DNA of 64,000 nt. Origin: Acidobacteria bacterium bin61 (lineage in GTDB: Bacteria; Acidobacteriota; Vicinamibacteria; Marinacidobacterales; SMYC01). The position numbers and the translations under genes were made by a program. The stretch spans positions 27,027 through 91,026 of the forward strand of contig CAUZCL010000003.1 in assembly GCA_963578475.1 (NCBI GenBank). Direction: 5' to 3'. The notes under the pieces were generated by a model, which was not told the DNA's origin, made no database searches, and saw only the letters and a program-made list of their open reading frames with translations. Numbering within the stretch: position 1 is the stretch's first letter; every line of letters starts with the position of its first letter. Shown piece by piece: positions 1 through 64,000 of the stretch.

Positions 1-917
<917 letters not shown>

Positions 918-1448
918 TTAAAGCACTCCTTCGTGTGCAAATTCCTCGGCAGGCGTTTGCTCGCGTACCATAGCTACCCGTCCCGTGCGTGCGAGCCCTA
1001 AAATACCAAAAGGCCGCAGCACTTCCACGAGACGATTGATTTTGTCCTCGGTGCCCGTAATCTCGAAAATTAGAGCGTCCGGGCTCACGTCAACGACTCG
1101 CGCCCGAAAAACCTCCCCGACCTGCATGACCTCCGCCCGGCTTTCGTGGCCCGCCCGAACTTTGATGAGAGCTAGATCGCGCGTGACTGACGGAACGTTC
1201 GAGACATCCTCGACCTCCAGAACATCCACAAGCTTATACAAATTCGCCTCGACGAGTCGAGCCACGCGGTCATCCGCGTTCATGACGATGGTGATATGCG
1301 AGACGCCCGGACGCTCCGTATGGCCTACCGCGAGCGACTCGATGTTGTAGGCGCGCCGGCGAAAAAGCGACGCGACGCGGTCCAAAACGCCAGGGCGGTC
1401 CTCGACGAGAACGACGAAAGCACGGGCGCGCATGCTTGGCTCCATCAC
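918..1448 (-). CDS. ilvN: Acetolactate synthase small (regulatory) subunit
   Basis: 176 aa; N-terminal ACT domain sequence MRARAFVVLVEDRPGVLDRVASLFRRRAYNIESL typical of IlvH/IlvN. Starts 2 nt after the ilvB stop. Confidence 0.9.
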   Translation of the reverse strand: MMEPSMRARAFVVLVEDRPGVLDRVASLFRRRAYNIESLAVGHTERPGVSHITIVMNADDRVARLVEANLYKLVDVLEVEDVSNVPSVTRDLALIKVRAGHESRAEVMQVGEVFRARVVDVSPDALIFEITGTEDKINRLVEVLRPFGILGLARTGRVAMVREQTPAEEFAHEGVL

Positions 1449-1449
1449 G

Positions 1450-3183
1450 TTAGTCCTTTTTCACCAGCGGCTTGTCGCCTTTCTTCTCGAGCAACGGTTC
1501 CGGCCGCCGGATCATGGCTTCGATGGTGTTGCCGGAAGGCACCATCGGGTATACGGTGTCTTCCCTCTCGACGCGAAAATCGATCACGGTAGTCCCCTCC
1601 GCCGCGCGCGCGGTGGCGACAACCTCTTCGATGCCCGCGCGCTTGTCCACGCGCAGTCCAAGAAGACCGTGCGCTTGTGCGAGCTTGACGAAATCAGGGT
1701 TCCGCATCGGGGTCGCGGCATAGCGTTTGTCGTAGAAAAACTCCTGCCATTGGCGCACCATGCCGAGATAGCCGTTATTGATGATGGCGACGTTCAATTT
1801 CAACCCTTCTTGCGCGCAGGTCGAGAGCTCCGCCGCCGTCATCTGAAATCCGCCGTCACCCACGATGACCCAGACTTCCTCGTCCGGCCGTGCGACTTTC
1901 GCGCCGATGGCGGCGGGGAGCGCAAAGCCCATCGTGCCGAGACCACCGGAAGTGATGAGCTTTCGCGGCGCGTCGTGCTTGTAATATTGCGCTTCCCACA
2001 TTTGGTGCTGCCCCACATCGGTCACCACGAGGGCATTCCCTTCCGTCAAATTCCACAAATCGCTGATGACATGGGCCGCGTAGAGATGGCCACTATCGGG
2101 AAGCTGCTGGATGTCACGAACCGCCGAGTCGCCCTTCAAATCGCCGATGAAGTCGTGCCACGGCGTTAGGTCCTGGCAAGAGACTTTCGGCGCCAGAGCG
2201 CCGAGTGAGCCCGCGAGATCACCGATGAGGGCAACTTCGACTTGAATAATCTTGTTCACCTCGGAAGGATCGATCTCGACATGGATCTTGCGTGCAGCGG
2301 GAGCAAACTTCTTCGGGTCACCGACAACGCGATCGTCGAAGCGCATGCCGAGCGCTAGAAGAACGTCAGCGTTTTGGATGGCCTGGTTCACCCAAGCCTC
2401 GCCGTGCATGCCCATCATGCCGAGATTCAACGGATGGGACGCGGGAAAACCACCGATACCGAGAAGGGTCATCGCGACCGGGATCTGCGTCTTCTCCACG
2501 AAGTCGGCAAGCAGCCCGGTCGCGCCCGAAAGCGTCACGCCGCGCCCCGCGAGAATGAGCGGGCGCTTCGCAGTATTCAGGATCTCCGCGGCGTGGTCGA
2601 GCTCTTCCGGGCTTACCGTGGGTCGCGCGGCGCGGGAAGGAAGCTCGACCGGGCTGTCGTCCCATTCGTAGTCGCATTCACGCTGCTGCGCGTCCTTGGT
2701 GATGTCGACGAGCACTGGACCAGGACGACCGCCCTCGGCGAGATGGAACGCTTTCTTGATGGTCTGGGCAATGTCTTCGGTTTGGGTAACCAGAAAATTG
2801 TGCTTCGTGATCGGCAGGGTGACGCCTGTGATGTCTGTTTCTTGAAACGCGTCCGTGCCGATGACATGGCTCGGAACTTGCCCTGTAATGAAGACGCAAG
2901 GCGACGAATCGAGCATCGCCGTGGCAATTCCCGTGACGAGATTCGTGGCACCGGGGCCCGAGGTCGCGATCGCGACGCCCGCACGTCCAGCAGCACGCCC
3001 GAAGCCGTCGGCCATGTGCGCCGCGCCTTGCTCGTGCCGCACGAGAACGTGATGGATAGTCGAATCGAGGAGGGCGTCATAGGCCGGCAAGATCGCGCCC
3101 CCTGGATAGCCGAAGACCGTCTCGACGCCCTGGTGCTCGAGGGCATCCCAGAGGATCTGTGCTCCTGTTTTGCGTGTCGTCAT
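1450..3183 (-). CDS. ilvB: Acetolactate synthase large (catalytic) subunit, TPP-dependent
   Basis: 577 aa; TPP-binding GDGGFQM motif and the FAD/TPP enzyme fold (GYPGGAILP...). Conserved ilvB-ilvN-ilvC order. Confidence 0.92.
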   Translation of the reverse strand: MTTRKTGAQILWDALEHQGVETVFGYPGGAILPAYDALLDSTIHHVLVRHEQGAAHMADGFGRAAGRAGVAIATSGPGATNLVTGIATAMLDSSPCVFITGQVPSHVIGTDAFQETDITGVTLPITKHNFLVTQTEDIAQTIKKAFHLAEGGRPGPVLVDITKDAQQRECDYEWDDSPVELPSRAARPTVSPEELDHAAEILNTAKRPLILAGRGVTLSGATGLLADFVEKTQIPVAMTLLGIGGFPASHPLNLGMMGMHGEAWVNQAIQNADVLLALGMRFDDRVVGDPKKFAPAARKIHVEIDPSEVNKIIQVEVALIGDLAGSLGALAPKVSCQDLTPWHDFIGDLKGDSAVRDIQQLPDSGHLYAAHVISDLWNLTEGNALVVTDVGQHQMWEAQYYKHDAPRKLITSGGLGTMGFALPAAIGAKVARPDEEVWVIVGDGGFQMTAAELSTCAQEGLKLNVAIINNGYLGMVRQWQEFFYDKRYAATPMRNPDFVKLAQAHGLLGLRVDKRAGIEEVVATARAAEGTTVIDFRVEREDTVYPMVPSGNTIEAMIRRPEPLLEKKGDKPLVKKD

Positions 3184-3342
3184 AATTTACCGACCGGTTG
3201 GTAACCAAAACATCTTAACACAAATCGAAGGAGCGTCCAATTCCTGCTAACCGACGCTAACGTATCGACTTGACGCGACCTGGCAAATCTGAAGTCTCCG
3301 CCCATGGTAGCTCAAGCCAACTGACGAAGACGGGATGACGAG
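3184..3342. promoter_or_regulatory. Divergent intergenic region between ilvB (minus) and an oxidoreductase (plus); likely carries both promoters
   Basis: 159-bp non-coding gap between divergently oriented start codons. No specific motif confidently identified. Confidence 0.3.
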
Positions 3343-4323
3343 ATGACGACGAAACGATTGGGCATTGGTTTCAACGGCAGCGGGTTCATCACACGCTTTC
3401 ACATCGCGTCTTTTATCGCCGTGCGGGATGCGGATATCCGCGGGATATGGAGCCCGAACGCGGGGCGCGCGGCAGAAGCGGCGGCGCTCGGGAACGCCCG
3501 CGGCGTAGGCGAAGCGAAAGCCTTCCCGTCCATCGAAGCCATGGTGAAAGATCCATCCATCGATGCCATATGGATTTGCGGCCCGAATCACGAGCGTGTC
3601 GCCAACATGAAAGCCATCTTGGAAGCTCTCGGAAATGGCGGCGAGCTTCAAGGCGGCGGCGTCCTCAATGACATGATGTGCCATTCCATCGAGGCAGCAC
3701 GCTACCTGTTGACCGAGCCGGGCAAGCTACGCGAAAGCCTCAAAGCCAAGAAAGTCAGCGCGCAGATCGCCTGTATGAAATGGCAGCGGCCCGCCTATGT
3801 CGAGAAGCTGAAAGCTGCTTACGGAAGCGACGTCGACTACAGCACGAAGCCTTCGGAAGATTTCGCGCGTGCGATCGTGGAATATGAGGACGGGAACGGC
3901 GAGCCGCTCATCGTGGAAGCTACGACTTCGTGGAGCTATGTCGGCGCCGGACTTCGTCTGTCGATGGGGCTGCTCGGGCCGGAATATTCAATGAAGGTCA
4001 ATACGCTCGACACGGAACTGTCACTTTTCTTTAGCCACGACTCCGGGCAATCATCTGGCGAGGATCTCGTCGAGAAACAGAACGCGGAGCTCGGCCTCAT
4101 GCCCGTCGTCACCGACGAAGGCGCCTACGGCTATGTCGACGAGAACCGTCACATGGTTCAGTCGTTTCTGAAGAACCTACGTCCCGAAGAGACGTTCGAC
4201 GACGGGGTCGCGGTGACGGAGCTTCTCATGACCGCCTACAAGAGCGCTGAAATCGACGCGGCCGTCGAGCTCGAGGGCGCTTCACTCGATGAGTTTGTCC
4301 CCGCGGTCGCCCGCGGCGTGTGA
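3343..4323 (+). CDS. Gfo/Idh/MocA-family NAD(P)-dependent oxidoreductase
   Basis: 326 aa; N-terminal Rossmann region (LGIGFNGSGFITRFH...DAIWICGPNHERV) and a Gfo/Idh/MocA-like C-terminal alpha/beta domain. The region around the expected EKP motif looks atypical or shortened. Confidence 0.65.
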   Translation: MTTKRLGIGFNGSGFITRFHIASFIAVRDADIRGIWSPNAGRAAEAAALGNARGVGEAKAFPSIEAMVKDPSIDAIWICGPNHERVANMKAILEALGNGGELQGGGVLNDMMCHSIEAARYLLTEPGKLRESLKAKKVSAQIACMKWQRPAYVEKLKAAYGSDVDYSTKPSEDFARAIVEYEDGNGEPLIVEATTSWSYVGAGLRLSMGLLGPEYSMKVNTLDTELSLFFSHDSGQSSGEDLVEKQNAELGLMPVVTDEGAYGYVDENRHMVQSFLKNLRPEETFDDGVAVTELLMTAYKSAEIDAAVELEGASLDEFVPAVARGV

Positions 4324-4654
4324 AACCCTCGCGCCAGGAATCGCTGACTTGCCGCCATGAGGCGACTCACTAGTGAAAAACGATTTTCTCACCGCGTTGG
4401 GACACCAGCTCCCAGACATGTTCGAGGAGCAGCTCGCGCCTTTTGAGAAGGTGCTCACCTCGAGGCCATCAAGATATGGCGACACCGTTAGCGGAGCTCA
4501 TCGTCAGTGAATCCGACGAGCTTCTCCCACAAACGGCGATCCACTCGAACGATGCGATCGTCGAGAAGCTCGGGCACGAAGCTTCGGAGGCTTTCACACG
4601 GTCCAACGGGATTCGGCTAGAATCACGCGGACCATTATTCTGAGAGGATCGTCG

Positions 4655-5116
4655 ATGCTATCGACCATGGAGCTCATCGTCGCCCTGAAGGAGACCCCCC
4701 TCTTCTCCGCCGTCCGAGGGGAGGGCTTGAAGCGTATCTCCGACGCGATTCGGGAAACCCGGATTGCCAGCGGGGAACTCATTTTCGCCGAGCAGGATCG
4801 TGGCGACGAGATGTACATGATCCATTCGGGGAAGGTCTCTCTTTTTCGCGGCGACGCCCCCTCGGAGAAGCTTCTCGCGACGCTCGACAAGGGAGCTTAC
4901 TTCGGAGAGATGGCTATTATCGACGACCAACCGCGACCGACCTCCGCGAGGGCCGAAGAGAGCTCGACTTTGCTCGTGCTTCGCAAGCGAGATTTTCGTG
5001 TCGCGGTGCTCGATTATCCAGACATCGCTTTCGCGATGTTCGAAGAGTTCGCTCGGCGTCTACGCCAAGCGAACGAGCAGATTTATTCTCAGTCGGAGAA
5101 ACATGGAGATTCGTAA
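4655..5116 (+). CDS. Stand-alone cyclic-nucleotide-binding (CAP/Crp effector domain) protein
   Basis: 153 aa; cNMP-binding signature GELIFAEQDRGDEMYMIHSGKV...GAYFGEMAII...RSARA. RBS-like GAGAGGA upstream. The 3' end overlaps the next gene by 14 nt. Confidence 0.8.
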   Translation: MLSTMELIVALKETPLFSAVRGEGLKRISDAIRETRIASGELIFAEQDRGDEMYMIHSGKVSLFRGDAPSEKLLATLDKGAYFGEMAIIDDQPRPTSARAEESSTLLVLRKRDFRVAVLDYPDIAFAMFEEFARRLRQANEQIYSQSEKHGDS

Positions 5117-7922
5117 AGCGTTCAACATCCTCGAGATGGACCAGCGCCCCATCCTGCTCCTCGGGGCGCTCCACTTCGTGATGGCGGCCGCGCACACGCT
5201 TTTCGATATCGGTATAACCTCGCTCTTGGTGGCCAATCTCGGCGCGGAGGTGCTGCCGCAAGTCTATGTTGGAAGCGCGCTGCTTCTCATCTGCGCCAGC
5301 CTGTTCATCATTCCCGTTATCGATTTCCTGGATCGATTCAAGCTCTTCGCATCGACGTTGATCCTTTTCGCCGCCGTCCTGGCGCTCACACACCATCAGG
5401 GCGAACAAGCTCCCGGTCTCATCTATCGCGGGCTCTACGTTCTTTCCTATCTGATGAAGAGCTTGCTCTTCCTGCAGTTCTGGCTAATCGCGGGAGACGT
5501 TTGTGACCTCCGGCAAGCGAAGCGCTTGTTCCCCATCTTGCTCGGCTTCAGCCTCGCAGGAGGAGTGACCGCCTCGGTGGCGGCCTCCGTGCTGCTGCGA
5601 TGGATGGCCACGGAAGATCTTCTATTGACCGCCGCTGTGCTGCTCGTCGCCGCCCTAATTCCGACGCGCAGCGTTGCCCGACAATACGGAGCTGCTATCG
5701 AACGGCCTAGGATCCCAGGACAATTCAAGGTCAGGGACTCCCTCTATCGCCTTCGGTCCGACTTTCGCATCTCGCTCTCATCGCCGCTCCTGAGAAACAT
5801 CTCGGCATCGTTTCTGCTGTTCGCCTTTCTGGCACAAGTGCTCGATTTCCTCATGGGTAAAGCAGCAAGTGTCCGATTCACTGAGCTCGGGGCAGTGGAC
5901 GTAGAAGCGCTCACCTCCTTCTATGCTCTGTTGAACGGCGTTGTCATCGGAGTCGGCGCCCTGGTGCAACTTCTCGCCGCCAACCGGCTGATCTCATCGC
6001 TCGGCGTGACCCGAGGGCAACTTGCAGCTCCGCTCGCGGTCCTCGCAGGCTTCGGTTCGATAGCGGTGGTGCTGATCGCCACTGGCAACGCGCTCGGGCC
6101 GGCATTCTTTTTCGCCGTGCTCGCAAGCCGGGGCGTCCAAAAGGTGCTACGGATCTCCATCTATCGGACCTCTACTGACCTCGTCTTCAATCCGATTCCC
6201 GCCGGTCGCCGTGGCCGTGCCAAAGCCTTCAAGGAAACGGTCATCGAGCCCGCGGGCGTGCTGATGGGAGGACTCTTCCTGCTTGCGAGCGGCTTGTTCG
6301 AGCTGCGCACACTTGTCATCGTAGCGCTCGCGCTGTCGGGAGCGTTTCTTTTCGTCTCCCTTCGACTGCACTCCGCATACCTGGCAAGCCTGGTCGCGAT
6401 CCTCGAAGAAAAGAGCCGGCTTCGCTTTACGTTCTCATCGAGCGATACACCACAAGCGACGCTACAGACGCGGCATAGCCAGGATCTCTCGGACCTCGAG
6501 AGAGCTCTGAACGACGACGAAGTCTCGGTGAGACTCCTCGGCGTCGAAGTAGCTGCCGAGCTCCGCGATCCCGCCGCTGCACCACTTCTCGTGGACGGCG
6601 TGCGCCGGGAGCAGGATCCACGGGTGCGTGCCACGATGGTGGCGGCACTCGGTCGGTTGCTGCGCAAGAACGAGGAATCGACGCGGCTCCTGGAACCGGC
6701 ACTCCAGGATAGTGACCCGAGGGTACGAGCCAACGGGATCGAAGCACTCGCCGAAATCGGCCTGGCACACCCTGAGTCCTTTCTCCCGTCCTTCGAGACG
6801 GATCCGGAAGGGAGAATCCGCGCCAACGCGGCGGTCGCCTATAGTCGCCTCGATCCGGAGCGCGGAACCGACTATGGCCGCGAAATTCTCGAAGAGATGT
6901 ACCGGACCGAAGAGGAGGCGCACCAACGATCGGCGCTCTACGGGCTGGGCGAGGTCGGCGATGCCCGCTCCATTCGGCTCCTCGACGAAGCGCTCGTCGA
7001 CGAGAGCATAGCGGTCCGTCGTCAAGCTATTCTCAGTCTGGCCCAAGCCGGTCGGCGCGAGGCGATAAAACGTCTCGTTCGATTCATGGAGGAAGGCGAC
7101 GGCACCACGCGCCGGCTCGCCGCACGGGCTCTTGCCAGTTCGGGAGAAGCGGCAGTCGAGCCGCTCCTTCTTTCACTCTGGGGCTCCGAAGTCGAGGTGC
7201 GGCGCCACGCGATCGAGGCACTGGACGGGGTCGGCTCGACCCGCGCGGACCAGGCACTTCTCCAGATCCTCTCACTCGAAGCCGAGCAGTCCTACTACGA
7301 CCTCGTGCGCTTGCAGAAGCTCCGAACGCTTTCCCAGACGCCGGGTCTTCGCCTCGTATGCGACGCGCTCGCCGACCGCGTCAAGAGCGCCAAAGAGAAC
7401 ACTCTCGACGTTCTGGACAGCGTCTTCGGTGAGCGCGACGGCATGCGCCTCATTCTCGGAAATCTCACTCACCCCGAGCTCACCGTGCGCTCGAACGCCA
7501 TCGAGGCGCTCGAAGTGCGCGTGGACGCCGATGTTCTCGGCGGCATCCAGCCCCTCTTCGAGCACGCGAACCTGACCACCGTCGCCGAGCACGGCGGGAC
7601 GCTCTATGATCTTCCGAGCAAACAGCCGATCGAGGTGCTATTCGAGCTAGCCCACGATCCGTCCGGCTGGACTCGCGCCTGCGCCCTATACGCGCTCAGT
7701 GAGCTCGGGAGTCAAGAGGCGGTCCAGCAACTCGCACAGAAGATCAACGACCCCTATGAGCTGGCGCGCTTGAACGCCATCCAGGGGCTCGGCCGTCTCG
7801 CGTCGAAGAGCAGCCTCTCGATCCTGGAGCATATCGACAAGGGCAAGAACACGACCGCGAGCAAATGCGCAAAAGACGCCATCAAAAGCATCAGATCTCG
7901 CATCATCCTCGCAAACGATTAG
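5103..7922 (+). CDS. Polytopic transporter-like domain (MFS/TLC-like, about 10-12 TM) fused to a C-terminal HEAT/PBS-lyase repeat array
   Basis: In-frame ATG at 5103 (MEIRKAF...) inside the 974-aa ORF. The first about 430 aa are hydrophobic helices (ILLLGALHFVMAAAHTLFDIGITSLLVANLG...). The C-terminal about 500 aa contain repeated D-x-VR-xx-A-xx-AL-G HEAT-like units (DPRVRATMVAALG, DPRVRANGIEALA, SIAVRRQAILSLA, ...). Confidence 0.75.
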   Translation: MEIRKAFNILEMDQRPILLLGALHFVMAAAHTLFDIGITSLLVANLGAEVLPQVYVGSALLLICASLFIIPVIDFLDRFKLFASTLILFAAVLALTHHQGEQAPGLIYRGLYVLSYLMKSLLFLQFWLIAGDVCDLRQAKRLFPILLGFSLAGGVTASVAASVLLRWMATEDLLLTAAVLLVAALIPTRSVARQYGAAIERPRIPGQFKVRDSLYRLRSDFRISLSSPLLRNISASFLLFAFLAQVLDFLMGKAASVRFTELGAVDVEALTSFYALLNGVVIGVGALVQLLAANRLISSLGVTRGQLAAPLAVLAGFGSIAVVLIATGNALGPAFFFAVLASRGVQKVLRISIYRTSTDLVFNPIPAGRRGRAKAFKETVIEPAGVLMGGLFLLASGLFELRTLVIVALALSGAFLFVSLRLHSAYLASLVAILEEKSRLRFTFSSSDTPQATLQTRHSQDLSDLERALNDDEVSVRLLGVEVAAELRDPAAAPLLVDGVRREQDPRVRATMVAALGRLLRKNEESTRLLEPALQDSDPRVRANGIEALAEIGLAHPESFLPSFETDPEGRIRANAAVAYSRLDPERGTDYGREILEEMYRTEEEAHQRSALYGLGEVGDARSIRLLDEALVDESIAVRRQAILSLAQAGRREAIKRLVRFMEEGDGTTRRLAARALASSGEAAVEPLLLSLWGSEVEVRRHAIEALDGVGSTRADQALLQILSLEAEQSYYDLVRLQKLRTLSQTPGLRLVCDALADRVKSAKENTLDVLDSVFGERDGMRLILGNLTHPELTVRSNAIEALEVRVDADVLGGIQPLFEHANLTTVAEHGGTLYDLPSKQPIEVLFELAHDPSGWTRACALYALSELGSQEAVQQLAQKINDPYELARLNAIQGLGRLASKSSLSILEHIDKGKNTTASKCAKDAIKSIRSRIILAND

Positions 7923-7969
7923 CGCAATGCAATATTTAAGAAGAGATCAATATTAAACGTACTCGGAGG

Positions 7970-8782
7970 CTAGATATGGCCTAGGTCCATCTGCTTGACC
8001 GCGTAGTCGCAGGCGCGGGCGGTCAACATCATGTAGGCGATCGACGGATTGACGCAGGATGAGGACGTCATACACGCGCCATCGGTTACGAAGAGGTTCG
8101 GGATGTCGTGGGCCTGATTGTGGCCGTTCAGGACCGACGTCGCCGGGTCGCGCCCCATCCGCGCCGTACCCATCTCGTGGATCGTGAGTCCCGGTGGGTT
8201 GTCTTCAACAAAGCTCGAGACGTCTTTGGCGCCCGAGGCTTCGAGCATTTCCGCCGCGGTCACAGCGGCATCTTCGAGAAGCGCGCGCTTGTTCTCTGAC
8301 CAGGCCATGTGGACGCGAAGCGCCGGAATACCCCATTTGTCCTTGGCGACCGGATCGATCGCCACGTAGTTGTTCTCGCTCGGTAAGCACTCGCCGAGGT
8401 CTTTGTCGAAAGTGTACGGGTTCTCGTCATCGTTGACGAAGAACTTGCTCGACCAATCGTCACAGGCATAGCAGTTCTTTTGAATCGGCTGCGTGCTCGA
8501 TTGACGCGCACGATTGCGGTGCCTTCGGTACGGGAGCTGCCACGGTTGCACATGCTCGACATAGTCCTGCTCGGGGCTCGTGGGACGCCCCGCTTCGAGA
8601 ACGAGTGTCTCGAGCCCTTTCTCGGTTAGCTCCTTGGCGGCGTAGCCGCCGCTGATGCCCGAGCCTACTATAATTGCGTCGTACTCTTTGCGCTGCGCAG
8701 AAATACCATCGTTAAACCTCGATGTTGCGGCCAACGTTATGGATGGGAGTGCAACCTTCATAAGAGCCGGGAAAGACGACAT
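7970..8782 (-). CDS. GMC-family FAD oxidoreductase, unusually short (possible internal deletion)
   Basis: 270 aa; FAD-binding N-terminus DAIIVGSGISGGYAAKE and GMC C-terminal signature HEMGTARMG...NLFVTDGACMTSSSCVNPSIAYMMLTARA. Typical members are about 550 aa, so the middle substrate domain appears absent. Confidence 0.55.
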   Translation of the reverse strand: MSSFPALMKVALPSITLAATSRFNDGISAQRKEYDAIIVGSGISGGYAAKELTEKGLETLVLEAGRPTSPEQDYVEHVQPWQLPYRRHRNRARQSSTQPIQKNCYACDDWSSKFFVNDDENPYTFDKDLGECLPSENNYVAIDPVAKDKWGIPALRVHMAWSENKRALLEDAAVTAAEMLEASGAKDVSSFVEDNPPGLTIHEMGTARMGRDPATSVLNGHNQAHDIPNLFVTDGACMTSSSCVNPSIAYMMLTARACDYAVKQMDLGHI

Positions 8783-9182
8783 GTCCGAGCTCCTGCTCCA
8801 TCCTGATCTCCGATGTGTAGTAGCCCCAGAGCGTGAGCCATTTCATCACACTGAAAAACGGCTGGTCCGCGGGAGAATCGGACGTCGCGACCAGACTCCG
8901 GCTCGTCGCGCGCTCCTCTTGCTCCGCGAGCGCGGCTTCCTCAGCTCTCTCCAGGAGCGCGACCTGCTCGGCCGGATCGTGCTCGACGAACGGTGTTTCG
9001 TCACCGTCGAGCTCCGCCAAACCTTTTCGGAAGCTCGATCGTTCTTCGTCCGTGAACCACTCGGTCAGCATGACGTCGATGAACTCGTTCACGCGCGCAG
9101 CTTTGGCCCCTGGCGTGTCGGTCTCGGGGATGATGAGCTCCGCCATCACGGTAACCATCTCGTTCTGCCTCGTCCAGGTCAA
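8712..9182 (-). CDS. Gluconate 2-dehydrogenase subunit-3 family protein (small subunit partner of the GMC oxidoreductase)
   Basis: 156 aa; AELIIPETDTPGAKAARVNEFIDVML matches the subunit-3 family core. Begins at TTG and lacks the usual Tat signal. The upstream ORF (9183-9534) is in another frame, joined across a C5/G5 run at 9233-9237. Confidence 0.6.
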   Translation of the reverse strand: MTWTRQNEMVTVMAELIIPETDTPGAKAARVNEFIDVMLTEWFTDEERSSFRKGLAELDGDETPFVEHDPAEQVALLERAEEAALAEQEERATSRSLVATSDSPADQPFFSVMKWLTLWGYYTSEIRMEQELGHVVFPGSYEGCTPIHNVGRNIEV

Positions 9183-9534
9183 GACCGGGCGGTCGCGGAT
9201 GGAGAACTCGCCGATGGCAAGGGCGAAGGTCTCCCCCTTGCCTCCGGGCGTGAAGCATGGCGTTACAGGGGTTGATGAAGGCTGTCTTGTAGGTCAGGCT
9301 CACGTTCTTCGGCAAGTGAATGATGCGCTCGTGAGGATCCGTGAAAGGACACGTATTCATGAAGAGGTAATCCCGGATGAGGCTCGTGAGCGCGGCCAGC
9401 GGATGGCCTCCCTCGATTGTAAGGACGCCGACATAGACTCCGAGGAAAAGCGCTAGAATCACTTGGCGCGTGACGACGGCACAGGCGATGGCAACCACAA
9501 TAGGCAGGATCAACCAGACACCGGTATGGTCCAT
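9183..9534 (-). pseudogene. N-terminal membrane-helix fragment; either a NhaC-like remnant or the frameshifted 5' part of the subunit-3 gene
   Basis: MDHTGVWLILPIVVAIACAVVTRQVILALFLGVYVGVL are hydrophobic helices, followed by low-complexity Arg/His-rich read-through. Removing one G from the G5 run (minus strand; plus 9233-9237) fuses this frame to the subunit-3 ORF. Confidence 0.35.
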
Positions 9535-9561
9535 TGGCGCCTATTCTAAGGGAACAGCGCT

Positions 9562-10581
9562 ATGAGCTCAGCCGATTTCGTACGCGCCTTTCCGGACGGC
9601 TACTTTCTCGACGCGGCCAATCTGAAAGGGCTCGAGCGATACGCGCGCCAGCAGGAGTTCATCGGACCCACCCAATTGCTTCATAGCGCTCAAAGAGCGG
9701 GCGAAGGCAACATGAACCTCACCTTGAGGCTCGAGACGGCGGAGAACTCTCTGATTCTGAAACAAGCTCGCCCGTGGGTCGAGAAGTATCCCCATATTGA
9801 AGCGCCCGCGGACCGCTCGCTCGTGGAGGTCGCATTCTACGAGATGGCCGCGAAACGCCCCGCGCTCTGTGACGTAATGCCTCTATTACTAGGAAGCGAT
9901 CCGGCCTCGCGCGTCGTCGCTCTCGAGGATCTGGGGGAAGCCAAAGACTTCACGCCTCTCTACTCAGGTAAGACGCTGACGTGTGCGGAGCTCGACTCGC
10001 TCGTCGCCTATCTCGAGGCGCTTCACACCGCGTGGGAATCTCCACTTCCACCTGTTTTCGCGAATCGAGAGATGCGCGCCCTGAATCACGAGCACATCTT
10101 CCAGCTCCCGCTCGCGAGCGACAACGGTCTCGAGCTAGACTCGTTCACGACCGGACTTCAAGAAGCGTCCGAGGCGTTGATCGCGGATCGAGACTATGTC
10201 GATGCCGTCACCAAGCTCGGAGAGATGTACCTCGCCGATGGCAGCCCGCTCGTCATCGTCCACGGCGATTACTTTCCAGGAAGCTGGCTACGAACGACCA
10301 GAGGCATCCGCATCATCGATCCTGAGTTTTGTTTCACCGGCCCCGCGGCGTACGACGTTGGCGTCATGCTCGGGCATCTCTATCTCGCCGACCAAGCCTG
10401 TGCCGAGGACGTACTCGAGCTCTATCCCAGCAATGACGCGTTTGCGGCGCTCGCGCGCCAGTTCGCCGGTGTCGAGATCATGCGGCGTCTCCTCGGCGTC
10501 GCCCAGCTTCCCCTGAGCTGCGCTATCGAGAGAAAACGCGAGCTGCTCGAGCTGTCACGCGAGCTCGTCCTCTCCGCGTGA
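9562..10581 (+). CDS. Phosphotransferase-family kinase (APH/MtnK-like small-molecule kinase)
   Basis: 339 aa; GEGNMNLTLR nucleotide-loop motif and HGDYFPGSW catalytic-loop motif typical of the aminoglycoside/methylthioribose kinase superfamily. Confidence 0.7.
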   Translation: MSSADFVRAFPDGYFLDAANLKGLERYARQQEFIGPTQLLHSAQRAGEGNMNLTLRLETAENSLILKQARPWVEKYPHIEAPADRSLVEVAFYEMAAKRPALCDVMPLLLGSDPASRVVALEDLGEAKDFTPLYSGKTLTCAELDSLVAYLEALHTAWESPLPPVFANREMRALNHEHIFQLPLASDNGLELDSFTTGLQEASEALIADRDYVDAVTKLGEMYLADGSPLVIVHGDYFPGSWLRTTRGIRIIDPEFCFTGPAAYDVGVMLGHLYLADQACAEDVLELYPSNDAFAALARQFAGVEIMRRLLGVAQLPLSCAIERKRELLELSRELVLSA

Positions 10582-10710
10582 CGCCCGCAGCGCCACCGGG
10601 CTCGTTCTTGCGCTTGCTAGCGCTCATTTTCTCGCGCCGATCTTGCCGCTTCTCATCGAGTCTTCCTCTTGCCGAAGACCATCCCCCGAAGGTACACTCC
10701 CGCAAATAGG

Positions 10711-12429
10711 AAAAGCTCGATGACACGACTCGCAAAGACATTGGCCGTTCTCGCTCTTTTGACTGGCTGCACGGCTCAGGAAGCGAAAGAGCCGGCCGAC
10801 CTCGTTCTTCGAAACGGCAAAGTCGTCACGGTCGACGAAGCACTGCCCGAGGCGCAAGCCGTGGCCGTGAAAGACGGCAGGATTTTGGCTGTGGGAAGTA
10901 ACAGCGACATTGCGGGCCATATCGCCGAAGCGACCGAAGTCATCGATCTCGAAGGGCGTCTCGCGATTCCCGGCTTCATTGAAGGTCACGGGCACTTCAT
11001 GAGCCTCGGCAATGCGAAGATGATCCTCGATCTCACAAAAGTCACGAGCTGGAGCGAGATCGTTGCCATAGTCGGCGACGCTGCGCGCGAAGCCGAGCCG
11101 GGCACGTGGATCTCGGGCCGCGGCTGGCATCAAGAGAAATGGGACGCGATCCCGCCGGGTGCTATCGAAGGTCTACCCGACCACACCGGCCTGAGCGAAG
11201 TGTCGCCGGACAACCCCGTCATTCTCGAACATGCGAGCGGCCATGCCGCTTTCGCGAACGCGCGCGCAATGGAGCTCGCGGGAATCGACGCGAACACCCC
11301 CGATCCCGCCGGCGGGACAATCGTCAGAGGAGCTGACGGCGATCCAACAGGAGCGCTCCGCGAAACGGCGCAAAGACTCGTACGCAGAGTCTTTCAGGAC
11401 TATCTCAACCAGCGCTCTTCCGAAGAGCAGCGCGCGGAGGCCGAGCGGCGCGTAGCGCTCGCGAGCCAAGACATGCTCTCGAAAGGCATCACGAGCTTTC
11501 ACGATGCGGGCGTAGGCTTCGGGACGATCGATTTTTACAAAGAGATGGCCGAGACGGGAAAGCTCCCTGTGCGCCTCTACGTGATGGTGCGGGGCGAGTC
11601 GAATGAGGCGATGGACGAGCAGCTTGCCGCGTACAAGATGACGAACGCCTATGACGGCCACTTGACGGTGCGTTCGATCAAACGGCAGATCGACGGCGCT
11701 CTCGGCGCTCACGGCGCCTGGCTTCTCGACAACTACGCGGATCACGATTCGGCCGGTCTCGTTCTCGAGACCATCGAAGATATCGCCGGCACAGCAGAAG
11801 TCGCGATCAAGCACGGCTATCAAGTCAACACCCATGCTATTGGCGATCGTGCAAACCGCGAAGTGCTCAATATCTACGAGAAGGCTTTCGCCGCCGACGC
11901 GAGTGGCGGTAAAGAGCTGCGCTGGCGAATCGAGCACGCGCAGCACATCGATCCTGAGGACATTCCTCGCTTCTTCCAGCTCGGCGTCATCGCAGCCATG
12001 CAAGGCATCCACTGCACCTCGGACGCGCCGTGGGTCTTCAAGCGCCTCGGCGACGAGCGCGCTGAATCCGGAGCTTACATGTGGCGCGACCTCCTGGACG
12101 CTGGTGCCATCGTCACGAACGGCACCGACGTCCCCGTCGAAGACGCCGATCCGCTCGCGAGCTACTACGCCACCGTCACCCGCATCACGAAGGACGGCAA
12201 TGCTTTTTTTCCCGGCCAGGCGATGACGCGCGAGGAAGCGCTCGAGTCCTACACGCTGAGCAACGCCTACGCCGCGTTCGAGGAAGACGTCAAAGGCTCC
12301 ATCACGCCGGGAAAGTATGCCGACATCACCGTGCTCTCGAAAGACATTTTGACCATAGAGGCCGAAGAAATCCTGGAGACGGAAGTCGTCTACACGATCG
12401 TGGGTGGCAACGTCCTCCACGCGCCGTGA
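10711..12429 (+). CDS. Amidohydrolase-family (metal-dependent hydrolase, amidohydrolase_3-like) lipoprotein
   Basis: ATG at 10711 gives MTRLAKTLAVLALLTGC lipobox. HGH metal-binding motif (FIEGHGHFMS) and C-terminal amidohydrolase fold motifs. Confidence 0.8.
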   Translation, partial: KSSMTRLAKTLAVLALLTGCTAQEAKEPADLVLRNGKVVTVDEALPEAQAVAVKDGRILAVGSNSDIAGHIAEATEVIDLEGRLAIPGFIEGHGHFMSLGNAKMILDLTKVTSWSEIVAIVGDAAREAEPGTWISGRGWHQEKWDAIPPGAIEGLPDHTGLSEVSPDNPVILEHASGHAAFANARAMELAGIDANTPDPAGGTIVRGADGDPTGALRETAQRLVRRVFQDYLNQRSSEEQRAEAERRVALASQDMLSKGITSFHDAGVGFGTIDFYKEMAETGKLPVRLYVMVRGESNEAMDEQLAAYKMTNAYDGHLTVRSIKRQIDGALGAHGAWLLDNYADHDSAGLVLETIEDIAGTAEVAIKHGYQVNTHAIGDRANREVLNIYEKAFAADASGGKELRWRIEHAQHIDPEDIPRFFQLGVIAAMQGIHCTSDAPWVFKRLGDERAESGAYMWRDLLDAGAIVTNGTDVPVEDADPLASYYATVTRITKDGNAFFPGQAMTREEALESYTLSNAYAAFEEDVKGSITPGKYADITVLSKDILTIEAEEILETEVVYTIVGGNVLHAP

Positions 12430-12773
12430 AACGCGACATCGATCTTCTCCGTCGCATTCTGCTCGATCTCGAAAGCGGCAGCTCTGTGCACGACGCCGGA
12501 GAAGATCTGCAGACACTCCACTACCACATCCAACTGTTGGACGACGCGGGTCTCATCGTCGCGGACGAGCTCGTCCCCGGCCAATGGTGGCCGGAGCGGA
12601 TCACGTGGGCGGGTCACGAATTTCTGGACCTCGCCAGAAACGACATCTCTTGGAACCGAACCAAAAGCAACGTGGCCTCCAAAGTAGGCTCCGCGCCCTT
12701 CGCGATCGTGCAGGAGCTTCTCGCCCGCAACTTGCGTAGCGCTTTGGGCTCGGCGCGAACGAAAAAGAAGTAA
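12426..12773 (+). CDS. DUF2513-like small protein
   Basis: GTG start overlapping the amidohydrolase stop (GTGA, 12426-12429). Translation VKRDIDLLRRILLDLESG... matches the conserved N-terminus of DUF2513 proteins (MKRDMDLIRKILL...). Confidence 0.5.
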   Translation: MKRDIDLLRRILLDLESGSSVHDAGEDLQTLHYHIQLLDDAGLIVADELVPGQWWPERITWAGHEFLDLARNDISWNRTKSNVASKVGSAPFAIVQELLARNLRSALGSARTKKK

Positions 12774-12915
12774 CAAGGCGAATGTCCTCGCCAGCGGACA
12801 CTCGTGGGTAGCGGCCACCGAAGGCTGGTATAGCCTAAGTAACTGCCTCAAAGCCGCTTAGGAGTCTTTCGTGACAGTGGCACGTGAGCTGCTATTACCC
12901 AAGCGAGGAGGACGC

Positions 12916-13293
12916 ATGAAAAACATCAAGCTCACAGCAGCCATAACGCTTCTTGTCATCGGGAGCGCCTGTGCCTCTAAAACCGTCAATGACGTCATGG
13001 CCGACCCGCATCGTTATGCCGATCGCAACATTGCTCTGCGCGGAAGAGTCATCGAGAGTTATTCCGTTGCCGGCACCGGCTTCTATCGTTTGGAATACAC
13101 GACCGGTCGCCTCTGGATTTGCTCCTCCAAAGGCGTGCCCCGAAAAGGCGCACGGGTGGAAGTCAAAGGAAAGATTCATGACGGCTTCGATTTGACCTCA
13201 GTGGGAGGTTTCCTGAAGCTGCCCGCAGCGATCCGCGAGCGCATCGAGTCGGGCCTGCTAATGGTGGAGAGGTCGCACAAGGCAAGAAGCTGA
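12916..13293 (+). CDS. Small lipoprotein of unknown function
   Basis: GAGGAGG RBS 6 nt upstream of ATG 12916. MKNIKLTAAITLLVIGSAC lipobox. 125 aa. Confidence 0.5.
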   Translation: MKNIKLTAAITLLVIGSACASKTVNDVMADPHRYADRNIALRGRVIESYSVAGTGFYRLEYTTGRLWICSSKGVPRKGARVEVKGKIHDGFDLTSVGGFLKLPAAIRERIESGLLMVERSHKARS

Positions 13294-13346
13294 CCGCGCG
13301 TCGCGCTGCGCGTGACGAGAGTACAGCAACCTGCACTATGCGTTAC

Positions 13347-14160
13347 TCAGTAGTGTAGGTTACTCCCCCAGTTAGTTCTAATTAGAGCCCAGAAGATCCG
13401 CTGGACGGAGACCGGATCGCCTATTAGCTGATAGAGAGACAGCATCGCGCGCGTGCCTCCGAGCAACGCATATTCCTGGAGCGACAGAACGATGGCATCA
13501 CCGAGGAGCATGTCTCTATGACCAAGAGAGGCTGAAAAGAATCGCTCGGCGAGCACGCCCGCTTGTCCATGCTTCGACAGACCCGTCGGCGACCAGACGG
13601 CAATGGCGCCTCCGCCGGCCTTTTGCACGAGCTCGGCAGCGAGGGGCGTGAATCCAGGAATCCCGAAACGACCGACCGAGCAGGTCATGAACGTCACGAT
13701 GGGACAGTTCTGATTCACGAGGTACTCGACGTCCGAAATCAGAAGCAGCGACTCATCCGCCAACCGGTCGAGCCCGCCATGCCAAAATAGTGCACGTGTC
13801 CCACGCCTTCATGCAGTGCGGTGAAGAGTTTTAGCCTCCCATCCGCGCCCGTGAGTTGCGAGAGATAGATGCGGTCGACATTGTAGTCGGGTGGGATGAA
13901 GCCAATTAGCCTTTCGGCATCTTGGGGAAAGTTGGACCGCGCGTCAGCGTTGTCCGCGAGCATCAAAACTCGGTTCGCCCACGGGCCCGTGCCGGCGCTC
14001 TCGTAGAGTCGAACCTTGTCGACATAATCGAGAAGCTCGTCATTGGAGAGCACCGGGATCCTCCCCAGTGCGATCTCCGGGACTCCATCATCGCCCACGA
14101 TATTCGCGAACGCGCTGTCGGCGGCGAAGAGCCCTTCCGGCGTTCCTCAGCGGTGTCACG
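13347..14160 (-). pseudogene. Peptidase C25 (gingipain)-like domain remnant, frameshifted and N-terminally truncated
   Basis: Two overlapping minus-strand ORFs (13739-14098 and 13347-13763) in different frames carry ...LHEGVGHVHYFG / ...CPIVTFMTCSVGRF... (His and Cys catalytic regions). A 1-nt deletion within TTTGGCATGGCGGG (expected ...GGCCATGGC...) separates them. An upstream in-frame TGA and no N-terminal domains. Confidence 0.45.
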
Positions 14161-14242
14161 ATACAGCTCTGTCCGCTACGAAGCGCCATAAACGAGAGCG
14201 CAAGCGCGGTGTTTTTACACGAGTGATCCAGCCGCTTTCCTG

Positions 14243-14746
14243 TTACTCGGTGGCTTGGCCGCCTAGGCGCGCCGAAACTTTAGCGAAGCGCTTGCCTCGC
14301 CGAAGCTTTAGCGAAGGCGGGCGCCACTCACCCGTAGCGACGAGCGTGAAAGAGGGAGGTGGCGGCGATGCGTGCACGTATATCTCGACTTCGAGCGAAA
14401 GCTCTTCCAAGTGCAGTGTCTCTCGCCAGTAGTCGTAAGGTGCTTCGAGATCGCCGAGCTCTTGAAGCTTGTCAGCGTCCACTTCGAAAAGCTCGACCCA
14501 AATTGGGTGGCGCTTCGACGACGCGACGAGCATCGGATATTCGCTGTTCTCGTACATCTCGAACGGAAGATCGACGAACCGACTGTGCACAGGCAAGGCA
14601 CCTTTCAGGTACAACTCGTGGTTGAAATAGCCGACCTTCAACGTGCCGTAAATGGCAACGAGGGTTAAAGGCCTGCCTGTTGCAACACGAAAAGAGCCTC
14701 GCGCATCATCAATAGCCGAGCGAATGCGTTTCGCGCCGCACGTCAC
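14243..14746 (-). CDS. Gamma-glutamylcyclotransferase-like (AIG2/GGCT fold) protein; start codon uncertain
   Basis: IYGTLKVGYFNHELYL matches the GGCT/AIG2 YGTL...N motif. The annotated ATG overlaps the upstream GGT gene by 37 nt, so the true start may be internal. Confidence 0.55.
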   Translation of the reverse strand: MTCGAKRIRSAIDDARGSFRVATGRPLTLVAIYGTLKVGYFNHELYLKGALPVHSRFVDLPFEMYENSEYPMLVASSKRHPIWVELFEVDADKLQELGDLEAPYDYWRETLHLEELSLEVEIYVHASPPPPSFTLVATGEWRPPSLKLRRGKRFAKVSARLGGQATE

Positions 14747-16559
14747 CGGCGGCTATCATCACGCCCGTTTCCGGATCCCGATAGGTGACCGTGAGCGCCC
14801 CCGTTCGCCAGTTCCAAAGTCCCCACGACTGCACGTCGTGACCTTTCACGCGCAGCGCCTGGAAAGTCGCCGTCGGGATGCGCGCCTCGACGCGTAGCAC
14901 GCCCGGGGTCGCGTTGACCTCGCTCCCGGTGCCGGGAAAGTTGTAGCTTCCGAAGCGCGGCTGGTCGACCGCATGCTCCGGCGACATGCCCCACACGCTG
15001 ACGTTCAAGAAAGTCTGAAGCATCGCCTGCACTTGCTGGTCGCCACCTGGCGTCGAGAGACCCATGAAGGGCTTCCCGTCTTTCATGACGAGGATCGGGT
15101 TGTTGGTGTTGCGCGGACGCTTCTTGGGTGTCATGACATTCGCAAGGCTCGCGTCGAGATTGAGCTGGCCCATCCGGCCGCCGAGACCGAATCCCCAGTT
15201 GGGGACGAGTGGCGTTAGCATGTGGCCGTCGCTCTCGGTCATGGAGAATACATTTCCTTCCGCATCCATCACGTTGACAGAAGTCGTGTCCGGAAGAGGG
15301 AGTCCCGCTTGCCCAGAGCCGAGCCCAGCAAAGACTTCGGGCGAGTCGGTAGCGACGTTTTCCATGTTCGCGGGATCGCCCCAGGGCGGCATGTCTTCGA
15401 AAGCCTTGTCGCGATCGACAAGCTCCGCGCGCTTGCGGCCATAAGCCTTCGTATAGAGCCCGCGCGGCACGTCCACGAAATCGGGGTCGCCGATATATTT
15501 GTGGCTGTCGGCCATCGCGAGCTCGATAACTTGCGAAAGTATGTGGATGTACTCAGCGGTGTTGTAGCCGAGCGCTTCGACGTCGAAGCTTTCGAGCATG
15601 TTCAAGATCAGGATGAGGCGAGGTCCTTGAGACCATCCATCACAAACATAGACGTCATAGCCGCGAAAGGTCGTATGGAGCGGCTCCATCCACCGACTCT
15701 CATAGCTCGCAAGATCGTCGTAGCGCACGAGACCGTCATCGAAGCCTTCATAGAGCGCCGCCGCCGCGCGGGCAGGCTCGCCTTTGTAGAACGCGTCCCT
15801 GGATGCGCGGATCGCCTCGGAGCGGGACGCACCCTTCTCGAGCGCTTTCACTTCGGCATCCATCATGTAGCGGATGAGCCGTCCCAGGTCTTTGTTGACC
15901 ATCAAGTCTCCGAGCTTCTGATTGCCGACGCCGTTCGGAAACCAAAACTCGACGTTGTAAGGAAACGGGGTAATCGCATCCTGCTGCGTATCGAGAAGTC
16001 CCTTCTGGTGCTTGTAGAGGTGGTAGCCCCCCTCGGCGATCTCGAGGGCGGGAGCCACAGCGTCGCGAAAGCTGAACGTTCCGTATCGATCGAGTGTAGA
16101 AAGCCACACGTCGACATCGGCAGGAATGAGGGCGATGCTCGTCGGCGTTTTTCCGTGCTCGAGGAAATGCGCGAGCGTTGCTTTCGCGGGTGTTTTCCCC
16201 GCCCCCACCCGGGTTATGACGCGCCCTTCAGAAGCGCTATAGAGGATCAGAGGCGCGACGCCAGTCCACCCGGCATAGCCCATCTTCATGACTTTCAAAG
16301 CCATCGCGGCCGTTACGCCGGCATCGAAGGCGTTGCCGCCTTTCTTGAAGGCCTCCATACCGGCGAGCGTCGACAGGTAGTGCCCGGTCGAGATGACTCC
16401 GCGCGTGCCCATGACGCGAGGGCGCATCGCCTCGAGGCTGTCATTGTCGTAGACGTGCCCGTAGGAGGCGAACGGGCCGAGCGTCTCGAGAAGCTTGCGC
16501 TCCTGCGAAGCGACCGTCGTCGCCAGAAGCACCATCCCCAATAGCCATAGACGTTTCAT
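14709..16559 (-). CDS. ggt: Gamma-glutamyltransferase (secreted)
   Basis: 616 aa; signal peptide MKRLWLLGMVLLATTVASQ. Catalytic Thr region (TGH...) and small-subunit GGDQQVQAMLQTFLNV motif. Confidence 0.88.
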   Translation of the reverse strand: MKRLWLLGMVLLATTVASQERKLLETLGPFASYGHVYDNDSLEAMRPRVMGTRGVISTGHYLSTLAGMEAFKKGGNAFDAGVTAAMALKVMKMGYAGWTGVAPLILYSASEGRVITRVGAGKTPAKATLAHFLEHGKTPTSIALIPADVDVWLSTLDRYGTFSFRDAVAPALEIAEGGYHLYKHQKGLLDTQQDAITPFPYNVEFWFPNGVGNQKLGDLMVNKDLGRLIRYMMDAEVKALEKGASRSEAIRASRDAFYKGEPARAAAALYEGFDDGLVRYDDLASYESRWMEPLHTTFRGYDVYVCDGWSQGPRLILILNMLESFDVEALGYNTAEYIHILSQVIELAMADSHKYIGDPDFVDVPRGLYTKAYGRKRAELVDRDKAFEDMPPWGDPANMENVATDSPEVFAGLGSGQAGLPLPDTTSVNVMDAEGNVFSMTESDGHMLTPLVPNWGFGLGGRMGQLNLDASLANVMTPKKRPRNTNNPILVMKDGKPFMGLSTPGGDQQVQAMLQTFLNVSVWGMSPEHAVDQPRFGSYNFPGTGSEVNATPGVLRVEARIPTATFQALRVKGHDVQSWGLWNWRTGALTVTYRDPETGVMIAAGDVRRETHSLGY

Positions 16560-16665
16560 TGCTGGCCCTCCCTACACCGAGACTTTTATCACATCTAGCC
16601 CTACCTTATTAATAAACACTCGGTGTCCTCCCCGACGTGGTATTTAATACCCCTAGGAGGTTGTC
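16560..16665. promoter_or_regulatory. Divergent promoter region with a strong Shine-Dalgarno (AGGAGG) 8 nt upstream of the aminotransferase ATG
   Basis: AT-rich stretch TTATTAATAAACA...TATTTAATAC in an otherwise GC-rich context. CCTAGGAGGTTGTCATG at 16652-16668. Confidence 0.4.
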
Positions 16666-17841
16666 ATGAAAGCCTGGCCACAGATGACGCTCGCGGGCGG
16701 CCCCGTGCAGCTCACCGATCGCACCCTTCGAGATCAATCCCGTCCTGTGCTGTATCACTACGATCCCGCCTTCATCGAAATATTCGGCCACACGTGTGAC
16801 CTGTTGAAGCAGGTCTACCGAACAGAGTATGACGTCGTGATCATGCAGGGCGAGGCCATCCTCGGGCTAGAGGCCGCGGCCGCGTGCTTGTTGTCGCCGG
16901 GCGACAAAGTGCTCAACCTCGTCTCGGGTGTTTTCGGAAAGTGGTTCGAGCTGTTCATCGAAAAATATGGCGGTGAGGCGATCGAGCTTGCCGTGCCGTA
17001 TAACGAAGCGATCAACCCCGATGCCGTCCGCAAAGCGCTAGAGGACAACCCCGGCATCAAGTTCCTATCGGTCGTACACTCGGAGACACCGTCGGCAACG
17101 CTCAACCCTGTCGAGGCTATCGGCGCGGTCGCGAAAGAGTTCGGCGTTCTCACGATGGTCGACACCGTGTCGGGATTGGGCGGAGAGCTCCTGAGCCCCG
17201 AGGATTGGGGGATGGACGTTGCCGTCGCCGGGCCGCAGAAATGTCTCGGAGGGCCCCCGGGGCTTTCCATGCTGTCGGTTAGCCCTCGAGCTTGGGAAGT
17301 AATGGAGTCCAAGAAGACCCCGCTTCGCGGAAGCTTTCTCTCTATTCTCGACTGGCGCGATACGTGGATGGAGAAACAAATATTTCCCTATACGCCATCG
17401 GTCACGAACATCTACGCGCTGGAATCGGTTCTCGAGCAAGCGCTCGAGGAAGGGATGGAGGCCATGGCGGTGCGCCATAGAGCGATCGCGAAAGCCGCTC
17501 GCCTGGCTGTTTCAGCGATGGGGCTCGAGCTTTGGGCGGCGAGCGAAGAGATCGCCGCGTCCTGTGTTACGGGTGCGGTAATGCCGAAAGGCATCGACGA
17601 CCAACAACTTCGAGGACGCTTGCGCGATCGCTACGGCGTCATGATCTCTGGCGGCTATGGCGAGCTCGCCGGAAAGCTCTTCCGACTCGGCCACATGGGT
17701 ATGGCCGCTCAGCCGACCTATCTCTGCGCACAGCTCGCGATGGTCGAGCGCACTCTCGCGGACCTTGGTGTGCCGGTCACTCTCGGCCAGGGTGTTGGCG
17801 CGGCACTCGCCTCGCTCGAGAACTGGGGAGAGAGCGCATGA
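16666..17841 (+). CDS. Class-V (AGXT-family) PLP-dependent aminotransferase, serine-pyruvate/alanine-glyoxylate type
   Basis: 391 aa; typical fold-type I class V pattern (VHSETPSATLNP...FGVLTMVDTVSGLGG, SGPQKCLGGPPGLS). Confidence 0.85.
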   Translation: MKAWPQMTLAGGPVQLTDRTLRDQSRPVLYHYDPAFIEIFGHTCDLLKQVYRTEYDVVIMQGEAILGLEAAAACLLSPGDKVLNLVSGVFGKWFELFIEKYGGEAIELAVPYNEAINPDAVRKALEDNPGIKFLSVVHSETPSATLNPVEAIGAVAKEFGVLTMVDTVSGLGGELLSPEDWGMDVAVAGPQKCLGGPPGLSMLSVSPRAWEVMESKKTPLRGSFLSILDWRDTWMEKQIFPYTPSVTNIYALESVLEQALEEGMEAMAVRHRAIAKAARLAVSAMGLELWAASEEIAASCVTGAVMPKGIDDQQLRGRLRDRYGVMISGGYGELAGKLFRLGHMGMAAQPTYLCAQLAMVERTLADLGVPVTLGQGVGAALASLENWGESA

Positions 17842-18245
17842 AGGCTCCCGTCCTGGCAACGCTCTTCCTTTTGGCCGCTGCGCATACGCAAGCCCGCGTC
17901 GTTCGCCTGGAGATCACCCAGCGCGAGACCGTGCTCTCCGGCCGGCCTTTCGGGCTCGCCGGCGCCTACGAGAATCTTTCAGGAACGGCACATTTCGCGC
18001 TCGACCCTGAGGTTCCACAAAACCGCGGCATCATCGATTTGTCGCTCGCGCCGCGAAACGCACGCGGCGAGGTTTTGTTCTCCGCGGATTTTTTTCTTTT
18101 GAAACCTGTCGACGCGGCACGCGCTAACGGAGTGCTCTTTTACGAAGCCGACAACCGCGGACGCAAGCGTATCCTCGCAACGTTTCAGAAAGGAAGCAGG
18201 TCCGCCAACCCGACGACCCCTGAAGATTTCGGCTCGGGCCACTGA
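17838..18245 (+). pseudogene. 5' fragment of a secreted protein gene (signal peptide plus about 110 aa), truncated by the convergent neighbour
   Basis: ATG overlaps the aminotransferase stop (ATGA). MKAPVLATLFLLAAAHTQA signal peptide. ORF stops 60 nt inside the convergent truncated oxygenase ORF. Confidence 0.35.
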
Positions 18246-18625
18246 TTCGGTCCCTGTAACGGACGCTCCGCGAGCAGGTCCGGGTGTTCGGGCGGAAGCT
18301 CGTGCATCATCACGAGACACTCGCTCAAGTTCGGCGCGAGCTCTTCGTTAAGCCAGTAACTAGAGGCGCCAATATAGCCGCGGTGAAAGGCGTTGATGGA
18401 GAGCGCGTTCTTTCTGTCCAGAGGCTCGGCGTGAAAGCGCACCGACTGCGCGAAAACGTGCCGGAGAAGCTCCGTCGGAACGCCGTGATTCGTGAGATAG
18501 AAAAAGCCGACCTGCTCGCAGGCCACGTTCAGAGCTCGGGCGACGTCCTCCGGGTCGCGGGACATGTCGAGGATCGGCAGCCGGTCTTTCGGAATCTCGA
18601 TGGCCGAACGTGTCATCGACCGCAT
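18185..18625 (-). pseudogene. 2OG-Fe(II) oxygenase N-terminal (DIOX_N) fragment; catalytic C-terminal domain missing
   Basis: IPILDMS...ACEQVGFFYLTNHGVP...LQGPNQWPE is the canonical non-haem dioxygenase N-terminal region, ending just before where the HxD...H jelly-roll domain should start. No continuation in any frame. Confidence 0.45.
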
Positions 18626-18655
18626 CTCAGCATTGCGTGTGGTACGCTCCGCGCC

Positions 18656-19696
18656 ATGCTCCGTGGCACCCTTTTCGCCGTTCTCGTTACTAGCATTTCC
18701 TCGACTGTTACGGGCCAAAGTCACAAAATTATTTTCGACACCGACTTTATTTTGCCGCCGGGCGATGACGGCCTCGCGCTTCTCCTCGCGCTCCAATCTC
18801 CGGAGCTCGAGATCCTCGCCATCACGACGGTCGCCGGCAACGCGAGCGTCGAGCGCGCGACCGCGGAAGTCCTGTGGCTACTCGAGTCCGTCGGGCGCAC
18901 GGAGATTCCCGTTTATCAAGGCGCGGATATGCCTTGGGTTCACGAGCGAAGCGACTTTGCCGTCGACAATTACGGGAAGTGGTACTCGAACGACGCTCCT
19001 CCCCCGCCCCCTGGCGGCCACGCGCAGAAGAAAGTCGAAAAAGAGACGGCCGTCGAGCTCCTCGTCCGTTCGGTCCTGGCAAGTCCGAACGAAATCACCA
19101 TCGTCGCGATTGGGCCGATGACGAACATCGCCACCGCCATCCGGCAAAACGCCGCCTTCTCCGAGAGCGTCCGCGAGCTCGTCATCATGGGAGGCGCGGT
19201 CGCCTCGCTCCAAGACGGCGCCGGGAACATCACGCCGAACGCCGAGTTCAATTTCTGGGTCGACCCCGAAGCGGCTCGTGTCGCCCTACGCTCCGGTATC
19301 CCCATCATGCTCTCCCCGCTCAACGTCTCGCGCAAAACCGCTTTGAGCAAAGAGTGGTACGAGAAAATGGTTGCCTCGAACACGGCCATAACACGGCTCC
19401 TGAGGATGACGATGGGGCCGAGGTTCGAGCGCGATCCGGATCGCGTCTGGCTCATGTACGACCAAGTCGCCGTGGGAAGTTTGATCGACCCGACGCTCGT
19501 TGTGACCGAAGAGCTTTTCGTCGACGTCGACGATAACCGAGGCGTGAGCTATGGGACCTCCGTGGGCGGCACCGAGGTTTGGCCAGGCGCCGAAGGCGCC
19601 CAAAAAATAAAAGTTCAGCATGAACTCGACTGGCGCCGTTTCATAGAGATGTTCGTCGAAAGAATGAACGCGCCCGTCAGGGCTCGAACCCATTAA
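18656..19696 (+). CDS. Inosine-uridine-preferring nucleoside hydrolase family protein (secreted)
   Basis: In-frame ATG at 18656 (MLRGTLFAVLVTSISS signal). IIFDTDFILPPGDDGLALLLAL contains the DxDxxxDD nucleoside hydrolase fingerprint. Confidence 0.8.
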   Translation: MLRGTLFAVLVTSISSTVTGQSHKIIFDTDFILPPGDDGLALLLALQSPELEILAITTVAGNASVERATAEVLWLLESVGRTEIPVYQGADMPWVHERSDFAVDNYGKWYSNDAPPPPPGGHAQKKVEKETAVELLVRSVLASPNEITIVAIGPMTNIATAIRQNAAFSESVRELVIMGGAVASLQDGAGNITPNAEFNFWVDPEAARVALRSGIPIMLSPLNVSRKTALSKEWYEKMVASNTAITRLLRMTMGPRFERDPDRVWLMYDQVAVGSLIDPTLVVTEELFVDVDDNRGVSYGTSVGGTEVWPGAEGAQKIKVQHELDWRRFIEMFVERMNAPVRARTH

Positions 19697-19909
19697 TCTT
19701 TCGGTGAATCTAGGCAACCGTTGACGCAAAAACTTCGCATCCACTTACAGAGCAACCCGAAGGCACCCGAGCTCTTCCGCATGACCCGGGAAGGCTATCA
19801 ACGTCCCGATACCCCAAAGGTGAACACCTTGGACGTCGACCCGTCCCGTTGGACCATGGTGGAATTCGCGTCGCTAGGGGATAACCAACCCATCACGCGC
19901 CACTAGCGC

Positions 19910-20727
19910 TTGTCAAAGACGTCAACGCCTTGCGTCTCTACATTCTTGCCGGAACCGGAGGCGACCTTCGTGCCAACGCCGCGTCGACGACGTTCCAGTT
20001 CGCGGCATTCATTGACGACGAGGAGGACGGCGAGAACATTGGCGGCTTCACCGCACAGTGGACCCTGCCGCTCAAAAGCGGAGAACGCGTCTACGTCGCG
20101 ACCGTCCGCCATGACGAGTCCCGTCCGCCTTTCGCGTCGGCAGTTCGTGCAGCGAGCGCTCGCTGTTACCGCCGCGTTTCCTGCTTGAAGAGCCTCAGCC
20201 GTTCCGTGGAAGCTGCCGGTGCCACAAATCCGATCGTGCTGGACCGCTACGGTCCGCTTGTGCCAGATCCGCATCGAATCCTCGACTTGCCCGGAGGCTT
20301 TGGCTATCGCGTGATCTCCCGCACCGGTGACCGCATGGCCGATGGGTTGCTCGTGCCAGGTTTCCCCGACGGTATGGCCGCGTTCTCGGGGAGTGACGGC
20401 AAGGTGGCGCACGACGAGGCGCGTATGAAGCGCTTCGAACGTGAAGCTCATGTGCTCGCCTCGCTCAATCATCCGAACATCGTAGCGATCTACGGACTCG
20501 AGGACGTGGACGGGGTTCGCGCACTCGTGCTCGAGCTGGTGGAAGGGCCGACGCTCGCGGAGCGGATCGCTTTAGGTCCAATGACGGCTGAAGAAGTCGT
20601 ACGTATCGCCCGACAGATGGCGGTCGGGCTCGAGGCGGCGCACGAGAAGTCTGTGATTCATCGGGATCTGAAGCCGGCTTGCCATCACTCCAGATGGCTC
20701 TCGCATCGTATATGCGGCGACCGTTAG
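19910..20727 (+). pseudogene. Chimeric remnant: PhoX-like Tat-signal N-terminus (frameshifted) joined to an internal Hanks-type Ser/Thr kinase core fragment
   Basis: Frame 19910 gives MTSPVRLSRRQFVQRALAVTAAF (Tat motif, PhoX-like). Frame 19930 continues IVLDRYGPLVPDPHRILDLPGGFGYRVISRTGDRMADGLLVPGFPDGMAAF (PhoX/DUF839-like), then abruptly EARMKRFEREAHVLASLNHPNIVAIYG...HRDLKP (kinase subdomains II-VIb) and stops. No kinase N-lobe Gly-loop and no activation segment. Confidence 0.45.
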
Positions 20728-20864
20728 TCGTGCCGGACATCGCGCCTCAGGACGGGAGCGAGCACGAGCCGAAGCTGTCGCTTGACGGCATTCGCGGAGC
20801 GTGCCGGATGCCGGTCGTGTGGTTGCAGGCCGTGACCGGCAAAACTTCCTTATCTGTGGATACA

Positions 20865-20923
20865 CAGGTGCATTTATCTCAAGTAATACTTGAAGTTACT
20901 CTGTCCGGAACGAGTTGCATGAC
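20865..20923. repeat. Copy A of an about 58-bp imperfect direct repeat containing the 11-bp palindrome AAGTAATACTT
   Basis: caggtgcatttatCTCAAGTAATACTTgaagttactctgtccGGAACGAGTTGcatGAC. About 80% identical to copy B at 23299-23357. Lies about 80 bp upstream of the M28 peptidase start, next to an AT-rich stretch containing TTGACA. Confidence 0.45.
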
Positions 20924-21001
20924 GTCAATATCATTGCCACACGGCTTCTAGCTAATTAGAATTGACACTCTTTCCACACGGATTCAACGGATCGGAACGC
21001 A

Positions 21002-22227
21002 ATGAAAAAACCCCCGAACCTAGTTTCAGCCTGTATTTTGCTTCTCGCGCCAGCGGCACTTGCAGAAGAATCGATCCACGATATCAAAGTGGACCACTCG
21101 ATTATCTCCGCAGAGCTCGCGAACACCGCGGTACTGCTTCGCGAACGCGCGCTCATCGACAATCTCTCAGTCGACATCCTGGAATCGCTGGCCACGGAGG
21201 TCGGACCCCGCCGCATGGGCACCGACGGCGACCGGCGTGCCATCGCTTGGGCGCAGGCCAAGTTCAAGGATCTCGGTTTCGACCGCGTCTGGATAGAAAA
21301 TGACTACGTTCCGAAGCCCGGCGCCTCACGCATGGCCGCCTACGGTGAGGGAACGAAAGCGCGCGGCCGCAGACATGTCACTGCCGTGAAGCGTGGTGCC
21401 GAGGCGATTGTCATTCGCTCGGTCGGCACGGACAACCATCGCTACGCGCATACCGGCAGCGGCAACGGGTATGTCGACGGCGTGAGGAAGATACCGGCCG
21501 CCGCGTTGTCGTCTCCTGACGCCGTTCTTCTTCAGAACATGCTGAAGCGCGGCAAACCAGTGACGATGAAAATGAATCTGACATCCGAGATTACCGGTCC
21601 GACGAAAGGCGCGAATATCATTGGCGCGATCACCGGCCGACAGGATCCCGGCCACTATCTCGTGCTGGGCGCCCACGTGGGTTCCTGGGACGAAGGCACC
21701 GGTGCGCTGGATGACGGGGCGGGCGTGGCCTTGATGATGGCCGCGACCGCGTTCATCGGCCAGATGGAGCAACGGCCGAAGCGCAGTATTCGCGTGCTGC
21801 TTTTCGCTGGCGAGGAGATCGTCTTTTACGGCGTGAACGCGTACATGGAAAGACACAAGAACGAGCTCCACGAGCATCTACTGGGCGCGGAAGTCGATAG
21901 CGGCGGTGGCCGCATCCACACGCTGATTTCGGGCGTGGGCGAGCAGTCGCTGCCGGTTGTTCGCGAGATGTATAAACTCATAGCACCTTTAGTATCGCGT
22001 GGAGCGATGCTAACAACTCGAAAGGCTCATCGGACATGAGTGTGCTCGGACGAGCCGGCATGCCGGCTCTCAGTTTCATGCAGAGCTCGAACGACTATAT
22101 GAAGTATCACCACACACCCAACGACACGTTCGACAAAATCGTTCCGGAAGACATGCGCTATCTGACCGCCGGCTACGCGACGATGTTCTACCTGGCCTCC
22201 GAAATGGAAATCGACTTCAGGAAATAA
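21002..22227 (+). pseudogene. M28-family zinc aminopeptidase (secreted) with a frameshift near 21975-21995
   Basis: ORF 21002-22039 has a signal peptide and the M28 core (HVGSWDEGTGALDDGAGVA, LFAGEE). The conserved C-terminal ...GSSDMSVLGRAGMPALSF...YHHTPNDTFDKI lies in a different frame (the 22036-22227 ORF is its tail). Confidence 0.6.
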
Positions 22228-22232
22228 AGCTG

Positions 22233-23186
22233 ATGGAAAAGCGTCCAATCGGTTCTCTCGAAGTCTCCACTGTCGGTCTCGGCTGTAACAATTTCGGCCG
22301 CCGCCTCGACGAGGCCGACACGAGCAAAGTCATCCACGCCACGCTCGATGCCGGCATCAATTTCTTCGACACTGCGGATTCCTACGGTGGCACGGATAGC
22401 GAAGTATTCGTCGGCCGCTGTTTGGGCAAGCTGCGCCACGAAGTCCTCGTAGCAACGAAGTTCGGTTGGGAGCTCGACGAGGAGCGCCGGGGCGCCCACC
22501 CCGACTACGTGCGACGCGCCGTCGAAGACAGCCTCCGGCGCCTGCATACCGACTATATCGACCTCTACCAACTCCACAAGCCCGATCCGAGCGTGCCGAT
22601 CGAAGACACGCTCGGTGTACTCCAAGAGCTCGTCACCGAGGGTAAGGTCCGTGAGATCGGCTGCTCTAATTTCGCGTCGAGCGAGCTGGACGCTGCCGAA
22701 GAAGCCGCCGAGGGCGGTCCGCGATTCGTGAGCGTACAGAACGAGTACAACCTGCTGCACCGTGAGCCGGAGAAAGACGTGCTGCAGTCGTGTGAGCGGC
22801 TCGGGTTGGGTTTCGTGCCTTTCTTTCCGCTCGCTAGCGGCCTTCTCACCGGCAAATATCGCCTCGGCCAACCAGCCCCGGAAGGACGATTGACCTCGAT
22901 CGCAAGGCTTTCAGACAGGCTCAACGACGACGCTCTCACGGTGGTGGAGTCACTCGTTAGATTCGCGGAGCGGCACGGGCACTCGATTCTCGACCTCGCC
23001 TTCGGGTGGCTTCTCGCGAAACCTCGAGTCACTTCAGTGATCGCGGGTGCCATGTCGGCGGAGCAGCTGCGCCAGAACGTACGCGCCGCATCGTGGAAAT
23101 TGACGGAAGAGCTTGTCGATGAGGTCGACGAGCTCGTACCCTCCGTCGTTTCGAACGGCGTCGATGAGCTCACGGACGAGCGGTAG
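22233..23186 (+). CDS. Aldo/keto reductase family oxidoreductase
   Basis: 317 aa; MEKRPIGSLEVSTVGLGCNNFGR...DTADSYG...GKVREIGCSNF are classic AKR motifs. Confidence 0.85.
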   Translation: MEKRPIGSLEVSTVGLGCNNFGRRLDEADTSKVIHATLDAGINFFDTADSYGGTDSEVFVGRCLGKLRHEVLVATKFGWELDEERRGAHPDYVRRAVEDSLRRLHTDYIDLYQLHKPDPSVPIEDTLGVLQELVTEGKVREIGCSNFASSELDAAEEAAEGGPRFVSVQNEYNLLHREPEKDVLQSCERLGLGFVPFFPLASGLLTGKYRLGQPAPEGRLTSIARLSDRLNDDALTVVESLVRFAERHGHSILDLAFGWLLAKPRVTSVIAGAMSAEQLRQNVRAASWKLTEELVDEVDELVPSVVSNGVDELTDER

Positions 23187-23298
23187 CGGCAAGGAGTCAA
23201 CAGTGGCCGTCGCCGGCGTCCGCGCCAATGTTGGCTCTTCAAAACAGGAAGCGCTGCTCGTTCAGGGAGCCACCCAAGCCTGTGCACATGTGTGCGCT

Positions 23299-23357
23299 CT
23301 GGTGCAAGACCTCAAGTAATACTTTAAGTCACTTGGTCTGGAACGAGTTGGCCTGAC
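23299..23357. repeat. Copy B of the about 58-bp imperfect direct repeat (palindromes AAGTAATACTT and AAGTCACTT)
   Basis: ctggtgcaagacCTCAAGTAATACTTtaagtcacttggtctGGAACGAGTTGgccTGAC. Located between the AKR stop and the 3' end of the tannase pseudogene. Confidence 0.45.
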
Positions 23358-23364
23358 CTCCCCG

Positions 23365-24975
23365 CTAGTTCGAGGCTCCGATGGGCGCGACGCAGCTGAA
23401 GCTCGCGGCGTCATGCGCGCTACCCACGCCGTCGTAGCGCGCGACATTGGGATACGGACACAAAGGTCGCGATAACGTCACCGCTCCGTTCTCCTCGCGC
23501 ACGGCGACGAATGTGTCCGGCGCGACGCCGGCTTCGACCCCGTCGACGAGCGCGGTGAGCGCATCGAAGCGATCGACGCGAGCCCACTGGCACAATGGAA
23601 CATGCCGGGAACCATGACAAGGCGAAAGAAATCGTGTGGTCTCGCTCCCATCGTGTCGCCGACCTCTTCGTAATACGCCACGGTGCGAAGTGGGTTGAGC
23701 GCTGTGTCCGCCCAACCGAAATAGCTGATGAGCTTGCCGCCTCGCTCTTTGAAACGGGTGTGGTCCGGGTCGACCGCATGAGAATCTCTCGGATGGCTCC
23801 CATGCGCTCCGGCTCCTTTTCGAAATCGAACGCATTCCAATCGTCTTCTGGATCGTCCCCGGGAAACGCCATGTAACGGAAAAACGATTTCGCGAACAGC
23901 TTCTGGATCGAAGGGCTGCGCGAGCTCAATATCCAGCCGCCCCCACCACTGCTCGAACCGCGACGCGTCACACCGACCGACTCGGCCCCGAAAGGTTGTC
24001 CCGGGTAAAACTGCCCAGCGCCTCGACGCACGCCAACGTAGATGAGGCGGAGCGCTTCGACGTCGTCCTCGCTAAAACAGGTGGGGCCATTCTCATTCCC
24101 GCTGCAACAAGGAAACTCGGTCGCGGGGTCAAACGCGCAGGCGCGAGGGTCAGCGATGAGGCCGTCCTCGAGACCGTCGACGCCGTCGCATTTCGCGGTT
24201 ACGGACTTGGCAACGAGCTCGATCTTTTGAGGTCTCGCGTCGAGCTCTCTAGAGCCCTGCCGTTCCATGCATAAGAAATCATCGTGTTCGTGAAGTCCAG
24301 AACGGGCGCTCCCGCGACGATGCCGTCGAAATCTTCGTAAAAGCGCTGCGCCGATATCAACCCCTGGCGCCTGCCGGTCGAGCAGCCGTCCCAGCAGGAA
24401 TACCGAGGACCGCGCCCGTAGTAAACGTCAATGAGCTCCTTGGCGCTCAGGACGGTCAAGTGTACGGCGCGAAACGCATAGTCGATCGTCTTCTGCAAAT
24501 TGCCGTGAGCAAAGGTCGCTAGCGGCTCTGACCGACTGTCATGGTCGGTGTCGGTATAGGCCGTCGCAAAAGCATGCTGCAGCGCGCGGTCGCGGACGAG
24601 CTGGCGCCCTTCATTTTCGGGCGGCGTTCCGGCGAAGCCGCCATTCCCGTTCATGTAGAATCGCCCATTCCACACGGAGGGGAAGTTCAGCTCGAAGCGG
24701 ACCTCCGGAGGAATGACGCCCGAGACGCGACAGTGCTCTGGGACGTCGTTGTCGGCAGCGACGAGCCGTGCAGAAAGAATGGAGTAGTCGTGCGTCGTGC
24801 GAGACAGGAGTGCTTCGTAGCCCGCCGAGGCGAAATAGGAAACGTCCGCGTAACCCACGCGTGAGCTCGGAGCGTCGAGAAAACTGTAACCATTCTGCGC
24901 CCACATCGGGACTGCCGTCGTCAGAGCGACCAGGGCTACGAATTGGATCAAGCGGGAGCTGGACTGGATGGACAT
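23365..24975 (-). pseudogene. Tannase/feruloyl-esterase family alpha/beta hydrolase, disrupted by at least 3 frameshifts
   Basis: Four minus-strand ORF pieces in three frames carry consecutive parts of the family: signal peptide and YSCWDGCSTGRRQGL (24199-24975), CDGVDGLEDGLIADPRAC (23420-24268), KLISYFGWADTALNP...FFRLVMVPGMFHCASG (23478-23840), and C-terminal LCPYPNVARYDGVG...SFSC (23365-23835). Confidence 0.6.
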
Positions 24976-25166
24976 GGGAGAGTGACGATATCACGGCGAG
25001 AAACGTCGTGCCTTCACCGCTCACACGCTGCGCTGGCACGGCGGACTATACTGCTTTACCATGTAAAAAAATGGAGAGATTTGATGTTCTATGAAGTCAC
25101 TCAGTCGGATATCGATGCCCTCACGCAGGATGGTGTCGTACCCCTGCGAGGCGTTTTCGACAAAGA

Positions 25167-25991
25167 ATGGCAGCGGCCGTCACCGCTATCGTCGTCATTG
25201 GCGGCGTGCGGCGCATCGGTAAGTTCTCGGAAGCGTTCGTGCCGCTCATGTCAGCCGTGTTCATCCTGAGCGGTCTCGCGGTATTCTTCTTCAACTACGA
25301 GCGGATTCCCGAAGTCTTCGCTCTCATCTTCCGACACGCTTTCGCACCCGCGCCGGCGCTCGGGGGCTTCGCGGGCGCGGGCGTGGCCCAAGCCATCCAA
25401 GTCGGGATGTCGCGTGGGATGCTCTCGAACGAGGCCGGGCTCGGTACCGCGCCGATGGCGCATGCGACGGCGAATAACGTGCATCCCTTCCGCCAAGGCA
25501 TGTGGGGTGCTGTCGAGGTCGCGACCGACACGCTCATCATCTGCACGATCACGGCTTTTGCTGTGCTTTCGACGGGTGTTTTTTCCTCGGGCGAGACGGG
25601 CATCGAACTCGTGATTGCCGCCTTCGCTTCGGTCTTCCCCCCCGCCATCGCGGGAGGGTTTTTGTCCTTCGCGATTCTCACCTTTTGCCTCACGACGCAA
25701 ATCGCGTTCTTCTTGTATTTCGAGACGGCGATCACGAGCCTCTTCGGCGCAGGCGCCATCCGCTATTTGCGTTACGTCTATCTCATCCCAGGTGTGCTCT
25801 TTGCCGGCGTCTCGAATGTCGACCGACTCTGGGTCTTCGCCAATCTCGCGGTCGGCTCCTGCGCCATCCCTAACTTGATTGCGGTGCTCGCTCTGAGCGG
25901 CCCGTTTTTCGTTCTCATACGAGACTATGTCCGTCAGGAGAACCGCTACACGACCGCCATCATCGATCGGTCACGGGAGTATATTCAATGA
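25167..25991 (+). pseudogene. C-terminal half of an AGCS-family alanine/glycine:cation symporter; 5' half (about 200 codons) absent
   Basis: LGGFAGAGVAQAIQVGMSRGMLSNEAGLGTAPMAHATANNVHPFRQG matches the central conserved AGCS segment. Only about 190 bp separate it from the upstream divergent gene, and there is no N-terminal half in any frame. Confidence 0.55.
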
Positions 25992-26079
25992 GCTCTGAAG
26001 ACTGCCCCAATGGCGCGGCCCCGAACGTACTGGAGTCGCTAGCTGGGTCTCCTGGCCCCCGTCCTGGCCCGAGGCGCTC

Positions 26080-27150
26080 GTGAAGCGCTGGCAAGTCTCC
26101 GTCGGTGAAGGCTATTCGAGCCCCGCCGTGGTGGGCGAGTTCGTCTATCAGTTATCGCGTGAAGACGAGGAGGAGGTCGTGCGGGCGCTCCACCTCACGG
26201 ATGGCGAGACAGCCTGGAGGGCGTCGTACCGTGCGCCCTACCAAATGAACCCGTCCGCTACCGCTCACGGGAAGGGACCGAAATCCTCGCCGCTCGTCGC
26301 CGACGGCAGAGTGTTCGTTCTAGGCATCGACGGCATGCTTTCTTGCTACGACGCGGAAAACGGCGGTCTCGTCTGGCAGCACGACTTCAAGAACCTCTAC
26401 CCGGCGACATCACCCCTCTATGGGCACGCCACGTCGCCGCTCTTGGCACAGGGCAAGCTCATCACGCATATCGGCAGCCCGGGCAACGGTTCCATCTGTG
26501 CTCTCGAGCCCGAGACCGGCATGATGATCTGGCATCACGACGGCGATGGCCCCGGCTACGCCTCGCCCATCGTCGTGCGTCTCGAACGCACGCGCCAGAT
26601 CGTTACGCAGACCGACGCCCATATCGTCGGTATCGCGCTCTCCGAAGGCTCTTCTCTTTGGAAGATCCCGTTCAAGACGCCCTATGACCAGAACATCCAG
26701 ACACCCATTCTGCACGGCGACAGGCTCATCTTTTCGGGGCTGGATCAGCCTACCGTTGCGGTTACCGTCGAGCGCAACGAGACGCGCGAGCGGTGGAAGA
26801 AATCCGTCACGTTCTACATGAGCACGCCTGTCCTCGTCGGCGATCGTCTCATCGGTTTTTCCGACAAGAAAAGCGGCCACTTCATCGCACTGGAAGCCAA
26901 GAACGGCAAGACACTCTGGGAAGGCCCTCCGCGTCAAGGCGACAATGCTGCGATTGTGGCGGCGGGCGATTGGGTGCTCGCATTGACCGATAGCGCCGAA
27001 CTCTTCATCCTGCGCGCGGACGCCGATCGCTTCGAGCCCGAACATACTTATTCTGTCGCCGAGAGCCCGACCTGGGCGCATCCCGTGCCGACCGCGGAAG
27101 GTATCCTAATCAAGGATGAAAGGACTCTTGCGCTTTGGAGCCTGGGGTAA
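26080..27150 (+). CDS. PQQ-like beta-propeller repeat protein (BamB/PQQ-enzyme-repeat fold); GTG start, no evident signal peptide
   Basis: Repeated ...DG.V... / LVWQHDF / MIWHHDGDG / TLWEGPP propeller-blade motifs. Possibly 5'-truncated. Confidence 0.6.
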   Translation: MKRWQVSVGEGYSSPAVVGEFVYQLSREDEEEVVRALHLTDGETAWRASYRAPYQMNPSATAHGKGPKSSPLVADGRVFVLGIDGMLSCYDAENGGLVWQHDFKNLYPATSPLYGHATSPLLAQGKLITHIGSPGNGSICALEPETGMMIWHHDGDGPGYASPIVVRLERTRQIVTQTDAHIVGIALSEGSSLWKIPFKTPYDQNIQTPILHGDRLIFSGLDQPTVAVTVERNETRERWKKSVTFYMSTPVLVGDRLIGFSDKKSGHFIALEAKNGKTLWEGPPRQGDNAAIVAAGDWVLALTDSAELFILRADADRFEPEHTYSVAESPTWAHPVPTAEGILIKDERTLALWSLG

Positions 27151-27224
27151 ACTGTTTGGCTCCCGAGGCTAGAGAGCAGTAGGCAGCCCGCTCACAAGCG
27201 GGCCGCCTATTTGGTTTAGCGTTT

Positions 27225-28169
27225 CTATCGGGCTTTGTCCGCGTTCAATGCGGTGACTACTTCCTGAGCGTTCGGAGCCCGCGGATGGTCGGGCGCGAGC
27301 GTCAGAAACTGCTCGAAATGCGCGAGCGCTTTTTCGTTCTCGAGTTTGCCGACCAAAATCAGACCGGCCTGGTAATACGCCAGCGCGTTATCCGCTTCGA
27401 GCTCGATCGTTTGCTCGTATGCGGCGAGCGCGCTGTCCTGATCGCCGGAATTCTGCACATAGACTGCATAATTGAAGACCGCCAACGCGTCCGTCGCGCG
27501 GAGGTCGATGGCCTTCTTCATCGCCGCGGCTGCCTCAGGCCACTCCTGCGCCGCGCCGCGGAGATCCGCCACTGCAAGATAGGAGTCATAGGCGAGATCT
27601 GGATTTTTATCGGCCGCGATCGTGTAGTACTCGATGGCGTTCTCCTTGTCGCCCATCTGATCATACGTGGTGCCGATGTTGAAATAGATCTCGGTCGAGT
27701 CCGGCATCATCTCTTTCAGCTCCAACAGCTTCGCGAGAGTCTCCGCGTGATCTCCGGCATCGCTCGCTGTATTAAACTCGGAGAGAAGCTCGGTTGCGCG
27801 CGTGTGCTCTTTCTCAGAGAGCTCACCCGCTGCGCGCTTGAACATGACTTGCTCGCCGAGCCAGGACTCGGAGAAAGCCGAGACCTGGATCTGCAATGGG
27901 AGCTTCCGGTACTCTTCCTTCTCGCAGGTGATCGTATACATGCCAGAACGAACGCCCCCTTTGGTGAACATGCCGTTGTCCTTCGTCGTGGCTATCGTGC
28001 GCCGGCCCATGGAGCCGCCGGAAAGCTCGATCGAGCATTCCACGCCGGCGAGTGGATTACCGTCTTCGTCCAAGATCTTGCCGCGAATCGATCCGGCCTG
28101 CGCGAAAGCGTACGCCGCCACGAGCGCGAAAATGGCCGCCGCCACGACCATCCAACTATTGAATTTCAT
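27225..28169 (-). CDS. Secreted carboxypeptidase-regulatory-like domain + TPR repeat protein
   Basis: MKFNSWMVVAAAIFALVAAYAFA signal. GSIRGKILDEDGNPLAGVECSIE (CarbopepD_reg-like). C-terminal TPR-like helical repeats (AIEYYTIAADKNPDLAYDSYLAVADL...). Confidence 0.7.
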   Translation of the reverse strand: MKFNSWMVVAAAIFALVAAYAFAQAGSIRGKILDEDGNPLAGVECSIELSGGSMGRRTIATTKDNGMFTKGGVRSGMYTITCEKEEYRKLPLQIQVSAFSESWLGEQVMFKRAAGELSEKEHTRATELLSEFNTASDAGDHAETLAKLLELKEMMPDSTEIYFNIGTTYDQMGDKENAIEYYTIAADKNPDLAYDSYLAVADLRGAAQEWPEAAAAMKKAIDLRATDALAVFNYAVYVQNSGDQDSALAAYEQTIELEADNALAYYQAGLILVGKLENEKALAHFEQFLTLAPDHPRAPNAQEVVTALNADKAR

Positions 28170-28248
28170 TCTTTCCTCCCGGGGTAGCACGAATCGCAGC
28201 CCTTTAGTTCATGATTTTGCTGGAGTCTCGCGAAGGGCCCTGCCTACC

Positions 28249-29163
28249 TCACGAATGTTTCCCGTAATTTTTCTCCCCCGCCTCGATTCGAATCTCTAAC
28301 CGATTCTCTTTCGTCGGCATCGGACAGGTCGTATGCGGGTTGTACGCACAAGGGGGATTATAGGCCCGGTTGAAATCGATCACGACTTTGCCGTTCTCGG
28401 GGGCCTCGGTGCGGAGGAAGCGGGCCGCCGGATAGGACCCTTTGCCGCTCGTCCCATCCCGGAAGGTGAACTTCAGCGTGCCCTCGCGCGCCTTCTCCGC
28501 CTCCATACGCACTTTCTGCCCTTGAAGCTCGAAATCCACATATCCCACGACTTCGAAGACCTCGATATCGCCCAGAATGTTCAACATCTCGACTTTCTTC
28601 TCTTCCGCATGCGGGGTGAACTTCGCCTGGACACGAAACTTCGGGTCGACCGGATACCAATCGAGGCCGGCAAACTCCTTGCGATAGGACGCGTTCAGGT
28701 CACGGAGCCGGATCGCGAGACGCTCACCGCTATAGTGCAGCCACATCTTCAGGTCGTTTACCGCTATTGCGTGCTTTTCTCCCATCTCGAGCTCAACCAT
28801 CTGGATGAGCTTTCCGTCCTGGGTGATGGTGACGCCGTCTTCAGCATGGAACGTCGCTTTGCGATCGTGAAACTTGAATACACCCACGGTGGCAGGCGCT
28901 GAGCCCTCGGGGAGCACAAAATCATTGCTGGTCGCGGTCCCGACCCAGTTCTCACCCTCGCGGAGCCAAAAGAGGCCAGCGACCGTGAGCCAACTGCTAT
29001 CCTTTTGTAGGTTCTCTTCGCGCTCAGCCTGCCAGCTTTTGACTCTGTCAACATAGCCGGGATCTTCCACGCTCGAAGCACTGACACTAAAGATGACGAG
29101 CATGACGGTTAGAAAAACGAGCGCCGCGCCCACGGCATATCCGAGTTTTCTACTAGTGTTCAC
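28249..29163 (-). CDS. DUF1684 domain-containing protein (membrane-anchored/secreted)
   Basis: 304 aa; N-terminal TM/signal. Conserved DUF1684 C-terminal motif NRAYNPPCAYNPHTTCPMPTKENRLEIRIEAGEK. Confidence 0.75.
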   Translation of the reverse strand: MNTSRKLGYAVGAALVFLTVMLVIFSVSASSVEDPGYVDRVKSWQAEREENLQKDSSWLTVAGLFWLREGENWVGTATSNDFVLPEGSAPATVGVFKFHDRKATFHAEDGVTITQDGKLIQMVELEMGEKHAIAVNDLKMWLHYSGERLAIRLRDLNASYRKEFAGLDWYPVDPKFRVQAKFTPHAEEKKVEMLNILGDIEVFEVVGYVDFELQGQKVRMEAEKAREGTLKFTFRDGTSGKGSYPAARFLRTEAPENGKVVIDFNRAYNPPCAYNPHTTCPMPTKENRLEIRIEAGEKNYGKHS

Positions 29164-29359
29164 AGCACATGCCTCCAGCCTAGCCCCACAGTCGCATTGT
29201 ACTTTACGAGAGACGACTCCGCTAACCGGGCAGCTATTTCTTGTATTCCATGACGTTTACGGGATCTGGGCTCTCGAAAACGGACGCGGGTACGTCCACG
29301 AGCACCGCCATGTTCTCGTGCTTTCCCTCGCCACGACCGGCGGAGAGCATGATCCCACC

Positions 29360-29752
29360 CTACTTCTGCCAGTCTTGCCAGGGAATTTGAAAGCGCCGCT
29401 CTGGGTCGGAGGCCTTCGGATAGTAGTCCCATTGAGTGATCAGACGGGAATCCTCGTCGACGTAGACGTGGTACTTGTTCTCCGGAGTGCGGCCGACATC
29501 CTTGAAGGTCAGCTCTAGAACATCGGCTACCATGCCATCCACCGTCTCACCTTTGCCAAAATATTTCAAGGTGACGCCGCTGTCCTTGAGCTTGAACGGC
29601 ATGAAGACCCAGTACGAGTCGTTGATCCAGGCGCTCTCGGCATCGTGGAGTGCCTCCTCGAGAGCCGCCGCTTCGGTGACCTCCTCACCATTCTTCCAGA
29701 CGCGCCCTTTCTGGAGACTCAGGTTCATCAGGACGAGCATTACCCCCGTCAC
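29360..29752 (-). CDS. Hypothetical protein (possible fragment)
   Basis: 130-aa ORF overlapping the end of the DUF4328 gene. SYWVFMPFKLKD...KYHVYVDEDSRLITQWDYY is composition-typical of a beta-rich periplasmic domain. No recognisable family. Weak. Confidence 0.3.
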   Translation of the reverse strand: MTGVMLVLMNLSLQKGRVWKNGEEVTEAAALEEALHDAESAWINDSYWVFMPFKLKDSGVTLKYFGKGETVDGMVADVLELTFKDVGRTPENKYHVYVDEDSRLITQWDYYPKASDPERRFQIPWQDWQK

Positions 29753-30404
29753 GCGCTTTGTCCGTCTGGCGCCGATCGATCGCGCGCACCACCATCATGA
29801 GAAGAAGGGTAGCGAGAGCTCGGAGAGTCTCGAAGACCGTCAGGCTCCAGACCGTGGATTCCCCACCGAGGTTTTGCGCGATGATGTTCCACACGATGCT
29901 CAGAAGCCAAAACCCCCACCACATGGGGAGAATGGACGGCACAGTTCCAGAAACCCGCGCGACCCCCGGCTTTGGCTCGCTCGCTTGATAGATTTCCTTC
30001 ACGGCGCGATACGGACCGATCAGGTTCGCGACGGGAACAAAAGCGATCCCAGCGCTCCATCCGGGCGAGAAAAACATTCCTTCAGCGCCAAGCGAGCGCG
30101 CGTCGCGATTGGCGCGAAAAACCCATACCGAGAAACTCACCACCACGAGCGCAAGCATCGGCCACGTCAACGCCCAGCTCAGTTCGAGCGGGCCGGGAGT
30201 AAGGGTCAAGATCGCGTCCTGATAGCCCTCCCAGCGAAAAAAGACGGAGAGATAGAGCGTGGCCCGAAAGGCCCGAAGCGCGAGATCGACGAGCAGGACA
30301 GCGAGGAGAAGGGTCGCGGCGCCCGAGCTTTGCCTCGGCAAGGGCTGCGTGCCCTCCTCGGGAGGAGAGTAAGGATTCGCCCTTTCCGCCACCGCACGTT
30401 CCAT
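29685..30404 (-). CDS. DUF4328-like integral membrane protein
   Basis: Multiple TM helices with Trp-rich loops (PMWWGFWLLSIVWNIIAQNL, LTWPMLALVVVSFSVWVF). Start taken at the internal MERAVAERANPY. Confidence 0.5.
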   Translation of the reverse strand: MERAVAERANPYSPPEEGTQPLPRQSSGAATLLLAVLLVDLALRAFRATLYLSVFFRWEGYQDAILTLTPGPLELSWALTWPMLALVVVSFSVWVFRANRDARSLGAEGMFFSPGWSAGIAFVPVANLIGPYRAVKEIYQASEPKPGVARVSGTVPSILPMWWGFWLLSIVWNIIAQNLGGESTVWSLTVFETLRALATLLLMMVVRAIDRRQTDKARDGGNARPDEPESPERARLEEW

Positions 30405-30438
30405 TGCTCGTCTCGGAGCCCATCCTAGTCCCCAACAT

Positions 30439-31083
30439 TTGCCCAATCAAGGCTTGACTTCACCCTCCAAGACCTGTGTTTTTGAAACGTTCTCGAGATG
30501 TACGGGGAGAAAAGGCTCTCTCTTGCCATTTGACGACAACTTGAAGCCCAATGCAGGCCCTGTCGACTCGGAGTATTTTCGCGTGCTCGCCGAGAACTCC
30601 TCCGAGCGGATCTCGACCCTAGACCCCGACGGCACGATCCTGTTCATCAATCACGCGTTAGCCGATCTTTCGATCGAAGAAGTCATCGGCACCAACATCA
30701 TGAGCTACGTCGAAGAGCATGAGCGTGCGGCGTACGTGGAAGCTCTCGACGACGTTTACTCGAACGGTGTCATCCGCTCCCTAGGGCTGTCAGCAGCCCG
30801 GGGGAGTTGGCTCACGAGGCTCATCCCTATCAAAATTGACGATTTCGTTGAGACGGTTCTCGTCATAGCGACCGATCTGAGTGAGCGCGACGCGGTCCTA
30901 CTCGACATGACGATGCCACGGATGAGCGGAGAGCAAACGTTGGCCAGGCTCCGCCGCATGCGGCCCCAGGCGAAGGTTCTGCTCACGAGCGGCCATAGCG
31001 AACAAACAAGAGGTTTTCACGGACATTCGCGGGCAAGAAAGCCTCGGCTTTCCTTCAAAAGCCGTTTCGCGCCTCAGAACTGA
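30439..31083 (+). pseudogene. PAS-domain fragment fused to the C-terminal third of a response-regulator receiver domain (chimeric remnant)
   Basis: VDSEYFRVLAENSSERISTLDPDGTILFINHALADLSIEEVIGTNIMSYV (PAS fold) followed by VLLDMTMPRMSGEQTLARLRRMRPQAKVLLTSGHSE (REC beta3-alpha5 region without the phospho-acceptor Asp segment). Confidence 0.45.
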
Positions 31084-31454
31084 TCGACAGAATCCAGCAA
31101 GTGGTGAACCCGCGTCCCTGAGTCAAGCCGCCGGCCGCCTCGCAGCAGCGAAGCACTGAGCAAAAGGAAGTATTCAAAGCTCTCCCAGATATGCAGCTGA
31201 GGCATGAGCGGCTCGCTCGAGGCGGGCGTCCGGAGCGACGTCGAGCTCACGCAACATGGCGCCCAATGCCGGCGGTGCTCGAGCTCTTCACTCTCGATTT
31301 GCTGGATCTCTACGACTTCTAGAGCGTCTCGGAGCGAGCGCCAGTGCCCGCGATAGGCACGAGCAGCCCCGAGCTCCCCCGCATGCGCGTTCTTCAACAC
31401 CGCCACGAGAGCGATATGGGCCGAATCCCGGTCAAGCGTCACGAAAGGTCTCAT
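31074..31454 (-). CDS. Ferritin-like di-iron domain protein (COQ7/MiaE-like), probably degraded at the C-terminus
   Basis: NAHAGELGAARAYRGHWRSL...IESEELEHRRHW resembles the ExxH di-iron helices of the COQ7/ferritin-like superfamily. The last about 60 residues are low-complexity. Confidence 0.3.
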   Translation of the reverse strand: MRPFVTLDRDSAHIALVAVLKNAHAGELGAARAYRGHWRSLRDALEVVEIQQIESEELEHRRHWAPCCVSSTSLRTPASSEPLMPQLHIWESFEYFLLLSASLLRGGRRLDSGTRVHHLLDSVDQF

Positions 31455-31656
31455 CGCCCGGACTCCTCACAAATCATTATTCGAAGAACGAGGCTCCTTC
31501 GCCAGGGGTTTCAAGAGTGCAACGAAAGGGTTCGATCACTGCGCTGTGCTACGATCCCGAGACCGGAGGTGAGATGCGCAATGTCTTCTATTTGAACGAG
31601 ATCGCCCCGCCGCCAGACCGCTTCGGTTTGGACCAAGGCGGACAGGAGCTCGAATA

Positions 31657-33357
31657 GTGTCCAAAGAAACCTCCGACAAAGCACCTTCGCTCGATTTCAT
31701 CCGAACAATCATCTCGGAAGACATCGCAAACGGGAAGAATGATGGCCGCGTCGCCACGCGTTTTCCTCCCGAGCCGAACGGCTATCTGCACATCGGCCAC
31801 GCCAAATCGATCTGCCTCAATTTCGGGGTTGCTGAAGAATATGGCGGGACGTGCAACTTGCGGTTCGACGATACGAACCCGGCGAAAGAAGACGTGGAAT
31901 ATGTCGATGCTATAAAGGAGGACGTCCGCTGGCTCGGTTTCGACTGGGACGAGCGGCTGTATTTTGCCTCCGACTACTTCGAGAAGATCTATGACTGCGC
32001 CGTCAAGCTCATCCGGAATGGCAACGCTTATGTCGACAGCCTGAGCGCTGAGGAAATCCGTGAATATCGCGGTACGCTGACAGAGCCGGGTAAAAACAGC
32101 CCGTACCGCGAACGTTCCGTCGAAGAGAACCTCGACCTATTCAAGGGAATGCGCGCCGGCGATTTCGCGGACGGAACCCACGTCCTGCGAGCGAAGATCG
32201 ACATGGCCTCGGGCAATGTGAACCTGCGCGATCCGACGCTTTATCGGATCCGGAAAGTAGCGCATCATCGCACCTGCGACCAGTGGAGCATCTACCCGAT
32301 GTATGACTTCACCCACGCCGTCTCGGACGCCTTCGAGAAGATCACGCACTCACTTTGCACGCTCGAGTTCGAGGATCACCGCCCGCTCTACAATTGGTCG
32401 GTCAAAGAGACCGGCGTCGCGTTCAAACCTCGGCAAATCGAGTTTGCCCGTTTGAACTTGAGCTACACGATTCTCAGCAAGCGCAAGCTTCTGTGCCTCG
32501 TGCAAGATGGCCACGTCAGCGGATGGGACGACCCCCGGATGCCGACGCTCTGCGGATTGAGGCGGCGCGGCTACACGCCAGAATCCCTCCGAACCTTTTG
32601 CGCACGGATCGGGCTCGCGAAGCGCGACAGCCTCGTGGACGTCGCGCAGCTCGAGCACGCGGTTCGCGAGGACTTGAACGCCCTCGCCCCTCGCGTGATG
32701 GGTGTCCTCCATCCCCTCCGCGTCGTGCTCGAGAACTACCCTGAAGGCGAAGTGGACGAGCTCGACGCGGTGAACAACCCCGAGGACGAGAGCGCCGGGA
32801 CGCGCAAAGTACCGTTCTCGCGGGTTCTGTATATCGAGCGCGCGGACTTCATGGAGGATCCTCCGAAGAAGTTCTTCCGGCTCGCTCCTGGCTGCGAGGT
32901 CCGGCTTCGCTACGCTTATCTCATCACGTGCACCGATGTCGTCAAGAACGACGCGGGCGAAATCGTGGAACTTCGCTGCACTTATGATCCCGAAACGCGC
33001 GGCGGGACGCCGCCCGACGGGCGCCGCGTGCGCGGCACGCTCCACTGGGTCTCCGCCGATCACGCACTCGATGTCGAGCTGCGCCTCTACGATCGGCTCT
33101 TCTCGCGCGAGAAGCCCGACGACGTGGAAGAAGGTCAGGACTTCACCGCGAGCTTGAATCCCAATTCACTCGAGATCCTCGAAAGCGCCAAGCTCGAGCC
33201 AAGCGTGGCCGATGCCGCGCCCGGCACGCGTTACCAGTTCGAGCGGCAGGGTTATTTCATCGTCGACTCGGACGCGTCGGCCGACAAGCTCGTCTTCAAC
33301 CGTACGGTCTCGCTCAAGGATGCTTGGGCGAGGATCACGGCTCGTGGGTCGAAGTAG
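31657..33357 (+). CDS. glnS: Glutaminyl-tRNA synthetase
   Basis: 566 aa; class-I HIGH motif ([14 protein letters not shown]) and KMSKS-like ILSKRKL. GlnRS-specific N-terminal region. Confidence 0.92.
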
Positions 33358-33507
33358 CTACTTTCGGCTTTCTGCTCCGGCTACGTTTCTTGGTTTTCAC
33401 GGTTTCCGTTTTGTGAGTCAATATTAAAAAAACGTAGCGGAAAGATGATGGCGACACGGATCGTGGGAGTGTTATTCTCCGACAGCCCTCTTCCGAAAGG
33501 AGCCTGT

Positions 33508-35169
33508 ATGACGATTCCAGCCCTTCGCCTTGCTCTCATATTGAGTCTCGTCGCCTCGACTGCGCTCGCGGGTGACCGCCCGGCCAAAGGCGCGACGCTC
33601 GGCCGCTCGCCCGTGCTCGCCACGCACGGGATGGTGGCTACCAGCCAGCCGCTCGCGGCAGCCGCGGGGCTCCGGGTGCTCCAGGAGGGCGGCAACGCAA
33701 TTGACGCCGCCATCGCTACAGCCGCGGTGCTGAACGTCGTTGAGCCGATGATGTGCGGGATTGGCGGCGATCTCTTCGCGCTCGTCTATCACGCCGAGTC
33801 CCAAAAGCTCTACGGGCTGAACGGGACCGGGCGCGCCGGCTCCCTCGCCACCGCGGAAAAGATGCGCCAAGACGGCTACGAGCGCATGCCCAGCTCTGGA
33901 ATCTATGCGGTCACCGTTCCGGGAGCGCTCGACGGCTGGGAGCAGCTACGCTCGCGCTTCAGCAGCAAAAGCCTCGCGGAGCTCTTGGAGCCCGCCATCG
34001 GCTACGCTGAGAATGGGTTTCCCGTCTCCCAAATCATTGCCACCGACTGGAAAGTGGCCGAAGAGAAACTTGCACGCCATCCGGCGGCCGCCGCGAATTA
34101 CCTCATCGGCGGACGCGCGCCACGGCACGGTGAGCTATTCAAATCGCCCGACCTCGCCAAGACGTTCCGCATCATCGCGGACGAAGGACCGGACGCCTTT
34201 TACCGCGGGACCATCGCCCGAAAGATTACCGAGTTCATCATGAGTGAAGGTGGCTTCGTCACCTATGACGACATGGCTGGCCACTCCTCGACTTGGGTCG
34301 ACCCGATCTCGACGACATATAAAGACGCGACCATTTATCAAATCCCGCCGAACTCTCAAGGCTATGTCGCACTCGAAATGCTCAACATTCTCGAAAGCTT
34401 CGACGTCGCGTCGCTCGAGCATAATTCCGCAGAATATCTACACCTCCTCATCGAAGCGAAGAAGCTCGCTTTCGCGGACAGAAACGCCTATCTCGCGGAC
34501 CCCGACAAAGCCGACGTGCCGCTCGACAAGTTGCTGTCGAAGCAATACGCGTCGGAGCGGGCAAAGCTGATCGACCGCGAGCGCGCGGCCGGCGAAGTTC
34601 GTCCCGGTATGATCGACCCGACCGAAACCGTTTACTTGACGGTCGTCGACGAGGATCGCAACGTCGTGTCGCTCATCTACAGCGTCTTTTCGGCCTTCGG
34701 CTCCGGGCTCGTCGTTCCAGGCACAGGCATCGCGCTTCAAAACCGTGGTACCGGATTCTCTCTCGAGCCCGGCCATCCGAACGAGCTCGCGCCGGGAAAG
34801 CGCGCGCTTCACACGAACATGCCGGGAATGGTTTTCAAAGACGGCAAACCGTGGTTGAGCTACGGGGTGATGGGCGGCGACATGCAGCCACAGGGCCATA
34901 CCCAGGTGCTCTTGAACATGATCGAGTTCGGGATGAATGTCCAGGAGGCAGGCGAGATGGCGCGCTTTCGCCATTTCTCCGATCGCGCAGTCGGCTTCGA
35001 GTCCGGCATCGGCATCGAAGTTCTTCAGGCGCTCATCGAAAAAGGACACCGACCACGAATCTCGATGGGCGCCTATGGGGGCTATCAAGCCATCATGATC
35101 GACTGGGAGCAAGGTGTTTTGCTCGGCGGATCAGATCTGCGCAAAGACGGCGCAGCCATGGGCTACTGA
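33508..35169 (+). CDS. Gamma-glutamyltransferase family protein (second paralog, secreted)
   Basis: Start at MTIPALRLALILSLVASTALA signal. MCGIGGDLFALVY and small-subunit motifs YGVMGGDMQPQGHTQVLLNM. Confidence 0.85.
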   Translation: MTIPALRLALILSLVASTALAGDRPAKGATLGRSPVLATHGMVATSQPLAAAAGLRVLQEGGNAIDAAIATAAVLNVVEPMMCGIGGDLFALVYHAESQKLYGLNGTGRAGSLATAEKMRQDGYERMPSSGIYAVTVPGALDGWEQLRSRFSSKSLAELLEPAIGYAENGFPVSQIIATDWKVAEEKLARHPAAAANYLIGGRAPRHGELFKSPDLAKTFRIIADEGPDAFYRGTIARKITEFIMSEGGFVTYDDMAGHSSTWVDPISTTYKDATIYQIPPNSQGYVALEMLNILESFDVASLEHNSAEYLHLLIEAKKLAFADRNAYLADPDKADVPLDKLLSKQYASERAKLIDRERAAGEVRPGMIDPTETVYLTVVDEDRNVVSLIYSVFSAFGSGLVVPGTGIALQNRGTGFSLEPGHPNELAPGKRALHTNMPGMVFKDGKPWLSYGVMGGDMQPQGHTQVLLNMIEFGMNVQEAGEMARFRHFSDRAVGFESGIGIEVLQALIEKGHRPRISMGAYGGYQAIMIDWEQGVLLGGSDLRKDGAAMGY

Positions 35170-35177
35170 TTAACTGA

Positions 35178-36172
35178 TTAGCTGACTTGCGGGCGGGAGA
35201 AGGACGTCTCTTCCAAAAACCCGTCGGACGCGCTCGTTGTTTTGAAAAATCCTCTCGCGAGCAGCGAGTGGATATGCCGGAGCACCTGGAAGTCGGTCAG
35301 CTCTGACTCTTCCATGACGCGGACGATCGTCTGATAGCGGATGAGATATTCGTAAATCTCGAGCTCATCGGTGTTGAGTGCGCTGACGGCGAGGTCGCAA
35401 GCGTCGTTGAGCCCGATCTCGTAAACGAGTGGCGGGGGCTTCGAGGTCAGCCGCTCGAGGGCTTCAATTTGCTGCATGGCCTCCAGAATGAGTGTCTCCG
35501 TCTGACCTGCGATCGTCGTTGGTACGGTCGCATCTGTGGGGAACTCGAAGATCTCGTAGCGGCCTTTCTGTATCCCGAGGATGCGGTGAAGCGCTTTCTC
35601 TTTGCGCACGTTTCCGGCCTGACAGTGCACGATCTGACCGTCTCTGAGATAGATTCGGCCGTCGCCGCTTTGATTCCGTATGACGATCATTCCCGTCATC
35701 CCGTGAGTGGCGAGCTGTATCAGCAAATCGGGTAGCGTCGTGTCGATGCGCTCCGGAGACACCGTTAGGTGTGTTGCGGACACGGCGCTTTGATACGGAA
35801 GGATATTCCCGACCGGTCCCGATACGAAACGGGCTGGCCAGCTTGGTTTCTCGCCGACGGGGCTTGAGCGTAACGTTCAGCTGGAAGCTCCCGACCCGGA
35901 TGCGGTCGCCGGTCACGAGAGGTTGCCGGCTCACAGGTGCGTCATTCACGTAGGTGCCGTTGGTGCTCCCCATATCGCGAATGAGCAGCTCGCCCCCCCC
36001 TCGTTAAGAATCTCGAAGTGATAATTCGACACTCAGTTCGAGCGAAGCTGGATATCGTTCGTATGATGGTGCCCAATCGCAACCCGAAACGTCTCCTTGA
36101 GATCGAAGCTATGGCCCTGACGATCGGTAGCTAACTGCAGCACCATCTCGTGAAGCGGCAAGTCGTTCTTAG
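35178..36172 (-). pseudogene. FHA-domain / DUF4388-domain protein with an in-frame TGA, a frameshift in a C8/G8 homopolymer, and a second frame change at the domain junction
   Basis: MDHAKNDLPL...FRVAIGHHHTNDIQLRSN-TGA-VSNYHFEILNEGG, then (after the G8 run at 35993-36000, minus strand) ELLIRDMGSTNGTYVNDAPVSRQPLVTGDRIRVGSFQL (FHA). The DUF4388 domain (LPDLLIQLATHGMTGMIVIR...) follows in the 35178-35783 frame. Confidence 0.55.
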
Positions 36173-36311
36173 CATGGTCCATAGACGGGAGAGCCCCACG
36201 CATTTAAAGCAAGTGTGATGCCAACTAGCTATCCGTCAGGGAACAAAGAACTTTTACCGACGCACGACTTTTGAGTCGTGGGGATTCACCCTCGACCGGC
36301 GCTGCATTCTG

Positions 36312-37420
36312 TTATGCAAGCCGCGCCAACCCAAAGAACGGATTGGGAGGGGCCTCGCCCAATACGACCTCGGCAACATGCTCCCCCAGGGCCGGTCCGT
36401 GCTTGTAACCATGCCCTGAACCCCCGCCGACCACCCAGACGTTATCCGCATCCGGATGACGGTCGATAATGAAGTTATGGTCGGTGCTGTTCTCGTATTG
36501 ACACACACGTGCTTCTACGAGCGGGGCGCCCTTCATGCCGGGAAAGCGAAACTCCATATAGTCGCGCGCCGCGGCGATAGATTCCTCCCGCGGGAGGCGC
36601 TCCATCGTCGTCGGATCCACCGGCTCGCCGTTCGTATCATCCGCGATTTTGAACCCGCGCCAATTACTGCCGGGAATGCCGTAATAAAGCCGCGCGCCGT
36701 TATCGATCCAGATGGGGCAAACCCCTTCGAGGTAACGCGTATCCCCGAGAGGTGTCCCGAAATAGTAAATCTCTTGCCGCGTCGGCGTGATGAACGTCTC
36801 GCCGAGCTCGGGAAAAAGACCACCGAGCCAAGGGCCGCAAGCAAAAACGTAGTTGTCCGCACTCAACGTCTCGCCGTTGGAGAGAACAACGCCTTTTCCA
36901 CTGCGCTTCACGGCGCTGTGAACATAGGTGCCGCCGAGCTCGATGAACGCCTCGAGCACGGCTTGGCACCCGCGCCGAGCGAGAAGATAGCCGACGTCCT
37001 CTTCGTAGATCGCCCGTTGAACGCCGTCGAAATTTATCTGCGGGAAGCGTCGGGAGGCTTCGCTCACGCTCAGCTCTTCGAAGACAACACCACCTTTTTC
37101 AGAACCTGGACCGCGGCTCGCTCATAGGCATCGTCCGCGCCCGCCATCCAAAGACCGCCCGTTCGACGGTAGAGCTTGATGTCCCATCGCTTCTCGTACT
37201 CTTTCCAGAGCTCGAGCGAGCGCACAACAAAGCGCGTGTAGATCTCGTCGGCACCATAGGTCGCGCGGATAACGCGGCTCTCACCGCCCGAGCTCGATCG
37301 CGAATGCCCCGGCCCCCACGCATCGACGAGCGTTACCGAAACACCTTTGAGCAACAGGTGAAGCGCCGTCCAGCCCCCGAAGGCACCGGCGCCAACAACG
37401 ACTGCAGTAGATTGCGTCAT
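36312..37420 (-). pseudogene. FAD-dependent oxidoreductase of the sarcosine oxidase/MSOX/DAO family, split by a 1-nt frameshift at about 37093-37095
   Basis: 37070-37420 encodes the dinucleotide-binding N-terminus (AVVVGAGAFGGWTAL). 36312-37067 encodes the rest (FEELSVSEASRRFPQ...VVGGGSGHGYKHGPALGE). Restoring one G in AAAAAGG(G)TGG joins them. Confidence 0.6.
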
Positions 37421-39489
37421 GGCTCAGTCGACACCCCCATCCCTTTACGATGCTGTCCAAACCAATCCAGGATATAGAGCTGCGTTCGGATGAAGTTCGA
37501 CGGCATCGAGCTCGTTCCGTGAAATTCCTTGTTGAAGCGAAGGAGCGCGGTCTCGACGCCGAGAATCTTGAGCGCTTGGTAATACTCCTCGGTCTGGCTC
37601 ATCGGCGTGCGCAAATCGAGTTCGCCCGTCATTAGAAGGGTGGGCGTCGTGACATTCCCGACATACATGAGCGGCGAATGTTCGAGATATTTTTCGGCGT
37701 TGTCCCAAGGGTAACCGTTGAATCGGTAATAGCCCCAAAGGGTGATGTCGGCTGTTCCCGCGAAGCTCATCCAGTTCACGACGGGACAGCGCACCGCCGC
37801 CGCGGCAAAGCGATCCGTCTGGCCAATCGCCCAGCTCGACAGCACGCCACCCCCGCTACAGCCTGTGACGTAGAGCCGGTCCGCGTCTATGTAGCCTTTT
37901 TCCAGAACGTGATCGACCCCCGCCATGAGATCCTCGTGGTCAACGCTTGGATAGCCGTTGTCGATGGCGTTTCCGAAGTCGGTACCATATCCCGTGCTTC
38001 CGCGCGGGTTCGTGTACAGAAGCACGTAGTCGTTCGCGGCGTAGTTCTGAAACGAATTGTTGAAGCCGACGTTGTACATGCCGTGGGGTCCCCCATGGAT
38101 TTGGAGAATCAACGGGTAGCGTTTCGAGCTGTCGTAGCGCGGCGGTTTCACGATCCAACCCTGGATGCGCGCGGCATCCTCAGTAGAGGATTCATACCAA
38201 ATCTCTTCGACTTCGCCGAGCTCGACGCCCGCGAGCACGTCGTCGTTCACATGCGTCAGCCGTTTCATCTCGCTCGGGCGCGACATCGAGAAGGCCACGA
38301 CATCGGGCGGAACGTGAAATGAAGACCGGATGGCCACGGCCGTCCCATTCTCGGCAACGGAGCCGAGTGTGAGCATGTGCTCTCCATCCGTGAGCTGTTT
38401 CAACCCGCCATTGAGCGACGCAGAGTGCACGTTGCGAGCGCCGCGATCGTCGGCCATAAAGTAGACGGCGCTGCCGTCGGCAGACCAGACGAGCCCACGC
38501 ACGTCTCGGTCGAGCTCGGAGCAAATGTTCCGCATCGCGGTGCCATCGATATTCACGACATAGAGGTCGCTCACGCGATACGTCTGTGCGGTCCAGTCAT
38601 AGCCGGAGAACGCGACCGTCTTGCCGTCGGGCGAGACGACGGGCGAGGTCCATGGACCTCGCTTCGACGTAATGGCCGCGATGTCGCCCGAGACGATGTC
38701 GACGCGGTAGATATGGGACTCGCGATATTTCACATCCGCGTCGTCCTCCATCGCGCCGTCGAAAACGAGCGCTTTGCCATCGGGCGTCCAGTCGATGCCG
38801 GCGCCGTAATCGAGTCCGACCGCACCTCGCGAGCCCACGTGCCACTTCCCTTCCGTGAGCTGGCGCGGCGAGCCACCATCGGCGGGAACGAGGAAAAGGT
38901 GCCGATAGCCTTCCTCGAGAAAGCCGACGCGGTCTTGGCGAAAGTGCATGTTGCGGACGATGCGAGGCGTCTTGGTCCAATCGGCCCCTTCCGGCGGAGA
39001 GGGCATGGAAGGCAGGTCCCACGTCTCTTTCGCGGGAACGATCATCGTGAAGGCAATGCGGGTGCCGTCCGGCGACCAGTGCAGATCCCGCGGCGTTGTC
39101 GTGACATGCGTTACCTGCGACGTCGCGCCTTCCGCGTCCATCCACCGCACGAGTATCTGCTTCCCTTTGGGCTCGCCATCGGCCAAGTAAGCGAGACGCG
39201 TTCCGTCCGGGGACCAGCGCGGGCTCGAGCCATTGACGAGGAACCGGTTGCGCGTTCCGTCGGTGCCTACCATCCAGAGCTCTGAATCCCAGCGATCGTC
39301 GATCCGGTTCACCATCGACCGCGTATAGACCGTGCGTTTGCCGTCGGGTGAGATCTGGGGGTCGCGGACGCGCTCCCAATCGAGAATATGGTCTGCCGTG
39401 AGGCGGCCTTTACTGGCCGTTTCCTGCGCAGCAGAGGATGAGGCCAAGAAAATGCTCGCAAGCAGCCAGTACGTCGATCGACGAGTCAT
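37417..39489 (-). CDS. S9-family serine peptidase (prolyl oligopeptidase/acylaminoacyl-peptidase type) with N-terminal beta-propeller
   Basis: Internal ATG at 39489 gives the signal MTRRSTYWLLASIFLASSSAAQ. Repeated WSPDG propeller motifs. Catalytic GCSGGG (GxSxG) and C-terminal Asp/His region. The upstream in-frame extension is read-through from the NPP pseudogene. Confidence 0.85.
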   Translation of the reverse strand: MTRRSTYWLLASIFLASSSAAQETASKGRLTADHILDWERVRDPQISPDGKRTVYTRSMVNRIDDRWDSELWMVGTDGTRNRFLVNGSSPRWSPDGTRLAYLADGEPKGKQILVRWMDAEGATSQVTHVTTTPRDLHWSPDGTRIAFTMIVPAKETWDLPSMPSPPEGADWTKTPRIVRNMHFRQDRVGFLEEGYRHLFLVPADGGSPRQLTEGKWHVGSRGAVGLDYGAGIDWTPDGKALVFDGAMEDDADVKYRESHIYRVDIVSGDIAAITSKRGPWTSPVVSPDGKTVAFSGYDWTAQTYRVSDLYVVNIDGTAMRNICSELDRDVRGLVWSADGSAVYFMADDRGARNVHSASLNGGLKQLTDGEHMLTLGSVAENGTAVAIRSSFHVPPDVVAFSMSRPSEMKRLTHVNDDVLAGVELGEVEEIWYESSTEDAARIQGWIVKPPRYDSSKRYPLILQIHGGPHGMYNVGFNNSFQNYAANDYVLLYTNPRGSTGYGTDFGNAIDNGYPSVDHEDLMAGVDHVLEKGYIDADRLYVTGCSGGGVLSSWAIGQTDRFAAAAVRCPVVNWMSFAGTADITLWGYYRFNGYPWDNAEKYLEHSPLMYVGNVTTPTLLMTGELDLRTPMSQTEEYYQALKILGVETALLRFNKEFHGTSSMPSNFIRTQLYILDWFGQHRKGMGVSTEP

Positions 39490-39539
39490 GAGCTCCTCCT
39501 TTGATCGTGGTGCGAGTGTAAGCGCGAATATCGCCGAGA

Positions 39540-40966
39540 TCAACGCTGGCTTTCGAGCTGTGCCAACGGGCCGGCGTAAGCGGTAAAGTCGATGTGGTGA
39601 GTCACCGCGTCCTCGACCTCGCTCCTTTGGAGAATCTCCGTCATTACAACGCCTGTCGCGCTCGGAAGATTGAGCCCGAGTAGGTGCGCGATGGCCGGAG
39701 CGACGTCGAGGTTCCGAACGTGACCGACCCGCTGGCCGCGCGATTCCCACACCCGAGGCGACGAAGGCCGGGTACATGCGGGGATGGGACGGCAGGTACC
39801 CGTGCCCGTGATAGGCCGTTGCCCGAGGCCGACGCTCGGTGGACGAGCTCTCCGCGTCCGCGACCGGGAAAGTCTCGATATCGCCGACGATCGCGTATTG
39901 GCCTTGGACGTGCGGGTCTTCCTCGTAGCGCGGGAAGCCGAGGTCGTGAAAATCCTGGGGTCGAAGGATGCGCGCGACACCGCGCAGACTGAGCGCCTCT
40001 TCGAACACGCGCTCGAGCACCGCTTCGTCGCGCGCGAGATCCGCGGCTTCAACGTACAGGGACCAGCCCGATCGCATGAGGCGTACACGGTCGGCAAGCC
40101 CGTATGTTGGAAGAGTGGATGCAGATTCACTTCGTGGCGCACGGTGTGGAAGCCGTGATCGGAAACGATGAAAAACGTTGTTTTGTCGGAGAGCCCTGCC
40201 TCGTCAACCGCCCGCATCAGGATGCCGACGGCGTTGTCCGCGGCGGTGATCGCCTCTTTCGACCGGTAGTGGTCGGGTCCGTACGCGTGTTGGATCTCGT
40301 CGGTGACAAGGAAGTGAATCGCGAGAAGCTGCGGCCGGTAGCGTTCGAGCACATAGGCTGCCGCGTCGGCGAGGATGGCATCCGCGACGCCTTTGCGATT
40401 CCGATCCATGTACCACGCGTAGTAAAGTCGATCGGGATGCCAGCTTTCCTCAGCTCTTCGAGAAAAGCAGGGTCCGCCGCCTTCGGGTCAGCCGTGTCTC
40501 CGTCGAAGACTTCGGGAATGTTGTAGTCGATCGAAGGGTCTTGATAGTTCTCGGGCCAATAGAAAGCGGCCGTTATCAACCCTTTTTGCTTCTCCGCATT
40601 GAAAATAGTGGGAACGCGCACGGATTCCGTGTGCGGCTTGTTGGTGAAGTGAAAGCGCTCGCCCGTCTCTCGGTTGACGACACGGTTCCCCACCACGCCG
40701 TGCACGCGCGGCATCACACCCGTCACGAGCGTCGTGTGGCTAGGATGCGTCAGGCTCGGATAGACCGTCTCGCTGCTCTTCGCCCAAACGCCGGTCTCGA
40801 TCAGCTTGCGGATGTTCGGAAGCACGAGCTCGCGATCGTCGAGCTGATAGGTCGCGAGCCCGTCGATCGAAACGAGCACGACGTGCTCCGGCTGAGCCCC
40901 GGCGCCGGCCGCGAGCGCCAGGAAAGGAAGTATGAGGTAGCGCCTCACCACGTCGGACTTTAACAT
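39540..40966 (-). pseudogene. Nucleotide pyrophosphatase/phosphodiesterase (alkaline-phosphatase superfamily, NPP-type) with at least 3 frameshifts
   Basis: Consecutive conserved blocks lie in three frames: signal and VVLVSIDGL...THPSHTTLVTG (40217-40966); LLAIHFLVTDEIQHAYGPD...FFIVSDHGF (39540-40409 frame); RATAYHGHGYLPSHP (40077 frame); and GHVRNLDVAPAIAHLLGLNLP...* (back in the 39540 frame). Confidence 0.6.
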
Positions 40967-40972
40967 AGCAGG

Positions 40973-41566
40973 ATGCTCGCGCTCGCCTTACTCCTCGCGG
41001 GGCCTTTGACTCTGGAGGTTCCGATCTATCTCGGCGCCGAGCTCCACGAAGAAACGCTCATGAACGCGCTCCGAGAGACCGCACGCATTTTAGAGCTGGG
41101 CGACATCCAGCTTCGCTTCGACGTCTCCCCGGACCAGTCAACGACCCGCCCGCTCGTAACGGTGAGCGTACAGCCACGGCCGGCTCGCTTCAAAGTGCAT
41201 GGATGCAGCCGCGACCGCCACGACCACCGGCTCGGCCATACTCATCTGCGCTCACGCCGCATTACCCTCTGGTCGGAGCAAGTGGCGCGCGCCGTTGACG
41301 GGAACTGGGACGGCAAAGAGCTCCCCAATGTCAACGAGCACACCTATGCTCGTGCGTTAGGCCGGGTCCTCGCCCATGAGCTCGGCCACTTGCTCCTACG
41401 CCTGAACGGGCATCGCGACCGAGGTCTGATGCGGTCCGCTTTCTCGCATCGAAGCTTGACCGCGCGCGGACGCCGCGCTTTTCGCTTCGCCGAGGAAGAT
41501 CTGCAGGCGATCCGAGAGACGCTTCTGCGAGCACATCTCGCAAGAGCTGACCGTTGCGCACATTAA
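40973..41566 (+). CDS. Hypothetical secreted protein with an HExxH motif (putative zinc-dependent peptidase-like)
   Basis: N-terminal hydrophobic signal MLALALLLAGPLTL. VLAHELGHLLLRLNGHRDRGLM contains HExxH...H. No confident family assignment. Confidence 0.4.
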   Translation: MLALALLLAGPLTLEVPIYLGAELHEETLMNALRETARILELGDIQLRFDVSPDQSTTRPLVTVSVQPRPARFKVHGCSRDRHDHRLGHTHLRSRRITLWSEQVARAVDGNWDGKELPNVNEHTYARALGRVLAHELGHLLLRLNGHRDRGLMRSAFSHRSLTARGRRAFRFAEEDLQAIRETLLRAHLARADRCAH

Positions 41567-41569
41567 GTC

Positions 41570-42660
41570 CCGGAGACCCTTTCCACGAACCGCATCAGTT
41601 GTTCGCCGTCGTCGCGCGCGATCCGTTCGTCGAGCACACGATCCTGGGCGGAAAGGACGCGGTCGCGTAGCTCCGGATCCGTCACCAACAGATGCGCGAT
41701 CTCGTCGATCTCGTCGATTTTTTCTCGTGCAACAAAATACCGCCCCCACCAAGCGTCTCACTGACGGCCCCCGTGTCATAGGAGATGACGGGAACACCCA
41801 TCTCGTAGGCTTCGAGCAGGGGGGGCGCAGAACCCTTCGTGCTCGCTCATACACAAGAAGACGTCGGCGACGCGATAATAGGCGACGAGCTCTCTGGTGC
41901 TCACGCGACCGGGGAACTCGACGTTCTTGAGATCGAGCTCGTAGGCGAAACCAACGAGAGATTCGTAGTAGCGCTCGAAGTCGCGCCATTCGCCAACGAA
42001 GATGAGTCGGCACTTCCTATCGATGAAGCGCTGGTAGTATTTGACGACCTTCATGACGTCTTCGAGACGCTTGTTGGGGATGACGGGTCCAACGAAGAGG
42101 AAGTTCGTCAAGTCGTCGCCGAAGAGCGCCTCCACCACCGGGCTCGGGGACGCCGCCAAACGCTCGGGATCGGACAAAAGCGGGAGGACGCCCGTAGGCT
42201 GAAAACCCAGCTCTTCGAGCTCGCTTCGGTTGTACTCGGAAACACCTAAAGCGAGTGCGGTGCGCTCCGCGAACGTCGCAAGCTCCTGCCGTCCGCGCAC
42301 GCATTGTCGGGCAACTTTGGGCGCGAAGTCTGCGAACCAGTGAGCGGGCGTGATGTTGTGGTAGCGAAGCAAGAGCCGGTCGGGAAGCTCTCGCGCGAGC
42401 GAAGCGCTCTTCTAGCCGATTGCAAAATGCAGCAGCAAGACGTTGTCCGGCGATGACACCGACGGGTATTCGGAGAGCTCTCGGCCGCGCCCCGACATCG
42501 CCGAGTCTGTCGACTCGGCAAAGATCTCGGATTCCACGCCGTGGGATCGAAGCACCGACTGGATTCGGAGTGCCTCGTTTCCGATGGCATCACCGAAAGT
42601 CAGTGAGGCCACCATCTGATGAACGAGCATCGAACGACGCCATCTTGTCACCTTTCTCAA
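41570..42660 (-). pseudogene. GT4-family (GT-B fold) glycosyltransferase with two frameshifts, one in a G7/C7 homopolymer
   Basis: N-terminal MVASLTFGDAIGNEALRIQ...LLLHFAIG (42412-42660), then FLFVGPVIPNKRLEDV...ADVFLCMSEHEGFCAP (41776-42372), then C-terminal ...LLEAYEMGVPVISYDTGAV... in a third frame after the run at 41819-41825. Confidence 0.55.
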
Positions 42661-42754
42661 TAAGGTCTACCAACCTCGAGCCCACGCTTGATCTCACCCC
42701 GGGAGCGGCCTACTATGCCGAGGAATTGGAACCCTTAAATAAGGAGTCGCTCAC

Positions 42755-43852
42755 ATGACGAAGCTAGGCATCACGAGTGCTCTCTTGTTCGCGCTCGTAG
42801 CAACATGTTCAGGCATCGCGATGGCCGAACCGGTCCCCGCGGACGGCGGTCCTCAGTTTCAATCTATCGGACCGCTCACGTTTGGCCCGGACGGTATTCT
42901 CTTCGCCGCCGATAACAAAGCAGCAAGGATTTACGCCATCGACCTGGGTGACCACGCGGCCGGCAAGACCGCGGGCGCTGCGGACACCGAAGCCATCGAC
43001 CAGAAGATCGCGAGCATGCTCGGCACGGATGCGCGCGAGCTCACGATCACCGACCTCGCCATCCACCCTGAATCTCGAAACGCCTTTTTATCGGCGCAGC
43101 GGGGCCAGGGAGATAACGCCCAAGCCGTCTTGCTCCGTGTCGACGGTGCCGGCGAGATCTCTGTCATCTCGCTCGCACAGCTGAAATACACCTATGTCGA
43201 GATCCCGAACGCACCCGAGGCCAACCCGACCGCGCGCCGCGATCCTCGCAAGGCGACGATTACGGACATGGCCTATACCAGCGGGCGGGTCTTCATCGCG
43301 GGCCTTTCGAACGAAGAGTTCGCGTCGAAGCTGCGCTCGGTGAAATATCCGTTCGACAGCCTCGACGGCGGCACGAGCGTCGAGATTTACCACGGTGCCC
43401 ACGGCGCATGGGAGACGCGCTCCCCTGTTTACACTTTCGTCCCTTACGAAGTCGACGACGAGCCGCACCTCATCGCCGGCTATCTGTGCACGCCTCTCGT
43501 CAAGTTCCCAATCAGCAAACTCGAGGCTGGCCAAAAGCTCGTCGGCACGACGATTGCGGAGCTAGGCAATCGCAACCGCCCCCTCGACATGGTCGTCTAC
43601 TCGAAGGACGGCAAGGACTTCATCCTGATGTCCAACACGAGCCGCGGCGTCATGAAGATCCCGACCGACGGGTTCGGCTCCCAGGCGGGCATCACCAAGC
43701 CCGTCGACGGCGAGAAAGAGGGTGTCAGCTACGAGACCATCACGGCGATGACGGGCATCGAGCAGCTCGACCTCTTCGATGACAGTCACTCCATCGTTCT
43801 CGCGCGCACCGATTCCGGTTCGCTGAATCTCGAGAAAGTCGCGCTTCCGTAA
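42755..43852 (+). CDS. Secreted protein of unknown function
   Basis: 365 aa; signal peptide MTKLGITSALLFALVATCSGIAMA. No recognisable family motif. Codon usage and periodicity consistent with coding. Confidence 0.6.
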   Translation: MTKLGITSALLFALVATCSGIAMAEPVPADGGPQFQSIGPLTFGPDGILFAADNKAARIYAIDLGDHAAGKTAGAADTEAIDQKIASMLGTDARELTITDLAIHPESRNAFLSAQRGQGDNAQAVLLRVDGAGEISVISLAQLKYTYVEIPNAPEANPTARRDPRKATITDMAYTSGRVFIAGLSNEEFASKLRSVKYPFDSLDGGTSVEIYHGAHGAWETRSPVYTFVPYEVDDEPHLIAGYLCTPLVKFPISKLEAGQKLVGTTIAELGNRNRPLDMVVYSKDGKDFILMSNTSRGVMKIPTDGFGSQAGITKPVDGEKEGVSYETITAMTGIEQLDLFDDSHSIVLARTDSGSLNLEKVALP

Positions 43853-43863
43853 GGAGCTTCGCA

Positions 43864-44931
43864 TTGGAAAGATGGCGGCGTCGCCTCGCGTGCGGCGTCG
43901 CCCTTTTTTTTGCGCCCTGGGCGAGCGCCGGGCAGGCGGAGATTCGAGTCTCTCTCGTCGACGGACAGGTCGAGATCGCGGGCCTTACGATTGAAACGAT
44001 GGAGGCGGGGGCTGCGCGCGTCCGCGTCTCGGTCGGACCCGACGCTCCGGCGATCCTCGGTGAGTATCGCATCGCCGGTGGGCGCCTCTACTTTCAACCC
44101 ATGTTTCCTTTCGATCCGGGGCGTGAATACTTCGTCCGCGTCGACGGTGGGCGCGAGCCTTTCGTCGCCACGGTGGCGCTCCCAGCGCGAGACTTGCAGC
44201 CCACGACAACGGTCACGCACATCTATCCTTCGACCGACACGCTTCCGGAGAACCAGCTCAAGTTCTATATTCACTTCTCGGCGCCGATGGCGGGCGGCGA
44301 CGGCCTTTTGTTCGTCAAGCTTCTAGACGCGAGTGGAGAAGTCGTGGTCGATCCGTTCCTGCCTCTCGGCAACGCCTTTTGGGGTCGCGACCACCGACGC
44401 TATACAGTGTTCTTCGATCCGGGCCGCGTGAAGCGTGGCATCCTACCCAACGAAGAGATAGGTCGGCCAATCCTCGAGGGACCACGCTATGTGCTCGTCG
44501 TCGACCCCGCGTGGCGAGACGCAAAAGGCGTACCGCTCGCGGAGCCCTTCCGCAAAGCGTTCATTGCCGGACCGCCCGACGAGACACCGATCGACCCGAA
44601 GTTGTGGACGCTCACACCGCCGCGAGCCGAAACGCGGGAGCCGCTCGCGGTAGATTTTCCCGAACCCTTGGACCGAGCCGTCCTCGCCCGCGCGCTCGCG
44701 GTGGAGAACGTCGACGGGGAGATCGAGATCTCGCGGGACGAGACGCGCTGGTCGCTCATCCCAGAAAAGCCTTGGCAAGCGGGCACATACCATCTCGTAG
44801 CACTCACGATCCTCGAGGACCTCGCCGGGAATCAAATCGGGCAGCCCTTCGAGGTCGATGTGTTCGCGCGCATTGACAGCCCCGACGACGACACCGAGAC
44901 GCACCGCCTGCCGTTCGTGGTGCGAGACTGA
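43864..44931 (+). CDS. Secreted protein of unknown function (probably co-transcribed with the preceding gene; 11-nt gap)
   Basis: 355 aa; hydrophobic N-terminus LACGVALFFAPWASAG. No family recognised. Confidence 0.55.
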   Translation: MERWRRRLACGVALFFAPWASAGQAEIRVSLVDGQVEIAGLTIETMEAGAARVRVSVGPDAPAILGEYRIAGGRLYFQPMFPFDPGREYFVRVDGGREPFVATVALPARDLQPTTTVTHIYPSTDTLPENQLKFYIHFSAPMAGGDGLLFVKLLDASGEVVVDPFLPLGNAFWGRDHRRYTVFFDPGRVKRGILPNEEIGRPILEGPRYVLVVDPAWRDAKGVPLAEPFRKAFIAGPPDETPIDPKLWTLTPPRAETREPLAVDFPEPLDRAVLARALAVENVDGEIEISRDETRWSLIPEKPWQAGTYHLVALTILEDLAGNQIGQPFEVDVFARIDSPDDDTETHRLPFVVRD

Positions 44932-44933
44932 AT

Positions 44934-45839
44934 CTACTCCGTCTCGATAAGCGCTAAAAGAGCCCAGCCCGTCGTCGAAATGTACTGGGCGTAGCTTATC
45001 TGCCCTGCGGGCCGTGTCGTTTCCGGCCAGCTTCCATCATCGAGCTGATTCTCGAGCAAATAGCGTCGTCCCGCCTGCACTTTGTCCTCATGGCCGCCGA
45101 CACGCGATAAAGCGAGGATCACGAGCGCGGTGTCGAAAGGCTCGGCCGCAGAAGTGACGTAGGGTCCCCATCCTCCCGAGGGCGCGTGTCCGGCCGCGAT
45201 CAGCTCCAGGCACTTCTCGCGCTGGACGATAGCGGCCGCGTCTTCCGCTTCGGCAAGGGCAGCGAGGACCGCGGCGGCCGCGAGCACGGTCTTGACTTCG
45301 ACATCGCGAAAAAAACGATAGGTGCGATCGAGCTCAGCGGAGAACCGTCCTGAGTCCGCAGCCATGAGCACACGCTGGGCGACCGATGTGGCGAGAAAAG
45401 TTCCATAGGTCGCGGGCGAGCCGATGCTGCCGCTCACGTCTAGCTTCCACGAGCCGTCGGGCTTTTGGTCGGACGCCACGAGCACGGCCGCGCGGTCGAG
45501 CGCGCTCTCATCTTCGATGAGGCCCACATCGATAGCATCGAGCAGCGCGCTCGCGAACTGGATCCGCGCGAGCACTTCGTCGCTGAAGGCATCGGCTCCT
45601 TTTTGTTCGGACCATCCCGCGGGGTCCGCAAGCCAATCGACCGTGACGCGCATCGACTCCGGAGGCACCGCGTGCCCCGCACGTCTGGCGGCGAAGAGCG
45701 CCCGCACCGCATCACCATTGTTGTGGCACGAAAAGCATTGGTTCTCCGCGGGCCAAGCCGGCACCTCACGCGACAGAAACGCGATCGCGCGCTCCTCGGC
45801 GGCGCCGAGGGCAAGTAAGAAGAGGAACGAATGAATCAT
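44934..45839 (-). CDS. Prenyltransferase/squalene-oxidase (PFTB-type alpha-alpha toroid) repeat protein with an N-terminal CxxCH motif
   Basis: 301 aa; signal-like MIHSFLFLLALGAA. CFSCHNNGD (CxxCH, c-type haem-binding consensus). Repeated QxxDGSW motifs (DQKPDGSWK, NQLDDGSWPE). Confidence 0.65.
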   Translation of the reverse strand: MIHSFLFLLALGAAEERAIAFLSREVPAWPAENQCFSCHNNGDAVRALFAARRAGHAVPPESMRVTVDWLADPAGWSEQKGADAFSDEVLARIQFASALLDAIDVGLIEDESALDRAAVLVASDQKPDGSWKLDVSGSIGSPATYGTFLATSVAQRVLMAADSGRFSAELDRTYRFFRDVEVKTVLAAAAVLAALAEAEDAAAIVQREKCLELIAAGHAPSGGWGPYVTSAAEPFDTALVILALSRVGGHEDKVQAGRRYLLENQLDDGSWPETTRPAGQISYAQYISTTGWALLALIETE

Positions 45840-45880
45840 CGCGCTAGAATCGGAATGAGCTCCAAGAGAAAACGGTCGAG

Positions 45881-46826
<946 letters not shown>

Positions 46827-46837
<11 letters not shown>

Positions 46838-47765
46838 CCTTGCCTTTGCCTTGCTCGCAGCAACTACGGGTCAGGCGCAAGACTACCCCGCTGCGCGCCG
46901 CGACGTGCGCCACATCATCCCTTGGGGCGCTGGCGGCGCCACCGACACGGCGATGCGCGGGTTCATGCAGTATTTCGAGAAACACCTCGGGACGTCGGTC
47001 GTCACCGAGAATATCCCCGGAGGCTTGAGCGCAGTCGGCCTCCTGCGCCTCAAGATGGCGCGGCCCGACGGCTATACGATCGGCACCTTGACCTATGATG
47101 TGCTGACATTGTCGGCACAGGGACTCGTGCCGATAGCGTGGGAGGACTTCGAGCTCATCGGCATGGTCACGGAGCATCCGAGCGCGCTCATCGTTCGCGC
47201 GGAGCGCTTCCAAACACTCGAAGTTTTTCGTGAAGAGGCTGCCGCTGGGGCGCGGCTCAAAGTCGGGAACGTGGGTACGGGCGGCATTTGGCATCAGCAT
47301 GCCGCGGCGATGGAGAAGGCTCTCGCGATTTCTCTCACGCACATCCCCTACGAGGCCGGCTCGGGCGCACAGCTCACAGCGCTTCTCGGAGGCGAGGTCG
47401 ACGCGGCCGTGGCAAGCTTACCCGCATCCTTACCGTATGTGCATGAAGGCACCTTTCGGGTCCTCGCGGTAATGTCCGAGGAGCGCGACACGCTCGTGCC
47501 CGATGTGCCCACGTTTCGCGAGAAAGGGTTCGATATCACCCATGGAGGCTTTCGTGTGCTCGCGGTTCCGAGGCGCACCCCGGAAGACGTGCGCCGCCAA
47601 CTCGAAGCGGCGCTTCGCGCGGCCTGGAACGACCGCACGTTCCAAGCGTGGGCCAAAAAAGCGGTGATCGGCGCTCGTTTTCGCGACGCGAACGAGACAC
47701 GTGTTTATCTGCGCGACACAGCGGCGAAAGTCGCTGCCCTCATGAAAGTGCTGGAGCTATCATGA
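46827..47765 (+). CDS. tctC: Tripartite tricarboxylate transporter substrate-binding protein (Bug/TctC family)
   Basis: 312 aa; signal peptide. IIPWGAGGATD and the overall Bug-family pattern. Confidence 0.8.
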
Positions 47766-49425
47766 ACGGAAGCGAAGCCATTGTCCGAACGCTCCAGGGC
47801 CTCGGGGTCGAAGTGTTTTTCGGTCTCTGCGGCGACACGACCTTGCCTCTCTACGAGGCTTTGTACGACATCCACCATGGGATGAGGCACGTTCTGACGC
47901 GCGACGAGCGTTCGGCCTCCTTCATGGCCGACGCCTATGCGCGCTTCAGCGGCCGTGTCGGCGTGTGCGAAGGGCCTAGCGGCGGCGGTGCAACCTACAT
48001 ACTGCCTGGCGTTGCGGAAGCGAATGGCTCGTCGGCCCCGCTCGTCTGCCTGACGAGTGACATTGCTCAAGCGGATGTGGGACGGGGCACGCTGACCGAG
48101 CTCGACCAAAACAGTCTCTTCCGGCCGGTCACCAAAGCGACCTACTCGCCGTCATCAGCTGCCGTAGTATCGCGTGTTCTGCACGACGCTTTCCGCACCG
48201 CGACTTCCGGTGCGCTCGGCGCAACGCATGTGAGGCTCCCCTTCGACGTCCAGACCGGTAACGCCGGCTCCGAGCTGCACATTCGCGAGGGCGGTGACCG
48301 CTACCCTGCCTTTCGGATGGATCCCGAGCGCGAGCTCGTCGAGAAAGCCGCGCGCGTGCTTTCGGAGCCGAAGCGCCCACTCATTATTGCCGGCGCGGGT
48401 GTGGTGCGATCGGGCGCATGGGACGAGGTGACGGAGCTCGCCCATCGCCTCGGCGCTCCGGTGGCGACTTCGATTGGCGGCAAAGGCAGCATCGCGGAAA
48501 CGGATCCCTATGCGCTCGGTGTGATCGGAAGCAATGGCGGGCTTCCCTACCGTCATGCGTTCGTTCACAGCGCGGACGTCATCTTCTATGTCGGTTGCAG
48601 CCTGGGGTCGGTGACGACGGAGAAGTGGACGCTCCCGCGAAACGGCGAGCATCGCATCTTGCAGCTCACGTCGATCCCGAGAAGCTCGGTCTCAACTACG
48701 ACACCGAGCTCGGGATCGTCGCTGATGCGAAACGTGGCGTCGCGACCCTTCTCGAAACGCTTGCGCCGTCTACGAAAGTCGATCCGGCCGAGCTCGAGTG
48801 CGAGCGGACGCTTTATCTCGCAAGCGTCGAGGACACGTTTACTTCCGACGCGATGCCCATCCGGCCCGAGCGTTTTCTCACGGAGCTCCTTCCTCGTCTG
48901 CCGGAGACGTCCGTCATCTGCGCGGACCCGGGTACGGGTTGCCCGTAGATGTCCGCGTATTACCGATTGCCTCGAGCGGGTAGGTGGTTCGTCTCGGCGC
49001 GGGCCCACGGGGCGCTCGGTTACGCGCTTCCCGGTGTCGTCGGCGCGTACTTCGCGCGCCCCGACGCGGAGCGCGTCGTCGGGCTCATGGGCGACGGGTC
49101 CTTCGGGATCTCATGTGGCAAGCTCGAGACGATCGTGCGTTTGAATTTGCCCGTAACCCTCGTCGTCTTCAACAATCGAAGCTTTGGCTGGATCAAAGCG
49201 GGCCAGCGCGTGCGTGGCGAGAAGTATTACTCGGTCGACTTCAGCGACTCCAACCACGCCGCGATCGCCGAAGCATTCGGGATACGGGCGCGCCGTGTCG
49301 AGAGGCCTGCCGAGCTCGCGCCCGCCATCGAGGAGAGCCTCGCGAGCGACGGTCCTTATCTGCTCGACATCGTCACGCAGCCGCTTCACGAAGCGAAGGC
49401 GCCAGTGTCGAAGTGGATAGCGTGA
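47762..49425 (+). pseudogene. TPP-dependent enzyme (acetolactate-synthase-like/sulfoacetaldehyde-acetyltransferase-like) with one frameshift (about 48663) and one in-frame TAG (48946-48948)
   Basis: N-terminal Pyr domain MNGSEAIVRTLQGLGVEVFFGLCGD. Middle domain continues in frame 48418-48948 (HVDPEKLGLNYD...), then TAG, then the TPP-binding C-terminal domain (GLMGDGSFG...FNNRSFGW) 48949-49425. The ATG overlaps the tctC stop. Confidence 0.6.
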
Positions 49426-49471
49426 TCCGTATTTCGATGGAGCATTCGGCATTCAGCATTCAGCATTCAGG

Positions 49472-49873
49472 TTGATGCGGGACGGAGTTTCTGGGGCGGG
49501 GCTGGTTCTTCTTTCCGTCTTTTATTTTCTTGCGGCTCGGGGGCTTCCTTCCGGCAGGGGTGAGCCAGGGCCCGTTTTTTTTCCCACGCTTCTCAGCGGC
49601 GTTCTTTTGGTTCTCGGTCTCGTCATTCTTGTTCGGGGGTGGCGTTCGAGTGGCGGTGAGGGCGGGCGGCGATCGTGGTTGGTTATCGGCATCACGGTTC
49701 TTTACGCCGTCGTTTTTTCATCCATCGGGTTTGCGATCGCTACGGTTCTCTATAGTGGCGCAGTCGCGCTCGTGCTGGGGCGGCGGGGGTGGGGCGTCCT
49801 CTTGTTCTCGGCAGCCGCGACAGCTTCCATCTATTTTATCTTTGGTCTTGGGCTCGGGGTGCCGCTTCCTTGA
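49472..49873 (+). CDS. tctB: TctB-family small membrane subunit of the tripartite tricarboxylate transporter
   Basis: 133 aa, 4 predicted TM helices. Position between tctC and tctA. Confidence 0.55.
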   Translation: MMRDGVSGAGLVLLSVFYFLAARGLPSGRGEPGPVFFPTLLSGVLLVLGLVILVRGWRSSGGEGGRRSWLVIGITVLYAVVFSSIGFAIATVLYSGAVALVLGRRGWGVLLFSAAATASIYFIFGLGLGVPLP

Positions 49874-51303
49874 CGCTCGCGGCGCTCGGTTTTCTTACCG
49901 GAGGCGTGGCGCTCGGGCTCGTCGTGGGGGCTATTCCGGGCTTGACCGCGACGCTTGCTATTGCGCTTCTTCTGCCGTTTACGTTCTCGCTCGAGACGGT
50001 CGACGCGCTGCTCGCGCTCACGGGGATCTATGTCGGCGGCATCTATGGCGGCTCGATCACGGCGATCACGGTGCGTATCCCGGGAGCGCCTGCCAATACG
50101 ATGACGCTTCTCGACGGGCATGCCATGGCGCGGGCCGGTCGTACGGAGGAAGCACTTGGGCTCGCGACGTTCAGCTCATTTGTCGGCGGGATCGCTGGAG
50201 GCATCGTCCTGGTTTTGTTTGCGCCGCAGCTCTCGCGTCTCTCGCTCGAGTTTCAATCCCCGGAAGTCTTCTCGCTCGTCGTCTTCGCACTCGTCGCGGT
50301 CGCGGCCGTCAGCACCGGTCCGCTCACGAAAGGTCTGGCGGCAACAACCCTTGGACTCATGCTCTCGACCGTTGGGCTCGACCGGCTCGTCCCGGTGAGC
50401 CGGTTTTCCATGGGAGCTCCGGATCTCTTCGCAGGCATCCCGCTCCTTCCGGTCGTCATCGGACTGTTCGCGCTGAGCGAGCTGTTCTGGCAGGCGGGCG
50501 AAAAGATCACCTCCCTCGAGAAACTCGCGATCGAGTGGCGACGCGTGTTCGATTTCATACCGACCGTGAAGCGCGTAGGGTTCGCGCTCTTCGCGAAGAG
50601 CGCCGTGATTGGCGCTTTCGTGGGTGCGCTCCCCGGTGGTGGGGCAGCCATGAGTGCCTTTCTCGCCTACACCGAAGCGAAGCGGAGCTCACCGAATCCC
50701 GACGCGTTCGGAACCGGCATCCCCGAAGGCATCATCGCGCCCGAGACCGCCAACAACGCGATGACGGGCGGCGCTTTCGTGCCAATGCTGGCCTTTGGCA
50801 TCCCGGGTGACGCGGTTACCGCGGTGATCCTAGGTGGTCTCATCATCCAAGGTCTGACACCCGGCCCAACCCTCTTCCGTGACGCGGGCGACGTGATGAC
50901 GCCTTTTTTCGTCGGCTATTTCCTCGCTTACGTGCTCGTCCTCGTGCTCGGGCTTGCTCTGCTGCCGTGGTTCGCGCGGCTCGCGACCATCGACCGCAAA
51001 TATTTGCTGCCGTTCATCGGTTCGGTGTCACTCGTCGCTGCCTATGCGTCGGAGCGGACAGCGTTCGCTATGGGCCTGACCGTCGCGATTGGCATTTTCG
51101 GCTATACACTGCGACGTTTCGGCTATCCGCTCGTGCCGGTCCTGCTCGGTCTCATACTCGGCCCACTCCTCGAGACAAATTTTCGGCGATCCCTCATGCT
51201 CTCGGAAAACGGCGCGTGGATCTTTGTCTCGTCGCCGCTGAGCGCAGTCTTACTCATTGGCGCAGCAGTGCTCGCGATCTATTTCGCCCGGCAGAACCGC
51301 TAA
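49870..51303 (+). CDS. tctA: TctA-family large permease subunit of the tripartite tricarboxylate transporter
   Basis: TTG start overlapping the tctB stop. Conserved TctA N-terminal region LTATLAIALLLPFTFSLE...GIYVGGIYGGSITAI...GAPANT. Confidence 0.8.
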   Translation: MTLAALGFLTGGVALGLVVGAIPGLTATLAIALLLPFTFSLETVDALLALTGIYVGGIYGGSITAITVRIPGAPANTMTLLDGHAMARAGRTEEALGLATFSSFVGGIAGGIVLVLFAPQLSRLSLEFQSPEVFSLVVFALVAVAAVSTGPLTKGLAATTLGLMLSTVGLDRLVPVSRFSMGAPDLFAGIPLLPVVIGLFALSELFWQAGEKITSLEKLAIEWRRVFDFIPTVKRVGFALFAKSAVIGAFVGALPGGGAAMSAFLAYTEAKRSSPNPDAFGTGIPEGIIAPETANNAMTGGAFVPMLAFGIPGDAVTAVILGGLIIQGLTPGPTLFRDAGDVMTPFFVGYFLAYVLVLVLGLALLPWFARLATIDRKYLLPFIGSVSLVAAYASERTAFAMGLTVAIGIFGYTLRRFGYPLVPVLLGLILGPLLETNFRRSLMLSENGAWIFVSSPLSAVLLIGAAVLAIYFARQNR

Positions 51304-51329
51304 AGCTACTGGCCCTTCGCCGGAGCTGT

Positions 51330-51430
51330 CCCCAGCGCATGGCGCGTGCCCTCACTGGGATGGGCGCTGCAAGCGGTCGAGTCGATGGTAGCACTCGCGC
51401 AAGCCCATGGCCTTACGGGTTATCACCTTG
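51330..51430 (-). pseudogene. Relic duplicate of the 3' end of an S9 peptidase gene
   Basis: About 85% nucleotide identity to 52025-52110 (the last about 30 codons of the intact S9 peptidase at 52003-54069). Encodes ...ECYHRLDRLQR... versus REYYHRLDRLKRQFEW. No upstream gene body. Confidence 0.35.
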
Positions 51431-51773
51431 TTCTGCGGACGGCGCGCCGGCGAGGTTCAATCAGGTGAAGACTAGCGGTTCGATTACCCAGAATCAGCTT
51501 TCATCCGTGCCGCCTTTCGTCTTCTACTAGCAATCTTCGGTGGATAAAATCTGACCCGTAGACACGCTCCGCCTGCAGTAAATTGTGTTGCGGGCATAAA
51601 AATTGAAGCAATCGCTCATCGTTTCTGCGATAGATGGCGAACGGCGCCCCGTGGTCGATGTGCAGTCCGGCCCGCGCAGTACACCTCGTCCCTCCATCGC
51701 GCACGACGCGCGCCCCCCAATTCCGCACAGTGACACGCTTGTAACATCCCCGTCGAATCGATAGATTATCTCG

Positions 51774-52001
51774 ATGCCCCTCACCTCGAGAACGCGCCTC
51801 GGCCCATATGAGATCGTCTCGCTAGTCGGCCAAGCTTTGGTCGAGGCCGAAAAGGATTCCGCCACGGAAAGTCTCGAGATCAAGCTGAAACTACGGGCTG
51901 AGAATCCGAAACAGTTCCTGATCGACATTCGATTCGGACCTATTCATCTTCAGAGCTCTTGGGTCACGGCTGACTTGCAACCGATGGATACCAATAATTA
52001 A
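51774..52001 (+). pseudogene. Possible relic of a Ser/Thr kinase N-terminus
   Basis: 75-aa ORF beginning MPLTSRTRLGPYEIVSLVGQ, the typical first beta-strand preceding a kinase Gly-loop. The Gly-loop itself and the rest are missing. Confidence 0.2.
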
Positions 52002-52002
52002 C

Positions 52003-54069
52003 CTACTCGTTCGTCGCCGCTGAGGTCGCGAGCGCATGACGCGTCACCCACTCGAATTGGCGCTTCAAGCGGTCGAGCCGGTGGTAGTACTCGCGCAAGC
52101 CATGGCCTTCGCGCGGGTAGAAGACGAGCTCCACGGCAACGCCGCGATCCTTGAGCGCGCGGTAAAACTCCATCGGCTGGCCAATGGGTACGCGCTGGTC
52201 GTTTCCGCCGTGAAGGATCAATGTCGGGGTCGTGACGTTATCGGCGAAGGTCAGCCCGGACCGGTCGCGATAGAGCTGCTCCGTCTCGGGGGACAACGTT
52301 CCGTTGAAGAACGTCCCGAGATAGCTCGGGACGTCGTTGGTGCCGTACATGCTGACGAGATTCGTGAGACCGGCACCGATCATCGCGGCTTTGAAACGCG
52401 TCGTCTGCGACACTGTCCAGCACGTCATGTAGCCGCCATAGCTCCAGCCTTGGAAGGCGAGCTTATCGGGATCAGCGGTCCCCATCTCGATCACCGCATC
52501 GACCCCGGCCATGATGTCGCGGTAGTCTCCTCCGCCCCAATCCGCAAGGTTCCCCCGCATGAACGTCTCACCGTAATTGGTGCTCCCGCGCGGATTAGGA
52601 TAGAGCACCGCCCATCCTTGACCGGCCCAGTGTTGGCCGCCGTCGCCATAGCGCACACGGTAATAATCGTGATGCGCGCCGGTGGGGCCGCCATGCGCAA
52701 CAGTCATGAGCGGATAACGCTCGCCTTGAACGTAGCCGACCGGCTTCACGAGCACACCTTCGACCTCGAAGCCCTCGGTGCTCTTCCACCGGATGACTTC
52801 CGTCTTGCCAAGCTCGAGCTTTCGGGTTTCGGGGTGGACATCGCTCAGCTTCGCCGGCGCGGAAAAATCGAGCCCCGAGACGTAGACGTCGGCTGGCGCC
52901 TCGGCGGATTCGAGCGTGAAGGCCACCCGCGAGCCGTCGGCGCTCACGGAGCCCAAGCCGAGGATTCGTTTGTGGGTGAGCTTGTCGTAGCGCTCCGACG
53001 CAACGTTGTAAGCGAAGACCTCACGATAAACGCTGTCGCCTGCGGTGAACAGGATCCTTCGGCTGTCCGGCGTCCACCGGGGATTCGAGGGAATCCGATC
53101 GAACCCCGTCGAGACGTCCCGCAAGCTGCCTTTCTGCACGTCATAGATCGTCAAATGGGCGTTTATCATTGGTTGGATGAGTGTGCCGTCCGGAAGCGGC
53201 TCGCTGGCATTCGGGATCGACAGGAACGCAATCGCCTTGCCGTCTGGTGACCATGCGGGGGAACGGTCCGCGCCAGGATTCTCGGTAATCTTTTGGGCAG
53301 CGCCTCCGACCGATTGAACATAAATGTCGTCGCGGCTGTCTCGAAGCCAAAGGGTGGGAGCGCCGGTAAAAGCAATCCGGGTCCCGTCGGGAGACCAGCT
53401 TGGGCGGCCTTTGACGGTGAAATCGGCAGCTTCGGTTTGAATCACCGCCTCTTTGGATGAGACATCGATGACCCAGAGCCTGTTGAAGCGCGCGTCGTCC
53501 TCATAGACGAGCGGATCGTCGCGACGGTTTTTTTTCTCGTCGTCCTCGGAGAGAGCCTCCTTCACCGTAAAAGCAATCTTTGAGCTGTCCGGGGACCAGA
53601 CATAATCGAGGACGCCTTCTTTTGCTTCCGTGAGCGACATCGCTTCACCGCCGGCGGTGCGCATCAGCCAGACCTGCCACTTGGGCTCGTCGTCCTTAAT
53701 CTTCGTCTTAGACTTGGTCTTGCCGCTTCCGCGCGCGGCTAGAAAGCTCATCCACTTGCCATCCGGCGACCACCGCGGCCCGCTCTCGCCCTTTTCACCA
53801 AAAGTCAGCTGCGTCGCCTCGCCGGCATCGGTCGCGACACGCCAGAGATGCGAGACAAAGGTCTTCGTACCTTCTTTGTCACCTTCTTCCCAGGCCGACA
53901 CGGTGTAGAGAACCGAGCTAGCGTCGGGAGAAATCTGTGGCGAGCCCACGCTCTTCATCGACAAAATGTCTTCGAACTCGACAGGACGCTTGTCCTGCGC
54001 AAGACCGAAGGAGGCGACGCTAAGAGCGCCCGAAACGAGAGCCACGAGAACAACGTGTCGATATTTCAT
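52003..54069 (-). CDS. S9-family serine peptidase with N-terminal TolB-like beta-propeller (secreted)
   Basis: ATG at 54069 (MKYRHVVLVALVSGALSVASFGLA). Repeated SPDG propeller motifs. Catalytic GWSYGG and C-terminal His/Asp region. Confidence 0.85.
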   Translation of the reverse strand: MKYRHVVLVALVSGALSVASFGLAQDKRPVEFEDILSMKSVGSPQISPDASSVLYTVSAWEEGDKEGTKTFVSHLWRVATDAGEATQLTFGEKGESGPRWSPDGKWMSFLAARGSGKTKSKTKIKDDEPKWQVWLMRTAGGEAMSLTEAKEGVLDYVWSPDSSKIAFTVKEALSEDDEKKNRRDDPLVYEDDARFNRLWVIDVSSKEAVIQTEAADFTVKGRPSWSPDGTRIAFTGAPTLWLRDSRDDIYVQSVGGAAQKITENPGADRSPAWSPDGKAIAFLSIPNASEPLPDGTLIQPMINAHLTIYDVQKGSLRDVSTGFDRIPSNPRWTPDSRRILFTAGDSVYREVFAYNVASERYDKLTHKRILGLGSVSADGSRVAFTLESAEAPADVYVSGLDFSAPAKLSDVHPETRKLELGKTEVIRWKSTEGFEVEGVLVKPVGYVQGERYPLMTVAHGGPTGAHHDYYRVRYGDGGQHWAGQGWAVLYPNPRGSTNYGETFMRGNLADWGGGDYRDIMAGVDAVIEMGTADPDKLAFQGWSYGGYMTCWTVSQTTRFKAAMIGAGLTNLVSMYGTNDVPSYLGTFFNGTLSPETEQLYRDRSGLTFADNVTTPTLILHGGNDQRVPIGQPMEFYRALKDRGVAVELVFYPREGHGLREYYHRLDRLKRQFEWVTRHALATSAATNE

Positions 54070-54122
54070 ACTGTTTCTATACCACAAAGCGAGAGCGGCC
54101 AGCGGCACGCTAGAATGGAGAT

Positions 54123-55670
54123 ATGGAGCCAGTGCACCGATTTATCGTGACGCCGACGCTCGTGGCCATGAACGTCGCCATTTTTCTCGCGATGGTGAGC
54201 CTCGGCGTCTCCGCGACCGCCCCCGGTCCGTGGGAGCTCTTGCCCTTTGGCGCCAATTTCGGCGGCTACACCGTGGACGGGCAGTGGTGGCGCTTGCTCA
54301 CGTCCACCTTTCTCCACTTCGGCGTGCTCCATATCGGTTTCAACATGTGGTGCCTCTGGAGCCTCGGCCGGCTCGCCGAACGGATGTTCGGGAACTGGCA
54401 ATTTCTCACGATCTACCTGCTCACCGGGCTCGGAGGAAGCGCCGCTAGCCTTATCTCGCATCCCCATTTCGTGAGCGCCGGCGCATCCGGCGCCGTGTTC
54501 GGGATCGCCGGGGCCCTCGCTTCGTTTCTCTATTTCGCTCAGTTAAGCTTGCCCGAGAAAGTCGGACGTGATCTTCAGACAAGCATCCTCTTCTTTATCG
54601 GCATCAATCTGATCATCGGCTTCTCGCTCGATTTCGTCGACAATGCGGGCCATCTCGGCGGGCTCGTGGTGGGTGCGGTTCTCGGAGCGGCACTCAAATA
54701 TCGCACGGCCTTTCTTGTTGCAGCCGGGACCGCCGTCGTCGCACTCGTCGCGTCGATGCCCATTGCGAAAGAGCGCGCACAAAATAGCGCTGCAGTCCTC
54801 GAGACCGAGGCGATTATTCTCACCGCCACGGCCCATGGCGATGCAGCGCTCGCCAAGATCGAGGACGCACTCGAGAGCGAGGCCACTGTCCGAAGGCTCA
54901 GCATGGCGGCCGAGCTCTACCTCACGAGGGGACGCTACGACGACGCTATCGACGCCGCGCGTCGCGCGATAGCTCTCGACCCGCAACACAAACCGCCCCA
55001 ACAACTGCTCGGAATGGCCCTGTTCGCGGCCAAGCGCTACGAAGAGGCGGTGGCCGAGCTCCGCCTCACGATACAGCTCGAGAGCGTCGACGAGCGGCGC
55101 AATGCCCTCGAGCGTGACCCGGCGGGGCTGCAGAGTCACGTGCTTCTCAGTCGCGCGCTTCACGAGCTCGGACGCCAAGAGGAGGCCCTAAAGGTTCTCG
55201 CGGAGGACCTCGAGTGGGCGCCCGACTCGTTCTTGGCTCACAACGAGTTTGGCCTCGCCTATTATCGCATCGACGAGATCGACCTCGCCATTGCCGCTCT
55301 TCGAAAAGCGGCAGAGCTCGAGCCCGAGCACCCAGAGCCCCACAACCGCCTTTCGCTGACCCTCGCGCCAACCGGAGCCCTCGACGAGGCGCTCCAATCA
55401 ATCGAGACCGCGATGGAAATCCTGCCGGACGCGCCGCACCTTCTCGACAGCCTCGGGACAGTGCGCTTTTATCGCGGCGAGCTCGACCTTGCGGTCGAAG
55501 CCTATCGCGACGCCATCGCACTCGAGCCGCGGCGGGGCGTCTATCACTACAACCTCGCGATGGCGTTTCTCAAGAACGGCAACAAAACGGCCGCCGCTAA
55601 AGCGAGGGCCGAAGCGCTGCGGCTAGAGCCCCATTTCGAGCCCACAGAGGAAGGTAGACCCGAGATCTGA
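54123..55670 (+). CDS. Rhomboid-family intramembrane serine protease fused to a C-terminal TPR-repeat domain
   Basis: Rhomboid core with GASGAVFG (catalytic Ser) and AGHLGG (catalytic His). Six TM helices. The C-terminal about 250 aa are TPR-like repeats. Confidence 0.8.
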   Translation: MEPVHRFIVTPTLVAMNVAIFLAMVSLGVSATAPGPWELLPFGANFGGYTVDGQWWRLLTSTFLHFGVLHIGFNMWCLWSLGRLAERMFGNWQFLTIYLLTGLGGSAASLISHPHFVSAGASGAVFGIAGALASFLYFAQLSLPEKVGRDLQTSILFFIGINLIIGFSLDFVDNAGHLGGLVVGAVLGAALKYRTAFLVAAGTAVVALVASMPIAKERAQNSAAVLETEAIILTATAHGDAALAKIEDALESEATVRRLSMAAELYLTRGRYDDAIDAARRAIALDPQHKPPQQLLGMALFAAKRYEEAVAELRLTIQLESVDERRNALERDPAGLQSHVLLSRALHELGRQEEALKVLAEDLEWAPDSFLAHNEFGLAYYRIDEIDLAIAALRKAAELEPEHPEPHNRLSLTLAPTGALDEALQSIETAMEILPDAPHLLDSLGTVRFYRGELDLAVEAYRDAIALEPRRGVYHYNLAMAFLKNGNKTAAAKARAEALRLEPHFEPTEEGRPEI

Positions 55671-55674
55671 GCCA

Positions 55675-56922
55675 ATGGCCGGGCGGGCGGTGGTCGTGGG
55701 TGGCGGCGGGATCGGAGTCGCTTCAGCCTACTATCTGACCCGCTCCGGCTGGCACGTTACGCTCGTCGACAAGGGCGGGATCGGCCGCGGTTGCTCATAC
55801 GGCAACGCTGGCCTCATCGTCCCGAGCCACTCGGATCCCATCCCCGGCCCTGGCGTCATCGGCCAGGCGCTCCGCTTCATGATGAAGAAGGACAGCCCGT
55901 TCTACGCGCGCCCCAGGCTCGATGCGGGCCTCCTGCGTTTCTTCTGGCAGTTCCGCCGCTACTGTAATGCTGCAAAAGCCCGGCACGGTTTTGGCGCGCT
56001 CTTGAGCCTCAGCGCCGGAAGCCTCGAGCTGTACGAGGAGCTGCGGCGCGATGGCGATGCCGATTTCTTTTTCGAGCGACGCGGTGCCCTCGAAGTCGCT
56101 CTCACCAAGGATAGCCTCGAACACTTCCGAAATGCACGAGACGCGCTGGAAGCGGAAGGCTTCACCACGAAGCTCCTGTCCCGAGACGAGGCGCTCGCGC
56201 TCGAGCCCGCGCTTTCGACGAACGTTCGAGGCGGGCTCTTCATCGAGGGTGAAGCGCACGGCTCGAGCTTCGGCTATATCACTTCGCTCACCGCGACACT
56301 CGAAAAGCGGGGCGCCCGCATTCTTGCGGATCACGCGGTCTCGCGGCTCGTGCACGATAGCGCCCAGCACATGAAAGGAGTCGAGCTCGAGGGCGGCAAA
56401 ATGCTGGAGGCCGATCTCATCGTGCTCGCGGCGGGCGCCTGGTCCAGGACACTCGCAAAACCCCTCGGCGTCGACATTCCAATGCAGCCGGCCAAAGGTT
56501 ATAGCTGCACCATCGACACCTTCGAAGGCGCGCCGAGCTACCCGATTCTCGTGAAGGAGCGCCGCGTCATCGTCACGCCTCTCGATTCCCGATTGCGCTT
56601 CGCCGGCACGCTGGAGCTAACAGGCTTCGACGAGACCATTCACGGCCCGCGCTACGAGGCGGTAAAGAGGGTCGGATGCGAGATTTTGAAAACCCGACCG
56701 CCTATGGAGAACGAAGAACCTTGGAGCGGCTTACGGCCCGTGACTCCGGACGGCCTTCCTATCGTCGACTGGGCGAAGCCTTATCGAGGTCTTCTCCTGG
56801 CCACGGGACACGCGATGCTCGGGTTCACACAATCTCCGATGACGGGGAAGCTCGTCGCGGAGCTCGCGAACGGTGACGATCCGTCCATCTCTCTCGAGCC
56901 TTTCCGCCTGGACCGCTTTTGA
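55675..56922 (+). CDS. FAD-dependent oxidoreductase, D-amino-acid dehydrogenase (DadA)-like
   Basis: VVVGGGGIGVASAYYL dinucleotide-binding motif. DAO-family C-terminal GHAMLGFTQSPMTGKLVAEL. Confidence 0.75.
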   Translation: MAGRAVVVGGGGIGVASAYYLTRSGWHVTLVDKGGIGRGCSYGNAGLIVPSHSDPIPGPGVIGQALRFMMKKDSPFYARPRLDAGLLRFFWQFRRYCNAAKARHGFGALLSLSAGSLELYEELRRDGDADFFFERRGALEVALTKDSLEHFRNARDALEAEGFTTKLLSRDEALALEPALSTNVRGGLFIEGEAHGSSFGYITSLTATLEKRGARILADHAVSRLVHDSAQHMKGVELEGGKMLEADLIVLAAGAWSRTLAKPLGVDIPMQPAKGYSCTIDTFEGAPSYPILVKERRVIVTPLDSRLRFAGTLELTGFDETIHGPRYEAVKRVGCEILKTRPPMENEEPWSGLRPVTPDGLPIVDWAKPYRGLLLATGHAMLGFTQSPMTGKLVAELANGDDPSISLEPFRLDRF

Positions 56923-58090
56923 CCTTATTGCTCTTCTGTCTTGCGCTTTCACAATCGATCGAGCACGTCCGGGTCGAAGGCAACTTACGCTTGACGGGCG
57001 ACGCCATTCGCCGTCACGCCGCGATCGCGACCGAGGAAGAGCTTGCGGAAGCGTTTCAACGTTTGTGGGCGACAGGTCTGTTCGAAGATGTCCGCTTCGA
57101 CCGCGAAGACAGTGTCCTCGTCATCCACGTCGAAGAAAAGACGCTGCTCGCCGCGTACCGGCTCGAGGGCGAGAAGCTCGAGGAAGAAGAGCTGCTCGAA
57201 GGCCTGCGAAGAGCAGGGTTCGATTTGCACACGAACCGCGCGTTCGGTCGAGACGATGCCCGCACCGTGGAGCGTCTGACCCAGCAGTTTCTGGGCGAGG
57301 AGGTAGACGTGCGTGCTCGCGTGGAGCTCGTCCTGACAGTAGAGAAAGTTCCCATCCAGCGGCTTTCGACCTTGGAGCTCGACGGAAACGAAGCCCTCAC
57401 GGACGCTGAGCTTCGCGACGTGATGCACCTGAAGCCGCGGGACTGGACGACGCGCGTCACGGGCCGCGACAAGCTCTCACAATGAGTGCTCGAAGCGGAC
57501 CTCGAAAGCCTCCGCAAGCTGTATCGCTCACGCGGCGATCGCGATATCCGGGTGGGTCCTGTCGATCTCGATGAAGCGCTGCGCATCCCGATCGCCGAAG
57601 GCCGCCGCTATCGCCTCGATACCATCACGATCGAGCCAGGCTCGCTTCTAAGCCAGGACGACGCGAATAAATAACTCCCGCGCCCCGGCGGCATCTATGA
57701 CGCGAGCGTGATCGATGCCGTGACGGCACGCGTCGAACGTCACTACCAGTCCCTCGGCTCTCCGGGTGTGCGCGTCGTGCGGGAAGAAAAGGCCGTCGCG
57801 GGCGCTCACACGACTCTAGACCATCGCCCGCGTCGTGCCCGAGATCGACTACACCGCACAGCCGGGACGTGTGGACATCACCTACCACATCGAAGAGGTA
57901 GACCCGTTCGAATACTTGATCGGCGGCGGCGTGAACGGAGTTCAAAGCGGAACGGGAAACGGCCAATTCATCGCCAAGAGCCTCCTAGGCCGAGGCGACA
58001 TGTTGCGCTTCAATCTGGACTTCGGCGACCGCTTCCAGAATTTCGCGGTCAGCTATCGCGATCCGTCGACACTCGGCCATCGCCTCCCCC
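56919..58090 (+). pseudogene. bamA: Outer-membrane protein assembly factor BamA: POTRA region plus the first barrel strands only, with 2-3 frameshifts; beta-barrel truncated
   Basis: 56919-57485 encodes POTRA-like repeats (IEHVRVEGNLRLTGDAIRR...). It continues in other frames (57486-57674, 57708-, 57835-58329: YHIEEVDPFEYLIGGGVNGVQSGTGNGQFIAKSLLGRGDMLRFNLDFGDR is the start of the Omp85 barrel). Coding signal ends about 58090, where a convergent kinase pseudogene begins. Confidence 0.5.
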
Positions 58091-59044
58091 GAGGCCACAT
58101 CGTCCCTAACCTTCTCGAGATGATTACGAAGATCAATAGCCGACTGATACCAGCGCTCTTGATCTTTCGCAAGGCACCGCCTATCAACAATCCGCCCAAG
58201 CTCCCTCGGAATCGAAGGAACAACATCCCCAAGCATCCGCAGCGTATCCCTAATAACCGAAGACAAAAGCGCCCCCGTCGTATCCCCGACAAATGGCCGC
58301 CGCCCCGACAACATCTCGTTAAAAAATAATCCCGAGCGAAACAAATATCCGACCGCGCGTCAACCGTCTTCCCTTCCGCCTGCTCCGGAGACATATAAGC
58401 AAGCGTCCCAACAATAGCCCCTTCCCGAGTCTTCGCCTCCGTCGGAACCTCGCTGCCGACATCCACAAACCCCGACACCGGCTTAGCCAGCCAGAAATCA
58501 ACACTTTGATCCGCCCGTCATCGCCGAGCATCACGTTATCCGGCTTCAAATTCCGATGCGTAATATCCGCCCTATGCGCCGCCGCCACCGCATCCGCAAG
58601 CGGGATGGCGATCTCGAAGAACTTGCTTAGAGGCATTCCGTGTCGGGAGAGAAGCTCTGTGAGGGTTTTGCCGCGCACGAGCTCCATGACGATGAAGTGG
58701 ATGCCGTCGGCTTCTTCGACCGAAAACACCTGCACGATGTTCGGATGGTTCAAAGCCGCCACCGACTTCGCTTCCCTCTCGAACCGCTCCCGCCGCTCAG
58801 GTGACGCCATCTCCGGCGGCAGCACCTTCAAAGCAACTTTCCGCCCGAGCTTCGTATCCTCCGCAGCAAAAACTTCCCCCATACCACCGCTTCCAAGCTT
58901 CTCGACGATACGATAGTGATTGAGAGTCTGGCCAATTATCGTAGGCCCGAGATTATCATACGGAAAGGGCCTTCCAACAAGACTAGACGTGAGCGCGCAG
59001 AGTCGATAAAGTTCGGCGTTCATGTCCAAATTCCGACAGTTCAT
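57985..59044 (-). pseudogene. Hanks-type Ser/Thr protein kinase with at least 2 frameshifts
   Basis: 58319-59044 carries the Gly-loop (GSGGMGEVF), AxK (VALKVL) and HRNLKPDNVML. 58053-58478 carries GTLAYMSPEQ. 57985-58344 carries the C-lobe (MLSGRRPF...). All on the minus strand, in three frames. Confidence 0.6.
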
Positions 59045-59516
59045 CTACCTGGCCATCGGCACCTCCTTCGGCCTCGGCCTCTCCCCCATCGCTCCCGGCA
59101 GCTTCGGCGCGCTCGTCGGCGTCGCCTACCACGTCGCCATCGTCCTCTGGCTTCCCGCCTCCTGGCACCTCCCACTGCTCGTTATCGGCCTGGCACTCGT
59201 AGCGCTGGCGAACCACTTGCTGACCCCCTGGGCCGTCGAGTACTGGAAGAACGAAGACCCGGGGAACTTTGTCCTCGACGAAGTAGCCGGCTATCTAGTC
59301 GTCCCCATCCTCTTCCGCGGAGGCGAGCTCTGGCAGGTCGCCCTTGTCGGCTTTCTCCTCTTCCGTATTTTCGACATCATCAAGATCCCTCCCGCCAAGC
59401 AGATCGACCGCGACATGCACGGCTCCTGGGGGATCATCCTCGACGACATCGTCAGCGGCGCTTACGCGGCGCTGGTGCTCTATGGGCTCGTCTGGGCCGG
59501 CGTGATGGCCCCCTGA
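59022..59516 (+). CDS. pgpA: Phosphatidylglycerophosphatase A
   Basis: 164 aa; PgpA family motifs (GLGLSPIAPGSFGAL, VLDEVAGY, FRIFDIIKIPPAKQ, DDIVSGAYA). Confidence 0.75.
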   Translation: MSKFRQFIYLAIGTSFGLGLSPIAPGSFGALVGVAYHVAIVLWLPASWHLPLLVIGLALVALANHLLTPWAVEYWKNEDPGNFVLDEVAGYLVVPILFRGGELWQVALVGFLLFRIFDIIKIPPAKQIDRDMHGSWGIILDDIVSGAYAALVLYGLVWAGVMAP

Positions 59517-59639
59517 CCTGACTCCAGCCGGTGGCAGTCCGCGACCCAGTTGCTAAACTAAGGCCATAGTTCTCGAACCATCCAGTAAAACTTCCTGAAA
59601 TTCCAAGGCCGCTCTTTCTTAGGGGCGACGGGTCTATAG

Positions 59640-61595
59640 CAACAGACGCAATCACGTTCCGACAGCGCTGGCGCTATCGCATCGACAGCTTCCTCGCGCG
59701 AGGCAGCGATCCGCTCTTTCTGTCCCTCATCGTCGCTTTCTTCGGCTCGATCGCCGTGATCGGCGCCATGCGATGGCTGTTCCATCAATATGCCCCCGAC
59801 ACAAAGCACAACTTCGCCGACCAGCTTTGGGTCATCTTTCTCCAGCTCACCGACCCCGGAACATGGTCCAGGACAACGACACGCCGACGATTTTCAAGAC
59901 CGCGGCCGTCGTCGCCAACATCACGGGCGTCGTCATCTTCTCCGCTTTCATCAGCTTTCGCACCACCGCGCTCGACCAGGCGATCGCGCATCTCAAGAAA
60001 GGCCATAGCCAAGTTCTCGAGTCGGGTCACTCCTTGATCCTCGGCTGGAGCCCGCGCGTGGTCGAGATCCTCCGTGAGCTCGTCGAGGCGAACGAGAGCG
60101 AATCCAATCCGGTCGTCGTCATCCTCGCGGAAAAAGACAAAGAGGAGATAGACGAGTATCTCCGGAGCCACTTCACCGACCGGAGGAACACGCGCATCGT
60201 TACGCGCAGCGGGGCCCCGGCCTCTGTCCAAGCGCTCGACCGCGTTAGCGCCAGCGAGGCGAAGTCCGCCATCGTGCTCGCCCACTGCAACCCAGCCGCG
60301 AGTCTCGAGATCAAGCTCTCGAGCGACGCCAAAGTGGTCAAGACCGTCCCCACCGTCGAGTCGCGACTCGAGGAAGGCGCGGAATTTTAGATTGTCGCGG
60401 AGATTTTCACCGACCGAAACCGGCAAATGGTCAAGGACATCGCTCCCGAAATGGTGTCGGTCATCGACGCCGAGAAAATCCTCGCGAAGATCATGGTGCA
60501 AACGTCTCGTACCAGCGGCCTCTCCGTCGTTTATTCGGAGCTACTGAGCTTTGAAGGCTGCGAGATGTATTTCCACAACAACCCGGCATGGGCCGGTCTT
60601 CGCTTCGACCGTCTATAATTTCACTTTCCCGACGGCGTACCCATCGGCATTCGAGCTCCGGATGGCGAGATAGAAATCCGGCCTGCGCCCGACCGGCAGA
60701 TGATGACAGAGGAGGAGATCCTCATCGTCGCCGAAGACGACTCGACTATCTAGTTTCTGCCGCAGCCTGTCATGACCCCGAGCACAGGAGCGATTCCCGA
60801 CAAGCGCATTCGCTTGAAGTTCAAGCGCCAGCTCATTCTCGGATGGAGCTACAAAGCACCTATCATCATCCAAGGATATGCCGATTACGTTCTCGATGGC
60901 TCGCAAATCGACGTCATGGTCAAAGATCCACCGCCGCAACTGATGGAGACCATCCGGAAGCTCGACGCGGAGAGCACCGCGACGGTCCGTCTCATCGACA
61001 AAGATCCTCTCATCTGCGACGAGCTCGGGTCGACGTCCCCGTTTCTTTACAACAACGTCATCATCCTCCCCCAGAAACCTTCCATGAACAGTGGGCCTGA
61101 GCGGATCGACTCGGAGGCGATCGGCGTGCTGCTGCATCTGCGGAAACTGCAAAAGGTACTCACGGAGGCAGGCAAGACCGTCGAAACGAAGCTCATCACC
61201 GAAGTACTCGAGTCCCTCAATCAAGAGCTCGTCTCCCATGCGGGCGTCAACGATTTCATCATCTCGGACCGGATGGTGTCTATGATCTTCGCCCAGATCA
61301 GCGAGGAGAAAGACATGCAGCGTGTCTATGACAACCTCTTCCAAGAAGAAGGCTCCGAGATCTACGTCAAGCCCGCTTGGCTCTATTTCGAGAACCTTCC
61401 GATCACTGCCGTTTCGGCGACTTGATGCAAGTAGCACAAAAAAGAGACGGGGAGATTTGTCTCGGATACAAACTCAGTGCCCTCGAAAGCGATGGCGACG
61501 CAAACTATGGTGTTAAACTCATACCTCTCAAGGATTCGGAGATTACGCTCACGGAACAAGACAGCCTCGTCGTCGTCGCGGAAGACGATCGTTAG
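59640..61595 (+). pseudogene. CASTOR/POLLUX (DMI1)-like ion channel with tandem RCK-type domains, disrupted by at least 4 frame changes
   Basis: Pore/filter-like FADQLWVIFLQLTDPG then (frameshift) NM.QDNDT. LILGWSPRVVEILRELVEANE... (first RCK/CASTOR domain, 59773-60390). MVKDIAPEMVSVIDAEKILAKIMVQ... (60427-60618). KRQLILGWSYKAPIIIQGYADYV... second domain (60772-61425). C-terminal tail 61377-61595. Confidence 0.5.
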
Positions 61596-61617
61596 ACCGC
61601 CCTCAATCCCCCCCCCG

Positions 61618-62757
61618 ATGCACATCGAACAATTACTCATTGCGCTCGGCTTGATCACCTTCGCGAGCATCGTGATCATGTATGCCAGCAACACGTTCGA
61701 ATCCGCCTCGAACTATCTCGGTCGTAACCTCGCGCCCGGGATCAAAGGCGCGACGGTTAACGCCGCCGGCTCCTCGATGCCGGAGCTGCTCACGACCGCC
61801 GTATTCTTGTTCCTCTACCAGGACGTTGACGGCTTCTCGGCTGGGGTTGCGACCGCGGCAGGCTCGGCGGTCTTCAACGGGCTCATCATCCCCGCGGTTT
61901 GTATTTTCGTCGTGGTGATTTGGGGCACGAAGATAAACGGGGTCGAGACCAAAGTGACCCACATCATGGTCGACTCGCGCTCCGTTCTCCGAGACGGCAT
62001 CTGGCTCGTCATCGGCGAGTTGATGCTCATCTTCTTTCTTGGCAATACGACGTTGACCTGGGTCGCGGGCACGTTGCTCCTCTCGAGCTATGTGGGTTAT
62101 TGCGGGCATCTCCTCTACCACAACCGAAAGTTTAGTGTCGACAGAAAGGAAGAGGAGACCGAGGACGACGAAGAGGGTGGCGCCTCGAGCTCGAAGCTCA
62201 AAGCGCTCCTGACCTTCGACTTCAACACGCTGCTCTTCAATGGCCGGCGCTTCACCTTCCGCTCGGCGTGGACGGTCCTCGCCGGCGCCGTTTTCGTCCT
62301 CGGCGTGGCGTGTCTGATACTCGCGGAATCCGTTATCAGAGTCGCCGAAGCGCTCGACATCCCGACCTACTTCACCGCCGTCGTGCTCGCGGCCGCCGCG
62401 ACGAGCGTGCCCGACACCGTGTTTTCGGTGAAGGATGCACGCCAAGGAAATTATGACGACGCTGTCTCGAACGCCCTAGGCTCGAATATCTTCGACATCG
62501 CGGTCTCGCTCGGACTGCCGCTTCTCGTTTATTCGCTCATTTTCGGCGACGTGACGCTGTCGGTGGTCGCAGGAACCTCGGCAGCGCAAGTCCAGTTTCT
62601 GCGCATCGTGCTCCTGGGGGTGACGGTCGCTGTGATCTCCTTGCTGCTCATGGGGAAAAAGGCGGGCTTGGGGAAAGCTAGCATCATGATGCTGATCTAC
62701 TTCGCATGGATGACGTGGATCGCTGATTCCGCTTTCGATCTCGGAATCTTTCCCTGA
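61618..62757 (+). CDS. Sodium/calcium exchanger (CaCA family, YrbG/NCKX-like)
   Basis: ATG at 61618 (MHIEQLLIALGLITFA) preceded by a C9 tract. Two alpha-repeat signatures (GATVNAAGSSMPEL and GSNIFDIAVSLG) separated by an acidic loop (EEETEDDEEGG). Confidence 0.8.
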   Translation: MHIEQLLIALGLITFASIVIMYASNTFESASNYLGRNLAPGIKGATVNAAGSSMPELLTTAVFLFLYQDVDGFSAGVATAAGSAVFNGLIIPAVCIFVVVIWGTKINGVETKVTHIMVDSRSVLRDGIWLVIGELMLIFFLGNTTLTWVAGTLLLSSYVGYCGHLLYHNRKFSVDRKEEETEDDEEGGASSSKLKALLTFDFNTLLFNGRRFTFRSAWTVLAGAVFVLGVACLILAESVIRVAEALDIPTYFTAVVLAAAATSVPDTVFSVKDARQGNYDDAVSNALGSNIFDIAVSLGLPLLVYSLIFGDVTLSVVAGTSAAQVQFLRIVLLGVTVAVISLLLMGKKAGLGKASIMMLIYFAWMTWIADSAFDLGIFP

Positions 62758-62797
62758 TAATCCCTCCCCACGACCGTGAAGGAGGTTCAGTGCGTTG

Positions 62798-63466
62798 TCA
62801 CGCCGATGCTTCTTCCGGCACAGGGAACAACCGATCGAGCCACGATCTCCATTGCCCTTTGAGCGCTTCGAGCTCTTCCGCGGGAACGCCAAAGGTCGAG
62901 AGGTTCGCGTATAAGAACGTTTGCTCGCCCATGCGCTCGAAATCGAGCGCGAGAAGTGAGTCTTCAAGGTTGTCAATGCGCATCGAAAGCGTGTGCGGCG
63001 GCTCGAGAACGAGCACCTCGCCTTCGAGCTTTTGCCCGAACGCGGTCGTGATCGATTTCCGGTCGCCGGTTTCGACGTTCGCGAGGTCGCCCTCCGCGGC
63101 GAGCCCCTCAGACCCCAGGAGCTTCTGCCACGCTTCTTCCACCGGGATGCGCACAGGCTGCATGAACATTATGTTCTCGCACGGTTGGCCGCAATGTCGC
63201 TCCACGTAGTGCCGGAGCCCGGCAAGAAAAATCTTCCAGCCGCGACCGGTATCTTCGTAGAAATCGTCCCAATCGGCCGTTGCCGGGAGGCCTGACTGAA
63301 CGAGGCGCAGCACCGTGATCTCGCCATCGGACTCCAGAACATTTTCCTCGACCATCGGCTCTTCCAGCTTCGTGGGTCCTTCCCCTTCGTGTACAAGCCG
63401 CAAATGGCGGTTCCTCTCGAAGCCCTCGATGCGGGAGGTGCCAGCCATACCTTCGCCCCATGACAC
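62798..63466 (-). CDS. SRPBCC-superfamily protein (AHSA1/activator-of-Hsp90-ATPase-like)
   Basis: 222 aa; AHSA1-like pattern. Typical genomic pairing with an ArsR-family regulator immediately upstream. The true start may lie up to about 60 nt further upstream. Confidence 0.6.
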   Translation of the reverse strand: MSWGEGMAGTSRIEGFERNRHLRLVHEGEGPTKLEEPMVEENVLESDGEITVLRLVQSGLPATADWDDFYEDTGRGWKIFLAGLRHYVERHCGQPCENIMFMQPVRIPVEEAWQKLLGSEGLAAEGDLANVETGDRKSITTAFGQKLEGEVLVLEPPHTLSMRIDNLEDSLLALDFERMGEQTFLYANLSTFGVPAEELEALKGQWRSWLDRLFPVPEEASA

Positions 63467-63527
63467 CCAGTAGCGCCCTCCTTCCGACAGCGAGACCTCC
63501 GCCTCGGACGCATACCAGCGGATGATC

Positions 63528-64000
63528 TCATCGGCCTCGGACTCCTTTAGAAGCTCCGTGTTTTCGGATGAGGCGCTCTATCTCCTGCTCGAACTCCTCT
63601 GTAAACGCCGCGAAATCCTCGGGGCTCTCGAAGCGAATTTCAGTCTCGAGGGTTTGGGTCAAGAGCTTCTTACCCGCTCGAGCGGCCCGCTCTCGAAGGA
63701 CCGCGACGTCGCGGATCAGCCGGGCGGCGACAGTGACGAGGTACGCGCTCAAAAAGCGATCGCGGATCGACGCTCCCTCAGCCGCGATGGGTCCAAGAAG
63801 CGCCGGGTCGATCACAAAAGCCTTCGCGCTCGGCCGGACAATGCGCTCGATGAAGCCCCGTTTCTGGCGCTCCTCGACGAGCTCGACGAAACCGTTTTTC
63901 TCGAGCTCCCGCCAGTGGTAGTTCACCTTCTGGCGCGACATCTCGAGCCGAACGGCCAGTCCAGCCGCGGAGTCCGGCTCGATGAGCTCTTTGAGGATCC
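63528..64000 (-). CDS. ArsR/SmtB-family winged-helix transcriptional regulator (partial; 5' end beyond window end)
   Basis: Reverse-strand translation through the window end: ...ILKELIEPDSAAGLAVRLEMSRQKVNYHWRELEKNGFVELVEE is the ArsR recognition helix/wing region. Confidence 0.6.
   Translation of the reverse strand, partial: ILKELIEPDSAAGLAVRLEMSRQKVNYHWRELEKNGFVELVEERQKRGFIERIVRPSAKAFVIDPALLGPIAAEGASIRDRFLSAYLVTVAARLIRDVAVLRERAARAGKKLLTQTLETEIRFESPEDFAAFTEEFEQEIERLIRKHGASKGVRGR

Follow-up and report, generated by a model that had tools for sequence, protein, structure and literature searches.

A conserved pair of exported beta-propeller-like and Ig-like proteins and an adjacent CxxCH-bearing alpha/alpha-barrel protein, a candidate c-type haemoprotein, in a marine acidobacterium

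Three adjacent genes of a marine acidobacterium of the class Vicinamibacteria raise the question of whether their products form an undescribed periplasmic module and whether a CxxCH motif in one of them, set in a barrel of the terpene-cyclase type, is a site of covalent haem attachment. The genes are located in the window, i.e., the whole 64-kb stretch of DNA that was analysed. ORF1 (42755-43852, forward strand, ATG start) encodes a protein of 365 aa and is followed after 11 nt by ORF2 on the same strand (43864-44931, forward strand, TTG start; 355 aa). The third gene, P3 (44934-45839, reverse strand; 301 aa), lies tail-to-tail with ORF2, the stop codons being 2 nt apart; as P3 is convergent to ORF1 and ORF2, it is not co-transcribed with them. 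A TAAGGAG Shine-Dalgarno sequence occurs 8 nt before the ATG of ORF1 and again upstream of the TTG of ORF2, where GGAG is placed 7 nt before the start codon and the element overlaps the ORF1 stop. The coordinates, strands, sizes of the tandem proteins, 11-nt gap and convergent third gene of the original prediction match the ORF list exactly. Signal peptides had also been proposed, in agreement with the signal-like hydrophobic N-termini found on the three proteins and on most of their homologues (117 of 120 for ORF1, 109 of 120 for ORF2 and 108 of 120 for P3) by a crude hydropathy heuristic, not a trained predictor.

The trio had been described as intact and under selection in a region of decayed genes, and both parts of this description are real. 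Comparison over about 12.6 kb with a 98.7%-identical sister contig in which the neighbours are intact (L003) revealed nine small indels. The trio is free of them, and most affect adjacent genes, namely those for a phosphodiesterase/sulfatase, a glycosyltransferase, PFK and a TPP enzyme; the lack of indels in the trio is not significant alone (a simple estimate based on length gives about 0.08). All three genes of the trio are under purifying selection (dN/dS 0.09-0.23). Assembly artefacts were considered as a source of the frameshifts and rejected: the JGI contig shows the same ones, as do Logan contigs of separate assembly (L001, L002 and L004), and the broken neighbours have a substitution density about twice that of most intact neighbours.

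To which families do these proteins belong? Curated families (Pfam and NCBIfam) were searched with the three proteins and 20 diverse relatives. No Pfam or NCBIfam match above threshold was obtained for ORF1 and 15 of its diverse relatives; the sub-threshold hints among the relatives were restricted to ScyD/ScyE and DUF4221, the former being a weak match in one distant relative (E 2e-4, 21 bits vs. a cut-off of 80). Sequence and profile searches of the PDB found no relative of ORF1. The family is nevertheless very large, with more than 7394 homologues and 2183 clusters at 50% identity, most of the clusters coming from Acidobacteriota, Gemmatimonadota and Planctomycetota of soil and sea. The original claim that neither tandem protein has a recognisable family thus stands in full for ORF1 only, since ORF2 can be assigned to the Ig-like fold class (see below). 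A 614-aa relative of ORF1 (P0151) was considered as an ORF1-ORF2 fusion and rejected, its additional N-terminal sequence being unrelated.

Structure prediction and Foldseek searches, proposed originally for both unknown proteins, were informative at the level of the fold. The AlphaFold2 model of ORF1 (pLDDT 83, pTM 0.85) is all-beta, with about 24 strands in six groups, and corresponds to an approximately six-bladed beta-propeller. All its matches in the PDB are generic propellers (TM 0.3-0.45), including NHL proteins, the lactonases Drp35 and RPA3624, glucose dehydrogenase, WD40 proteins and a component of the Bam complex. Six-bladed propeller hydrolases and lactonases (SGL/NHL/Drp35/RPA3624) and ScyD/ScyE are similar to ORF1 in fold size and blade number; however, ORF1 has no Pfam or NCBIfam membership that would place it with SGL, NHL or lactonase proteins, and its structural matches do not exceed a TM of 0.45. 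Propellers of the SGL/NHL/lactonase type hold calcium in a Glu/Asn/Asn/Asp site, unlike the conserved His/His/Cys set of ORF1. A PQQ family match (Pfam) is likewise absent for ORF1, and the model has about six blades, not eight.

Because the propeller matches are generic (TM at most 0.45), the case for an enzymatic role of ORF1 is made by residue conservation. A set of polar residues (D53, D100, H213, H216, E220, C245, E269, and D278) is conserved in the family; among 102 representatives at 30-58% identity, conservation reaches 97% for D53, 95% for H213, 92% for C245, 91% for E269, 90% for E220 and 88% for H216. The two histidines form the HGAH motif (His213-x-x-His216; 43391-43402, forward strand), and the set as a whole is a candidate catalytic or metal site. 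Other propellers among the matches of ORF1 (the Bam-complex component, WD40 and NHL) are scaffolding proteins, and searches of Pfam and NCBIfam detected no cofactor-binding family. These observations are compatible with ORF1 and ORF2 being a non-enzymatic envelope or adhesion pair, composed of a TolB/BamB-like propeller scaffold and an Ig-like stalk, with the polar residues of ORF1 serving to hold a structural ion and P3 being a binding protein unrelated to the pair. The resemblance of ORF2 to adhesion-type Ig chains only, described next, points in the same direction. Such a pair is nonetheless distinctly improbable: one conserved cysteine (92%), accompanied by two histidines and several acidic residues and retained at 30-58% identity, is a pattern seen in catalytic or metal centres more often than in scaffolds, and ORF1 is the most conserved member and the slowest-evolving gene of the trio (dN/dS 0.09-0.16).

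ORF2 is modelled as three tandem Ig-like beta-sandwich domains (AlphaFold2, pLDDT 79, three beta-sandwich blocks), and its Foldseek matches in the PDB are generic multi-Ig chains and the bacterial Ig-like domains of L,D-transpeptidases. Its own match to Big_5 in Pfam (19.8 bits) falls under the cut-off of 23.6; PF13205 (Big_5) is precomputed for most ORF2 homologues, and the sole match of the PDB profile search was a bacterial Ig-like domain structure (2yn3). The similarity to Big_5 and to the BIg domains of 2yn3 concerns the C-terminal domain. In contrast to Big_5/BIg proteins, the middle domain of ORF2 bears a family-specific, highly conserved insert (DPFLPLG..FW....RYTVFFDPGRVKRG) and the last domain has a conserved loop of low model confidence (LEDLAGNxIGxPFEVDVF). 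Lipobox-like N-termini were found in 65 of 120 ORF2 homologues.

Whether the three genes belong together was examined in hand-checked loci, whose flanks are entirely different, and in two surveys. Among species-level GTDB loci (80 sampled), ORF2 lies directly after ORF1 in 66 of 73, and P3 occurs within the flank in 27 of 61, convergent in 26 of these 27 and with a median gap of 96 nt. Of 80 metagenome loci anchored on P3, 43 had enough flank, and ORF2 (mostly with ORF1 too) adjoins P3 in 31 of them; at 45-50% P3 identity the adjacency is still found in 14 of 19 loci. The synteny is therefore non-random, as the original prediction required of a genuine module, but its parts differ in constancy. 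ORF1 is accompanied by ORF2 in nearly all its occurrences, and the two genes are tightly coupled as a unit. This pair is the conserved core, whereas P3 adjoins fewer than half of the ORF1-ORF2 loci and also occurs alone.

The optional character of P3 could mean that it is functionally independent, its position reflecting an inherited gene order of the Acidobacteriota and ORF1-ORF2 being the sole real module. P3 is encoded on the opposite strand, and in the lineage of the trio it directly adjoins the same-strand gene pfk (in L003 with an overlap between the stop of pfk and the start of P3); it is not nearby in 34 of the 61 ORF1-ORF2 loci; stand-alone homologues at 50-55% identity are found in Gemmataceae and other lineages; and in close relatives a segment comprising a glycosyltransferase gene, ORF1 and ORF2 has the reverse orientation with respect to P3, so that ORF2 and P3 no longer meet tail-to-tail. 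On the other hand, the adjacency persists where all other neighbours differ: according to hand-checked loci and the surveys, the convergent P3/ORF2/ORF1 order reappears between unrelated flanking genes in Vicinamibacteria and in further Acidobacteriota. It is kept in 31 of 43 P3-anchored loci, down to 45% identity, as well as in a locus where an IS insertion separates P3 from ORF2 (L091) and in contigs labelled as other phyla (L018 and L025), and the gap is usually below 250 nt (21 of 27 GTDB loci). Independence of P3 is hence considered unlikely. The divergence of ORF1 and that of P3 from the copies in the window co-vary (Spearman 0.61, p 7e-4).

The remaining surroundings of the genes are variable. 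All-against-all clustering of ORFs found no other neighbour family in more than 13 of 83 loci, and the recurring ones are ordinary (amidohydrolase, kinase, FtsX, and PQQ_2); PQQ enzymes occur near some loci as variable neighbours only. Cytochrome genes are not enriched beside ORF1-ORF2 pairs without P3, near which a few CxxCH proteins or PQQ-cytochrome fusions appear inconsistently (L045, L057, L061, L063, and L070).

P3 itself had been described as a secreted toroid with QW repeats and an N-terminal CFSCH, a description borne out by family searches. It matches SQHop_cyclase_C (PF13243) in Pfam with 31.7 bits (cut-off 26.1), and its NCBIfam scores are far below threshold (TIGR01787, 42 bits vs. 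322.7; TIGR01507, 26.6 vs. 431). Profile matches in the PDB are confined to the QW repeats of squalene-hopene cyclase (1gsz, E 6.5e-17). More than 1121 homologues were found, and in 120 of them the QW motifs Q125..G129xW131 and Q265..G269xW271 are at least 98% conserved. P3 thus shares the QW-repeat alpha/alpha-barrel signature of class II terpene cyclases (squalene-hopene and oxidosqualene cyclases). These enzymes have about 630 aa and two barrels, whereas P3, with 301 aa, would form approximately one barrel; it is also apparently exported, as judged from its signal-like N-terminus, and lacks the DxDD proton-donor motif, which occurs in just 5 of 120 homologues. Furthermore, it carries an invariant CxxCH that is missing from those enzymes.

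The motif, CFSCH (Cys35-Phe-Ser-Cys38-His39; 45723-45737, reverse strand), is a candidate site for covalent attachment of haem c. C[FY]SCH is present in 120 of 120 homologues (down to 50% identity) and in 79 of 80 metagenome loci, within the invariant block EVPxWxxxNxC[FY]SCHNNGD. The segment C[FY]SCHNNGD directly follows the first repeat and is downstream of the signal-like segment, so that the motif is neither part of the presumed signal nor poorly conserved, the two outcomes that would have spoken against the original proposal. No further CxxCH occurs in a plausible long ORF of the window, one other match being located in a likely shadow ORF; neither another cytochrome nor visible cytochrome c maturation genes were found in the window. 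Like c-type cytochromes, P3 has an invariant CxxCH after a signal-like N-terminus, and the bacterial system I and II maturation machineries require little beyond an exported CxxCH. The differences concern the protein around the motif, which in P3 is embedded in an alpha/alpha barrel with no conserved Met or His as sixth ligand. The N-terminal 92 residues contain no cytochrome c domain, only a motif-level similarity to Cytochrome_CBB3 (E 0.065-0.13, 13-14 bits vs. a cut-off of 27), and a PDB search with this region gave no significant cytochrome match (best E 2.3). In the 120 homologues no column with Met or a second His reaches 60%; Tyr145, Tyr227, and Tyr283 are conserved. A distal Met or His ligand is not obligatory in haem c proteins. 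Given the lack of a conserved Met or second His, a haem in P3 would be five-coordinate, ligated by Tyr or completed by a partner or substrate. A search of ORF1 and ORF2 for His, Met or Cys residues conserved only beside P3, as a possible ligand supplied by the partner, found none. Residue differences between ORF1 and ORF2 proteins with and without an adjacent P3 are confounded by phylogeny.

The same three residues also admit a reading without haem, which is the main rival to haem attachment. LanC has zinc ligands at the mouth of its barrel (Cys/Cys/His), as does the beta subunit of protein prenyltransferases such as farnesyltransferase (Asp/Cys/His). Both belong to the broad alpha/alpha-toroid fold class in which the QW repeats place P3, and the invariant residues C35, C38 and H39 are exactly two Cys and one His. 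The CxxCH could accordingly constitute a Cys2-His site for zinc or a similar metal at the barrel mouth, in which case a thiol or a lipid would be the ligand that P3 binds or activates, and P3 would carry no electrons. The lack of a detectable cytochrome c fold and distal haem ligand is in keeping with such a site, as is a fourth cysteine (C210) that is 92% conserved; this residue is however replaced in about 8% of homologues and is therefore not an obligatory ligand. LanC-like cyclases and prenyltransferase beta subunits are cytoplasmic and take their ligands from different helices, whereas P3 is apparently exported and has the three residues contiguous as CxxCH; no LanC or prenyltransferase chain appeared among the PDB profile matches of P3 at E up to 1. 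In addition, zinc is seldom coordinated by thiolates in the oxidising periplasm, and an exported CxxCH, as implied by the signal-like N-termini of 108 of 120 homologues, is normally a substrate for haem attachment. A metal site of this kind is quite unlikely; haem attachment to P3 is itself putative, as is any redox or lipid-related role.

The explanation that best accommodates these observations, at somewhat less than an even chance, is that of an extracytoplasmic propeller enzyme with an Ig-like partner, to which P3 contributes as a c-type haemoprotein of a new kind and accessory redox or ligand-binding subunit. Catalysis would fall to ORF1, probably an enzyme dependent on a metal or a cofactor, and ORF2 would be a scaffold or membrane-tethering partner, a role suggested by its being a lipoprotein in many lineages. 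After Sec export of P3, the cytochrome c maturation machinery (systems I and II are the subject of the reviews PMC3601427 and PMC8112865) would attach haem covalently to the CxxCH. One haem c may then be held at the start of an inner barrel helix, at the mouth of the central cavity, a placement derived from the repeat register alone. The coordination proposed above (open, by Tyr, or completed by a partner or substrate) would suit ligand binding or catalysis by this haem better than simple electron shuttling, and P3 might serve as the accessory redox or ligand-handling subunit of the module, loosely like the dedicated cytochrome of a periplasmic propeller dehydrogenase.

The Mxa/Xox sets (MxaF/XoxF-MxaJ/XoxJ-MxaG/XoxG) and quinohaemoprotein amine dehydrogenase are comparable in working principle only: the genes for an exported beta-propeller, for a partner without catalytic activity and for a haem c protein (here a candidate one) lie together. 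In contrast to these systems, ORF1 has about six blades, 365 aa and no PQQ family membership, P3 is not a class I cytochrome, and its gene is convergent and optional; in addition, no gamma subunit or radical-SAM gene is conserved near the trio.

A more far-reaching reading, which appears somewhat unlikely, is that P3 founds a new structural class of c-type haemoproteins, with one covalently bound haem c at the mouth of a cyclase-like barrel in an open or Tyr-ligated state, and that the trio constitutes an entirely uncharacterised periplasmic oxidative pathway. The ligand in the barrel on which P3 acts would then be hydrophobic (isoprenoid, quinone, or lipid) or a glycan, ORF1 would be an unrecognised His/His/Cys beta-propeller enzyme with ORF2 as its Ig-like partner, and the pathway would be widespread in Acidobacteriota and neighbouring phyla.

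The description of the module as new agrees with the searches: ORF1 has no Pfam or NCBIfam family, PDB matches of the trio are at the level of repeats or domains only, no paper on such a protein was found in the full-text literature, and neither that literature nor the PDB profile search provided a described example of CxxCH in an alpha/alpha barrel. Should the CxxCH carry haem, the few protein architectures that hold covalent haem would gain a fold through P3, and the terpene-cyclase/prenyltransferase barrel would be linked to redox chemistry, a connection found nowhere described. The module is small and well delimited. The ORF1 family, with more than 2000 clusters at 50% identity, is without Pfam, NCBIfam or structural annotation; as the partner families are very large, assigning a function to them would provide annotation for thousands of 'hypothetical proteins' of bacteria that are abundant and poorly cultured.

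The three genes are arranged in the window as two frames in tandem, ORF1 (42755-43852, plus strand, 365 aa, ATG start) and ORF2 (43864-44931, plus strand, 355 aa, TTG start), followed by P3 (44934-45839, minus strand, 301 aa), a QW-repeat alpha/alpha barrel protein, predicted to be secreted, whose translation contains CFSCH at residues 35-39 (45723-45737, minus strand), the sole CxxCH in a credible long ORF of the whole window. Re-reading of the window gave exactly the coordinates and strands of the original prediction, including the 11-nt gap between ORF1 and ORF2 and the convergent, CFSCH-bearing P3; the stop codons of ORF2 and P3 stand tail-to-tail with 2 nt between them. TAAGGAG precedes the ATG of ORF1 and also the TTG of ORF2, where it overlaps the ORF1 stop codon. 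The predicted signal peptides are matched by signal-like N-termini, judged by hydropathy only, in all three proteins and in ~90% or more of the homologues of each. A strong terminator-like hairpin (11 pairs, 9 of them G-C) followed by T8 occurs at 43874-43911, within the signal-peptide-coding region close to the start of ORF2, and might reduce the expression of ORF2 compared with that of ORF1; in total, however, the region has no more terminator-like sites than shuffled sequence does.

Conservation of the three-gene neighbourhood, named in the original prediction as a check, is observed in other genomes while the flanks change. Three loci selected through P3 homologues of 56-63% identity (L008, L009, and L010) have surroundings entirely different from those of the window, and in each of them P3 is adjoined by a convergent pair of genes of ~365 and 333-406 aa which alignment identifies as homologues of ORF1 (63-77% identity) and ORF2 (51-59%). 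Loci were also sought with the ORF1 alignment in one genome for each GTDB species, and the 80 obtained span Vicinamibacteria, Bryobacterales, Terriglobia, Gemmatimonadaceae and Planctomycetota as well as two contigs labelled Cyanobacteriota. Of the 73 loci with room for ORF2, 66 have it directly downstream of ORF1 and in the same orientation, and P3 is found in the flank of 27 of 61 loci, convergently in 26 of these 27, with a median of 96 nt between the ends of ORF2 and P3. When every ORF of 83 loci was clustered all against all, no other recurrent neighbour family occurred in more than 13 loci. PQQ-dependent propeller dehydrogenases are encoded a few kb from the module in L009, L010, L061, L063, and L086 (those of L061 and L063 with one CxxCH motif each), an association that is too irregular to call.

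The same linkage is seen from the side of P3. Among 80 JGI metagenome loci anchored on this gene, 43 have at least 1.5 kb downstream, and in 31 of the 43 P3 is adjoined by ORF2, mostly together with ORF1; at 45-50% P3 identity the count is 14/19. In one locus (L091) the trio is kept despite an IS element, with a DDE transposase gene at 8372-9715, between P3 and ORF2. Upstream of P3 this locus also encodes a 1039-aa DUF7133/HEAT/cytochrome c protein that resembles a type common in Planctomycetota and Verrucomicrobiota. The divergences of ORF1 and P3 from the window co-vary across loci with the complete trio (Spearman 0.61, p 7e-4), consistent with long co-inheritance. Complete trios also occur in L018 and L025, contigs binned as Cyanobacteriota, with ~60% ORF1 identity and close to the acidobacterial versions, which suggests either mis-binning or horizontal transfer.

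P3 is found without ORF1 and ORF2 in Gemmataceae and some other lineages. In related contigs (86% P3 identity) that are otherwise collinear, the segment comprising a glycosyltransferase gene, ORF1 and ORF2 (roughly 7000-11400 in locus coordinates) has opposite orientations relative to P3 in L005/L007 and L006, an inversion polymorphism by which ORF2 and P3 lose their tail-to-tail contact. Chromosome OZ240205.1 carries two ORF1-family genes, one accompanied by ORF2 and P3 (L027) and one by neither (L042), and a second genome has two such genes on one contig (L062 and L085). The ORF1 family thus holds paralogous subfamilies, so that a count over all ORF1 loci gives too low a value for the linkage to P3 within the orthologous group. 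Because P3 stands alone in some lineages, both orientations exist and ORF1 paralogues occur without ORF2 or P3, ORF1-ORF2 is the conserved core and P3 a frequent yet dispensable third member.

Selection on the trio and decay of its surroundings, both part of the original prediction, are supported by comparison with close relatives. At 99.99% identity (1 mismatch in 12,906 bases compared), the window matches a JGI contig from a marine metagenome (Ga0310121_10000231) as well as Logan contigs of related runs; among named genomes the closest is a MAG of Candidatus Marinacidobacterales (class Vicinamibacteria, phylum Acidobacteriota), whose ORF1 is 95% identical. Alignment up to position 51,537 with a sister contig (L003, 98.7% identical) in which the neighbouring genes are intact revealed nine small indels, six of them inside ORFs (phosphodiesterase/sulfatase, three; PFK, two; TPP-dependent enzyme, one), two near or within the GT4 glycosyltransferase gene and one intergenic, and none in the trio or the TctABC genes. 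These four neighbours are frameshifted relative to L003 (39540-42660, 45881-46837, and 47648-49425). The frameshifts recur both in the JGI contig and in Logan contigs that were assembled separately, and the broken genes have ~15 mismatches per kb vs. 3.6-11.2 in intact genes, so that the neighbours look like genuine recent pseudogenes rather than assembly errors. The lack of indels in the trio has a probability of ~0.08 by a simple length argument and is not significant alone; constraint is concluded instead from dN/dS against three relatives (ORF1, 0.09-0.16; ORF2, 0.22; P3, 0.17-0.23). Beyond pfk, upstream of P3, a TctC-TPP enzyme-TctB-TctA cluster (46827-51303) encodes a tripartite tricarboxylate transporter and, embedded among its genes, a thiamine-diphosphate enzyme; close relatives keep the cluster, in which the window has a frameshift in the TPP enzyme gene alone. 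A 197-aa ORF (40973-41566) with a HELGH zinc-protease-like motif and no Pfam match separates the broken genes for the phosphodiesterase and the glycosyltransferase, and an unannotated 196-aa gene of similar size adjoins the phosphodiesterase/sulfatase gene of L008.

The first of the two proteins described as lacking a recognisable family retains that status, as ORF1 has no Pfam match and its family (>7394 homologues at E ≤ 0.001; 2183 clusters at 50% identity in an exhaustive search, 540 of them at E ≤ 1e-30) no Pfam or NCBIfam model. Structure prediction and Foldseek, also proposed as checks, gave for ORF1 a confident all-beta AlphaFold2 model (pLDDT 83, pTM 0.85) whose strands group into ~six blades and which matches generic propellers only (TM 0.3-0.45), including NHL domains, lactonases and a glucose dehydrogenase. 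The polar residues best conserved across 102 representatives of 30-58% identity are D53, D100, H213 and H216 (forming an HGAH motif), E220, the single Cys245, E269 and D278, a candidate catalytic or metal site. ORF2, in contrast to what had been proposed, is Ig-like: its C-terminus gives a sub-threshold Pfam match to Big_5, its only PDB sequence relative is the bacterial Ig-like domain structure 2yn3, and its AlphaFold2 model (pLDDT 79) consists of three consecutive Ig-like sandwiches, with structural matches to multi-Ig chains and to the bacterial Ig-like domains found in L,D-transpeptidases. Lipobox-like N-termini occur in about half of the ORF2 homologues. The conserved loop LEDLAGNxIGxPFEVDVF (residues 318-334), modelled with low confidence (pLDDT <50 for 320-340), is a weak lead for an interface, with conservation in loci with vs. 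without P3 of 0.92 vs. 0.27 for L320, 0.98 vs. 0.47 for D332 and 0.95 vs. 0.37 for F334, values which phylogeny confounds.

P3 matches SQHop_cyclase_C just above the Pfam gathering score and, in NCBIfam, cyclases at the repeat level only, far under family cut-offs. Its likeness to squalene-hopene cyclase is through the QW repeats only; P3 is half the size of cyclases and the DxDD motif is absent from it. The C[FY]SCH motif is invariant in 120/120 homologues among the matches listed and present in 79/80 of the P3-anchored metagenome loci, within the invariant block EVPxWxxxNxC[FY]SCHNNGD, and lies past the signal-like segment with only ~20 residues between them. The N-terminal 92 residues contain no separate cytochrome c domain (motif-level noise only against Cytochrome_CBB3) and have no significant PDB match. 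The residues preceding the motif, RAIAFLSREVPAW, look like the helix and loop of a QW repeat, so that by repeat register the CxxCH would begin the next inner helix, near the barrel mouth. Since an exported CxxCH is almost all that bacterial cytochrome c maturation systems require, covalent haem is most likely. The main rival is a zinc site as in LanC-type toroids, whose Cys/Cys/His ligand set C35, C38 and H39 could also provide; it is weakened by the export signal of P3 and by a PDB profile search in which similarity to LanC-type families went undetected. The sixth position of the haem, if attached as favoured here, would be open or unusual. P3 homologues conserve Tyr145, Tyr227, Tyr283 and Cys210 (92%), but neither a Met nor a second His.

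In the mechanism proposed for the trio, ORF1 would be an extracytoplasmic propeller enzyme held or positioned by ORF2, an Ig-like and often lipid-anchored partner, and P3 an accessory haem c protein that may pass electrons to or from this pair, its barrel binding a ligand or docking to the pair; the chain as a whole is given slightly less than an even chance. Periplasmic systems composed of a propeller dehydrogenase, an accessory protein and a dedicated cytochrome offer a loose analogy; the trio is excluded from this class, since ORF1 matches no PQQ family and its number of blades is wrong. The trio had been called undescribed, and indeed Pfam, NCBIfam, PDB and full-text literature searches yielded neither a curated family nor a solved structure or a paper for any of the three proteins or their combination. 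The folds of all three are familiar, as is the CxxCH motif; a bolder reading, in which P3 represents a structurally new haemoprotein class and belongs to a periplasmic pathway so far uncharacterised, is rather unlikely.
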